From the NCBI GenBank assembly GCA_963977015.1, contig CAXBMO010000005.1:96001-160000 (forward strand): a stretch of DNA of 64,000 nucleotides. Reading direction: 5' to 3'. Within the stretch, counting starts at the first letter, position 1. The number at the start of each line of letters is the position of its first letter. This document shows positions 1-64,000 of the stretch, piece by piece. The notes below the pieces were generated by a model. The model had not been told where the DNA came from. It did no database searches and saw nothing but the letters and a program-made list of their open reading frames with translations. The translations under genes were made by a program, and so were the position numbers. The stretch is from an uncultured bacterium. Lineage in GTDB: Bacteria > Verrucomicrobiota > Verrucomicrobiia > Verrucomicrobiales > DEV007.

Positions 1-20023: not shown

Positions 20024-20556
20024 TACTTCAGATCATTCCACTTGTTGACCAATCCCTCACGTTTCCCGCCGATCTCATAGAGCCGGCCCTTATCGTGCAC
20101 CATCTCTTCCCTCGAAAGTCCCGTAATCGCATAGTCTTTGCGCAGGAAAATGGCCTGTTCCGGACAAACCTCCTCACACAGCCCGCAATAGATGCAGCGA
20201 ATCATATCAATCTCGAACGCCTTGGGCCGCTTCTCGACTTTTGCCCAGGTCTCATCGTTCGGGATCTCTTCCGGCGTAATCGTGATGGCACGCGGCGGAC
20301 AAATAAATTCGCAGAGTTGGCAGGCAACACACCGCTCCCGATCCTGTTCGTCGGTCACCAGAGCTGGTGCACCGCGATAGTATTGCGGCAGATTCTCGTC
20401 CCACTTTTCCTCGGGATACTGCATCGCCACCTTGGTCTTCCCCCGAAACATCCGGAAGAAGTGCCCCGCCGTAATCATCAACCCTTTGAGGATGGTCGGC
20501 AGATACAGCTTGTCACCAAGACTGAGTTTGGGGCGTTGAACAACTTTGGTAGCCAT
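20023..20556 (-). CDS. nuoI: NADH-quinone oxidoreductase subunit I
   Basis: QYPEE, plus two CxxCxxCxxxCP 4Fe-4S motifs (CVACQLCEFICP, CIYCGLCEEVCP). Confidence 0.95.
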   Translation of the reverse strand: MATKVVQRPKLSLGDKLYLPTILKGLMITAGHFFRMFRGKTKVAMQYPEEKWDENLPQYYRGAPALVTDEQDRERCVACQLCEFICPPRAITITPEEIPNDETWAKVEKRPKAFEIDMIRCIYCGLCEEVCPEQAIFLRKDYAITGLSREEMVHDKGRLYEIGGKREGLVNKWNDLK

Positions 20557-20559
20557 GAT

Positions 20560-21714
20560 TCAGGGAGTAGCAATCGTGCTAGAGTTGAGGAAGATCAAAA
20601 TGCCAGCCGTCAGCAACACATTGAAGAGGGCAATTTCAAAAAACCAGACCCAACCAAGTTTCATGAGTTGATCATAGCGAAAACGAGGAATCGACCAACG
20701 CACCCAGATAAAGAAAATGATGAAGGCAACGACCTTGATGAGGAAGGTTCCGAATTGGAGCAGTGCCACGGGAAGGCCGACCGTTTCCACCTGACCTGCA
20801 GAGAGTCCAAACGGCAAACTCCAACCTCCGAGGAACAACGTGACCGCGAATCCTGAGCCAATAATCATCGCGGCGTATTCGCCCAGGAAAAACAGGGCAA
20901 ACTTCATCGACGAATACTCGGTATGGTAGCCCGCGACCAATTCCGTCTCACACTCGGCCAAATCAAACGGCAGACGGTTGGTCTCAGCGAAGATCGAGGT
21001 GGTGAAAACGATGAAAGATATGAAAACCGGGATCAGCAGCAGGAGATGTTTCCCTCCCGCATAAACGAATCCTCCGTCCTGCCATCGGAACACAGCGTTC
21101 TCTCCCCAAAACGGCAACAACGCCCAGCCGTTCTTCGCCTGCTCGGCCACGATGTCTCCCATATTAGGATTGCCGTAAATCATCAGAATCGGAACAATGG
21201 AGAGACCGAGCGCAATTTCGTAGGAAATCATCTGGGCACTGGAGCGAACTCCCCCGAAAAAGGGATACTTGGAATTCGATGCCCAACCAGCCAACACAAT
21301 GCCGTAAACACTCAACGACGTAATCGCGAGGATGAACAATGGCCCGATATTCAAATCGGCGATGACCAGTTTCATGTCCTGCTTGAGGCCCAACCAATCC
21401 AAATCCAAAGTCGATCCAAACGGCAATACCGCGCAACTGACCAACGCGGGAACAAGAACCAGACAAGGAGCCAGCCAATAGTAGAACTTGTTCACATGGG
21501 CCGGGGTGATGTCCTCTTTGAGCAAAAACTTGAGGCCATCCGCGATCGGCTGAGCCAATCCGTTGAACCCGACGCGGTTTGGTCCCAGGCGATCCTGAAT
21601 GAACGCACTAACGCGTCGTTCTGCGTAAACAGAATAAGCCACCATCGGCAGAATCGTTAGAAAAACGAGGCCGATGATTTTCACAAGCGAACTGAGGATG
21701 AGAAACCAGTCCAT
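20560..21714 (-). CDS. nuoH: NADH-quinone oxidoreductase subunit H
   Basis: ERRVSAFIQDRLGPNRVG, AETNRLPFDLAECETELVAGYHTEYS, PRFRYDQLM. Start set at MDWF (21714). Confidence 0.96.
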   Translation of the reverse strand: MDWFLILSSLVKIIGLVFLTILPMVAYSVYAERRVSAFIQDRLGPNRVGFNGLAQPIADGLKFLLKEDITPAHVNKFYYWLAPCLVLVPALVSCAVLPFGSTLDLDWLGLKQDMKLVIADLNIGPLFILAITSLSVYGIVLAGWASNSKYPFFGGVRSSAQMISYEIALGLSIVPILMIYGNPNMGDIVAEQAKNGWALLPFWGENAVFRWQDGGFVYAGGKHLLLLIPVFISFIVFTTSIFAETNRLPFDLAECETELVAGYHTEYSSMKFALFFLGEYAAMIIGSGFAVTLFLGGWSLPFGLSAGQVETVGLPVALLQFGTFLIKVVAFIIFFIWVRWSIPRFRYDQLMKLGWVWFFEIALFNVLLTAGILIFLNSSTIATP

Positions 21715-21780
21715 GGCGCGGGCAAGAGCGTGGGCTCTGGCTAGCACGATGCGAAGTGTCTGGATGCGAGCAACCTGATT

Positions 21781-21798
21781 TTGTGAAATTTTTCACAA
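21781..21798. promoter_or_regulatory. Rex-type operator upstream of nuoH-N
   Basis: TTGTGAA-ATTT-TTCACAA is an exact match to the Rex consensus TTGTGAA-N4-TTCACAA, 66 nt upstream of nuoH. Confidence 0.75.
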
Positions 21799-21937
21799 AC
21801 TCCTACGGAATTATGAAATATCATGAATTCTTGAAAATTTAAAGAAGGCCGTACCAGCCAATCCCCACTTCGGCCCAGGTGGTAAGAACTGGATTCCTTC
21901 CTTGAATCATGGAAAATTCCCTCGGCTGCTTTTTCCC

Positions 21938-22663
21938 ATGAACTCCTCGCCCATCCCCTACCTACGGATCGAAGAGATCAACGATGCGGAAAGGCTACGT
22001 CAAATTTACGAAGACTCAGACCATTCTCATTACTGGACCACGGATTGGTCACCACAGACCTATGTCGCGCTCGCCAAAGCCGGGTTCATTTCCACCCATT
22101 TTCATCACCCTGAACTTGGAGGGATACTTCTGCCTGAAATGCAGAGGGAATATGCGGTATTGGATTGGAGGGATCTGAAAATGGGGCGAACGATGCGGCG
22201 CTGGATCAATTCTCCGGCCTGCCGGGATCGGGAGTATCGCCTTTCTCTCGATCACGATCTTCAAGCTGTCATCTCAGGTATCGAAATGGCACACGGAAAT
22301 CGCAACTGGCTGCGGAATGAATACGTTCACTTGTTGATGGAATTGGAAGGGTCAAACGCCCATCCTGACTTTCGCCTCCGGCCCATGGCACTAATCGACA
22401 AGCGGCAAAACGTCGTCGCAGGCGAAATTGGCTACCAAGTTGGAATGGTCTACACCAGCCTGACCGGCTTCATGAATCGAAGCGACAAAACGCTTCGCAA
22501 CGTCGGGAAATACCAACTCTACCTCTTGGCTGAACAACTCCAGAAATCAGAAATCGAGTTTTGGAATCTCGGGCATCCTTACATGGATTACAAACTGGAA
22601 CTCGGTGCCAAGATTCTCGATCGGCAACGCTTTCTCCAGCGCTGGCCGACCTTCGAATCTTGA
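21938..22663 (+). CDS. Leucyl/phenylalanyl-tRNA--protein transferase-like (GNAT fold) protein
   Basis: LLPEMQREYAVLDWRDLKMGRTMRR, NWLRNEY, VVAGEIGYQVGMVYTSLTGF, FWNLGHPYMDYKLELGA. Start set at ATG 21938. Confidence 0.7.
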   Translation: MNSSPIPYLRIEEINDAERLRQIYEDSDHSHYWTTDWSPQTYVALAKAGFISTHFHHPELGGILLPEMQREYAVLDWRDLKMGRTMRRWINSPACRDREYRLSLDHDLQAVISGIEMAHGNRNWLRNEYVHLLMELEGSNAHPDFRLRPMALIDKRQNVVAGEIGYQVGMVYTSLTGFMNRSDKTLRNVGKYQLYLLAEQLQKSEIEFWNLGHPYMDYKLELGAKILDRQRFLQRWPTFES

Positions 22664-22673
22664 AAGGCCTTTC

Positions 22674-25600
22674 CTATTGGAAGAAGCTGTCGAAGCCATC
22701 TGCGCCGCCTTCTTCCATGCCTCCGCCAGCACCAAATGGCTCAGATTCCGGAGGAGCAGGAGCTGGCGTTGGAACGGATGGCGGAGCCGAAGACTGTGCC
22801 CTGCTAGTAGTTTGCTGCAATGCATCTCCCGCGCCGAACGTCTCGACAAGAGCGAGAGATATCATCACCCGTCCGTTCTCAACCCGCGTTTGGAGAGCCA
22901 CCGTGAGCGGAGTCATCACATTGTCGCTGCCAGAGATCGCGGCGCTGGTGAACCCACTTCCGGTGCTGCCAACTGGAATGGAACTATAATCCGCTCCCGA
23001 CTGGTCGTCACCCGCGTTCTGCTCAAACAGTTCAGCGAGAGCGTCGCCAATTTGATCATCAACAACATCGTTGCCATCAAAGCGCTCAACGCCACGTGTA
23101 TCGAGCGTATTGCTGATGCTCGATTGCAACTCTTCGACCGTGCCTCCCACAAAGATAATTGGCGTGCCATCAAATCCAACGGAGACAGTTGGTGTCGGAG
23201 GAATGACAGCGGCTTTCTTTGTCGGAATTGTAATCACGATGGGCTGGGAAATAATCCGGGCCCTGCGAATGAATGGCAAGGGGTCGCCACCACCACCACG
23301 ACCGGCATTGATCGGTGTCAATCCTCCACCGGGAATGTACAAATCGTTCGGGTTCGCCAAGTAGAGTCCATAACGTCCAAAGGAGTTGATCAATGCGTAA
23401 GACTTCGCAGGATCATTTTCAGGAGTAAAGGAACCCACTGGTGGATCTGTGGTGTCAGGATCATGAAGATTAAAGGTAAACTCCGTTGCCTCGTATTCAT
23501 CAGCCCGCTTGTTTCCAGAGGTTGCGGTTCCCTGGTAGGAGCCTGCGTTAAACAGGGTTCCCGTTGCAATATTCATCGCACTCGCCCGGGTTGGGGCATA
23601 AACCCGCAATTCACCAAACAGCCCATTACTGGCGCTGCTGATCGCGACTCCGTTTGCGTTCCCGGGAGACACTCGCGTGGTGATGGATCCTGTGCCTGCA
23701 ATGGTTGGATTGTCGCGGCTCACCGCGATGTAGGTGTTCCCCACCCGACTCACGACGCCATTGTGGTTCGCCCGGTTGTCAGTTGAATCACGATGTCCAA
23801 TCATCACCCGGTTAAAGTCCAGGTCACCAGGATCAAACGTATCCTGCGTCCCATACGCAGTGAACGAGGATGAGCCGTTGGAGAAATTTCGGCCATCGTC
23901 CAAGCCAATGGACACATTGGATTCATCAGCATCTAGAATCAGGTCGTCACCAACTTTGACGGCGATATTACCTTCCCACCGGGTTTCCCGGCCTCTGCCA
24001 TCGATTCCTGTTTCCACGGCGTTCCTCTCATTGATGGTCCGGTAATCACCATGACCGATTTTCACCGAGGCGTTGTCTCCCGACCCCGCATAAACCAACA
24101 TGTCATCGCCGACGGTCACATCAATATCGCCAGAGAGAACCGTTCTGCGGCGGCTGCGGTTTCCACCCCAGGCATCGATATCACCTCCATGACCGATGCC
24201 GGCTCGAGCGTCGCGAAACTCCCCAGCAGCAACAATCAAATCATTTCCGGCCGTCACATTGAGGTTTTGATCAATGACGGTGAGGTTGTTGTGCTGTCCG
24301 CCGTGCCCGATGGCAGCGTGTCCACCTTGTGCGCGTCGGTTAGCATCCGAGGTCAGATCCCCTCCGCCGTAAATATAACCTTGAGAGGTTGTTCCTGCGG
24401 TTGAATCCGTCACCGTTTCGGTCAGCAAATCCCCTTCATACTGGAAATTTCCCGCACCGCCTGAAGCCGCCGAGGTATTATCGACTCCGGCCAACAGGAT
24501 AATATCTCCAGTCGCGGCAACCACATCAATCTGCCCGGTGACCGTTGTGCCATTGTTGTAGGCATCGTTGTTGTCGCCCTGAATATCTGTATCAAATCCA
24601 CCATGACCAATTTGACCAAAGTTGTTTCCTTGGTTGTAAGCCGACTCAGTCCCTCGAATCGAGATATTGTTCTGCGCATAGACATTGATGTCTCCATCCC
24701 AGAACTCAGCCCGTGAATCGCGTCCACCATGACCGATGATGGCCCAGAGTTCCCGATAGCCATGTCCGGCATGAACCTCGACATCTCCGCCACCAGCGCG
24801 AACCGTAATGTCGGAATTGAGGATCGAGCCAGCGCTGCTTCTTCCGCCATGACCAATCTGGCCCCACGAATAGTCTGCGATCTCAATCGCAGCATCCCCA
24901 TTTCCGCCATGAACATAGACGCTGCCCATGGTTGAGATGACCGAAATGTCGCCTTCAGCCATGACTCCCTGCACACCAGCCAGGTTACCATTACCGCCGC
25001 CACTGTCCGCATCATAACCACCGTGACCGATCATGGCCTGACCATGCCGCCCCATACCGGCCTTGAAGGAAATATCATTCTTGGCTGAAACGGTGATGGA
25101 ACCCACTTTGTTTCCACGGACAACGACGCCACCGTGACCGATTTGCGTGAAGTTCTGCTCAGAGCGACGCGAACTGAAGGCATCCGGCGTTGGCTGGGAG
25201 GTGTGATTGGAATAGCCCTGTTGAATGTCCGATCCCACAAAAAGAATCGCTCCATCGTTCGCGGTCACGGTGATATCTCCGCCGATCCCGCCCACATTGA
25301 AGGCGGCACCATCAGTCAGGGTGTGCCCAATCGCCGCATGAGACTTCACCGCTCTCAAGGTAAACAGATCGTCAGCTTCATCGTTAAACCGGCCACCGGT
25401 CACATTCTGTACCATCGCCAAATTCGAGTTGCTCGACTGGGGGGCAATGAACTCGATATCCCCGGTGGTGGTGGTCACAATAATGGAGGAATCACGACTG
25501 GAACCGGCGATCCCGCCAAGTTGCTCTTCCTGTCTTCCTCCGTTGTTGCTCTGATTATTCTCAAAGTCAGGGTTCTTACCGCCATGGCCAATCATGACAA

Positions 25601-28600
25601 AGTTGCCGTCGCCGGTGGCGTCTCCCAGAGAGTAGACATCATCATCCGTCCCCAAAATGGTATCCGCGCCCGCATCCTGCTTCGCGGAATCCCAACCCGC
25701 AACTGCTTCAAAACGAATCCCCGTTCCAGCATTCACCGTGATTTTGCCATAATGGTCTCCCCTGGTGTTGTTTCCGCCATGCCCAATCATCGCATGCTGA
25801 GAGTTGTCCGGAATGAATTCGTCCGGGCGTCCCGACATGAAGTCAATCGAGCCTCCGGCATTCACTGTAATGTCACCATGGTGACCATTGTTGAGGAGAC
25901 GGTTGGGCCCTTCTGAAAGAGCCACCCACCCGAATCCACCATGACCAATCTGTGAATACGCCCGTGCATCGTCATTGGGATTTGGGGAACCTCCACTGCG
26001 GAAATGGATGTTGTTGGCAGCTTTGACATCGATGTCGCCCTGAAGGGTTCCCTGAACCCCTTGCTGATTGGTATTCCAAGTCGCAATCACGCCACCATGA
26101 CCAATTTGAGCGTAGCCCTCGCGAGCTCCAGCCTCGAAGCGAACATCGCTCAAGCGAGCTTCCACCTCAATATCACCGGCAATATTTCCGGGCGACTGGT
26201 ATCCGCCGTGACCAATGCGAACAATGCGTTGATCGTCCGCATCCTCTTTGTTCAGGAACAAAACACTGTTTCCTTTCACCGAAATATTGGCCTTCTCAAT
26301 CACATTCCCGTTCGCGTCAAACATCCCAATATTACCGGCGCGTTCATGACCGCCATGACCAACAATCGCAGCGGAGCGACTTGAAGTTCCTGCTTCAAAA
26401 ATGACGTTTCCGTTGGTCGCGTCCACCGTAATGTCTCCACGATCGCCGACCGGATTGCCATCTGGAGTGAGCAAGTCAGGATCAAATGCCCGTGGCCCCA
26501 ACGTCGTGTCAAAGTTCAGTGCACTATCCCGCACGTTTGCGTTGTTGGTATCAACGCCTTCCGTTTGGTCATACGTCCGGCCATTTCGATAACCACCGTT
26601 TCCGATCTGGGCAAACCCGGCCCAACCATTTCCCTCGTTTCCCTGGGCCACAATGTCACCCGTCCCATGGTTGACCACTGAAATATCTCCCATGAATGCC
26701 CCGGCACCACGGGCGTCATCTGCATTGTCAGGGTTGGCCATCCCTCCGTTTCCAATCCGGGAGTAGCCCCCTTCCCGACCTGCCTGAAGCAGGATCGCGC
26801 TGGGTGCACTACCCAATCCGGCATTCACCGTGATATCGCCGGAGCTGTCCGCGTTGATCAGATCAAAGCCAATTCCATTCCCTCCGGCATCGTTGACCCC
26901 GTTTCCTCCATGTCCGATCTGGGTATACTTATAGCTGTCACCATTTCCCTGCTCACCCAACATGTGAAGGGAGCCCTGCAATTCGACGTTGATGTCACCT
27001 GTCGAATCGGAGGCAAGAACTGCGGCACCAAGATCAGTCGCCGTAAGATCAATCGACCCGGTTGCGGCGCCATTTGCACCTTCCCGGTGAGTGGATGAAT
27101 TGATTAAGCCGTATACCCCGGCTCCACCAGACTCGACGTTCGTCGTTGGACGATACCCCAGGTGCGCAAAGCGATGGCTTCCACCGAGCGGAACTTCGAG
27201 AATAAGATCACGGGCCACCACATTGGTCTCACCGAACCGGCTGCCAACCTGGACCGCTTGATCATTCACCGAGGTATTCAATCTTACGGTTCCCCGTGTC
27301 AATTCGGAGGATGGAGTTCCAAAACTCAGCAACTGAGAAAGACCAATGTTTCCGCCAATCCCTTCATTGTCGGTATTGGCAATTCCAGCCGGATCCGTCG
27401 GCGTCGATGGAATGCCAGTCGTTCCATTCCAACCGGCAAACAGGTTCACGTTGCCCATGCCATTACTGATGATGTGGCCTTCCACCGTAATGTTACCGGT
27501 CGCGAGGAGCGTGAATGAATGGAAGTTCTCGGCGTAACGAGCGCCCCCGATCATGGAGTTTGAATTCGGCGCGCCCCATTCGATTCGGACGTCATTATCG
27601 ACGAGAATGTTCCCGATATCGGTTCCAGCACCTGCGGTATGGATGATCAAATTGTTCGCAGCCAATGCCGCATTGACATCATCATCGGTCAATGTTGCTC
27701 CAGACGAATTTGTTGCGGCGCCATCCACAATCGTGACATCCGTCGGGTCGAGCAGCAGGGTGCCAACCGCGCCATTTTGCGAAAGCGTGGAAACATTTCC
27801 GCGGAACGTCAGTTGATCCGCTCCCGACACTTCCACAAACCCGCCGTTCCCGATTCCGGCACCTTCGGCTTCAATCCGACCGTGGAACTGGGTCTCGCCA
27901 TCCGACCAGATCACCACATTTCCACCGTCTCCATCCGATCCATTGGCCCGGACCAGCGCTCCGGCAGCCACGGTGGTTTTGGAAGAGTTCCGCAACGCGC
28001 CGTTCCCCTGAAAACCGCCTCCGATATTGATATCGCCACCGGACACTCCAGAAGCATCAACCAGAGCCTGTGGACCAACTTCCACTTCGTCTCCCGTGGC
28101 ATTGATTGTTCCACCGGAATTTTCAGACCCAACCGCGCTGACACTTCCAAGAATACTCAACCCATCGGCGGCTTGAAGATTGATGGTTCCTCCCGAGGCA
28201 CCATTTGCATTGACTGAGCCAACGACGCCAACTTCAACGTCCGTCCCGACGACGAGAATGGATCCACCATCACCAGTTTCTCCATTCGAGTTCACCTGAC
28301 CGGCAATGGTCGCAGTATCGACCGCACTGACGTTGATCAATCCACCGTTGTTCCCACCGTCTGCGACCACGTTTCCGGTTTGACCGATCATCACATTTTC
28401 TCCGGAAATCGCAATGCGACCACCATTGCCAACTCGTCCATTGGCCGAGGCAACACCATCAACGGAAACCAGGCCGCTTCCGGTCAAACTCAGAACACCA
28501 CCCTCCGTTTCGCCATCGGCCCCCAGAGTGCTGTTGCCGTAAATCACGATGTCACCAGCCCGCAAATCAACCATTCCACCGATACCGGTATTACCGTCCG

Positions 28601-29666
28601 CCCGCACAATGGCGCCCGCCTGAACTTCAATCCGACCGGATTCAGCATTCCCCCCGATCTGGACGGTTCCGCCCTCCGGCCCCGACGCACTAACGTTCGC
28701 ATCAGCCAGAAGGTTGACACTCTGTCCTGAAATATTCACTGAACCTCCCCGATCCCGACTGGAGTTGGCATTGAGAATTCCGCCGATCTGAATCTCCCCC
28801 ATACCCGAGGTAATTTCGATAGCACCGGAGTTGGCGACTGAAATCTCGCCGGTGGTCGAAACATTCCCCTGCACGGCGCTGAGCACGACACGACCACCTT
28901 CATTGTTGACGCCTCCGGCGCGAATGGCCCCCGTGTTATTGACGGCAAGGGCACCGACATTTCCGTGAGCTTTCAATTCCGCCATGGCGGAAACAATTTC
29001 GCCCGTGTTCGTTACACTTCCTTCTCCCGCACTGACGAAGAGCCGTTCACTTCCATTGGACTTGAACAAGACGTTGTTCCCAGCAGCAAGACCAACGGTT
29101 CCATCAACCGCACCAATCACCCCGTGGTTGGCAACCGTCCGACCGACGAGAAAGACATCGCCGCCAGCGGCATTGATGGTTCCAAAGTTGACGGTATCCC
29201 CAATTCCACCGTTGAAGTTCATGTCTCCTCCGGCCATGAAAGCCTCATTACTGACATCCAGTGACGAAGCCAAAAATCCAAAAACATCAACCGTTCCGGT
29301 CGGGCCGATCACGACGCCATTCTGGTTGATCAACCAGACGTTTCCATTTCCCCGCAGGGCTCCGTTGATCGCGGACGGACTCCCGCCGACAACCCGGTTC
29401 AAGACCGCGGATGACGCACCGGGCTGAAAGAACTGAGTCAATTGACCGCTATCGATCGAGAAGTTTTCCCATTCAATCACGGCTCGATCAGAAAATTGCT
29501 CAATCGAGAGCGTGTTTCCGGATGGGTCGTGAATCTGCGCATCACCCAAGATAATGCTTCCCCCACTCGGGTTGGACCAAACATTGACAGGCAGCCAAAT
29601 CATGGACGGAGTCAGAATCAACAAGACCAGCGCCTGGAAGAAAGTTTTTTGGCGAAGGTTTTTCAT
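22674..29666 (-). CDS. Large filamentous-haemagglutinin-like (TpsA) exoprotein 1 with IGHGG repeats (about 2330 aa)
   Basis: Signal peptide, then TPS domain (NPSGG...IEWENFSI...VLNRVVGG...WLINQNGV), Gly-rich beta-helical repeats, and about 20 (Q/M)IGHGG-type repeats. Start set at MKNLRQK (29666). Confidence 0.85.
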   Translation of the reverse strand: MKNLRQKTFFQALVLLILTPSMIWLPVNVWSNPSGGSIILGDAQIHDPSGNTLSIEQFSDRAVIEWENFSIDSGQLTQFFQPGASSAVLNRVVGGSPSAINGALRGNGNVWLINQNGVVIGPTGTVDVFGFLASSLDVSNEAFMAGGDMNFNGGIGDTVNFGTINAAGGDVFLVGRTVANHGVIGAVDGTVGLAAGNNVLFKSNGSERLFVSAGEGSVTNTGEIVSAMAELKAHGNVGALAVNNTGAIRAGGVNNEGGRVVLSAVQGNVSTTGEISVANSGAIEITSGMGEIQIGGILNANSSRDRGGSVNISGQSVNLLADANVSASGPEGGTVQIGGNAESGRIEVQAGAIVRADGNTGIGGMVDLRAGDIVIYGNSTLGADGETEGGVLSLTGSGLVSVDGVASANGRVGNGGRIAISGENVMIGQTGNVVADGGNNGGLINVSAVDTATIAGQVNSNGETGDGGSILVVGTDVEVGVVGSVNANGASGGTINLQAADGLSILGSVSAVGSENSGGTINATGDEVEVGPQALVDASGVSGGDINIGGGFQGNGALRNSSKTTVAAGALVRANGSDGDGGNVVIWSDGETQFHGRIEAEGAGIGNGGFVEVSGADQLTFRGNVSTLSQNGAVGTLLLDPTDVTIVDGAATNSSGATLTDDDVNAALAANNLIIHTAGAGTDIGNILVDNDVRIEWGAPNSNSMIGGARYAENFHSFTLLATGNITVEGHIISNGMGNVNLFAGWNGTTGIPSTPTDPAGIANTDNEGIGGNIGLSQLLSFGTPSSELTRGTVRLNTSVNDQAVQVGSRFGETNVVARDLILEVPLGGSHRFAHLGYRPTTNVESGGAGVYGLINSSTHREGANGAATGSIDLTATDLGAAVLASDSTGDINVELQGSLHMLGEQGNGDSYKYTQIGHGGNGVNDAGGNGIGFDLINADSSGDITVNAGLGSAPSAILLQAGREGGYSRIGNGGMANPDNADDARGAGAFMGDISVVNHGTGDIVAQGNEGNGWAGFAQIGNGGYRNGRTYDQTEGVDTNNANVRDSALNFDTTLGPRAFDPDLLTPDGNPVGDRGDITVDATNGNVIFEAGTSSRSAAIVGHGGHERAGNIGMFDANGNVIEKANISVKGNSVLFLNKEDADDQRIVRIGHGGYQSPGNIAGDIEVEARLSDVRFEAGAREGYAQIGHGGVIATWNTNQQGVQGTLQGDIDVKAANNIHFRSGGSPNPNDDARAYSQIGHGGFGWVALSEGPNRLLNNGHHGDITVNAGGSIDFMSGRPDEFIPDNSQHAMIGHGGNNTRGDHYGKITVNAGTGIRFEAVAGWDSAKQDAGADTILGTDDDVYSLGDATGDGNFVMIGHGGKNPDFENNQSNNGGRQEEQLGGIAGSSRDSSIIVTTTTGDIEFIAPQSSNSNLAMVQNVTGGRFNDEADDLFTLRAVKSHAAIGHTLTDGAAFNVGGIGGDITVTANDGAILFVGSDIQQGYSNHTSQPTPDAFSSRRSEQNFTQIGHGGVVVRGNKVGSITVSAKNDISFKAGMGRHGQAMIGHGGYDADSGGGNGNLAGVQGVMAEGDISVISTMGSVYVHGGNGDAAIEIADYSWGQIGHGGRSSAGSILNSDITVRAGGGDVEVHAGHGYRELWAIIGHGGRDSRAEFWDGDINVYAQNNISIRGTESAYNQGNNFGQIGHGGFDTDIQGDNNDAYNNGTTVTGQIDVVAATGDIILLAGVDNTSAASGGAGNFQYEGDLLTETVTDSTAGTTSQGYIYGGGDLTSDANRRAQGGHAAIGHGGQHNNLTVIDQNLNVTAGNDLIVAAGEFRDARAGIGHGGDIDAWGGNRSRRRTVLSGDIDVTVGDDMLVYAGSGDNASVKIGHGDYRTINERNAVETGIDGRGRETRWEGNIAVKVGDDLILDADESNVSIGLDDGRNFSNGSSSFTAYGTQDTFDPGDLDFNRVMIGHRDSTDNRANHNGVVSRVGNTYIAVSRDNPTIAGTGSITTRVSPGNANGVAISSASNGLFGELRVYAPTRASAMNIATGTLFNAGSYQGTATSGNKRADEYEATEFTFNLHDPDTTDPPVGSFTPENDPAKSYALINSFGRYGLYLANPNDLYIPGGGLTPINAGRGGGGDPLPFIRRARIISQPIVITIPTKKAAVIPPTPTVSVGFDGTPIIFVGGTVEELQSSISNTLDTRGVERFDGNDVVDDQIGDALAELFEQNAGDDQSGADYSSIPVGSTGSGFTSAAISGSDNVMTPLTVALQTRVENGRVMISLALVETFGAGDALQQTTSRAQSSAPPSVPTPAPAPPESEPFGAGGGMEEGGADGFDSFFQ

Positions 29667-29750
29667 AAGCGGGGGGGTGTTGGGGGATCTGTCCTGGTTC
29701 CTTCCAGGGGGGCAATTGCAGGGGCTTAGTATAATTTGTCGTCGAGCCAA

Positions 29751-29765
29751 AATTTGTGACAAATT
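29751..29765. promoter_or_regulatory. Perfect 15-bp palindrome upstream of TpsA-1, candidate transcription-factor site
   Basis: AATTTGT-G-ACAAATT, with an extra AATTTGT half-site at 29733-29739. Confidence 0.35.
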
Positions 29766-30387
29766 CGCTCGCTGGAGGCATTGAATCAGAAAGTAGCTAA
29801 ATAGAACAACCCTAAAGTTGTGTTTCAGGGTCGGCCTGAAGGTTGGGACGTGTCACAACGGGTCATTTCCCTTTCGGACAGGGCTTGTCTCCCGGCATTC
29901 GACTTGCCTTATTTGGATAAAAACTTCGCCCCAGAATTGTTGGAGAGGGCTGTCAATTTCATTCAAATTTACAGCCTGTTAGGCCATTACGGCCAATCAG
30001 CATCCCTTCACAAGTTCTGCACCAAGTGCGCCAGTGTATCGAGGGGAAGATATCAGCAGTCCATTCGCCCAAGCGTTCTCCCCCTGACTGACAATGCACC
30101 GTTTGTGGTCGATGACATCCCCTGAACTTGGCTTCCTACTGCATTCGTGCTTTTCAAAGTTAAAGAGCTCGCTCCGCTCGCTAGGCAAAGCCCTTACCGA
30201 AGCCCTTACGGTAGCCGAGGAAACGCTTCACTTTATCGCATGCCTCCTTACCGCCCATGCGGTCCCTCCTTTACGTCAAATTGCGAAGGAGGAGTCTGGA
30301 AGCCTTTGGAACAGATCCCTACTCCAAACAACCACCAGTCATCACTCCGCAACTTGTCGTCGATTCGTCGATTACTCTAACGGACCC

Positions 30388-33300
30388 CTAAAAGGAAAAG
30401 GGGTCATCCTCCATGGCCGGCGTGTCAGCATCCATGGAGAACGGATCCTCCGCCGCCGGGGCACCATCCCCCTCACGGCGTCTTAGTTCCTCGTCGTCCT
30501 GGGTGGCTGGTTGGGTCGGAATCGCAAAGGGATCACTGACCACTGGCGCGGCGTCTACCGTTCCGGTCGATCCGCTTGGCTGGCGCCCCTGCTGCATGGA
30601 GTAAAGTTCATTCATACTGTAGATTCTAAACCCTTGTGAAGCGGATTGAGTTTGAACGGTTCCTGCAAGCCTACTGCGGCGCGGCACTCTGACGATTGTG
30701 TATTCGCCTTCGAGCACCATATCCCCGCTACCTTCAACGGCACTTTCACCTTCCACTTCTCCGGCCGTTGCGGTGGAGTTTGTATCTTCAGGATTCACGA
30801 TCCGGTTCCATTCATCGCTGGTCCGGTAGATTTCCGTATTCGGATCCAGATAGGCATCAACCGCAGCCTGCTGAGTTGGGCTCAACCCAACGAGCGTCTG
30901 AGTGCCGGAGTCATTTGACACCACCTTAACGTTCGGAGGCAAGGTAATGAGGACTGCGTTCTTGCCGCGACCAATCACGATCGCCAGGCCGCCATCGCCA
31001 CCTCTTCCACCACCGCCCCCAACACCGGGGGTGCCGGGGAGAAGTGCTCCGGGAGGTGCGTAGTAAACCGTGTAACCACGACCACCACGATAGCCGACCA
31101 ACAATCCGTTGATGTCTTCCCCAGCCGCAGGCGTGAAGCCGCCCGTGGGAAGCCCTCCCGTCGGCGTCCCACCGCCCACGACCGTGCCGTTTCCACCTTG
31201 TGGTGAAACATAAGGATCTCCGGACACGCTATCCGTGAACTGGAATTCTGCGGCATAGAGTTCGTCGCTGGTCCGCAACTTCGCCACTGAGCTGACCGGG
31301 TTCAAAATCGTATTATCCGAGAATGAACTCTGGAAGGCCTCTCCCGAAGGGTTTGTGTAGGAGGTTCCGTTGAGGCGGGTTCCATTCGCAATGCGGTTGC
31401 TGTTCAACTCCGATCCCAGATCCGGACCGATCGGCAAGTCTCGTCCGGTATCGTTTGGAGTCCGGTTTGGAAGGTAGATTCTCAACTCACTGATCAAGCC
31501 GGATGAGAAAGTCGGCAATACGGTTCGAGTCGTAGGCGAGTCAACCGGCCCAGACTGCACGTCAACCGTTCTGGTGGTCAACGTGCCTGCGCCTTCGATA
31601 AACGGATTGTTCCGGCCAACGGCAATAAAGGTATCCCCCTCAATCGCAAGAGCAGAAGAGATTGAAGAGTCCGCGTGACCGATCTGGCCGCCATTGATGG
31701 TCGCATCCTCGCCAACGGCAACGTTGATATTGCCTTCCCGGAATCCCGTTCCGGATTCATTGTTGTTGGAGAACATGTAGTCGCCATGACCAATCTTGAC
31801 GTAGGCGTTTTGGCCTGCGCCTCCGGCGGTTCCGGCGGTATCCCCTCCCAGGCCATCAGGAGTCGTGATCCCACCGTCGCCCGTATTCATGATGAGGTCG
31901 TTGCCGACCACCACGTTGATATCTCCGCTCATTCCAACCACGGAACCAATGGTTCCCGGGCCACCATTCCCGATTTGCGCGACGGCGAAACCGCCACCAG
32001 CACCGGGGTTCGCGGTTTCGTCCGCGATCAACACCACTCCCTTGGCGACATTACTCAGGACATCTTCCTCAAACCGATTGCCGCTCTCCATGAAGAGGTT
32101 ATTGCCGGCAATCACATTGATGTCACCACTGTGATCCCCAATTTGCGGACGATCAAAGAGGCCCTGCTCGATCCGCGAACCGCCGTAGTAACTGGAAGCG
32201 TTACCAATGATGGCGTAGGCACTGTAACCTCCACCTCCATCCAGGGTGATATTGTTCAACGCAGCGACTGAGATGTTGCCATCGGTATTTCCGGTGCGTC
32301 GCGCATCATCCGGGTTGGCCGAATGTCCAATCTGAGCGAAATTGCTCGAGTTATAGAGCGAAGTATCGAAGTTGATGGTGCTGGAGACCAATGTATTGGC
32401 ATAGCGCTCGCCCCCGCGAAGGGTTACGTCGTTGGCGGAGTTCACGACCACATCTCCCGTAATCGTTCCAATACTTTCGGAACGTGCGCCGCCATGCCCG
32501 ATGAGGGCAAAGGCAAAGTCGCCATCCCCGGCTTCCGCCGTGACGTCACCATCGGAGCCGGATTTCACGCCCAAGGCATCAATGGTGATGTTTCCATCAT
32601 AGGAGATTCCCCGGTTGCTGGCTCCCGACTGGTAACCGCCATGGCCGATCATGCCATAGGAAGCAAATTCGTTCAGCCAACTGGCGGCGGGCTCAGTGAA
32701 GATCTGGTTTCCGGAAGGATCCGTCGGAATCAGCCAATCAGAAGTGCTTGGAGCATCCCCGCCTCTGACCGTCACGTCGCCACCCGCCAGCACCGAAATA
32801 TCACCGGCAATCAAATCCGTATCGAGATTGGGACCGCCATCCATGTATGAACCGCCATGTCCAATTTGCGCCATATCCAGGCGATGGTCACCGGCCAGAA
32901 CATTCACATCACCGAGAGCGGCGCTAACGGAAATGCTCGCATCAATTTCCATGTCGTTCTGGATACCGCCATGTCCAATCCTCACCCAACGTTGCTCACC
33001 ATTGCGGATATTCGTGGTCCCGTTGGCATCACGACCGACGTAAATCTGGGTCTGGTTCGATTGACGAATCTGAGTGGCCACATTGGGACCGCCCTGAAGG
33101 GTGAGATCCCCCTGCTGAGCCGTCACTGAAATATCCGCATTGTTGACGGTCACTTCCGCAAGCGTGTCGTTGACGTGGCCATAACCGCCATGACCAACCA
33201 TGGCAAAAGAGTGATTCCGAATCCCGGCCAGCATGTCAATACCGCCGTTGACATCAATCGTGACATCCCCCAGATAGCTCTTGGATTTGCCTTGATCAAC

Positions 33301-36300
33301 ACGTCCGCCCGTTCCGGTAACCCAAGCCTCTGTGCCTCCGATCGCGTTATATTCCTCGGTTCCTCCATCATTGTAACCGTATGGGATAAAATTCCCATCC
33401 GCATCGACCCGAAGTCCCCGGTTGGCCCCATTTCCTCCCCCGAAGTTGTTTACAATCGGATCGATATACTGGCTGCGCTGATCATCGTATCCGCCGTGGC
33501 CAATCATGGCATAGCTGCGGTTTCCGTTTCCGCCCTGGAGGCTGAGCCCCATTCCATCCACGAGATTTCCGCGATTGTCGGCCAGCGTATAAATCTGGGC
33601 GGTATTGGCATTCAACGCATCGAAGAACCCGGTTGAAGTTACGGAGATAATGCCCTCAAGCGTGCCATTGTTGGAGTAGTTGCCGCCGTGGCCGATCTTG
33701 GCGAAATTATCCTGCACATCAAGGGAGCCGCGTCCGGCATTGATTTCGTAATCCTGGGACAGGTCCGGATCGCTGATGATCACCTCCCATGCTCCCACTT
33801 GGGAACTTGGTTCAATTCCGCGGACGAAGTCACCGGCGCGCACATCAATCAACCCATTGGCGGAAACCGTAATGTCTCCTTTGTGTCCATCGTCGATGAA
33901 AATGCTCTGAATTTCCGTGGAACGACCACCGTGGCCAATCATGGCATAACTCTCTCGGGCACTTTGAACAGGGGCAGGGAGATCGATCGTAACATTGTGA
34001 TCGTCAGCAGCAAGACCTGCTGCCCCACCCTGGACTTCAACCGTCCACTCGTCGATCTGTCCGGTTTCATAGAATCGGTTGCCGGGCGCGCTCCGCGCAT
34101 CACCAATTCCATTGTTGTAAAGCTGATTGGTCTGGGCTGCGATCAAGCTGACATCCCCGCCGGCTGTCAGCGTAATGTCGGAAGCCCCCAACACTCCCAT
34201 GCCGCGGGAAGCGCTTCCCGACTGGGAGTTGGCACCGTTCCGCGAATCAAGCCGAGCCTCGGAATCATGTCCACCATGTCCGAGTTGAGCAAAGTTGCGA
34301 TCCCCGGTGCTCTGACTCTGTCCCGTGGTGTTGTAGAGCGGTCGTCCGACATTGCGATTGTCGTTGCCACCGCCCGTTCCTGACGTTGGAGTGCTCGCCT
34401 GATTCTCATACTCAATCCCATCCCAACCTCCGGTGGCCTGCATACGGAAGTCACCGGTAACACTGACATTGATCAATCCCCAGTGATCGCCTCGGGCAAC
34501 CCGCCCGCCATGGCCAATCATCGTGAAGTTATCGTTGCCGTTGTGTTCCTGATTTACCTCCAAGGTTCCCTGGCCCGGACGAAGCAATCCATCCGCAATC
34601 TCGTCTCCTTCCGGATTCAACTCCTCAATGGCACCAGCCGCAAAGTCCACATCGCCACCGGCTACAATGTTGATGTCACCATTGTGGCCCTCATTGGCAT
34701 TCGCCATCATATTGTAGCCCCCGTGACCGACTTGGGAGAAGGCCCGGTTCCCGCGGAATCCACTGCGGAAGGTAACGTCTCCTCCAGCGTTGACCGAAAT
34801 GTCTCCAGAGAAAGTTCCCCGAATCGCACTGACGCGACGGTAGTTCGGACGTTGATCGCGTTCATCGGTGCCGTCACCATCGAAGTCGAAATCTTCGCTG
34901 TAGGACACCGTATTCACGGTAGTCGTGCCATTTCCCTCGTCGCGAATTCCATTGGCGTTCATGTCGATCGCAGGGGTGCGACTCCAAGTATCGCCGCCAT
35001 CACCGCCATGTCCGAGCATCGCATACGCCCGTTCGCGGCCCGCATACATCTCAACGTCTCCGGTGGCATTGGCGACAATGTCACCAATGTAGTTGCCGGC
35101 CCCTTCATAGGAACCATGTCCGACTTGAACATACGAATAGCTACCACGACCATAGTTGGCAGCCGATCCATGAGTCGCCGACACATCCGTTTCCAAGATG
35201 CGGTCAAAGGTGATGTTTCCGTTGCCGGCATTCACGGTGACGTTACCGACAAGATCACCACCGGTCGCGCTACCGTTGTAGATATCCCCATTTCCATCTG
35301 CAGCACGCGTCACGATTCCACCATGACCAACTTTGGCGAAGTTGTAATTGCCGGACCCTGCCCGGAAGATGACAGCGCCATTCTCCGCATTTACGTTGAT
35401 CGTCCCGGATAATCCTTGGCGATGAGCGATGAAGTCCGCCGTAATCCCGGCATCGCCTTCCGGCAGGATTTCACCCGTGTTCGGATTGATGTAGAGCGCC
35501 GTATTCCCAGTTGGGTTGCTTGTGTTCGCTCCACCACTTGAATCTGCGTATTGCTGGAAGGCCTGGCCATCCCAGCGAACGTAGCCATCAGCCGCCGCTG
35601 CTTCTTTACTGGCATAGGGCAAAACCCGTCCCGTTTGAGGATGAATGTAAAGCGGAGTTCCGTCAGCCGCCGCATTCCCGGTGCTGTCCAACACCGTTCC
35701 CAACTGCGTATCGACGGACTGCTGCCAATCCAGAGGAGTGCCAATGGTATTCACTTCGCGCATGACGCGGCCCCCTCCACCGACACTGCCATCGGTTGCG
35801 AAACCGTAAGCATCACTCCCTACCCCAACTCCGTCAGGATCATTCGCCAATACGATCTGTTCGTCCAAATTCACCACCGCCGTCAAGTCACCTCCAGGGC
35901 GTACTTCATCATAAAGCAACGTATCGCGATCCCCACGGTCGTTTTGCAGGGTCAACGGCACATAGAGAATTTCACTGGATACATCCGCCACCTTTTCGTC
36001 ATCCACCGTATCCGGCGTAACCGTCAATTGCCCGGTTGTTGGGTCGCGATAGACCGACTGCGCATCAAAAATGGGAACATCGTCAATTCCATCAGGACTG
36101 GTGACGACTTCTCCCGTGGTCGGATCATACCAAAGAGGCGTCCCTGCCGCGACCACATCGGTATAGGTTGCATCCTGCGTCGTCGAGACCAAACCCGTCG
36201 TGGTATCAAAATAGAAGGCCGTTCCACCGGTGTTGGTAACCTGATATTGCCTCACGAGAATCTGGGTATCCGCCCAAGCCTCGGGAGAACTCGAGTTATA

Positions 36301-39300
36301 ACCGCCATGGCCAATCATCGCATAGGAGCGATCCCGACCGGCATTTCGGCTGAGATCATCCGATGCCAGCATCTCAATGTTTCCGGTCGTCGCAACGACA
36401 TCGATGTTCCCGGAGTGGGCGCCACGAACATTGTACCCACCGTGACCGATTTGAGCCCAGGCATCATGATCATTGCCCCCAATCATGGTGATTGAAGATC
36501 CCCTTACGGTGACGTCACCGGTTGCGGTTCCGCCATCGTTACCCCGCAAACCGGTTCCAACGTTGTTCTGGCCTTGGGTCGTCCGATCCAGAATCGCGAT
36601 TCCACCATGACCGATTTGAATATAACCGCGACGACCGTCAGTGTCGTTTTGGGAGCCAAAAATTGAGTTTTCGGCGATCACGCGAACGTCCCCCGTCATG
36701 TTGCCATCATTGCGGTGACCACCATGGCCGATTTGGACGCTACTTCCGGTTCCTCCGGAGGTCATTACGATTGAATTGGCCTCGACGTCAATGTTTCCGG
36801 ACTTATCTCCATGGCGCGTTGGCGCACCGCCCCAGTCTTCGACAACACCTCCGTGACCGATCATGGACGAACCGCGGTTCGTGGAACCCTGCATGATCAA
36901 CGCCCCGCCTGCCCGGACGGTGATATTACCATGGGCGTCGGCATCGGGCATTCCGCCCTGCCGGTTGTCCTCATAACCACCGTGCCCGATCTGCGTGGCA
37001 CTCTCATTGTTGCTCAAAAGGATGATGTTCCCCTGCATGTAGACATTGATGTCTCCCGCATTGGCATTGCCCAGGGCGGTGTTCCCCACCATCCCCTTGC
37101 CGGTTGCGCCCGCCACGGCGCTCGTATCGAGGTTCAAGGCCCGCAGGTTGACATCGCCGTCGTCAATCCTCCGGTCCAACTCATGCATGTTCCAGCCCAG
37201 CTGCGCGGAGTTTCGGGTACTGGCCGTGAACATGGTAAGATCGTTTCCGAAGACGTTGGTCTCACCGTGAGCAGATGCGATGGTCGCCACTGTATCGTCG
37301 TCACTCACCGCATTGTAGACGACATTTCCCTGACCACCGGTTCCCCAGGTCCCGTAGGTATTCGCAAGAATGTCGGCTACGCTGATGTCGCCAGCGCTCT
37401 GCACCTGACCTCCAAGCGCGTCGGTCGTAGCATTGTTGGTGAATAGCCCAACTCCACCGCCGCTCCATCCTGCGACCACGTTCACGTTACCGATTCCTCC
37501 GTTCCGCACACTCGCACTTCCATCGAGGATGAAGTCTCCATGAGCGAAAAACGAAATCGAATTGGGACTTTGGAAGTCGACATGGCTTTGGTGAGCAATG
37601 GTGATATCGCCGGGCTCCGCTCCCGTGCCGGAAGTGTGGATCACCACATTGGAACTACCCAACGCGGTTACGATCGAAGCCGCGCTGATTCCGGACGTTC
37701 CGTCATCGATGAGAACGTCCACCGGGTCCAGAAGCAGGGTTCCATCAGCGCCGGTTTCACCGGAGGCAATGACGTTCCCGCTGAACTTCAGGCTCCCCAA
37801 TCCGGAAACCTCAGCCAAACCGCCGTCCACAGCCCCGCTGACATCGATACTTCCGCGAAAGTCCGTCGCGCCATCCGCCCAAACCGCTACCTGACCACCA
37901 TTTCCGGTCCCACCACTGGCACGAACCACCGCACCCATGGCAACATTCGTGTTCTGTGCATTGCGCAAATTCGGGTCATTTCCCTGAAAACCACCGCCAA
38001 TATTGGCAAAGCCGCCATCGGTCGCGCCGGTGACATCCACCACCGCATTGGCTCCCAGGCTGACTTCGTTACCCGTCAAATTCACCAGACCACCCGAGCC
38101 GCTGTTTCCGATCGCACTCACGGTTCCGTCCACATTCATTTGGTCTGAAGCATCAAGCGCCACGCTTCCGCCGGATTCACCATTCGCGCTGATGTTTGCG
38201 CCGAGTCCGACGTTCACATTCTGTGCCGATGCGGTTACCGAACCACCCAGCCCCTCAGAGCTGTTCGCCTGAATGCCACCAAGGATGTTGATGTTGTCTC
38301 CGGCGGTCAAATCGACCATTCCTCCGGCTCCAGTCGTTCCATTCGCGGTAATCTGTCCCGCCGAGGTCAGGTTGCTCTGTGCCATGGCCGAAACCGACCC
38401 CGCGCTCACCCCACTCACGTCCACCGATCCAGTTGGCGTGATGTTGATGTTTCCACCGGCAATGGAAGCCGTGCCGCCGGCACCATCGCGACTGACTGCG
38501 GCGATCGCGCCGCCAACCACAACTTCACCCGTGGCCGTAAGCTTCACTGCACCGGCATCGCCAACCGTAGCCCCAACATTCACCGTCGAACCGGGAGCCA
38601 TTGCAATGGAGGAAGTCGTTGGCAAAAGCGGATCCGTTCCATCCGACCCAATATTGATCGCGCCACCACCAAGTTCACCCGCAGCCGAGACGGTTGCATC
38701 AGGCATGAGATCCACCGTGCTACCAATGATATCAACCGAACCAGCCGTGGTCTCGCCATTTGCAGCAACCATGCCACCGATATTAATCGCTCCATCGGCA
38801 ATGATGTCGATATCGCCACCAACGGTTCCGCTGGCGTCCACAACGCCCGTCGATTCGATCCCACTATTGTCAGCCCGCAGCAAAATGCGGCCACCGCTTC
38901 GATCAGAACTGTTCGCCCGAATCGTTCCCCGGTTTTGAACGGCCATGGACATGGCATTTCCGGTTGAGGCCAAAATCGCTTCCGCGCCTTCCACGGTTCC
39001 GGTCTCACCAACGGTGATGTGCCCCATTCCCACCGCGCCGGTCACGAACACGTTTCCGCCGCGCCCCTGCTCAATCAGAACTTCACCGCCCCGAGCCAAA
39101 ACCACGCGGTTATCGATTCCGCCGATTGCCCCGTTGATTTCAATATTGTGCGCCACCACATAGATTTCGCCCCCGTCAGCGGCCTGAATGGTTCCGTTGG
39201 TAATAATGGAAGCCTGGCTGTTTCCCTGCAGCAGGACATCTCCCCCGTTCAAAAAGACGTCATTGCTTACATCCAAGGTCGAAAGCAGCAGCCCCCCCAC

Positions 39301-39681
39301 ATCGATCATTCCATTGGGTCCCTGAATGATTCCGTTGGGGTTGATGAGCCAAACTGTGCCGTCCGCTTCAAGAAGTCCGTTGAGGGAGGAAATCCCAGCC
39401 CCAGTGACGCGGTTCAACGAAGCGCCGGTCCGGCCCATCTGAAAAATCGTGGACTGACCTTCACCAATCGAAAAATCGTCCCACTCGATGATCGACTTTT
39501 TGGAACTCTGCAAAATGTTGAGCGTATCGCCGTCCAGTTCAAAACTGATTTCACCCGATATAATGTTTGCTCCGTCCGGATTGGGATTTGCGTAGGTCGC
39601 GACGGGCAACCAGACAAAAGACGGAAACAGCGCCAGCAAAATGGCTTTCTGTAAAAAGAGATTCTTTCTCAAGGGTTTCAT
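30388..39681 (-). CDS. Large filamentous-haemagglutinin-like (TpsA) exoprotein 2 with IGHGG repeats (3097 aa)
   Basis: Signal peptide, TPS domain (IIEWDDFSI...LNRVTG...WLINPNGI), TLLLDP motif shared with TpsA-1, and about 25 IGHGG-type repeats. Confidence 0.87.
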   Translation of the reverse strand: MKPLRKNLFLQKAILLALFPSFVWLPVATYANPNPDGANIISGEISFELDGDTLNILQSSKKSIIEWDDFSIGEGQSTIFQMGRTGASLNRVTGAGISSLNGLLEADGTVWLINPNGIIQGPNGMIDVGGLLLSTLDVSNDVFLNGGDVLLQGNSQASIITNGTIQAADGGEIYVVAHNIEINGAIGGIDNRVVLARGGEVLIEQGRGGNVFVTGAVGMGHITVGETGTVEGAEAILASTGNAMSMAVQNRGTIRANSSDRSGGRILLRADNSGIESTGVVDASGTVGGDIDIIADGAINIGGMVAANGETTAGSVDIIGSTVDLMPDATVSAAGELGGGAINIGSDGTDPLLPTTSSIAMAPGSTVNVGATVGDAGAVKLTATGEVVVGGAIAAVSRDGAGGTASIAGGNINITPTGSVDVSGVSAGSVSAMAQSNLTSAGQITANGTTGAGGMVDLTAGDNINILGGIQANSSEGLGGSVTASAQNVNVGLGANISANGESGGSVALDASDQMNVDGTVSAIGNSGSGGLVNLTGNEVSLGANAVVDVTGATDGGFANIGGGFQGNDPNLRNAQNTNVAMGAVVRASGGTGNGGQVAVWADGATDFRGSIDVSGAVDGGLAEVSGLGSLKFSGNVIASGETGADGTLLLDPVDVLIDDGTSGISAASIVTALGSSNVVIHTSGTGAEPGDITIAHQSHVDFQSPNSISFFAHGDFILDGSASVRNGGIGNVNVVAGWSGGGVGLFTNNATTDALGGQVQSAGDISVADILANTYGTWGTGGQGNVVYNAVSDDDTVATIASAHGETNVFGNDLTMFTASTRNSAQLGWNMHELDRRIDDGDVNLRALNLDTSAVAGATGKGMVGNTALGNANAGDINVYMQGNIILLSNNESATQIGHGGYEDNRQGGMPDADAHGNITVRAGGALIMQGSTNRGSSMIGHGGVVEDWGGAPTRHGDKSGNIDVEANSIVMTSGGTGSSVQIGHGGHRNDGNMTGDVRVIAENSIFGSQNDTDGRRGYIQIGHGGIAILDRTTQGQNNVGTGLRGNDGGTATGDVTVRGSSITMIGGNDHDAWAQIGHGGYNVRGAHSGNIDVVATTGNIEMLASDDLSRNAGRDRSYAMIGHGGYNSSSPEAWADTQILVRQYQVTNTGGTAFYFDTTTGLVSTTQDATYTDVVAAGTPLWYDPTTGEVVTSPDGIDDVPIFDAQSVYRDPTTGQLTVTPDTVDDEKVADVSSEILYVPLTLQNDRGDRDTLLYDEVRPGGDLTAVVNLDEQIVLANDPDGVGVGSDAYGFATDGSVGGGGRVMREVNTIGTPLDWQQSVDTQLGTVLDSTGNAAADGTPLYIHPQTGRVLPYASKEAAAADGYVRWDGQAFQQYADSSGGANTSNPTGNTALYINPNTGEILPEGDAGITADFIAHRQGLSGTINVNAENGAVIFRAGSGNYNFAKVGHGGIVTRAADGNGDIYNGSATGGDLVGNVTVNAGNGNITFDRILETDVSATHGSAANYGRGSYSYVQVGHGSYEGAGNYIGDIVANATGDVEMYAGRERAYAMLGHGGDGGDTWSRTPAIDMNANGIRDEGNGTTTVNTVSYSEDFDFDGDGTDERDQRPNYRRVSAIRGTFSGDISVNAGGDVTFRSGFRGNRAFSQVGHGGYNMMANANEGHNGDINIVAGGDVDFAAGAIEELNPEGDEIADGLLRPGQGTLEVNQEHNGNDNFTMIGHGGRVARGDHWGLINVSVTGDFRMQATGGWDGIEYENQASTPTSGTGGGNDNRNVGRPLYNTTGQSQSTGDRNFAQLGHGGHDSEARLDSRNGANSQSGSASRGMGVLGASDITLTAGGDVSLIAAQTNQLYNNGIGDARSAPGNRFYETGQIDEWTVEVQGGAAGLAADDHNVTIDLPAPVQSARESYAMIGHGGRSTEIQSIFIDDGHKGDITVSANGLIDVRAGDFVRGIEPSSQVGAWEVIISDPDLSQDYEINAGRGSLDVQDNFAKIGHGGNYSNNGTLEGIISVTSTGFFDALNANTAQIYTLADNRGNLVDGMGLSLQGGNGNRSYAMIGHGGYDDQRSQYIDPIVNNFGGGNGANRGLRVDADGNFIPYGYNDGGTEEYNAIGGTEAWVTGTGGRVDQGKSKSYLGDVTIDVNGGIDMLAGIRNHSFAMVGHGGYGHVNDTLAEVTVNNADISVTAQQGDLTLQGGPNVATQIRQSNQTQIYVGRDANGTTNIRNGEQRWVRIGHGGIQNDMEIDASISVSAALGDVNVLAGDHRLDMAQIGHGGSYMDGGPNLDTDLIAGDISVLAGGDVTVRGGDAPSTSDWLIPTDPSGNQIFTEPAASWLNEFASYGMIGHGGYQSGASNRGISYDGNITIDALGVKSGSDGDVTAEAGDGDFAFALIGHGGARSESIGTITGDVVVNSANDVTLRGGERYANTLVSSTINFDTSLYNSSNFAQIGHSANPDDARRTGNTDGNISVAALNNITLDGGGGYSAYAIIGNASSYYGGSRIEQGLFDRPQIGDHSGDINVIAGNNLFMESGNRFEEDVLSNVAKGVVLIADETANPGAGGGFAVAQIGNGGPGTIGSVVGMSGDINVVVGNDLIMNTGDGGITTPDGLGGDTAGTAGGAGQNAYVKIGHGDYMFSNNNESGTGFREGNINVAVGEDATINGGQIGHADSSISSALAIEGDTFIAVGRNNPFIEGAGTLTTRTVDVQSGPVDSPTTRTVLPTFSSGLISELRIYLPNRTPNDTGRDLPIGPDLGSELNSNRIANGTRLNGTSYTNPSGEAFQSSFSDNTILNPVSSVAKLRTSDELYAAEFQFTDSVSGDPYVSPQGGNGTVVGGGTPTGGLPTGGFTPAAGEDINGLLVGYRGGRGYTVYYAPPGALLPGTPGVGGGGGRGGDGGLAIVIGRGKNAVLITLPPNVKVVSNDSGTQTLVGLSPTQQAAVDAYLDPNTEIYRTSDEWNRIVNPEDTNSTATAGEVEGESAVEGSGDMVLEGEYTIVRVPRRSRLAGTVQTQSASQGFRIYSMNELYSMQQGRQPSGSTGTVDAAPVVSDPFAIPTQPATQDDEELRRREGDGAPAAEDPFSMDADTPAMEDDPFSF

Positions 39682-39885
39682 AGCAATGTTCGGGGAGTTT
39701 TTCGCTTTTGGGGGACCTAAACTAAGAATTCCGCAACTTCCTGAAAGCGGCTTTCACTCAGGAATTGTCTCGGTTCACGCGGGTGTGACGTTTCAAAAGT
39801 CCAAAATTAATTTTGTATCCAGGTTTCTCGGCGCAAGGACCGGAACCTTCCTAGAAACTGAATTCGGTGACTTTTGTCAATCAAA

Positions 39886-40263
39886 TCAGCGCACTTGGGA
39901 CAAATCAGACAATTCCACCCAATATCCATCGGGATCGATCAGAAAGATTTGCCAGGCACCATCCGGTCTCCGTTGAGGCCCGAGAGCGATTTCCGCACCT
40001 TTTTGGACGAGTTCGTCACGAGCCGCTTCAATATCCGGCACCTCGAACGCGAAATGCGCGCCCCGGTGATGTGAGATGACCTCAACGTCGAGTCCACAGA
40101 GCAAATGCAGTTCGCGAGTTGGGCCCAGCTTGTACCAGGCGCCCTCAAAATCGAAGTCGGGACGCTTTTTAGGCTCCAATTCCAGCAACTCGCCATAAAA
40201 CCGCTGACTCGCCTCGAGATCCTTTACGTGAATGGCAACGTGATTGAGATCAGTGATCGTCAT
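39886..40263 (-). CDS. VOC/glyoxalase-family protein
   Basis: LNHVAIHVKDLEASQRFY...HFAFEV...QIFLIDPDGYWVEL. Real start taken as MTITDL (40263). Confidence 0.9.
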   Translation of the reverse strand: MTITDLNHVAIHVKDLEASQRFYGELLELEPKKRPDFDFEGAWYKLGPTRELHLLCGLDVEVISHHRGAHFAFEVPDIEAARDELVQKGAEIALGPQRRPDGAWQIFLIDPDGYWVELSDLSQVR

Positions 40264-40303
40264 GCGACGAACCAACGGCGGATCGCCCTGATTCGCAACG
40301 CCC

Positions 40304-41536
40304 TTACTTCTTCTTTGAGAAGACCTTTTTGAAAAGCCCTCGCTTCTGAGAAGACCTCGAGGAAGAAGAGGACTTGGACGATGAGGAGGAGGTTCTTCCT
40401 TTCGAACTCGAAGCAGCGGACCGCGTATGAGAAACCGACACGCGCCGCTCGCGAGGACTGGTCGATTCAATTCGGGCCTCTTTATTGAAGACTTTTCGGA
40501 ACAAGCCATTCTTTTCCCGCCGCTCTGATGAAAGACTCGCGGTGGAGCGAGACGTTGACGAATTGTTGGTGGCGATTGTTGTCCGGATTCTCGCCGTGGT
40601 AGAAGAAGAGTTGCTGCTCTTGCTGGAATTGGTTTTTGCCACCACGGAAGTATTTCCGCGACTAAAGCCCAACGAAGAAGCCAGCGAGGCGGACTTCCGT
40701 TCTGAACCGGACGCAGAAGGAGTCGATTTCGCATTTCTCTCCGCCACGGAAGCTGCGGAAGATTGAAGCTTGGCAAGCAGAGCTGCGGGCGCATTGACAA
40801 TCTCAGGTTTCGGCAACGGGAACAACATTGGCGCTTCCGACTTCTTTGAGTCCGTCGGCTTTGTTGATGGAGACGACTTCGCAATATTCAAGCTGGGCCG
40901 TGGCGTTTTGAGTTTGCCGGGTCGATGGCTGTTGATGAAGCTCGTCGGCTGATGGTAGTTGGCGTAGCTCTTCGGATAAGCCCAAGCTCGAATCCCGATG
41001 TTGATGTTCTTCCGGATCTCCAGGTGCAGATGCGCGACATACATGCCGCGATTGTTGCCAATTGACGCGATTCGCTGCCCACGACGAACGGATTGACCAA
41101 CACTGACCCGCCGGCTGATCACGTGACCGTAGAGAGAATCAACGTATTTCGTTGATCCACCCGAATCCCGGTATTTGTGACGGATGATGACCACTTCCCC
41201 CCAATCGGATCCGTAGTTTTGGGAATACACCACCTTACCGTGCGCTATGGCGAGAACCGGATCGCCGTAGTCGGAGTTTCCGCCGCCGTTTCCATTCCAA
41301 TCGTCCCCCATGTGCTGATAGGGCACCATGCGGCGAGCCGTATAGTAACCGTAAGCGGAACCGCCCCCGACCGGGAAATCAAAACCATCCGCATATCCAG
41401 TCGGCAACGAAGGACTGGTATAGGTTCGCCCAGAAGTCGCCGTTACCTCGAAGTCCTGCGGACGGATTGAATAGAAACCAAGGGCCAACAGGACCGAGAG
41501 AATTGCAAATTTTGATATACCAACGCAGCGTTTCAT
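40304..41536 (-). CDS. M23-family metallopeptidase with a long Ser/Lys/Arg-rich C-terminal tail
   Basis: Signal peptide, HMGDD (HxxxD), SLYGH and AHLHLEIR motifs. Confidence 0.88.
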   Translation of the reverse strand: MKRCVGISKFAILSVLLALGFYSIRPQDFEVTATSGRTYTSPSLPTGYADGFDFPVGGGSAYGYYTARRMVPYQHMGDDWNGNGGGNSDYGDPVLAIAHGKVVYSQNYGSDWGEVVIIRHKYRDSGGSTKYVDSLYGHVISRRVSVGQSVRRGQRIASIGNNRGMYVAHLHLEIRKNINIGIRAWAYPKSYANYHQPTSFINSHRPGKLKTPRPSLNIAKSSPSTKPTDSKKSEAPMLFPLPKPEIVNAPAALLAKLQSSAASVAERNAKSTPSASGSERKSASLASSLGFSRGNTSVVAKTNSSKSSNSSSTTARIRTTIATNNSSTSRSTASLSSERREKNGLFRKVFNKEARIESTSPRERRVSVSHTRSAASSSKGRTSSSSSKSSSSSRSSQKRGLFKKVFSKKK

Positions 41537-41807
41537 AACCTTTATAAGCTAAAGATTTTAAATTTCAGAATTACACGACCTCCTAGAATCTTGAAGATTG
41601 AACCTTTCTAGCGAAACTTTTTAAAATTGAAACTAATTTTTGAGAAAAAATTACAAATTTTATAATTGCGACACCAACAAGGTCTTTCTTGCCAATTTTC
41701 AGGAAGATTCGTTTGCTGGATTGCCGGACAACCTGGCTTTCTCCAGTCTTGATTCCCCAATCCCAAACGTTTAGCCTGCTTTTTAAACCGCCAAAAAACC
41801 CCACCCA

Positions 41808-43475
41808 ATGTCAAAGAACGCCAGTGCCCTCTCCTTCCGAAAAGGAATTGATGAAAACATCTTCGAAAAGATGGTCAAATCGGCAGACGCGACAGGAACG
41901 GCCGAAACCCCGGATCAAGTCCAGGAAATTGCGCGAGCCCATCTTGTCGGTGATGCCATTTCCTTGGGAGCGGTGAGCTTTTATGATTTCCTCAAAAAGG
42001 AGAACGAGGGTAAGAAGGTCTTTTGGTGCAATGGCTCCGCCTGTCTCACTGCCGGAACGCAGGAAAACCTGAAGAGCCAGCTTGGCCAGCATTTCACCAA
42101 GGAGGAAGTCGGTCATATCTGCTGCCTTGGCCGGTGTCATGAAGGGGGCGCGTTTCAATATGAGGGTCGTAACTATTCCGGGCAGACAGAGGGAGATCTG
42201 GACACGCTCTTCAAAACCGGAAGCGGAAATGACGCAGACAACTATCTGGTCGGTTCCAATCTGCCTCAGCCGATCTTGACGGCCGATTTCCCCGGTATTG
42301 ACGCGTTCTACTCTTCCTTCAAAACACTGCTGAACCGGGAGCGGGATGACCTTCTTGAAGAACTCAAAGCTTCCAAGCTTCGGGGAAGGGGCGGCGCGGG
42401 TTTTCCCCTCAGTTTTAAGTGGCAAAGTTGCCGCGAAGCCGAAGCGTCGCCCAAATACATCGTTTGCAATGCCGACGAAGGCGATCCCGGGGCTTACATT
42501 GACAAATATTTGATGGAGCACCGGCCTCACTCGGTCCTTTACGGAATGATGGTCGCGGGGTGGTTCGTCGGAGCCGAGCACGGCGTGCTCTACATTCGGG
42601 CCGAATATCCGGATTCAATCCGAATGGTGACCGAAGCGATCCAGGAACTGAAGGACGCGGGGCTTTTGGGACAGAACATCCAGGGGAGCGGTTTTCACTT
42701 TGATCTGAAGGTCATCAAAGGCGCGGGAGCCTACATCTGCGGCGAAGAAACCGCCTTGCTGGCTTCGCTGGAAGGTCAGCGCCCTGAAGTTCGCGCCCGG
42801 CCTCCGTTCCCCACGGTGGAAGGGCTCTTCCGTAAGCCCACCGTCGTGAACAATGTCGAGACGTTCGCGAACCTGCCGTTCATTGTTGAGCAGGGCGGCG
42901 CGAAATATGCCGAGATCGGGACACCGGATTCCACGGGTCCCAAACTCGTTTCTCTCGATAGCCATTTTCAGAAACCCGGCCTCTACGAGGTCGCCATGGG
43001 CACGCCGCTGCGTGAAGTCGTTGAAGTTCTCGGAGGCGGTTTCAAAGGAAGCATCAAGGCAATTCAGGTCGGAGGCCCGCTCGGCGGAATCGTTCCGATA
43101 TCCAAGATTGGCGAGCTGACGGTCGATTTTGAATCCTTCAAGAAGGGCGGATTTCTTCTCGGGCATGCGGGCGTTGTCTCGATTCCAGAGGATTTCCCGA
43201 TGATCGAGTACATCGAACACATGTTTCAATTCACGGCGGATGAAAGCTGCGGCAAATGCTTTCCCTGTCGGCTCGGGTCGGTTCGGGGGCAGGAGCTCGC
43301 GGCGAAAGCGAGGACGGAGGACTACAAGATCGACCCGGAATTGATGCACGACCTCCTGGATACAATGATGGCCACCAGCCTCTGCGCCTTGGGAGGAGGC
43401 GTTCCGCTTCCGATCAAGAATGCGCTCGAATACTTCAAACCCGAACTGCAGCAGTTTTTCTCAGAAGTGCTCTAA
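41808..43475 (+). CDS. NuoE-NuoF-like fusion flavoprotein (NADH-binding/diaphorase subunit, like the beta subunit of NAD-linked formate dehydrogenase)
   Basis: 2Fe-2S CNGSAC...CCLGRC; LRGRGGAGFP; CNADEGDPG; GAGAYICGEETAL; 4Fe-4S SCGKCFPCRLG...LCALG. Confidence 0.85.
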   Translation: MSKNASALSFRKGIDENIFEKMVKSADATGTAETPDQVQEIARAHLVGDAISLGAVSFYDFLKKENEGKKVFWCNGSACLTAGTQENLKSQLGQHFTKEEVGHICCLGRCHEGGAFQYEGRNYSGQTEGDLDTLFKTGSGNDADNYLVGSNLPQPILTADFPGIDAFYSSFKTLLNRERDDLLEELKASKLRGRGGAGFPLSFKWQSCREAEASPKYIVCNADEGDPGAYIDKYLMEHRPHSVLYGMMVAGWFVGAEHGVLYIRAEYPDSIRMVTEAIQELKDAGLLGQNIQGSGFHFDLKVIKGAGAYICGEETALLASLEGQRPEVRARPPFPTVEGLFRKPTVVNNVETFANLPFIVEQGGAKYAEIGTPDSTGPKLVSLDSHFQKPGLYEVAMGTPLREVVEVLGGGFKGSIKAIQVGGPLGGIVPISKIGELTVDFESFKKGGFLLGHAGVVSIPEDFPMIEYIEHMFQFTADESCGKCFPCRLGSVRGQELAAKARTEDYKIDPELMHDLLDTMMATSLCALGGGVPLPIKNALEYFKPELQQFFSEVL

Positions 43476-43480
43476 CCAGA

Positions 43481-44239
43481 CTAAGATCCGGTCGAGCCCC
43501 CCGGATTGAGCAGGCGACGAACGTCATCAACCGTCATACTGCCATCCAGATCAGCAGGGTTCGTGATATTCACTTCGGCTTTGACGCGCTGAGCCGTGCG
43601 CTGCTCGTAAGAATCGGATCGCTCCATGCTGCGGCGCCCCCGAAAATCGAAACGGCGCCCTTCGTCGCGATTTGCCTCTGTTGCGAAAATCTTGTCCGCC
43701 TCGCGATCGGCATCGGTCTCATACGTCTTGCCTGAGCTGGGAACACTGTCGGCAGCAAACTCCTCCCGCATATTTGAATCCCGGTCCGCCCAGGGAGCCA
43801 CCTTCCGGGAATCTGAAGGGGAATCGCCAGCATCAAAGGAATTACGATTCAACTCGTCGGTGTCGAAATTGCTGACTCCTGCAAACCGCTCCACTTCTGA
43901 ATCATCATCATTGGCAAACCGAGCCAGCGGTCCGGTCCGGATTTTTTTGACGCTGGACTTGGGAAGCTCCATGTCCTCGCCATTGAGATTGAATCTCGTG
44001 GATTTCTTGTCCCGGCGGGACGAGCGCTCTTCCTTTTCGCCGGCTACCACGGCACGTCCGTCCCGAATCTCGAACCCGCTGGCAAATTTATCCTTGAGAC
44101 CATCAACGTCTCCCAACTGCTGCGACCATTGATCCCCAAAGCTCATGCGGCTTTCGGTCTTCAAAACGGTGCGCTGGGTCTCACAACCCGAGAGAAGGGT
44201 GGCGGCAGTGAGCAATGCGAGAAGATAATGAGGGTTCAT
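43481..44239 (-). CDS. Hypothetical lipoprotein
   Basis: MNPHYLLALLTAATLLSGC lipobox; highly charged body. Confidence 0.6.
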   Translation of the reverse strand: MNPHYLLALLTAATLLSGCETQRTVLKTESRMSFGDQWSQQLGDVDGLKDKFASGFEIRDGRAVVAGEKEERSSRRDKKSTRFNLNGEDMELPKSSVKKIRTGPLARFANDDDSEVERFAGVSNFDTDELNRNSFDAGDSPSDSRKVAPWADRDSNMREEFAADSVPSSGKTYETDADREADKIFATEANRDEGRRFDFRGRRSMERSDSYEQRTAQRVKAEVNITNPADLDGSMTVDDVRRLLNPGGSTGS

Positions 44240-44385
44240 TGGCAGGACAATGCCTCCGAATTGGTGATTCGGCGAGACAAAAACAGGACGCGTTGCGGCG
44301 ATTCCAGATTCATTCGATTCCAAAAATCCCCGGTGTTTCTACGCATCTTGCAGCAGTGCTGAGACTGAATTACCAGTTGATCATC

Positions 44386-45081
44386 ATGAATGCCGCTCAG
44401 TTCGTTCGCCAGTCACTCACGATTACCGCCTATCTCGTTGCCGGCGTTTTCGCGATTCTGATCTTGAGCCGCGTCGGCCCCGTCGCCATTCGGCTTTTCC
44501 TCCCCATCGGGCTCATTGCCGTCACCGTGTGGCTCATTTGGAGCGCATTCCGTCCTCAATCGACCCGATTGGAACGCCATCTCGGCAAACGACAATTCGA
44601 GCGCGGGTTCCAACTGGCAATGCGGAACGACGAAGGCCACCTGATCTCGGATTTTCTGGAGAAATCGCTGAATCTTCCCGCGAATCGATTGCGGCCGCGC
44701 GTTCTCGCCGCCTTCAAGGAGCTCCGCGCGCTGCACTCCAGCGCCTATGATCCCGCCAACACCTTTGTTTCCGAAGGACTAAAAAGAGCGATGCAGGAGA
44801 GTTCCGATGAAGCGCGAAAGGCTTTCTGGGGCATCTGTCGAAACCTCGCCGTCGTTGCCGACCAGGGCGTGAAATTCCCGGATGATCATCATAAAATCGA
44901 GCACCTGGCAAACTCGATCGAAGAATTAACCAAGTCCGCCTCTGAAGTTCGACTCAAGCTTGCGGAGCTTTCGCTCGGGGCGACCGATTCGGAAATCGCC
45001 GAGGCCGCTGAATCGATCGAAAACGTCAGACGCCAAAGTGAGGCATTGCTCGAACTCGAGGCCATGTTTGGTAAGGTGTGA
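44386..45081 (+). CDS. Hypothetical protein with two N-terminal TM helices and a helical/coiled-coil C-terminus
   Basis: ATG 44386 (MNAAQF), two hydrophobic stretches, then heptad-like helices. Confidence 0.6.
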   Translation: MNAAQFVRQSLTITAYLVAGVFAILILSRVGPVAIRLFLPIGLIAVTVWLIWSAFRPQSTRLERHLGKRQFERGFQLAMRNDEGHLISDFLEKSLNLPANRLRPRVLAAFKELRALHSSAYDPANTFVSEGLKRAMQESSDEARKAFWGICRNLAVVADQGVKFPDDHHKIEHLANSIEELTKSASEVRLKLAELSLGATDSEIAEAAESIENVRRQSEALLELEAMFGKV

Positions 45082-45148
45082 GGATGGTGACGAGACCAAA
45101 ATCAATTGCCAAGTGGCTTCGCGCTCGGCATGGTGTTCTTGTTAAGTA

Positions 45149-45979
45149 GTGGAAACCGTTCTTCAAAAATCCGTCTTTATCGTTGGGGTCTTCGTGCTCG
45201 CAATTGCGTGTCGATCGTTCGCCCAACCCATGCTCCACAAGCTAGGCTCGCTGCTTCTTCTCGCCGCCAGCTACCTCGCAGCGTTCTTTGTTTTTGAAAG
45301 CCATGTCGCGGGTGTTGCTGCCGTTCTATTCTGGTTTTTCCTCCCCTGGATCGAACTCCTGACACGTGTCCGGCAGATGCGCCTGCCGATGGAGAAGAAG
45401 TTGAGCCGGCGATCGCCACCCTCACGGGAACGTTTTCCCGAGCTGCTCGACTTCACCACGGAAATCGAGGAAGCCGGGTTTGAGCACGTCGCCGATACCG
45501 GCTGGGATTGGGGCGACATGGCGCAGTTCTTCCGCGTGTTCTATCATGATGAGCTGAAGACCCAGGTTGCCCTCTGCCTGAACGAACAGGAAGGAATCGC
45601 CCTGGCCTACATTGCGGTTACTTCCCGCGACTCCGAAAACAAAACGTTCCGCACCTGGACATTTCCATTTTCAGGCCCCATGCGCCCTGCTCCGGGAGTC
45701 ATCTTGAACCAAATTACGGCAACAGAAACTTTTAAAGACCTGCTCAACCAGCATCTGGCTTTTCTCAAAGAGAAGGGAATTGCTCCCTCGGAGTTGGTTA
45801 GCGACGATCCCGAGACGATCGAGGACTTGATGGAAGTGGAGGTGAGGAATCAGATCCGCCACAACCTGAAACGCGGAATCATAGTGGAATCGATTGAGGA
45901 AGGCACCTTCCGCTACTCCTGGCGGGGTCTCTTTTTTCTTTGGACCCAGATCTTGAAGGACATGGTGAAGCTGTCCTAG
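45149..45979 (+). CDS. Hypothetical membrane-anchored protein
   Basis: 276 aa with 2-3 N-terminal TM helices and a soluble C-terminal domain; tightly upstream of deoC. Confidence 0.65.
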   Translation: METVLQKSVFIVGVFVLAIACRSFAQPMLHKLGSLLLLAASYLAAFFVFESHVAGVAAVLFWFFLPWIELLTRVRQMRLPMEKKLSRRSPPSRERFPELLDFTTEIEEAGFEHVADTGWDWGDMAQFFRVFYHDELKTQVALCLNEQEGIALAYIAVTSRDSENKTFRTWTFPFSGPMRPAPGVILNQITATETFKDLLNQHLAFLKEKGIAPSELVSDDPETIEDLMEVEVRNQIRHNLKRGIIVESIEEGTFRYSWRGLFFLWTQILKDMVKLS

Positions 45980-45992
45980 GTTGGGCATCAAC

Positions 45993-46892
45993 ATGTCGAA
46001 TTCCATTCAGCTTTCCAAACGAAGCATCGACGAGGTCGGCGCCAACGAGCGCGCCGCCAAGTTTACGAAACGCAGCATTAAGAACTCCGCCAAATTGCAG
46101 GGGCTCAAGATGGCGGTTTCGATGATGGATCTCACCACGTTGGAGGGACAGGACACTCCCGGCAAACTCGCCTATCTCTGCCAGAAAGCGATCCAGCCCA
46201 TGGAACCCCGCTTCGAAGTTCCCCCTTGTGCTGCGGTTTGCGTCTATCCCAATCTGGTGCGCGAAGCCAAGGCGTTGGTTGGGGACAGCGGCATCAACGT
46301 GGCGTCCGTCGCAACCGGGTTCCCCAGCGGCCAATATCCACACCATCAAAAGCTGGAGGACGTGAAATTTGCCGTTGGCGAAGGCGCGGACGAAATCGAC
46401 ATGGTCATCAGCCGTGGCGAATTTCTTCAGGGACACCTGGATTACGTGGCCAATGAAATCGCAACCGTCAAGGAAGCCTGCGGCACAGCTCACTTAAAGG
46501 TCATCTTTGAGACCGGCGAATTGCAGACCTATGACAACGTTCGCCTCGCAAGCGAATTGGCGATGCAGTCGGGCGCTGATTTCATCAAGACTTCCACCGG
46601 AAAGGTTTCCCCGGCAGCCACGCTTCCCGTGACCCTCATCATGCTGGAAGCGGTTCGTGACCATTTCTTCGCGACCGGCAAGAAGATTGGCGTCAAGCCA
46701 GCCGGCGGCATTCGAACAGCCAAGGAAGCGCTTCAGTATCTCGTCATGGTCAAGGAGACGCTGGGAGATGATTGGCTGACCCCGGATTTATTCCGATTTG
46801 GAGCCAGCTCGCTTCTTGGCGACGTTACCTTGCAGATCGCGAAGCTCGTGGACGGCAACTACCAGAGCGCGGACTACTTCTCGCTTTCCTGA
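45993..46892 (+). CDS. deoC: Deoxyribose-phosphate aldolase
   Basis: MDLTTLEG, AAVCVYP, GADEIDMVISRG, HLKVIFETGEL, ADFIKTSTGK, GVKPAGGIR, FRFGASSLL. Confidence 0.95.
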   Translation: MSNSIQLSKRSIDEVGANERAAKFTKRSIKNSAKLQGLKMAVSMMDLTTLEGQDTPGKLAYLCQKAIQPMEPRFEVPPCAAVCVYPNLVREAKALVGDSGINVASVATGFPSGQYPHHQKLEDVKFAVGEGADEIDMVISRGEFLQGHLDYVANEIATVKEACGTAHLKVIFETGELQTYDNVRLASELAMQSGADFIKTSTGKVSPAATLPVTLIMLEAVRDHFFATGKKIGVKPAGGIRTAKEALQYLVMVKETLGDDWLTPDLFRFGASSLLGDVTLQIAKLVDGNYQSADYFSLS

Positions 46893-47057
46893 TCTAGTCC
46901 GGGGCCACCTGAGTCGCAAATCCTGGACCAACCTCCCCTTTTTCCCGGATTCGCCCCATCATTCCAGCCTTTGAGCCACTATTCGCAAAAATGGTTTTTA
47001 TATTTTGCATAATTTCCATATTTGAGATAGCCTTGATCATTGCTTACCCCAGAAGTC

Positions 47058-47447
47058 ATGAACAAGACCCTCCTGCTCACCATTACCGCACTCTTTTGCT
47101 ACATTGTGCTTCGCCCGGGAGCCGATTCCGACGCTGCTCCTGAATTCAATCACGGAACGTTCCAAACTGCGATTTCGTCCGGGAAACCCGTGGTTGTCGA
47201 CTTTCGCGCAAAGTGGTATCGCGGAAGCAATCAGCTGGCCCCGACGATCGATCAATTGGCTCAGGAAAGTGACGAAATTTACCTCGTCGGCCAACTGGAT
47301 GTTGAACGCCACAAGGATCTCATCCGCGAATACAAGGTCCGCAAGTATCCGACGGTGTTGATTTTCAAAGATGGCAAGGTCGTGGACGAACTCGACTACA
47401 GTCTGAGCGTCCGCGAAATGCAGAATCAGATTTTTCAGTATCTCTAG
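47058..47447 (+). CDS. Secreted thioredoxin-fold protein lacking the CxxC active site
   Basis: KPVVVDFRAKW-YRGS-NQLAP...YPTVLIFKDGKVV: thioredoxin fold with WCxxC replaced by WYRGS; N-terminal signal/TM. Confidence 0.7.
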   Translation: MNKTLLLTITALFCYIVLRPGADSDAAPEFNHGTFQTAISSGKPVVVDFRAKWYRGSNQLAPTIDQLAQESDEIYLVGQLDVERHKDLIREYKVRKYPTVLIFKDGKVVDELDYSLSVREMQNQIFQYL

Positions 47448-47472
47448 GAGATCGTTTCGAAATCCTTTCGAC

Positions 47473-47505
47473 AAAAAAGCCCGGAGTTCGCGAGAACCCC
47501 GGGCT
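47473..47505 (-). terminator. Rho-independent terminator of glnII
   Basis: Stem AGCCCGG-A-GTTC / GCGA / GAAC-C-CCGGGCT preceded on + by A6 (U6 on the minus strand), 36 nt after the glnII stop. Confidence 0.75.
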
Positions 47506-47541
47506 GAATTGTTTTCAATCCTTGAATTCGGAGAAACCGAA

Positions 47542-48537
47542 CTAGGAATTGACGGTCTTCAGAATCCGGGCAGCAACCTGATAAGGATCTGCATTGGAGG
47601 CTGGTCGACGATCTTCAAGGTAGCCCTTGTATCCGTTGTTGGCCGTGCCAATCGGAATCCGGATCGATGCACCACGGTCGGAAACGCCGTAGCTGAATTT
47701 GTCGATCGACTGGGTCTCGTGCAGACCAGTCAAACGCATGTCATTGCAGGAACCGTAAACTGCGATGTGCTCTTCATGAACCTTGGCAAACTTGTCGCAG
47801 ATTCCTTCGATGAGCTCTTTGCCGCCTTTTTCGCGAATGTCGGTGTTCGAAAAGTTGGTGTGCATTCCGGAACCATTCCAATCACCGGTGACCGGCTTCG
47901 GATGGAAATCGACTTCAACACCAAACTGCTCGGCAGTGCGGACGAGGATGTAGCGAGCCAACCAAGCTGCATCACAAGCCTCTTTGGCGCCTTTTCCAAA
48001 GATTTGATATTCCCACTGTCCCATCATCACCTCGGCGTTGATGCCAGTGACTTCGAGGCCGGCGGAAAGTTGAGCGTCGAGAGCTTCCTCAACGATTTCG
48101 CGGCCTTTGGCGACAGCAGAACCAGCTGAGCAGTAGTAGAGCCCCTGGGGAGCTGGATATCCGCCCTGAGGGAAACCAAGAGGAGCACCGCCCTCCATGA
48201 AGGTGTATTCCTGCTCAAATCCAAACCACATGTCCGTGTCGTCCTCAAAGGATCCGCGGAAGTTGGAGGGATGAACGCTGCCATCTGCAGCCAAAACTTC
48301 ACAAAGAACCAATGCTGCATCCTTGCGCTGGGAATCCGGAACGATTTTGACAGGCTTCAGCAAACAGTCCGATGAACTTCCTTCAGCTTGTTCCGTCGAA
48401 CTTCCATCGAAAGACCAGTCGGGAACCTGATCGAGCGAAGGGAACCCATCGCTATCGATGATCTTGGTTTTGCTGCGCATGTTTGGCTCGGGCTTGTAGC
48501 CGTCCAGCCAAATGTATTCTAGCTTATACTTAGCCAT
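47542..48537 (-). CDS. glnII: Glutamine synthetase type II
   Basis: KLEYIWLDG, WSFDGSSTEQA, WFGFEQEY, GINAEVMMGQWEYQ, RLTGLHET, DRGASIRIP, YLEDRRPASN; 331 aa. Confidence 0.93.
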   Translation of the reverse strand: MAKYKLEYIWLDGYKPEPNMRSKTKIIDSDGFPSLDQVPDWSFDGSSTEQAEGSSSDCLLKPVKIVPDSQRKDAALVLCEVLAADGSVHPSNFRGSFEDDTDMWFGFEQEYTFMEGGAPLGFPQGGYPAPQGLYYCSAGSAVAKGREIVEEALDAQLSAGLEVTGINAEVMMGQWEYQIFGKGAKEACDAAWLARYILVRTAEQFGVEVDFHPKPVTGDWNGSGMHTNFSNTDIREKGGKELIEGICDKFAKVHEEHIAVYGSCNDMRLTGLHETQSIDKFSYGVSDRGASIRIPIGTANNGYKGYLEDRRPASNADPYQVAARILKTVNS

Positions 48538-48642
48538 TTCTTCGTATGTTGTGGTTGTTTTTCCGTGTGTTAGAGGTTCAAGATCCGGGAGGGGCACGGT
48601 CCCGCAGATTCACAAAATCCGGGTTGAATCATCACGGGCAAT

Positions 48643-48660
48643 TAGCAGCACGCGTCCCAA
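48643..48660 (-). promoter_or_regulatory. Candidate sigma54 (-24/-12) promoter of glnII
   Basis: Minus strand reads TT-GG-GACGCGTGCT-GC-TA: GG-N10-GC spacing, two mismatches to YTGGCACG-N4-TTGCW. Confidence 0.5.
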
Positions 48661-48754
48661 CTTCAAGTAAAAAGCATCCCAAGACTCTTGTCACTAGCAA
48701 AACCAAAGTGAATTTGTTAGGTTTTGAACAGAATTGTCAACTTCCAACCACTTC

Positions 48755-49369
48755 TTACGGGACGTTCTGAAACCGGTTTTTCAGGTTCAGATGGCCCAGT
48801 TCTTCCGCCTTGGTCGCGAGATACGCCTCGTTAAACTCGTTTGGTGGAGTCAGGGAAGGCACGACTTCATTCACCTCCAGACCGTAACGCTTCATGGAAT
48901 CCACTTTGCGAGGGTTGTTCGTGTTCAAGTTGATTCGGTGAACCCCAAACTCTCTCAAAATGAGAGCGGCCAAACTGAAATCCCGCAGGTCAGCCGGAAA
49001 CCCAAGAATGTGGTTCGCCTCAACTGTATTTGCTCCTTTGGCCTGCTCTGCGTAAGCGCGAATCTTATTGCCGAGACCGATCCCCCTCCCCTCCTGGCGA
49101 AGATAAACCACGATGCCCCGCTTCGTCTCGCCAATGCGTTGAAGGGCCAGATCCAGCTGTTGCTGGCAATCGCATTTGAGGGAGCCGAGCACCTCACCGG
49201 TAAAACATTCCGAATGAATCCGAACAAAAACCGCCTCCTCCTCGCTGAAATCTTCGCCCATGCTGATGGCGAGTGACTCGCTTTCGTCTTGATCATTCCG
49301 AAACACGCGGACATCAAAAGTCCCACGATGGGTTGGGAGTTGGCAGTTCGAATATTCCTGGATTTGCAT
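48755..49369 (-). CDS. ribA: GTP cyclohydrolase II
   Basis: VRIHSECFTGEVLGSLKCDC, YLRQEGRGIGLGNKIRAY, NNPRK, YLATK...LGH. Confidence 0.95.
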   Translation of the reverse strand: MQIQEYSNCQLPTHRGTFDVRVFRNDQDESESLAISMGEDFSEEEAVFVRIHSECFTGEVLGSLKCDCQQQLDLALQRIGETKRGIVVYLRQEGRGIGLGNKIRAYAEQAKGANTVEANHILGFPADLRDFSLAALILREFGVHRINLNTNNPRKVDSMKRYGLEVNEVVPSLTPPNEFNEAYLATKAEELGHLNLKNRFQNVP

Positions 49370-49437
49370 CAAATCGGTTTGTTACTATACACAAATCCCA
49401 GTAGGGGGGATGCAAAAATCCAAACACACACCCAATC

Positions 49438-49956
49438 ATGACTGAAAATCGTTGGAAATGGGGCGTCCGCTGGCTCATTGCGGCAATTCTGGTCGGATGC
49501 GTGGTTTACCTGTCCAAACAAAGTCCCTATGGCTTTCTGCTCGGTCTGCCCCTGTTGATCGTCGTTGCGATTCTCATCATGCCGGAAATCCTCAAGCCAA
49601 TCAGTTGGATGGTGGATTCCCTCTTTGGAACCGGAGTCGTTTTTGGCGAACGCCCTCCTTTGGATCTCCGGCTGGCGCAACACTATGTGAAGGAGGAACG
49701 TTGGGATGATGCGATCGAGGAATACGCCCGGGTTCGCGGGTATTATCCCGCCATTCCCGATGTCTACACGGAACCGATGATCCTGCTCGCGAAGCTGGGA
49801 GCGGAGAAGGAGGAGATCGAAGAATTGTTTGCCAAGGGGCAGCACAAAATCACGGATCAGGAAGCCAAAGCAGACCTGAAACGAGCCTATGAATCCGCCC
49901 TGGAAGAACTCGGCCACCAACGCGCCGGAAACGATTCGCTCCCGATCAGTTCCTAG
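49438..49956 (+). CDS. Hypothetical membrane protein with a C-terminal TPR-like helical domain
   Basis: Two TM helices, then LRLAQHYVKEERWDDAIEEY...YP. Confidence 0.6.
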   Translation: MTENRWKWGVRWLIAAILVGCVVYLSKQSPYGFLLGLPLLIVVAILIMPEILKPISWMVDSLFGTGVVFGERPPLDLRLAQHYVKEERWDDAIEEYARVRGYYPAIPDVYTEPMILLAKLGAEKEEIEELFAKGQHKITDQEAKADLKRAYESALEELGHQRAGNDSLPISS

Positions 49957-50034
49957 TTCGAATCCGGCCCCGACGCGTCAGGTCCGTTTCCCTCGATATT
50001 GTGCGGCCCCAGAATCTCGCCGTTGCGGAGAGGA

Positions 50035-50292
50035 TCACGCAGCGATTGGCTCAAACCGGTCCCGGTTGTTCTGAATTTCGAAGCGTCCGATGTCATACTT
50101 CGTCCACCCCCACCAATCCGGAATCCCCTTCGCCGGGCGGTTGGCCGGACCTTCCGCTGTGACGATGAATTTCACGTTCTCGAGGTCGTTCTTCCGCGCC
50201 ACCACACCGAACGCCTCAAAGAAAGTTCCTTTCCCGCTCGTTTTGGCGTTCAGCATTAACAAACTCTCCAAGGGACGCCGACTCGTGGCCAT
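50035..50292 (-). pseudogene. Possible gene remnant or small hypothetical protein next to the REP cluster
   Basis: Protein-like stretch (GTFFEAFGVVARKNDLENVKFIVT...GIPDWWGWTKYDIGRFE) whose 5' side runs into the palindrome cluster; no family recognised. Confidence 0.25.
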
Positions 50293-50312
50293 CGTCGGTG
50301 AATCGCAGGACT

Positions 50313-50826
50313 CCACCGGGGTTCCCCCCCCATGGTATCGAGCCCAACCACCAGACAGCCGCCCAACAAAAGGCCGCCCCAATTGGGTTTACCCCGATTG
50401 AGCGCTGCCCCCGCTAAAACGCCGTCAAATTCTCCTGCGAGCAGGAAGGGCAGAGTTCTTCGCTCGACCGGCACAAGGCCGAATGGCGCTAACTTTAGGC
50501 CGATCATCGGCGATTCAGCCGTGGTCTCCACAGGGGTTTATCCCCGTGGAACCAAGATCAATCACAGACCTGATTCCCACCACCGCCGCCCCAACCGGGT
50601 TTATCCCGGTTGAGCACTGATTCCACCGCTGAGAGCGTCGATTGGGAGCCCGGGCGCGTCCACACAGGATCAGCGCTCAACTGGCGCAAGGCCAGTTGGG
50701 GCGGATATTTGAAAGAGGAAATTCTGTGATTGATCGGGCCTCCCACCGGGATAAACCCGGGTGGCGGGCTTCCTCAAATACAGCTCATACGGCCATAAGT
50801 TAGCGCCATTCGGCACAAGACCAACC
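50313..50826. repeat. REP/BIME-like cluster of about 8 short palindromes forming a nested inverted repeat
   Basis: Units include CCACAGGGGTTTATCCCCGTGG (50528), CAACCGGGTTTATCCCGGTTG (50592), CAACTGGCGCAAGGCCAGTTG (50678) and CCACCGGGATAAACCCGGGTGG (50743). Flanks are mirrored around about 50645. Confidence 0.75.
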
Positions 50827-50895
50827 GGGGGGGATTAAAAGCCCAAAGATTTCCCGCTCGCGTTTCAAGGAAGAGAAACGCAGGCTGAAACCAAA

Positions 50896-51609
50896 ATGCA
50901 GCCAACGAACGAAACGAAGCCGCGCGAACGGTGGACGCATCTGCCGAAACTGGCCGGCCTGCTCGGCATGTTGGTTCCGTTGCTGACGGTGGTTTTGCAC
51001 CCGGGCCTGCGCGCAGAAATGGTTGAGGGAATCCGGATTCTTTCGTCCGGCAACTTGAACGCGCTGCACGTTTGGGCGGCAGAGTTTGGCGTCTGGGCTC
51101 CTCTCGCGACGAGCGCTCTCATGATCGCGCAAGCGTTGGCCGCACCGATTCCCGCAGTTCTCGTCACCTGGACCAATGCGCTTCTCTTCGGCTGGTTTCC
51201 CGGTGGTTGCCTGTCGATCGTCTCCGCGACCGTGGCCGCTTCGATTTGCTACGGAATAGGGCGCATCTTCGGTCTGCCGCTCGCGAATCGATTCGTGCGT
51301 CCGGAGACATTGCAGCAATGGGAAAAATCCATCGACCGCTACGGCGCCAACGCCATCCTTCTCGCTCGCCTCATCCCCTTCGTCCCGTTCGATCCGATCA
51401 GCTACATCGCGGGCATCGTCCGCATGCGCTTCTGGCCATTTTTCCTCATGACGCTCCTCGGCCAAATCCCGGCCGGGTTCGCCTATTCGTATCTCGGTGA
51501 GCAAGTCACGCAACCGGCGCGATTGGTCGTGACGTCGATCTGCGTGGTCGTAGCTCTGGTCGTGATCGGCCTGACCGCGCGACGGATTTTGCAAGGACGA
51601 GAACCTTGA
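50896..51609 (+). CDS. TVP38/TMEM64 (VTT/DedA-superfamily) membrane protein
   Basis: IAQALAAPIPA...NALLFGW, LLARLIPFVPFDPISYIAG, TLLGQIP. Confidence 0.88.
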   Translation: MQPTNETKPRERWTHLPKLAGLLGMLVPLLTVVLHPGLRAEMVEGIRILSSGNLNALHVWAAEFGVWAPLATSALMIAQALAAPIPAVLVTWTNALLFGWFPGGCLSIVSATVAASICYGIGRIFGLPLANRFVRPETLQQWEKSIDRYGANAILLARLIPFVPFDPISYIAGIVRMRFWPFFLMTLLGQIPAGFAYSYLGEQVTQPARLVVTSICVVVALVVIGLTARRILQGREP

Positions 51610-51622
51610 GCCACGAAAACTC

Positions 51623-52393
51623 TCAACCTTCAATCCGGCCCATCATCAGGTTGGAGACAAAACTCACTTCATCTTCCACCTCTCCCGGCGCTGCCGTCTC
51701 GGAAACGACAGAGTCGAGCGCGCGTTTGAATTGGTCGCGGAAAGCCAGCATCTTCGCCTTCACGTTGTTTTCGTTCGTTCCCAGTTCCAGCGCGATTTCG
51801 CTGTATTTCACATGATCGCCGTCTCCCGCGCGGCCGCTCAGGTTTTGGCAGAGCAACTGAAATTCCTTCAGCTTGTCTTTCTTGCTGTAGCGCTGTGCCA
51901 ACATCCCCATCACCTGATTGATCGTCGCCTCCGCCCACTCTTTTTCGAAGATCTTGTCCGGTGACTGTTCATCGATTGCCGTATTGGCAAAACGCCCCTC
52001 GGCCCACTCAAAATCCATCGATACATGGGTTTGCGCCTTCGGCCCGCCCCGTTTCTGGGCCGACTCCTTGCGAAATTCCTTCTTTCGGAACCGGTCCAGC
52101 GCCACTTTCAGAAACGTCCGCAACCGACCGCGTTTGGGGTCCCACTGTTTGATCTGCTCCCGTTCCAGCAACTCGTTGACAATGAACGCCTGCACCAAAT
52201 CCGAGGCGTCGTCGTGCGTCTCTCTTTGTGCCCGCATAAAGGCATACATCGGATACCAGTAACGCTGAAAAAACTCCTCCAACGCCTGCTGAGAATCCAT
52301 CGGGTTATCGGAAAGAACCCGCTGGTAAAGACTCAGACTGGTTTCCGGGAACGGATTCGGGCTGCCTGCCATCGTGCTTTCTGACTCGCTCAT
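51623..52393 (-). CDS. ECF-type RNA polymerase sigma factor of the Ser/Thr-kinase-associated type
   Basis: FPETSLSL...RYWYPMYAF...DASDLVQAF...DPKRGRLRTFL (sigma2); SAQKRGG linker; YSEIALELGTNENNVK (sigma4 HTH). Confidence 0.88.
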   Translation of the reverse strand: MSESESTMAGSPNPFPETSLSLYQRVLSDNPMDSQQALEEFFQRYWYPMYAFMRAQRETHDDASDLVQAFIVNELLEREQIKQWDPKRGRLRTFLKVALDRFRKKEFRKESAQKRGGPKAQTHVSMDFEWAEGRFANTAIDEQSPDKIFEKEWAEATINQVMGMLAQRYSKKDKLKEFQLLCQNLSGRAGDGDHVKYSEIALELGTNENNVKAKMLAFRDQFKRALDSVVSETAAPGEVEDEVSFVSNLMMGRIEG

Positions 52394-52456
52394 CGCTTCA
52401 AAATGGCTCCATCTCCGGGAATTCTCCAGTGTTGAAAAAGATTCTTGGGAAAAATC

Positions 52457-52485
52457 CTAACCTGCTGAGTCGATCCGGTAAGAAG
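52457..52485 (+). promoter_or_regulatory. Bipartite motif copy E (candidate ECF promoter) upstream of the kinase
   Basis: CTAAC-N13-CCGGTAAGAAG, preceded by an A-rich tract; matches copies A-D. Confidence 0.55.
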
Positions 52486-52610
52486 CGTGCAGGACACAAT
52501 CAACCTTACTTCAAAGTCAGAATCGCTGGATCTCGCCATTTCTTCATGAACACACACACCAAGAGTTCACCATTGACCGTCAACCGCCCAAGGCTAATCT
52601 GGTCTCTCCG

Positions 52611-55600
52611 ATGCTTGGGCAATCTACTCCCGTTTGCGAAAAGTGCGGCGCTCCGCTCTGGAACAATTCTCCCGTTCCTGTTTGCGGTCGGTGCCTGCTC
52701 GTGGCTGCCGTTGTCAAAACGCAACACTCTCGCCAGTCTCAAAGGGAAGGAGGCAGCATGAAGGATGGCGATGCGACCGAACCACATCCACGCTCCAAAA
52801 GTTCCTCCCTCGGAATCGAATTGCCGGATCGTGATGAAATCCAGAAGCTCTTTCCCGAGCTGGAGATTGGTGATCTGCTCGGCGCCGGAGGAATGGGCGC
52901 CGTTTTCAAAGCGCGGCAGCCTCGGCTCAAGCGGGATGTCGCGGTCAAGATCCTCTCCAAGCGATTGGCCAGCGATCCCGAGTTCATTGCCCGCTTCGAG
53001 CGCGAAGCCCAGGCCATGGCCAAGCTCGACCATCCCAACATCGTCACGATCTACGATTTCGGCGATCGCGAGGGCTATTACTACTTCATCATGGAATTTG
53101 TGGACGGCGGTGATCTCCATCAACTCATCGCAGCGAGCAAGCTTGACCCTGCCGCCGTGCTGGAACTGGTTCCGCAAATTTGTGGCGCAATTCAATTCGC
53201 CCACGAAGAAGGGATCACTCACCGTGACATCAAACCGGCCAACATCCTGCTCGACACCAAGGGCCGGGTGAAAATCGCGGATTTCGGTTTGGCCAAAATC
53301 CTCGCCGGAACCACCGACATCTCGTTGACGATGCCTGGCACCGCCATGGGAACGCCTTTTTACATGGCCCCGGAACAGTTGATCGACACGGAAAATGTCG
53401 ATCAGCGCGCCGATATCTATTCGCTCGGCGTGGTGCTCTATCAGATGTTCACCGGCGTGCTCCCCCAAGGCGATTTCGATCCCCCCTCAAAGACCTTGCC
53501 GGATATCGGTTCGTCCGTCGATAACGCGGTCATGCGAGCCTTGGCACAGGATCCGGCGCTCCGATTCGCCGAGGTGAAAGAGATGATGGAGGCGCTGGAA
53601 TTGGTGCGGGAAGAGCGCAAGAAGCGACGGTCGAAGAAGCACAAGTCGAGTCCTGGCAAAGATCCCAGTAAGCGCAAAAGCCTGATCCCATGGGTGGTTG
53701 GCACTCTGTTGGCAGTTTTCATTGTGGCTGCCATCAGGATCTGGATGTTTCCGAACAAGGCGGAGTCGCCAATGGCCGTTCATTCGTCTGCGGCGGATTT
53801 CAATCATATCGTTGCACCGTTGGTTCCGCAAACGCGGCCCGGCCCGCTTCGAGGGTTGTTGCTGACGTCCGAAGATGAAGTTCAGTCCATGGATCTTTCC
53901 GAGGTTTCGGAGTTCAACGACTTCATCCAGGTCCGGACAACGAATGCCGGTAATCCTCCAACCATTCTGGGTCTTCGCGCAAACGGGAAAGTGATCGGCA
54001 TCAATACGCCTGAAAACTGGGAAGACGGACTCGCGTTGCTCAATCAGGGACCTCCGATTCGATTTCTCGGGCGGAACGTCATGTCCATGCAACATCTCGT
54101 TGCGATCGACGAAACCGGGGTTGCTCGCCCCCTGCTGCCAAGCCACCCTGCCCATCAGGGATTTCCTGCAAATCCGGGTGCTGAAATTGCCGATGTGAGA
54201 ACCTTCACAGACCACAGCGCCATGTTGACGGTAGATGGGCGGGTGCTCTTGTGGGGGCCCGATTTTGTAGGTGAAAACAAGTCTTGGGATATGCCGCCGG
54301 ATACCTTTCGGACCGGTGTCGAGCAAATCCGGGTCACGGAAAACGCGATTTTTCTCCGGTATGCCAACGGCGACGTTAAAGGATGGGGAGAGACGGGCGA
54401 GATCTCATTGCCCCGGGCGATGCGTCACGACGTCAAAGCCATTTCCGTCAACGCTTTTTTGCTGAGGGCCTTGGATTCGGAGGGTCGAGTCTGGTCTACC
54501 TCGTCAGAATCGCCCAATCTCCTTGGAAATGGCGGAGAGTTCGTCGCCACTGGAGTTGCTGCTCTCAAGGATCAGCCCCTCGGGATGATCGTCTACAAGA
54601 AGGCGGATAGCCGCCGGTGGGAACTAACAAGTGGCAGTGGTCCAGAGCGATGGTACGGTCCGTTCGCCGCGGAGCTTGAAAGACTTGGTGACATCCCGGG
54701 GGAAGCCTTCAATGGTGGTGGACATACAACTTCCGAGACTCGCTTTCTGGTTTGGATCGAGCCGGCGGTGGCCGAGGCAAAATTAGAACCAGTTCTGCCC
54801 ACGATGAAGCCCGGCCGATTGCGGGCAATGGGGACGATCGGACTCGACGGACGGATCGTCCCCGCATCGGAGGGACTGCCGGATGTCGATGATATTGTCC
54901 AAATCCGGACGAGCAAAATCGGCGCAATGATCGCGTTGAGAGCCAATGGCAAGCTGGTCTCCAATCTTGAGCCTTTCTCGGAAATGATTGACGCTATCGC
55001 CAAATTCAATCGCGATCATACCGCCCGGCACCTGGGGTATATGTATTATTCCGCGCATGGGTTGGTAGCGATTGATGTCCTGGGTGTTCCCAGGCCTGTT
55101 TTTCCCGACCATCCCACCCATTCCAACTTTCCTCAGCCGGACGAACCCGTGGTTGATGTCATGGGCAGCAACTCAGGCGGAGTCATGCTCACAGAGAGTG
55201 GACGAGCGATTCCCTGGGGATTGTATTACACCCGGGAAGAGGATCGCTGGGATATGCCTCCCGATGACCTGTTGACGAATGTTGAAGAGGTCGCGCTCGG
55301 TAGCTACGCCTTTTTCGTCCGGAAGAAGAGCGGCGAGGTCGTCGGCTGGAATGGGAAACAGAAGATCCTTCCCCCGGAGGAAATGCGCAGCGGAATGCAA
55401 AAAATCGCCATGCATTTCGATAGCTTGGCTGCGATAGGACCTAAGGGCAGATTCTGGCGAACACACGGAGTTTTCCGCTACACGGAACTTTTCATCAAGG
55501 GTGAAATTGAGGCCACGAATATCACAAACAGCAATCATGGAGTGGGCCTTTTGCGAACCGGCACGGGAATCTGGCAACCCACTTTCGATGCAGACCGTCC

Positions 55601-56687
55601 GCTCATGTCTCCCTTGTTGGAAAAGGTCGCCACGCTTGAGGACTACCCGGAAGATGCGTTTGTTATGGGAGGAGACGATGGCTCTCAATCGCGGTTTCTC
55701 TTTTGGATCGAGCCGAAAACGGCGGAAGCAGCCACTCCACAGATCGACCTCCCGCCGGCCCTGGCCGCGATGAAACAGCACGGCGGCGCGCTCAGCGTTT
55801 GGAAGAGTCCCGGATGGGGCGACAAGCCTTACGACATCTCGCCGGCGGAAGGGATCGGTGATTTTCACGCATTGCTCGCGGTCAGTCATTCAGGCTGGGT
55901 CGCGGCTCGGCACCGTGGCCCCTCGGTTTCGTCGCTGCCTTGGTTTCATGATCTTGACGGCCTCGATTGGGCGAGCATGGAGAGTCCGACTTATGGCGGA
56001 ACACGGGACGGAACTGTCCTGGTGTCTCGTGGAGATGGAATTACCGGATTCCAAGCGGCACGCGAGGAGCTGACCGATCTGGTTGAAGCTGGACATTGGA
56101 TCTTGCGCTCGTCGACGGGAGAAATACGGCTCGTGGTCCCCGACCTCGTCACTCAGGCGCCCGGCTGGAAAACCATGCAACGCAAATTGAAAACCCTGTA
56201 TGGCGTCCGTGCGGTTTCCAATCAGGGAACTCGGAATGGAGGGGTGATCCTTTCGGATGGATCGCCATTGTGCTGGCTCTATCGAGAAGAGGAACCCTTT
56301 GTCGAACCTCCGGAAGTGGCACGCGATCTGGTCGAACTTCATGCCTGCGCGGGCGGATGGGTAGCGTTGCGCGAGGACGGACGAGTGATCGCTTGGAACT
56401 ATCACGGGCAAACGAACAGATCCCATCACCTGACACCTCCCGGTGACCTTCCGCCTGTTACGACTTTGCGTAGCAATAATGATCTGGTCGCCGCGCAAAC
56501 GGCAGATGGAAGTTGGCGAGCCTGGGGCGGCGAGCCCACCAATCCAGAGGGGCTGGATGACACGGAAGCGATTCTCCAATTTCTCAACCAAGAAATGGGG
56601 CTAGCAGTCGATTTGGGATTCTGTAACCCGGGCACTGGCGGGCGCGTGGTGATTTGGATTGAGCCGACGGGGCTTACACCTAAATAG
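52611..56687 (+). CDS. Membrane Ser/Thr protein kinase (Hanks type) with an N-terminal Zn-ribbon and three 317-aa extracytoplasmic repeats
   Basis: CEKC...CGRC; GAGGMGAV, VAVK, FERE, HRDIKPAN, DFG and GTPFYMAPE all intact; TM WVVGTLLAVFIVAAI; repeats end in WIEP at 54753, 55704 and 56655. Confidence 0.92.
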   Translation: MLGQSTPVCEKCGAPLWNNSPVPVCGRCLLVAAVVKTQHSRQSQREGGSMKDGDATEPHPRSKSSSLGIELPDRDEIQKLFPELEIGDLLGAGGMGAVFKARQPRLKRDVAVKILSKRLASDPEFIARFEREAQAMAKLDHPNIVTIYDFGDREGYYYFIMEFVDGGDLHQLIAASKLDPAAVLELVPQICGAIQFAHEEGITHRDIKPANILLDTKGRVKIADFGLAKILAGTTDISLTMPGTAMGTPFYMAPEQLIDTENVDQRADIYSLGVVLYQMFTGVLPQGDFDPPSKTLPDIGSSVDNAVMRALAQDPALRFAEVKEMMEALELVREERKKRRSKKHKSSPGKDPSKRKSLIPWVVGTLLAVFIVAAIRIWMFPNKAESPMAVHSSAADFNHIVAPLVPQTRPGPLRGLLLTSEDEVQSMDLSEVSEFNDFIQVRTTNAGNPPTILGLRANGKVIGINTPENWEDGLALLNQGPPIRFLGRNVMSMQHLVAIDETGVARPLLPSHPAHQGFPANPGAEIADVRTFTDHSAMLTVDGRVLLWGPDFVGENKSWDMPPDTFRTGVEQIRVTENAIFLRYANGDVKGWGETGEISLPRAMRHDVKAISVNAFLLRALDSEGRVWSTSSESPNLLGNGGEFVATGVAALKDQPLGMIVYKKADSRRWELTSGSGPERWYGPFAAELERLGDIPGEAFNGGGHTTSETRFLVWIEPAVAEAKLEPVLPTMKPGRLRAMGTIGLDGRIVPASEGLPDVDDIVQIRTSKIGAMIALRANGKLVSNLEPFSEMIDAIAKFNRDHTARHLGYMYYSAHGLVAIDVLGVPRPVFPDHPTHSNFPQPDEPVVDVMGSNSGGVMLTESGRAIPWGLYYTREEDRWDMPPDDLLTNVEEVALGSYAFFVRKKSGEVVGWNGKQKILPPEEMRSGMQKIAMHFDSLAAIGPKGRFWRTHGVFRYTELFIKGEIEATNITNSNHGVGLLRTGTGIWQPTFDADRPLMSPLLEKVATLEDYPEDAFVMGGDDGSQSRFLFWIEPKTAEAATPQIDLPPALAAMKQHGGALSVWKSPGWGDKPYDISPAEGIGDFHALLAVSHSGWVAARHRGPSVSSLPWFHDLDGLDWASMESPTYGGTRDGTVLVSRGDGITGFQAAREELTDLVEAGHWILRSSTGEIRLVVPDLVTQAPGWKTMQRKLKTLYGVRAVSNQGTRNGGVILSDGSPLCWLYREEEPFVEPPEVARDLVELHACAGGWVALREDGRVIAWNYHGQTNRSHHLTPPGDLPPVTTLRSNNDLVAAQTADGSWRAWGGEPTNPEGLDDTEAILQFLNQEMGLAVDLGFCNPGTGGRVVIWIEPTGLTPK

Positions 56688-56832
56688 AGCCCGTCCCTTC
56701 TATATTGCGCTTCAATGTTAGCGCCTCTTCTATGTTGACTCGTCGTGCTTCACTCACCGCCGATCGGGTTCGTGGGACTGAGGTGGGAAATTCTTGACCG
56801 CACCATCTCCAAGCGTTTATCCATGAAGTGGA

Positions 56833-57573
56833 ATGGCAGACATCTTTCTCAGCTACAAAGGGACGGACTACGAAAAGGTCCGGGAAATCATCCAATTACT
56901 GGGCTCCCAACAGAACTGGAGCATCTGGTGGGACCGGGACATTGAGAAAGGGGAATTGTGGAGTGCTCGCATTCGTAAGGAACTTCGCGACGCCAAGTGC
57001 GTCGTGGTCGCCTGGAGCATTCGGTCCATCGATCCCATAAGCGGTAAGTGGGTTCTCGCCGAGGCAGACTATGGATTCAACAAGAACCGGCTCATTGGAG
57101 TCCGAATTGAACCGGTCGGCATCCCAGTTCCCTTTAATCAGATCCAATCCATCGACCTATTTGGGGACAAGGCCGCAGGTCGACGGGCTCTGATAAAAGC
57201 TGTTGGCGAGAAGCTGGCGAAGCGCTCGCCGGGAAAACAGAAGAAGGGCCAACTGAGATGGAAGGAACTCGTCCTCGAATGCAAGGCACTGGGCGTAGGA
57301 TTCAGCATCACCAAAAACACCTTGCGCGGTCGCCAAAGCCTTCTGATCGGTCGAGACAAAAGTTGTGACCTATGGGTGCCCTACGACGCGGTTTCTCGCG
57401 AGCACGCCCGAATCACGTTCGACAAGTACAAGGGCCCGTGCATCATTGATCTCGGATCGGCAAATGGCACCTATCTCGATCGAGGCAAGGTTGGCAAATC
57501 CCGACGACCATTGTTGAGAGCCCGACATCTGGAACTCGGGACCCTGACATTCACAGTAGAAGTTATCAACTGA
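56833..57573 (+). CDS. TIR domain + FHA domain protein
   Basis: TIR: DIFLSY...WWDRDIEKG...CVVVAWS...WVLAEA (putative catalytic Glu). FHA: LIGRDKSCD...VSREHARI...DLGSANGTY (G-R, S-x-x-H and N-G conserved). Confidence 0.85.
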   Translation: MADIFLSYKGTDYEKVREIIQLLGSQQNWSIWWDRDIEKGELWSARIRKELRDAKCVVVAWSIRSIDPISGKWVLAEADYGFNKNRLIGVRIEPVGIPVPFNQIQSIDLFGDKAAGRRALIKAVGEKLAKRSPGKQKKGQLRWKELVLECKALGVGFSITKNTLRGRQSLLIGRDKSCDLWVPYDAVSREHARITFDKYKGPCIIDLGSANGTYLDRGKVGKSRRPLLRARHLELGTLTFTVEVIN

Positions 57574-57673
57574 GCACTCGAAGACGGTTACGCTTTCGGA
57601 CTGCCTACGCTCGCCCTGCCTCTTGCTCGATTTCCATTGCCACTTCACCCTGATTCGCCTCTTAGCTTTCTGC

Positions 57674-57945
57674 ATCATGGGAAACGAACAAATTCCATCA
57701 CCTGACACCTCCCGGTGACCTGCCGCCTGTTTCGTCTCTGGGTAGCAATAGTGATCTGGTCGCCGCGCAAACCGCAGATGGAACCTGGCGAGCCCTCCTC
57801 CAAATCCGAGGAACCAGATGACACGGAAGCGATTATCCAATTTCTCAATCACGAAATGGATCCAGCAGTCGATTTGGGATTCTGTAACCCGGGCACCGGT
57901 GGGCACGTGGTGGTTTGGATCGAGCCGGCAGCTGTTGGGGAGTAG
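57674..57945 (+). pseudogene. Orphan diverged copy of the kinase 3' end (about the last 90 codons), frameshifted
   Basis: Aligns to 56401-56667 (e.g. CCATCACCTGACACCTCCCGGTGACC; GCAGTCGATTTGGGATTCTGTAACCCGGGCAC). Has an apparent deletion between two GGCGAGCC copies and its own stop at 57943-57945. Confidence 0.8.
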
Positions 57946-58011
57946 TTCTGACAAGGTGTTGGCGCGGCTTTAGACGGGAAAGTCCGGCTTGGAAAAAGAA
58001 ATCGAGAAAAT

Positions 58012-58051
58012 TTCTAATTCTCACGCCTCGGACCGGAAAGCAGGGAGTGAA
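58012..58051 (+). promoter_or_regulatory. Bipartite motif copy A (candidate ECF promoter)
   Basis: TTCTAAT-N14-CCGGAAAGCAGGGAGTGAA; ATG 58092 lies 59 nt after the start of CCGG. Confidence 0.65.
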
Positions 58052-58091
58052 ACCAATCCATCTCAATCTTCACACCCAATAAACCCAAAAA

Positions 58092-58490
58092 ATGAAAACG
58101 ACCAAATCGACCTTCACCGCTCTCATCATGGCCAGTTCGACCTTGCTCTGCCAATTCCTCAGTGCCCAGACAAGTGCGGATTATTTCAATCGGGGCAATG
58201 AAAAGGGAAGGCTTGGGGATTTTGAGGGAGCGATCTCGGACTTCACGCGAGCGATCCAACTCAATCCGAAGGCCCCTTACGCCTACCACAATCGGGGAGT
58301 GGCCAAGAAAGACTTTGGGGACGACAAGGGGGCAATCTCGGACTACTCGCGAGCAATCGAGCTCGACCCCAAGGATGCCAAAGCCTACTACTACCGGGGA
58401 AACGCCAAAACGAGCATTGGGGACACTCTGGGAGGAATGTTAGACTTCAACCAAGCGATCGCCCTAGCCCCGAAGATTGCGGGAGGTTGA
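58092..58490 (+). CDS. Secreted tetratricopeptide-repeat protein (3 TPRs)
   Basis: Signal peptide ...LSA-QTSA; YFNRG...AIQLNPK, AYHNRG...AIELDPK, AYYYRG...AIALAPK. Confidence 0.85.
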   Translation: MKTTKSTFTALIMASSTLLCQFLSAQTSADYFNRGNEKGRLGDFEGAISDFTRAIQLNPKAPYAYHNRGVAKKDFGDDKGAISDYSRAIELDPKDAKAYYYRGNAKTSIGDTLGGMLDFNQAIALAPKIAGG

Positions 58491-58622
58491 GAGGAACGGT
58501 TTCGAGCTTTGCACGATCGGTTGAAGGCGGGTTCTGGGGACGATCATGTAGTGGCCCCTGTGTGGCGAATTCCCCCGCGTTTGGGCGAGAAAACCTGGCT
58601 TGGGAAATAAATAGGAAGAAAT

Positions 58623-58662
58623 TTCTAACCTTCCCAACCCGAACCGGAAAGCAGGAGGTGAA
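58623..58662 (+). promoter_or_regulatory. Bipartite motif copy B (candidate ECF promoter)
   Basis: TTCTAAC-N14-CCGGAAAGCAGGAGGTGAA; ATG 58697 lies 53 nt after the start of CCGG. Confidence 0.65.
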
Positions 58663-58696
58663 CCCTATTTCAATCCTTCAACCTACTACCTGAACA

Positions 58697-59248
58697 ATGA
58701 ATCTGTTCGCTTTAATCGCAAACTCTGGAGGCTTTTTCTCCACCGTTGGTTCCATTCTCTTGATTGGCGCAGTTGTCATCGGGATGTGGTTCGCCTTCTT
58801 CGCCTCCGCCGAAGCCGGAGAACGGCTCGAACAACACCTGAACGGCACCCCTTCCGCGAAGGCGCTGAATCTGGTCGTCTACTTTTTCCTGCCCTGGCTC
58901 CTCGCGGCGACGTCGGTTTTACTTCTGTTCCAAATTAGCGATTGGATCCCCAAGGAACCCGACTCGTCCTTTCTTCAAAAGCTGAACTGGGCGTTGGCCA
59001 TAGCCAGCACGATTGGCTGGGCGTACGCCGCCATCGGCTTGGTAAAGTGGGATGTCTGCGGATGGGGAATGGCTCTCTTGCTCTATCCCGGCATGATCTT
59101 CGTTCCCGTCATCACCTTCAGCAACCTGCCGGAGGGATGGCAATTTCTGGCGCTGCCGATTCACACGACGCTCATCTTCGTGATCGGCGCCATCGGCTAC
59201 AACTCGAAAGCAAACCAGGAAATGCGTATCGCGATGAGCCTAGGGTAG
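58697..59248 (+). CDS. Hypothetical multi-pass membrane protein
   Basis: 183 aa with about 5 hydrophobic helices; follows motif B. Confidence 0.7.
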   Translation: MNLFALIANSGGFFSTVGSILLIGAVVIGMWFAFFASAEAGERLEQHLNGTPSAKALNLVVYFFLPWLLAATSVLLLFQISDWIPKEPDSSFLQKLNWALAIASTIGWAYAAIGLVKWDVCGWGMALLLYPGMIFVPVITFSNLPEGWQFLALPIHTTLIFVIGAIGYNSKANQEMRIAMSLG

Positions 59249-59283
59249 GAACTCCCAGCCTTCCAATTCCAACGAAAAATATC

Positions 59284-59712
59284 ATGATAAATGACCTCAC
59301 CTCCATCCTCACCGACTATTTCACCGTAGACACCATCCTGTCCTTCGCCATCCTCTTCCTCCCCGCTTTCATTGCTTGGTCTGTGATTGCCTGGTTCGAG
59401 CAACGCTCTTTTATCTTTGGCCGTTCCGAGGGTTTTCCTTGGTCACAGATCGCCTTCTCTGCGGTAGCAACGGCCGTGTTTATCGGAGGCCCCACTTTCT
59501 TTGGCTCCGTAATCCTCACACACGCTTGGAACGACGATTGGCGAGTGCATGGTTGGCAGTTTTCGTTTCTCCTCCTCGCAATCGGAATTACAGCCTACAT
59601 TTTTACCGTCCGTGGGAGCGAACCGCTCATTCTGACCGCACTCCCCTTGGGGTTATATCTTCTGCTGGTTTTCACAGCAACCTCCTTCTGGATCTCATCG
59701 GCTTTACGATAA
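59284..59712 (+). CDS. Hypothetical multi-pass membrane protein
   Basis: ATG 59284 (MINDLTS), about 4 hydrophobic helices; 35 nt after the previous gene. Confidence 0.65.
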   Translation: MINDLTSILTDYFTVDTILSFAILFLPAFIAWSVIAWFEQRSFIFGRSEGFPWSQIAFSAVATAVFIGGPTFFGSVILTHAWNDDWRVHGWQFSFLLLAIGITAYIFTVRGSEPLILTALPLGLYLLLVFTATSFWISSALR

Positions 59713-59811
59713 CTGCCAGGAAAAATCCGCGAAATTTCAGCCTTATCGTGCCAGCCCTTTCTCGGCGTTCGGTTCAGCTGATTCCCTTTCGCCAAAAAAC
59801 GAATCGCAATA

Positions 59812-59850
59812 TTCTAACCTTCCCGCCCCAGACCGGAAAGAAGGTGAGAA
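59812..59850 (+). promoter_or_regulatory. Bipartite motif copy C (candidate ECF promoter)
   Basis: TTCTAAC-N14-CCGGAAAGAAGGTGAGAA; ATG at 59875 or 59884 follows. Confidence 0.65.
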
Positions 59851-59883
59851 CCGATTAGTCTTCACACCAAGCTAATGATCCAA

Positions 59884-60549
59884 ATGAAAACCAAATACAC
59901 GATCCTTATTACGTTCACCTTCACCTTCGCCGCCTTAATCGCCCCGTTTGCCAACGCCCAGACATCTGCGAGGGAATACCAAAATCGCGGAGTGGAAAAA
60001 ACCAGGAATGGCGACCTTCGGGGGGCAATTGGGGATCTCGATCGAGCCATCCAAATCGATCCAAAACATGCGGACGCGTATGTCAATCGGGGCATAATCA
60101 AAAGTATTCTTGAAGACTACAAGGGAGCAATCTCGGACTACGAACACGCCTTGAGGATTGACCCGAATCTTGCCGAACCGGTCTACAACAATCGAGGAAA
60201 TGCCAGGAGGAAACTTGGAGATAACCAGGGAGCGATCGTGGATCTCAATCGAGTGCTTAACATCAACCCAAAACACGCCAGCGCATACCTAAATCGAGGT
60301 ATTGCGAGGCACTCCATGGGCGACAACGAGGGTGCCTACGCGGATTTCAGCCGCGCGATCCAGATCAATCCAAAGCTTGTGGACGCAACTTACAATCGAG
60401 CCATTCTCAGATACAATTCAGGTGACTACGAAGGCGCATTGATTGACGCCTCCAGGGTCATCGAGATTGCTCCAAATCATTCAAACGCACAGAACGTTCG
60501 CAAATTCGCCCGGGAAAAGATGAAAAGACAAACTCTCTTGGATCAATAG
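59884..60549 (+). CDS. Secreted tetratricopeptide-repeat protein (5 TPRs), paralog of 58092..58490
   Basis: Signal peptide ...ANA-QTSA; repeats YxNRG...A(I/L)xIxP. Alternative start at 59875. Confidence 0.85.
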   Translation: MKTKYTILITFTFTFAALIAPFANAQTSAREYQNRGVEKTRNGDLRGAIGDLDRAIQIDPKHADAYVNRGIIKSILEDYKGAISDYEHALRIDPNLAEPVYNNRGNARRKLGDNQGAIVDLNRVLNINPKHASAYLNRGIARHSMGDNEGAYADFSRAIQINPKLVDATYNRAILRYNSGDYEGALIDASRVIEIAPNHSNAQNVRKFAREKMKRQTLLDQ

Positions 60550-60737
60550 AACAGCCAACAACGGACATCCGGAAATCCTTATTGTTTCATAATCAGTAGC
60601 CATCCGGTTTTGTCAATCTCGCTGCGAAGCCCGTCTGGGCGCGAAACGGTCTGGATGTCCACATCGGTCGCCGTATTCCGCCCACCATACGAAGCAAAGC
60701 TGGTCTGACCAATATTCCCAAAGAAACGAAATCGTTT

Positions 60738-60777
60738 TTCTACCCCTGGCAGGCGATTTCGGAAAGCAGGGAGTGAA
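60738..60777 (+). promoter_or_regulatory. Bipartite motif copy D (candidate ECF promoter) without an immediately following ORF
   Basis: TTCTACC-N14-TCGGAAAGCAGGGAGTGAA; 3' half identical to copy A. Confidence 0.55.
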
Positions 60778-60968
60778 GGCAATCGATTTGCCTGAAACCG
60801 AAGATACAAGGACGGCGCGAGGACTTCCCAACTTCACCACCTTTCGCGCCCGAATCCTCTTCCACTTCGGTGGGCTCTATCATTATCCCGCATCCTGAAT
60901 CTCACAACAAATCCTCAAGCGCCAATTTGATTTTTGCCGGATTTCCGATTCATTCGGGCTCCCAATTT

Positions 60969-63900
60969 ATGAATATTACCAGATCGTCGGGTTTTCGGCT
61001 TATTATCCTCTGTTTTTCTGCCGTTGTCGGTTCTGCTTTTTTGATCAATGCGCAGACTCCCGAAGCGCCAAAATCAAAACCGCTCAAAGCGTTGCTCGTT
61101 GCCGGGGGGTGCTGTCATGACTACGCCGGCCAACACGAAGTTCTTTTCAAAGGAATTCAGGAACGTGCCAATGTGCAGGTCGACGTCTGGTGGACCGATG
61201 ACAAATCAGTCAACCCGCCACTGCCACTTTATGACAATCCTGATTGGGCAAAAGGCTATGATGTGATCATTCACGACGAATGTGCCGCCGGAAATCGCGA
61301 CCTGAAAGTTCTGGATAACATTCTGGAAGCGCACAAAACGATTCCATCGATTCACCTCCACTGCGCGATGCACAGCTTTCGCGGAAAAACCGACAAGTGG
61401 TTCAAACATCTCGGAATTCAGTCTTCAAGCCACGGGCCTCAGGAGCCGATTGACATCGAGTTCATCGACAAAAAGCATCCCATTGTTGAGACTCTGGAGG
61501 ATTGGACAACGATTAATGAGGAGCTCTACAACAATGTGAATGTTTTTGATGCGCAGCCCCTCGCGATGGGCACGCAGAAATACACCAGAAAAGGTGAGGC
61601 AAAGGAAGACGCGGCGATCGTTGTTTGGGTGAACGAAAAGCAGGGTGCGCGGAGCTTTTCAACCACGCTGGGCCACAACACGGAAACGGTTCAGGACGGG
61701 CGTTATCTGGATCTGGTGACTCGCGGATTGCTCTGGTCGATGGACCAATTGAACGCAGATTATCTGGGGAAAGCCTTCACCGGTGAGAACAAGGTTACGT
61801 TTCTGCCGAAAGTCGACGCCCCAAAACCGGAGCCGAAAGCGGCCATGGGAGCTGCGCCGAAAGACGCCACCCTGGCGAAAGTCACCGCGAGCACCGAGGA
61901 AACCGGAAAGAACAATTTTGCCTGGCGCGCTATTGATGGCGACAAAAATACCCGCTGGTGTGCCGGAAACGGGAACAAACCGCAGTGGCTTCAATTGGAA
62001 TTTGAGAAGCAGCAAACGCTCTCCGGCGCAAAGATTGCCTGGGAAAGCGGTGGCACGGCCTACCAATACAAAATCGAAGGTTCCGCAGACGGAAAATCAT
62101 GGAACGTGCTGACGGACGCTGCTGACAACAAAACAAACGGTGACTCTGAAAGCACGTTCTCTGCAAAAGCGGTTCGTTTTGTAAAAGTCACCTGCACCGG
62201 CACAACCAATCCGGGCAACTGGGCCAGCATCCGGGAATTCACCTTGAAAGGCGAAGGCATCAAATCGCTCTACCCGAAGCTTGACGAAAAACAGAAAGAG
62301 ACTGCGATAAAGGCTGAGAAAGCTGAAAGTGATCCTTATGCGAAAGCGGGAAACATTCCGCCGAAAATCGTAGCGCTGACTGAGAAAGAGGAAAAGGACA
62401 TCCTCAGCAACGTCAAAGTTCCGGAAGGTTTCGACGTTTCAGTTTTCTCGGATTGGCGCAGTGCAAATTATCCTGTTTATGTCGCAGCCGCCCCGAACGG
62501 CGACCTTTATGTTTCCAGTGACGGCAATGGCTCGCTGGGCCGGAATGCGGGTCGTGGTCGCGTTCTTCGTCTGCGTGACACCGATCATGACGGAACCGCT
62601 GACGAGGTCACTGAATTTGTCAAAGACGTCGATTCTCCACGCGGATTGATCTGGGATCAGGACCGGCTTTACCTGCTGCATCCGCCGCACATTTCAGTTT
62701 ATTTTGATAAAGACGGCGACGGTGTCGCCGAAGATTCCAAGCGTCTTATTGAAGGCATTGCTTTCGGATTTGCAGATCGTCCGGCGGATCACACCACCAA
62801 CGGACTTGATATGGGAATTGATGGCTGGATTTACATCGCGGGCGGTGATTTCGGTTTCATGAAGGCAAAAGGAACTGATGGCACCGAACTGCAGCATCGC
62901 GGCGGTGGCGTGATTCGTTTCCGCCCCGACGGCTCCGGTTTGGAAATATTCGCAACCGGAACCCGGAACATCCTCGGAACTCCGATCAGCCCACTGCTCG
63001 ACATTTTCGCCCGCGACAACACCAACGACGGTGGCGGCTGGGACGTGCGGTTTCATCATTTCACCGGTCTGGAAGACCATGGTTACCCCCGCCTTTACAA
63101 AAATTTCGGTGAAGAACACATCCAGCCGCTCGCAGATTACGGTGGCGGGTCGGGATGTGGTTCCGTTTACATTTCAGAACCCGGTTTCCCGGCAGCCTGG
63201 AACAACGCGCCGTTCACTTGCGACTGGGGAACCGGTGCTCTGTGGCAACACTCCGTTCAGCGAAAAGGCGCCACCTTTGAAGAAACGAAAGCTCCTGAGC
63301 CTTTCATTAAAATGACCCGCCCCACCGACGCGGATGTCGACGGAATGAGCGCCGTTTATCAGGCAAGCTGGCGTGGGCCGGCGACGTTCAAGTGGGCCGG
63401 GCCGGAGGCCGGTTACATTGTGAAAGTGACGCCGAAGGATTTTAAACCCGAGCCCCTTCCCGATTTCAAAAAGATGAGCAATGCGGAACTCGTAGCGGCA
63501 CTGGATTCACCAAGCCGGATCCGGACAATGGCGGCACAGCGCGCACTGCTACGACGGGACCTTCAAGAGGAAACCACAGAAGGCCTCCTCGCTCTGGCTC
63601 AGAACCCCGAAAAGCCGCTCGAAGCCCGCGTCGCCGCGGTCTATGCGATTGCCCTGTCTGAAGAAAGTGCCGCTGCTCTCAGCGCCCTCATCGAAATCGC
63701 AAAAACAGACGTGGCCATTGCCCCTTTCGCGACCCGCGCACTGGGTGATTTGAAATTCGCCAATGGAGATATTCCAAAAGCGGCTCAGGATCTTGTTGCC
63801 GGCGGATTCTCATCCGGCGACCCGCGGACCGCGACGGAGGCAATCATTTCTGCGGCCCGCCTGGGGATGAGTTCTGCAGCCGACGGAATCGCAAACCTGC

Positions 63901-64000
63901 TCGGCAGTGATGACCCGCAAATCAGCCACGTCGCATTTCGCGCGCTTGCAAAACTCGGCGCCAGCGAAGCCGCCCTCGCAAAGCTCGATTCTGACACCCA
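60969..64000 (+). CDS. Large secreted PVC-type protein: ThuA-like domain + discoidin (F5/8C) + sorbosone-dehydrogenase-like beta-propeller + HEAT repeats (partial)
   Basis: Missing from the ORF track because it has no stop in the window. Hand translation at spot-checked positions: MNITRSS...signal, LLVAGGCCHDY (ThuA-like), AWRAIDGDKNTRWCA (discoidin), ANYPVYVAAAPNGDLYVSSDGNGSLG (propeller), and helical HEAT-like repeats near 64000, all in the same frame. Confidence 0.8.
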   Translation, partial: MNITRSSGFRLIILCFSAVVGSAFLINAQTPEAPKSKPLKALLVAGGCCHDYAGQHEVLFKGIQERANVQVDVWWTDDKSVNPPLPLYDNPDWAKGYDVIIHDECAAGNRDLKVLDNILEAHKTIPSIHLHCAMHSFRGKTDKWFKHLGIQSSSHGPQEPIDIEFIDKKHPIVETLEDWTTINEELYNNVNVFDAQPLAMGTQKYTRKGEAKEDAAIVVWVNEKQGARSFSTTLGHNTETVQDGRYLDLVTRGLLWSMDQLNADYLGKAFTGENKVTFLPKVDAPKPEPKAAMGAAPKDATLAKVTASTEETGKNNFAWRAIDGDKNTRWCAGNGNKPQWLQLEFEKQQTLSGAKIAWESGGTAYQYKIEGSADGKSWNVLTDAADNKTNGDSESTFSAKAVRFVKVTCTGTTNPGNWASIREFTLKGEGIKSLYPKLDEKQKETAIKAEKAESDPYAKAGNIPPKIVALTEKEEKDILSNVKVPEGFDVSVFSDWRSANYPVYVAAAPNGDLYVSSDGNGSLGRNAGRGRVLRLRDTDHDGTADEVTEFVKDVDSPRGLIWDQDRLYLLHPPHISVYFDKDGDGVAEDSKRLIEGIAFGFADRPADHTTNGLDMGIDGWIYIAGGDFGFMKAKGTDGTELQHRGGGVIRFRPDGSGLEIFATGTRNILGTPISPLLDIFARDNTNDGGGWDVRFHHFTGLEDHGYPRLYKNFGEEHIQPLADYGGGSGCGSVYISEPGFPAAWNNAPFTCDWGTGALWQHSVQRKGATFEETKAPEPFIKMTRPTDADVDGMSAVYQASWRGPATFKWAGPEAGYIVKVTPKDFKPEPLPDFKKMSNAELVAALDSPSRIRTMAAQRALLRRDLQEETTEGLLALAQNPEKPLEARVAAVYAIALSEESAAALSALIEIAKTDVAIAPFATRALGDLKFANGDIPKAAQDLVAGGFSSGDPRTATEAIISAARLGMSSAADGIANLLGSDDPQISHVAFRALAKLGASEAALAKLDSDT

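Follow-up and report, generated by a model that had tools for sequence, protein, structure and literature searches.

Gene content of the locus

The locus analysed here lies within a stretch of 64,000 nucleotides from an uncultured bacterium (GCA_963977015.1, CAXBMO010000005.1:96001-160000), hereafter the window, and contains genes for an ECF-type sigma factor (P0001), a membrane Hanks Ser/Thr kinase (P0002) and a protein that combines a TIR and an FHA domain (P0003) (Table 1). An earlier sequence-only reading had described an ECF gene divergent from an intact membrane kinase gene, the latter followed by a gene for a TIR-FHA protein, and this arrangement was confirmed, with open reading frames exactly at the positions given. 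The kinase and TIR-FHA genes are read from one strand with 145 bp between them, and terminator signals do not exceed chance. A scan of positions 51000-59000 gave nine terminator-like sites against a shuffle mean of 10.7, and a promoter consensus scan of the same region found two promoter-like sites against a shuffle mean of 2.8, neither of them above chance.

Table 1. Features of the locus, with positions counted from the first nucleotide of the window
Feature	Position	Strand	Observation
ECF-type sigma factor P0001, 256 aa, divergent	51623-52393	minus	Open reading frame exactly at these coordinates
Intergenic region between sigma factor and kinase genes, 217 bp	52394-52610		No promoter-like site by consensus scan
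Membrane Hanks Ser/Thr kinase P0002, intact, 1358 aa	52611-56687	plus	Open reading frame exactly at these coordinates; Pkinase match
Left copy of direct repeat, last ~90 codons of the intact kinase gene	56398-56672	plus	Repeat comparison
Spacer from kinase stop to TIR-FHA start, 145 bp	56688-56832		Weak hairpin at 56707-56724
TIR-FHA protein P0003, 246 aa	56833-57573	plus	Open reading frame exactly at these coordinates; TIR_2 and FHA matches
Right copy of direct repeat, decayed fragment of the kinase 3' end	57671-57940	plus	225 of 263 aligned bases identical

The sigma factor and the kinase

The kinase P0002 matched the Pkinase model with high significance (E 3.3e-53, 181.2 bits), and its kinase domain, at about residues 86-345, contains the motifs VAVK (110), HRD (204), DFG (224) and APE (253). 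In an alignment of 31 relatives, K113, E132, HRD, N211 and DFG are invariant. The N-terminus carries a zinc-ribbon-like CxxC...CxxC motif, and besides a single hydrophobic/transmembrane segment (about residues 355-378) the protein has an outside sensor of about 980 residues, consisting of three modules that each close in WIEP (715, 1032 and 1349), the first and second of which share 31% identity over 314 residues; weak RCC1-like matches were also found. The activation loop includes several threonines, among them T234-x-x-I237, which we take to be a possible FHA site given the presumed preference of FHA domains.

The assignment of P0001 as an ECF-type sigma factor is weaker for the single protein and holds at the level of its family. 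Its own sequence stayed under the curated cut-offs of TIGR02937 (E 5e-8, 32.7 bits against 42.9) and Sigma70_r4_2 (E 0.013, 15.6 bits against 25.7), and a search of the single sequence against PDB sequences gave chance-level matches only (E 0.8). Among its 18 relatives, by comparison, Sigma70_r2 was matched in 10, Sigma70_ECF in 8 and r4_2 in 8, and when the family profile was searched against the PDB all 15 matches were sigma factors, the best with E 8.2e-5. ECF sigma factors were also the top fold matches of the P0001 model (pLDDT 70.7), only at E 0.02 or weaker, and the Atlas clusters carry the name sigma-70 family.

The two genes diverge from a common region of 217 bp, no anti-sigma factor was seen encoded with them, and no anti-sigma family, phosphatase or other partner gene was found among the neighbours scanned. 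Pairs of a sigma factor and a kinase that lack an anti-sigma factor are a described class (PMC7826278, accessible portion), and in ECF43 (EcfP/PknT, EcfK/PknS), ECF59-62, ECF217 and ECF283, to the extent that they are covered there, the neighbour of the sigma factor gene is likewise a gene for a membrane Hanks kinase, and an anti-sigma factor gene is lacking nearby. P0001 and P0002 are a signalling pair of this already known type. The pair differs from ECF43 in its sigma-2.2 region, which in that group is uncharged and bears a phospho-acceptor Thr (consensus QTTA; PMC13147305, available text), whereas P0001 keeps D62-A-S-D65-L-V-Q68 (DASDLVQ, following the pattern D-x-x-D-x-x-Q), with D65 invariant in all 18 relatives.

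Domains and key residues of the TIR-FHA protein

P0003 is composed of a TIR domain (about residues 1-125), a basic linker (about residues 128-143) and an FHA domain (about residues 145-246). Its first half matched TIR_2 over residues 4-120 with 64.1 bits (cut-off 28), and the glutamate of the sequence WVLAEA (residues 73-78, W73xxxE77), which the sequence-only reading had singled out, is indeed kept, E77 being invariant in 32 of 32 TIR relatives. In a profile alignment this residue falls on the Glu of the AbTir WxxxE motif (W204/E208), of which E208 is catalytic (PMC10641520, in the part consulted). The TIR profile searched against solved structures gave AbTir 7uwg (E 6.6e-9), 3h16 (E 4.7e-8) and 4c7m (E 2.3e-6) as best matches, and the proteins matched comprise AbTir, PdTIR, TcpB, RUN1 and SARM1. 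The TIR half of P0003 is likely to be an NAD-cleaving, AbTir-like domain. The catalytic glutamate of WxxxE is common to P0003, where activity is predicted, and to the NADases of the AbTir, PdTIR and TcpB type as far as their descriptions were available; those enzymes carry coiled-coil or other N-terminal parts and no FHA domain, whereas P0003 has one.

A role without NAD+ chemistry, in which the TIR domain would serve only for protein contacts and the FHA domain would tie the protein to a Ser/Thr phosphorylation network, agrees with the classical view of TIR domains as plain scaffolds (PMC8494770, PMC8635717, both in the sections at hand) and with the F or Y that 4 of the 14 TIR+FHA fusion proteins described below have in place of W73. 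We nevertheless regard it as distinctly unlikely, as the glutamate is retained in all 14 of these fusions as well as in the 32 relatives, and the nearest solved relatives, AbTir, RUN1 and SARM1, are active NADases.

The second half of P0003 matched the FHA model (PF00498) with 53.9 bits (cut-off 20.7). The residues G173-R174, S188-x-x-H191 and N211-G212 are present, so that the phosphothreonine-binding positions named at the outset (R174, S188, H191 and N211) are all in place; in FHA domains these Arg, Ser, His and Asn residues contact the phosphothreonine. The AF2 model of P0003 has a mean pLDDT of 93.1, and Foldseek matched its FHA fold to OdhI, GarA, the FHA domain of Rv0020c and EmbR at probability 1.00, with target-normalised TM scores of 0.74-0.82. 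Only FHA entries, and no TIR, were among the matches listed for the whole model, and the TIR half was for this reason placed by sequence profile. P0003 thus has in common with GarA/OdhI, Rv0020c FHA and EmbR the fold and the phosphothreonine-binding Arg, Ser and His, from which binding is predicted, but in those proteins the FHA domain controls metabolic enzymes, cell-wall proteins or a DNA-binding domain, whereas the output of P0003 would be a TIR domain.

The TIR-FHA gene is a secondary insertion

The TIR-FHA gene is bracketed by a pair of direct repeats of about 270 bp that are 86% identical. In the right copy the reading frame is broken by deletions of 1 bp and 11 bp, and an open reading frame within it (57715-57945) still reads '...DLGFCNPGTGGHVVVWIEP'. 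Because the TIR-FHA gene lies between the true 3' end of the kinase gene and this decayed duplicate, it was placed there after the kinase existed. The gene is a secondary insertion, later than the kinase, as had been suspected from the sequence. At positions that distinguish the two copies, the closest kinase ortholog (P0201) sides with the left copy at about seven and with the right at about four, a count by eye that does not settle which copy is native.

Two possible marks of the gene's source were considered and rejected. Foreign composition was not apparent, the GC content being 0.541 against 0.544 for the window and GC3 being 0.636 against 0.631 for the kinase gene. As to a mobile-element origin, a search of 72,556 plasmids and 50,697 phages gave no full-length match, and no tRNA or Rfam family was found nearby.

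It could be argued that the TIR-FHA gene is a passenger of the rearrangement and at present serves no function here, given the decayed repeat that adjoins it and the lack of a promoter-like site found upstream of it. However, its open reading frame is intact and its key residues are all kept. It also matches its neighbours in composition, whereas the copies of the repeat on either side now differ by 14%, which implies that the gene has stayed open for a long time. We see little probability in such neutral carriage.

TIR and FHA domains have been fused repeatedly

Both a TIR and an FHA domain were found in 10 of the 149 best representatives, in at least four architectures, including TIR-FHA, FHA-TIR-DUF805 and forms with multiple FHA domains. 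The ESM Atlas holds at least seven TIR+FHA clusters (59, 81, 67, 109, 51, 72 and 62 members), in which FHA is present in 100% and TIR_2 in 92-100%. In the FHA domains of the fusions, the Arg and Ser are conserved in 17 of 17 and the His in 16 of 17, the Asn (N211 of P0003) only in 7 of 17. Judged by these domain matches, TIR and FHA have been fused repeatedly, and P0003 is one of a widespread, unstudied set; our literature search found no paper on TIR+FHA fusion proteins. No TIR-FHA gene was found with any described sigma factor and kinase pair, so far as the accessible descriptions go, whereas the present locus has one. The combination at this locus, regarded at first as not described, is less singular than was supposed, the fusion itself being widespread. 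A further feature of the family is a hydrophobic segment after the TIR domain, present in 78 of 148 TIR relatives, which look like receptors.

The co-location of such proteins with kinases was a check suggested by the sequence-only reading. Genome context could be read for one other TIR-FHA locus only (L001, 51% identity). Neither a kinase nor a sigma factor gene was found in the 20.7 kb available there, and the neighbours encode solute-binding, RecO, VTT, dehydrogenase and DnaK proteins. Among the loci of TIR relatives, a Hanks kinase occurs within about 10 kb in only 2 of 80, and an FHA gene, as detected by a model built from 17 FHA domains, in 2 of 80. At one other locus (L072), a TIR-only relative and a gene for an AAA-kinase-FHA protein are arranged tail to tail. 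The window itself also holds an FHA-MoxR gene.

These observations bear on the possibility that the three genes form a dedicated module, in which one outside signal would act through the kinase both on transcription by the sigma factor and on a TIR protein clustered by its FHA domain. The position of the TIR-FHA gene directly behind the kinase gene on the same strand, the threonines of the activation loop including T234-x-x-I237, and the arrangement at L072 speak for it; moreover, if the left copy of the repeat came in with the incoming DNA, a kinase end would have stood beside the TIR-FHA gene in the donor already. Set against this are the secondary insertion, the lack of a kinase or sigma factor near L001 and the absence of a common motif, as the intergenic region between sigma factor and kinase genes and the spacer share two 8-mers against 0.82 expected, a number that 22.6% of 500 shuffles reach; a common promoter motif was rejected accordingly. 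We consider a dedicated module unlikely, and the notion of kinase, sigma factor and TIR-FHA protein as one conserved unit, against which the 2 in 80 loci with a kinase also count, found no support.

A proposed phosphothreonine-gated TIR protein

The best explanation for the locus as a whole, to which we assign slightly less than an even chance, is a known signalling pair joined later by a phosphothreonine-gated TIR protein. The domains and residues of P0003 make it reasonable to regard the protein as a TIR enzyme gated by phosphothreonine. Through its FHA domain the soluble protein would attach to a phosphothreonine that a Hanks kinase has placed, either on itself or on one of its substrates; this docking would crowd the TIR domains and thereby turn on the cleavage of NAD+, which would result in NAD+ depletion or in a signal nucleotide. 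The obvious candidate for the writer of the phosphothreonine is the adjoining kinase P0002, although any Hanks kinase of the cell could serve; the putative tie between the TIR-FHA protein and P0002 is one of adjacency. The sigma factor P0001 would probably also be under the control of the kinase by phosphorylation, as in the described pairs.

The gating proposed for P0003 follows the logic of Thoeris ThsB, TIR-SAVED, TIR-STING and TIR-APAZ, in which the TIR enzyme is off until a sensor event clusters the TIR domains. The sensor of those systems reads a nucleotide or a phage part, whereas here it would read a phosphothreonine on a protein. P0003 scored 17.8 against ThsB_TIR, under the cut-off of 21.2, and no ThsA-like gene (SIR2 or Macro plus SLOG) was found among the neighbours scanned, which leaves the locus outside Thoeris. 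The activators of bacterial TIR enzymes are nucleotides, phage parts or partner proteins, according to the portions of the literature that were accessible, and no description of a TIR enzyme controlled by protein phosphorylation was found there.

An abortive-infection role was also weighed, in which the kinase would sense infection and the FHA-recruited TIR domain would deplete NAD+. Bacterial TIR NADases are common defence effectors, and FHA and TIR are both modules of conflict systems (PMC7159879, PMC8195603), in each case according to the text available; the kinase domain, moreover, matches PADLOC kinase models such as PD-T4-6 (E 2.4e-80). These matches, however, span the generic kinase domain only, the best match of the TIR-FHA protein in PADLOC-DB 2.0 has E 0.012, and no system protein model was matched. 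Around the locus lie housekeeping or envelope genes, among which no defence island, integrase or tRNA was found; the plasmid and phage searches gave no full-length match, and an outside sensor of the size seen in P0002 is better suited to a signal from the environment than to a phage inside the cell. We judge an anti-phage function to be very unlikely.

The phosphothreonine-gated reading can be carried beyond this locus, to the idea that TIR-FHA proteins serve bacterial receptor Ser/Thr kinases as soluble output adaptors, by which an outside signal would be converted into phosphothreonine and then into NAD+-derived chemistry. In about half of the TIR subfamily an N-terminal TIR domain is followed by a membrane segment and an outside domain, in the manner of a receptor, and the FHA form would dispense with a receptor of its own and dock instead on a phosphorylated receptor kinase. 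Here, an NAD+ branch would then run beside the transcriptional branch operated by the sigma factor. As a general rule this is doubtful, and we offer it as speculation.

The flanking duplication illustrates how a gene of this kind can be added to a signalling pair already in place. Were the FHA domain to gate the TIR domain, Ser/Thr kinase signalling would be directly linked to NAD+ chemistry, and the unstudied TIR+FHA proteins, which number in the hundreds and come from several phyla, would acquire a testable function, for which this locus, with a candidate kinase next door, is a convenient test case. Should the adaptor idea prove true, these proteins would provide a bacterial counterpart of the animal route from receptor through adaptor to TIR signalling.

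Domains and key residues of the TIR-FHA protein

The TIR-FHA protein P0003 matched both domain models above cut-off (TIR_2, 64.1 bits; FHA, 53.9 bits), and its AF2 model was confident (pLDDT 93.1, pTM 0.63), confidence falling in the basic linker. A fold search retrieved the FHA domains of the kinase-linked adaptors OdhI, GarA, Rv0020c FHA and EmbR (probability 1.00), and a profile of 32 TIR relatives placed the NADase AbTir first (E 6.6e-9), followed by PdTIR, TcpB, the plant proteins RPV1/RUN1, and SARM1. Residues W73 and E77 of P0003 align on the WxxxE motif of AbTir, whose Glu (E208) is described as needed for activity (PMC10641520), and E77 is invariant in all 32 relatives.

The sequence-only reading knew of no described system combining sigma factor, kinase and TIR-FHA protein; the TIR-FHA fusion itself is not unique. 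While a word-based search returned three full-length relatives of P0003 (45-51% identity), an exhaustive profile search found both domains together in 10 of the best 149 representatives, with Pfam-confirmed architectures including TIR-FHA, FHA-TIR-DUF805 and forms with two or three FHA domains. ESM Atlas clusters of 59, 81, 67, 109, 51, 72 and 62 members carry FHA in 100% and TIR_2 in 92-100% of members, which belong to Bacillota, Pseudomonadota and Chloroflexota, and a structural comparison added one more cluster, of 500 members. Among 14 TIR+FHA proteins, the TIR Glu is retained in every one; of their 17 FHA domains, all keep the Arg and Ser, and 16 the His. That the two domains were fused repeatedly and independently, each with its residue set intact, provides the strongest evidence in this analysis for joint action of phosphothreonine reading and TIR chemistry. 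Our literature search returned no paper on TIR+FHA fusion proteins, and FHA is unmentioned in a TIR survey; in the closest literature the two domains figure separately, each as a module of conflict systems (PMC7159879, PMC8195603).

Insertion of the TIR-FHA gene next to the kinase

The ORFs found matched exactly the three read from the sequence alone at 51623-57573.

Features of the locus and of other parts of the window
Feature	Position	Strand	Remarks
DUF58/vWA protein	4956-5954	-	next after the FHA-MoxR ATPase
FHA-MoxR AAA ATPase	5917-7461	-	FHA, AAA_3 and bpMoxR matches
Giant ORF	22674-29762	-	2362 aa; N-terminal TPS secretion domain
Giant ORF	30388-39681	-	3097 aa; N-terminal TPS secretion domain
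Glutamine-synthetase-like ORF	47542-48597	-	351 aa
P0001, sigma factor	51623-52393	-	256 aa
P0002, kinase	52611-56687	+	1358 aa
Left repeat copy	56398-56672	+	last ~90 kinase codons
P0003, TIR-FHA	56833-57573	+	246 aa
Right repeat copy	57671-57940	+	decayed; 225/263 aligned bases identical
Small TPR protein	58092-58490	+	signal-peptide-like N-terminus
Small TPR protein	59875-60549	+	signal-peptide-like N-terminus

The suspicion that the TIR-FHA gene was a later insertion is borne out by a direct repeat that brackets it. The frame of the right copy is broken by 1-bp and 11-bp deletions, although it still encodes '...DLGFCNPGTGGHVVVWIEP', and the 8 synonymous versus 26 non-synonymous codon differences between the copies (codons 56397-56684) fit neutral decay. 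Because P0003, with its 145-bp leader and ~97-bp trailer, sits between the working kinase end and its dead duplicate, it must have arrived after the kinase existed. By a count made by eye, the closest ortholog of the kinase (P0201) matches the left copy at some differing sites and the right copy at others; if the left copy was co-imported with the TIR-FHA gene, the donor would already have had a kinase end beside it. Since the composition of P0003 is the same as that of the neighbouring genes, the insertion is either old or came from a related genome.

The genes around the trio are ordinary: a glutamine-synthetase-like ORF, GTP cyclohydrolase II and a VTT/DedA membrane protein upstream, and two secreted-looking TPR proteins and one ThuA/DUF7133 protein downstream. 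No tRNA genes were detected in the window and no Rfam family reached threshold in 47000-62000. The glutamine-synthetase-like ORF has an N-terminal domain and a partial catalytic-domain match (profile positions 64-155 of 344), and is possibly a shortened copy or a divergent one. The TPR proteins lie just 3' of the decayed repeat and flank membrane-protein-like ORFs; TIR-TPR fusions are frequent among the TIR relatives (P0053, P0082, P0111). Farther away, the second FHA protein of the window, the FHA-MoxR ATPase, lies 45 kb from the kinase and forms with the DUF58/vWA protein a pair reminiscent of the vWA-MoxR systems described in PMC7159879, and the giant ORFs look like tandem two-partner-secretion exoproteins.

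The kinase and sigma factor

The kinase P0002 is intact and of the Hanks type (Pkinase, 181 bits), with the motifs VAVK 110, HRD 204, DFG 224 and APE 253, its catalytic residues being invariant across 31 aligned relatives. One hydrophobic segment, from about residue 355, precedes an extracellular part of ~980 residues in three modules, each closing with WIEP (715, 1032, 1349); modules 1 and 2 share 31% identity over 314 residues, and RCC1-like matches are weak. The public gene call (P0199, 1309 aa) begins at M50, omitting 52611-52757, but a start at 52611 is favoured by the relatives, which keep M1 and the N-terminal CxxC...CxxC motif. FGE-sulfatase-like domains occur both at the distal end of TIR proteins (locus L075, 10001-11236; an Atlas cluster of 70 members) and in relatives of this kinase (P0200, P0201, P0207), and therefore one type of outside sensor appears wired to TIR or kinase.

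By itself, P0001 falls below curated cut-offs (TIGR02937, 32.7 versus 42.9 bits; Sigma70_r4_2, E 0.013), and its AF2 model is moderate (pLDDT 70.7), with ECF sigma factors as best fold matches at E 0.02 or weaker. Family-level evidence settles its predicted identity as a sigma factor: Sigma70_r2 was matched in 10, Sigma70_ECF in 8 and r4_2 in 8 of 18 aligned relatives, all 15 PDB sequences matched by the family profile at E <=1 are sigma factors (best SigE, 8.2e-5), and the Atlas clusters of the family are named sigma-70 family (score 0.98). Sigma-factor and kinase relatives bear Verrucomicrobiota names (Limisphaerales, Verrucomicrobiales, Prosthecobacter). Kinase-paired sigma factors without an anti-sigma factor are a described class (ECF43, ECF59-62, ECF217, ECF267, ECF283; PMC7826278, PMC8999054), for which direct phosphorylation is reported in EcfK/PknS (PMC13147305), and P0001 with P0002 is another case of this known pair type. 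Unlike ECF43, whose sigma-2.2 motif is described as uncharged and Thr-bearing (PMC13147305), P0001 retains D-x-x-D-x-x-Q (DASDLVQ) there and so does not look like a member of that group. A candidate site for any action of the kinase on P0001 would be the conserved linker SAQKRGG...; the linker, noted at aa 112-117, is unstructured in the AF2 model (pLDDT <50 for 116-141).

Link between the TIR-FHA protein and the kinase

The sequence-only reading had joined sigma factor, kinase and TIR-FHA protein in one phosphorylation-gated module; its domains and residues stand and the fusion recurs, whereas a conserved three-part module is not established. Evidence tying P0003 to P0002 is thin. In its favour, P0003 lies on the kinase strand and starts 145 bp past the kinase stop, and terminator-like signals do not exceed chance. 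Against it, the one locus giving genome context for TIR-FHA elsewhere (L001, alphaproteobacterial MAG, 51% identity) has unrelated neighbours and no Hanks kinase in the 20.7 kb covered. The TIR relatives were also read at 80 loci, which by their titles include no Verrucomicrobiota or Planctomycetota; a kinase lies within ~10 kb in two of them and an FHA domain in two. The suggestive case among these is L072 (9968-14139, alphaproteobacterial MAG), where a 318-aa TIR-only gene is convergent, with slight overlap, with a 1110-aa AAA-Pkinase-FHA gene, which may be a split counterpart of the TIR, kinase and FHA association. As already cautioned from the sequence, the TIR-FHA gene lacks a shared motif: the intergenic regions upstream of it and between sigma factor and kinase have none in common above chance.

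Proposed mechanism

In 78 of 148 TIR relatives the N-terminal TIR is followed by a hydrophobic segment and then by TPR, FGE-sulfatase, Ig-like or other domains, an arrangement resembling that of receptors. For the soluble TIR-FHA form an indirect signal is plausible: the FHA domain would bind phosphothreonine written by a Hanks kinase, the local crowding would let TIR domains associate, and this association would lead to NAD+ cleavage. The neighbouring kinase P0002 would be the first candidate writer, with the sigma factor P0001 as its transcriptional branch. P0003 is predicted to be a TIR effector with an undescribed kind of gate.

Follow-up and report, generated by a model that had tools for sequence, protein, structure and literature searches.

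A two-block motif repeated beside a kinase-linked ECF-like sigma gene: candidate promoters of a local regulon in Verrucomicrobiota

Which promoters are read by the ECF sigma factors that are encoded beside receptor kinases? Planctomycetes and Verrucomicrobia encode such kinase-linked ECF sigmas in large numbers, and we know of no target for any from these phyla. The window (the whole stretch of 64,000 nucleotides analysed here) contains one sigma-kinase pair of this kind, and an earlier note on it had proposed that a two-block signal recurring across the locus is the promoter of that sigma. The genes concerned are as follows:

51623..52393, minus strand: divergent ECF-like sigma factor (P0001), 256 aa, monocistronic, assigned by homology and sub-threshold profiles
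52611..56687, plus strand: receptor Ser/Thr kinase, 1358 aa (Pkinase, 3.3e-53)
56833..57573, plus strand: TIR-FHA fusion protein (TIR_2 2.2e-17, FHA 2.4e-14), starting 146 nt after the kinase
58092..58490, plus strand: small exported TPR protein, 132 aa (TPR_1 2e-20; signal peptide recognized by eye)
58697..59712, plus strand: two multi-pass membrane proteins, 58697-59248 (183 aa) and 59284-59712 (142 aa), membrane character read from the sequence
59875..60549, plus strand: second exported TPR protein, 224 aa (TPR_1 1.2e-38)
60969..64000, plus strand: large exported protein with ThuA, F5/8 type C, DUF7133 and HEAT domains, extending past the end of the window

The sigma protein is a distant member of its class. 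It has no Pfam match at 1e-3, its profile matches to region 4 (0.013) and region 2 (0.22) are weak, and its match to TIGR02937 (5e-8, 32.7 bits) falls under the cut-off of 42.9 while spanning positions 2-163 of 165. It is homologous to six paralogs in the genome (E 1e-22 to 1e-46), and the genome holds seven members of this sigma family. Three of the paralogs score above the TIGR02937 cut-off, with values such as E 1e-30. A profile search against solved structures with a six-sequence alignment of the sigma returned no match. The AlphaFold model is poor (mean pLDDT 61.5), and with this model Foldseek found nothing in the PDB at 1e-3; the best local match, non-significant, was 3hug_A, region 4 of a sigma factor, with a TM of 0.75 on the target. 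The weak top rows of that search include ECF sigma chains. At least 588 relatives were found in Verrucomicrobiota, Planctomycetota and Acidobacteriota, with up to 27 matches per genome among the relatives searched. A divergent Hanks-type kinase lies beside the sigma gene here and in all three orthologous loci examined, with no anti-sigma gene. One minus-strand reading frame (50800-51633) was considered as an anti-sigma and rejected, its translation being of low complexity and its opposite strand being a convergent VTT/DedA gene downstream of the sigma gene.

From its sequence, the kinase comprises an N-terminal CxxC...CxxC zinc ribbon, the kinase domain, one membrane helix and an outer part of three repeats of about 317 aa, each with a WIEP end; these give weak RCC1-like matches and correspond to a 951-nt internal repeat in the DNA. 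The 3' end of the kinase gene is repeated in the locus at 85-90% identity, which is another recent duplication. PADLOC returned only generic kinase-domain matches on the locus, and the TIR-FHA protein was without a match. The two membrane proteins match no Pfam or NCBIfam family and are unrelated to one another; their genes probably form one transcription unit. The two TPR proteins are paralogs with 45% identity, and the large ThuA-type protein likely starts at ATG 60969, which is followed by a signal peptide.

The signal itself, TTCTAAC-N13/14-CCGG(A/T)AAG, is present in five copies (52457, 58014, 58625, 59814 and 60740), all on the plus strand, all intergenic and each upstream of a plus-strand gene, as had been described, the degenerate last copy included:

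52454..52486, plus strand: kinase copy, TCCTAAC-N13-CCGGTAAGAAGC, with the spacing and -10 block typical of the family; the kinase ATG (52611) follows 124 nt after the 12-nt block
58011..58044, plus strand: copy before the first TPR gene, TTTCTAAT-N14-CCGGAAAGCAGG
58622..58655, plus strand: copy before the membrane-gene pair, TTTCTAAC-N14-CCGGAAAGCAGG
59811..59844, plus strand: copy before the second TPR gene, ATTCTAAC-N14-CCGGAAAGAAGG
60737..60770, plus strand: degenerate, CTACC-type copy, TTTCTACC-N14-TCGGAAAGCAGG, about 198 nt before the likely ATG 60969

The pattern CTAAY-N13/14-CCGGWAAG matches the window four times, always on the plus strand (52457, 58014, 58625 and 59814), against a shuffle expectation of 0.01; none of 100 shuffles reached four matches. 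Conservation is concentrated in the two blocks, with a mean pairwise identity among copies of 0.81 in the -35 block and 0.92 in the -10 block, compared with 0.46 in the spacer and 0.37-0.44 in the flanks. The spacers are thus variable, as the earlier note had it, although those of the 58625 and 59814 copies resemble one another, and the A-rich tract that it placed ahead of the motif is found upstream of all five copies. Its three copies close to start codons do precede the TPR gene, the membrane-gene pair and the second TPR gene, but the ATG codons (58092, 58697 and 59875) follow the end of CCGGAAAG by 51, 45 and 34 nt rather than by 42-59 nt; the copy that it assigned to the kinase is also in place. 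Within the copies the AAC-to-CGG distance is 15-16 bases, and RGTGAA is weakly conserved at the expected transcription start. The likeness between the 58014 and 58625 copies reaches about 45 nt further upstream, giving an 89-nt stretch with 71% identity, and the degenerate 60740 copy (CTACC-N14-TCGGAAAGCAGG) has 18 identical bases in common with the 58014 copy (CGGAAAGCAGGGAGTGAA). The four downstream copies have CCGGAAAG with N14, whereas the kinase copy and the family consensus have CCGGTAAG with N13, a difference of spacing and of one base in the -10 block.

The sigma gene has no copy ahead of it and thus lacks the usual cue of self-regulation, and the earlier expectation that the ECF drives its own locus applies to the partner kinase and its neighbours but not to the sigma gene itself. 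The TIR-FHA gene carries no separate copy and may share a transcript with the kinase gene. The -10 block had been taken for a separate GAAAG type; it is better read as CGG(T/A)AA, which differs from the common CGT type by a single base: the site upstream of the sigma gene in one relative is TGTAAC-N13-ACGTTAAC. The SigW promoter of Bacillus subtilis, TGAAAC-N16-CGTA, likewise combines an AAC-containing -35 element, a -10 element beginning with CG and rigid spacing, but the -10 element here is CGG(T/A)AA instead of CGT, with an AAC-to-CG distance of 15-16.

Is the motif local, or one of many scattered sequences? In the whole genome (6,885,723 bases, both strands) CTAAC-N13-15-CCGG[AT]AAG occurs three times, all within the locus; the many scattered copies expected of a dispersed repeat or the end of a mobile element, an alternative that the earlier note had itself raised, were not seen. 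A matrix scan of this and related genomes had been suggested as well. When each copy was scored across the genome by a matrix built without it, the 58014, 58625 and 59814 copies scored above every other position, one other position equalled or beat the 60740 copy, and ten did so for the 52457 copy; one other strong match was found in the genome (C42:8810). The genome contains 64 sigma-like matches, the next on the same contig being about 126 kb from the sigma gene, which leaves this sigma as the sole candidate close by. A scan of 51500-61500 for sigma-70 promoters and terminators gave counts equal to those of shuffles, with no plus-strand sigma-70-like site in the relevant gaps.

The closest paralog of the sigma, 37% identical and encoded on contig C28, has a comparable arrangement. 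Within 12 kb there are five copies of a sister motif, TTTGTAAC-N12-YCGGWAAGGAA, located before genes of small exported proteins and before an operon encoding a methyltransferase and a kinase; one further copy exists in the genome, on C12, and the next-best score is 22.8 compared with 27.3-36.2. Each motif variant clusters at its own sigma gene and away from the other. Because the C28 cluster holds both CGGTAAG and CGGAAAG at a single spacing, the T/A base is tolerated within one set. No clear motif of this type was found, by pattern or by eye, near the paralogs on C16, C4, C30, C6 and C19.

Orthologous sigma-kinase loci numbered seven, in 5 of 133 other genomes of the family. The strict pattern of the window gave no meaningful match in them until the -35 block was loosened from TAAC to [CA]ACC. 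In this form, two of the seven sigma-kinase gaps retain xCACC-N12/13-CCGGTAAT ([CA]ACC-N12/13-CCGGTAA), for which a background of 17 per 13.77 million positions predicts about 0.002 in roughly 1.5 kb; two more gaps show a looser resemblance by eye, and three have no site. Across the five ortholog-bearing genomes, HMACC-N12/13-CCGGTAA was about as frequent as its reversed-pattern control, with no enrichment and no multi-copy cluster, which indicates that the multi-copy cluster is peculiar to the source genome. For the C28 paralog, three of seven fetched orthologous loci retain one GTAAC-N12/13-CCGGTAAGGAA adjoining the sigma gene, two of these sites being from near-identical kin, and no match at a score of at least 14 was found in the loci of G001 (same genus, C28 sigma ortholog at 70% identity), G068 or G084.

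More distant relatives were gathered by alignment query; a single-protein query for related loci had given 126 pattern matches, none of them confirmed. A matrix made from ten sites of the source genome only was run on 80 distant loci (31-38% identity) from Verrucomicrobiota, Planctomycetota and Acidobacteriota. All four matches scoring at least 16 fell inside pre-defined sigma-proximal windows, and 77 of the 80 loci had no match at 16. At a score of at least 12 there were 20 matches in 71,204 proximal positions and 27 in 888,044 others, a 9.2-fold excess. The top three read TGTAAC-N13-CCGGTAAG and lie 10-11 nt upstream of the ATG of a zinc-ribbon kinase. This form is found beside sigma and kinase genes in relatives from both Verrucomicrobiota and Planctomycetota, and about a dozen further distant loci have TGTAAC and a CCGGTA-like block in the sigma-kinase gap. 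No regulator gene besides the sigma is conserved next to the sites in relatives. De novo dyad counting over 16 loci was too noisy for use.

Taken at the level of sequence comparison, these results support the earlier proposal that the five copies are ECF-type promoters read by the adjacent kinase-linked sigma (51623-52393), a reading to which we give a probability of about 0.7. Local restriction, the sister motif of the paralog, two of seven ortholog gaps and four of four top distant matches all point in this direction, and the assignment to this particular sigma, the most likely one, rests on proximity and on co-occurrence at the level of the family. The four downstream copies could in principle have another reader. 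Indeed, the copies may be genuine ECF-type promoters served by a different family member (the C28 paralog or any of the other five), or by cross-talk, with the adjacent sigma controlling the kinase copy alone or none; this seems unlikely to us, even though the genome has seven family members and 64 sigma-like matches, the motif families closely resemble each other (TCTAAC and TGTAAC; CCGGAAAG and YCGGTAAG) and the downstream copies are unlike the kinase copy in spacing and one -10 base. The clustering of each variant by its own sigma gene speaks against such an exchange, and the base difference loses weight when CGGTAAG and CGGAAAG coexist at one spacing in the C28 cluster.

Dimeric regulators also fit bipartite sites of fixed spacing, and the two blocks could be half-sites of a conventional activator or repressor instead of a promoter, which might suit the upstream extension of the likeness between the 58014 and 58625 copies. 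We regard this as distinctly unlikely: the blocks are neither direct nor inverted repeats of one another, all copies have a single orientation relative to the gene, the TGTAAC/TCTAAC -35 block and the AAC-to-CG distance of 15-16 suit ECF promoters, the sigma is the sole regulator gene conserved beside the sites in relatives, and no plus-strand sigma-70-like promoter was found in the gaps. Functionless relics of local duplication, or ends of a small repeat, are a very unlikely source of the copies. The paralogous TPR genes, the 89 nt shared by two copies and the repeated kinase 3' end are what would be expected of them, but the two short blocks have been conserved while spacer and flanks decayed, the motif is not dispersed in the genome and the same blocks recur next to sigma genes of this family in other phyla; because the genes behind it are of four kinds that are unrelated to one another (kinase, TPR, membrane and ThuA-type) and the TPR paralogs are only 45% identical, gene duplication alone does not explain it. 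An RNA leader, riboswitch-like or a protein-binding 5' UTR, is an extremely improbable reading of the conserved stretch. Conservation does continue beyond the -10 block (GGAGTGAA / GGTGAAC), and one copy reads AGGAGGTGA, like a ribosome-binding sequence; against this, Rfam gives nothing for 51500-61500 even at E up to 1, spacers change without compensation, and four of the five copies fold no better than shuffles (z +1.40, -0.07, -0.07, -2.33 and +0.75), with predicted structures that differ.

If the adjacent sigma reads all five copies as promoters, a simple circuit can be proposed. The membrane receptor kinase would sense an extracytoplasmic cue through its three repeat modules and phosphorylate, and thereby activate, the sigma factor, which would direct RNA polymerase to five units. 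One would be the kinase itself, in positive feedback and possibly together with the TIR-FHA gene; the others would be the two exported TPR proteins, the membrane-protein pair and the large exported ThuA/DUF7133 protein. Kinase-activated ECF sigmas are described in the proteobacterial group ECF43, with EcfP/PknT in Vibrio parahaemolyticus and EcfK/PknS in Xanthomonas citri; members of this group have lost the acidic DAED motif of region 2.2 and carry S/T-rich residues instead (PMC8999054, PMC13147305). Similar to that group as described there, the present locus has a sigma without an anti-sigma gene, adjoining a one-pass membrane Hanks-type kinase and a candidate local target set. In contrast to it, the sigma retains DDASD in region 2.2 (DDASD, EDASD or EAED at the DAED position in the sigma and its orthologs), so the loss that marks ECF43 is not seen; its family is one found in Verrucomicrobiota, Planctomycetota and Acidobacteriota, and its kinase has an N-terminal zinc ribbon.

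Another parallel may lie among the kinase-linked groups of planctomycetes, ECF59, ECF61, ECF62 and ECF217 (Casas-Pastor et al. 2021, PMC7826278, in its available part, to which the following statements refer). The kinase next to ECF62 sigmas is described there as having a single membrane helix, repeats of the beta-propeller (WD) type and a zinc finger at its N-terminus, and the kinase here and those of the relatives match it, the comparison being with the group description alone. No conserved promoter is reported there for the planctomycete kinase-linked groups, and the strings CGGTAA and CCGG are absent from the available portion of supplementary file 1; here, by contrast, a two-block motif is found, mainly before the kinase gene instead of the sigma gene. 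A TGTAAC -35 block is given for ECF120, ECF231 and ECF235, as in the wider sigma family of this study, whereas the copies in the window have TCTAAC. The locus and its relatives suggest that earlier promoter predictions failed because they searched upstream of the sigma gene, whereas the conserved site precedes the kinase gene.

The concept of an ECF sigma that controls a local regulon is an ordinary one in bacterial gene control; what the locus, its paralog and its relatives provide is a concrete promoter consensus and a candidate regulon of five units. At slightly less than even odds, TGTAAC-N13/14-CCGGTAAG (here TCTAAC and CCGGAAAG) may be the long-missing target promoter of the large zinc-ribbon-kinase-linked ECF family in Verrucomicrobiota, Planctomycetota and Acidobacteriota, with a conserved target that is the kinase gene and not the sigma gene. 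If so, since that target is the kinase gene, the sigma would at the core of the circuit amplify its own activating kinase, often with a nearly leaderless transcript, and genomes such as the source genome would have enlarged this regulon by placing the promoter before unrelated exported proteins.

Four copies of the two-block candidate promoter motif were found in the window by a search for CTAAY-N13/14-CCGGWAAG, all on the plus strand (52457, 58014, 58625 and 59814), against 0.01 matches expected from shuffled window sequence. The fifth copy described in the earlier note, at 60740, is also present, but with both blocks degenerate (CTACC-N14-TCGGAAAGCAGG); it has 18 consecutive bases in common with the 58014 copy. 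In the alignment of the copies, an A-rich tract is followed by TTTCTAAC, a spacer of 13 or 14 bases, a -10 region reading CCGG(A/T)AAG(C/A)AGG and then a weaker GAGTGAA or GGTGAAC. Compared pairwise, the four copies downstream of the kinase copy are more alike in the two blocks (mean identity 0.81 for -35, 0.92 for -10) than in the spacer (0.46) or the flanks (0.37-0.44). These four have N14, CCGGAAAG and an extended CAGG, and the kinase copy (52457) has N13 and CCGGTAAG. With 15-16 bases from AAC to CG, the spacing agrees with that of ECF promoters such as the SigW consensus. The -10 block had been said to differ from the common CGT type; it does, but by one base only, and is best read as CGG(T/A)AA.

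The genes that follow the copies are these.

Motif copies in the window and the genes downstream of them
52457, plus strand: 1358-aa receptor Ser/Thr kinase with a zinc ribbon, a kinase domain and one membrane helix; TIR-FHA gene next
58014, plus strand: 132-aa exported TPR protein
58625, plus strand: pair of membrane proteins of no known family
59814, plus strand: 224-aa exported TPR protein, 45% identical to the 132-aa TPR protein
60740, plus strand: large exported ThuA / F5-8C / DUF7133 / HEAT protein, likely start ATG at 60969

The outer part of the kinase consists of three 951-nt repeats, each with WIEP at its end. About 250 bases of the kinase 3' end (56407-56666) recur with 85-90% identity at 57679-57927, just past the TIR-FHA gene, and have left a 76-aa remnant ORF (57715-57945); as complete and leftover repeat units lie on either side of it, the TIR-FHA gene sits between them. 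This gene (56833-57573), directly 3' of the receptor kinase gene, encodes a TIR domain fused to an FHA (phosphothreonine-binding) domain. Its product had no PADLOC match and may serve that receptor kinase as a phosphorylation-dependent output.

The protein encoded beside the divergent kinase gene (51623-52393, minus strand; 256 aa) had no Pfam match at 1e-3. It matches TIGR02937 from end to end (5e-8), though short of the cut-off, and the region 4 and region 2 profiles match it weakly; neither a profile search of solved structures nor a low-confidence structure model gave anything firm. Because the genome encodes six clear paralogs, three of which pass the TIGR02937 cut-off, we accept the protein as a putative ECF-type sigma of divergent sequence. 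The nearest other sigma-like match on the same contig is some 126 kb off. No anti-sigma gene lies beside it at the locus. A minus-strand ORF over its 3' end (50800-51633) was rejected as spurious and of low complexity; the real gene is on the opposite strand, a convergent VTT/DedA membrane-protein gene (50896-51609, plus strand). By eye, the gap ahead of that gene (50340-50790) contains recurring short, REP-like palindromes, CC(R)GGGTTTAYCCC(S)GK.

The consulted part of the reference classification lists ECF43, ECF59-62, ECF217, ECF267 and ECF283 as kinase-linked groups, gives ECF62 kinases WD repeats, one membrane helix and an N-terminal zinc finger, and describes the predicted promoter motifs of ECF61, ECF62 and ECF217 as not conserved (PMC7826278). 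The strings CGGTAA and CCGG are absent from the portion of its supplementary file 1 text that was searched. Unlike ECF43, as described in the consulted parts of two further papers (PMC8999054, PMC13147305), the window sigma keeps the acidic DDASD in region 2.2; its linker has a conserved THVS. A literature search for the promoters that such kinase-linked groups use in the phyla concerned found nothing specific.

The earlier note had considered that the motif might be the end of a dispersed repeat. Throughout the genome (6.9 Mb, 56% G+C), the strict form CTAAC-N13-15-CCGG[AT]AAG occurs three times, every time at this locus. When both genome strands were scanned with leave-one-out matrices, each built from four copies, those at 58014, 58625 and 59814 scored above every other position, whereas one other position equalled or bettered the 60740 copy and ten did so for the kinase copy. 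The single strong match elsewhere, CTAAT-N13-CCGGAAAGCTGG on another contig (C42:8810; L107:2810), scored 28.6, the next 21.3. The match falls at the 5' end of a DOT1-like methyltransferase ORF, 17 nt ahead of an in-frame internal ATG, with a canonical ECF sigma gene 2.7 kb away; it may be a sixth site or chance.

The closest sigma paralog (C28:15322-16092, 37% identity) has a comparable cluster. Between 3.6 and 10.2 kb of contig C28, five copies of TTTGTAAC-N12-YCGGWAAGGAA stand ahead of genes for small exported proteins and of a methyltransferase-kinase operon; a sixth is on C12, and every other genome position scores far lower. Each of the two sister sigma genes therefore has a sister motif clustered beside it, the two variants being TCTAAC/CCGGAAAG in the window and TGTAAC/CGGTAAGGAA on C28. 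In orthologs of the C28 paralog, GTAAC-N12/13-CCGGTAAGGAA adjoins the sigma gene in three of seven fetched loci, two of these sites being near-identical kin; the same-genus ortholog has no such site. A 7-nt unit repeated five times head to tail (L001:3509-3545) was also seen on C28, about 50 nt upstream of the motif copy at 3596. A third, weaker element, RGTGAA(C), 9-12 nt past the -10 block, is common to the window cluster (58045-58052, 58656-58663 and 60771-60778), the C28 cluster (L001 sites) and orthologous sites (L023:4465); it stands near the expected transcription start, and the 58625 copy has AGGAGGTGA there.

The sigma family is much expanded in some relatives, a single genome having as many as 27 matches at E 1e-20. 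Orthologs of the window sigma are rare: of the 133 other family genomes, five have a match at E 1e-50 or better (seven loci), and the three same-genus genomes have none. A divergent Ser/Thr kinase is present in all three annotated loci. The sigma-kinase gaps of two loci (G005 and G017) keep a T-rich stretch and xCACC-N12/13-CCGGTAAT, two others (G085:C371 and G047:C22) bear a loose likeness to the site by eye, and three of the seven have no site. The genome under study has 17 occurrences of [CA]ACC-N12/13-CCGGTAA in 13.77 million positions, so the expectation for the 1.5 kb or so examined is about 0.002. In the ortholog-bearing genomes, a loosened pattern did not exceed its control in frequency. 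The codons of the catalytic-loop HRDIKPGN mimic the promoter pattern, reading CACC-N12-CCGGTAAT at L009:5048 and also at L016:791; kinase catalytic loops are thus a source of false positives in motif scans.

The wider family was then considered, an alignment query having returned at least 588 relatives, of which 80 were taken (Verrucomicrobiota, Planctomycetota, Acidobacteriota and others). A matrix trained solely on ten sites of the genome under study was run on their loci. The proximal windows, fixed beforehand, took in 240 nt before and 280 nt after the sigma gene on the strand of that gene, plus 400 nt upstream on the opposite strand. All four matches at a score of 16 or more fell within the 71,204 proximal positions and none in the 888,044 elsewhere; 77 of the 80 loci had nothing at this score. 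At 12 or more there were 20 proximal matches and 27 elsewhere, a 9.2-fold proximal excess. In three distant relatives (L074:3858, L085:3844 and L098:3731), TGTAAC-N13-CCGGTAAG ends 10-11 nt ahead of the start codon (ATG) of a zinc-ribbon kinase gene, which would therefore be transcribed with little or no leader. Upstream of the sigma gene there is another copy in L098 and L085, and TGTAAC-N13-ACGTTAAC in L074; in about 12 further loci the sigma-kinase gap holds TGTAAC together with a CCGGTA-like block.

The ECF promoter role claimed in the earlier note thus gains backing from sequence comparison with the paralog, the orthologs and the wider family, and we put at about 0.72 the probability that the five copies form a set of promoters dependent on the sigma, with feedback through the kinase. 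Of the alternatives, recognition of the sites by a different sigma from this family is the likeliest, though still unlikely. It is less probable still that the conserved blocks are a regulator binding site. Simple hitch-hiking on gene duplication is disfavoured because the motif precedes four unrelated kinds of gene, and we give little credence to the copies being functionless duplication relics. An RNA leader seems the most improbable explanation of the conserved stretch, which had no Rfam match and no fold common to the copies.

With the five copies read as a promoter set, the kinase would activate the sigma, by analogy with the kinase-activated sigmas of EcfP/PknT and EcfK/PknS, as described in the consulted parts of the two reports (PMC8999054, PMC13147305). 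Judged from sequence, the motif class belongs to the sigma family of the 51623-52393 protein, with the kinase gene as its most conserved predicted target; within the window, the kinase copy conforms to the family type, and the four downstream copies are a local variant.
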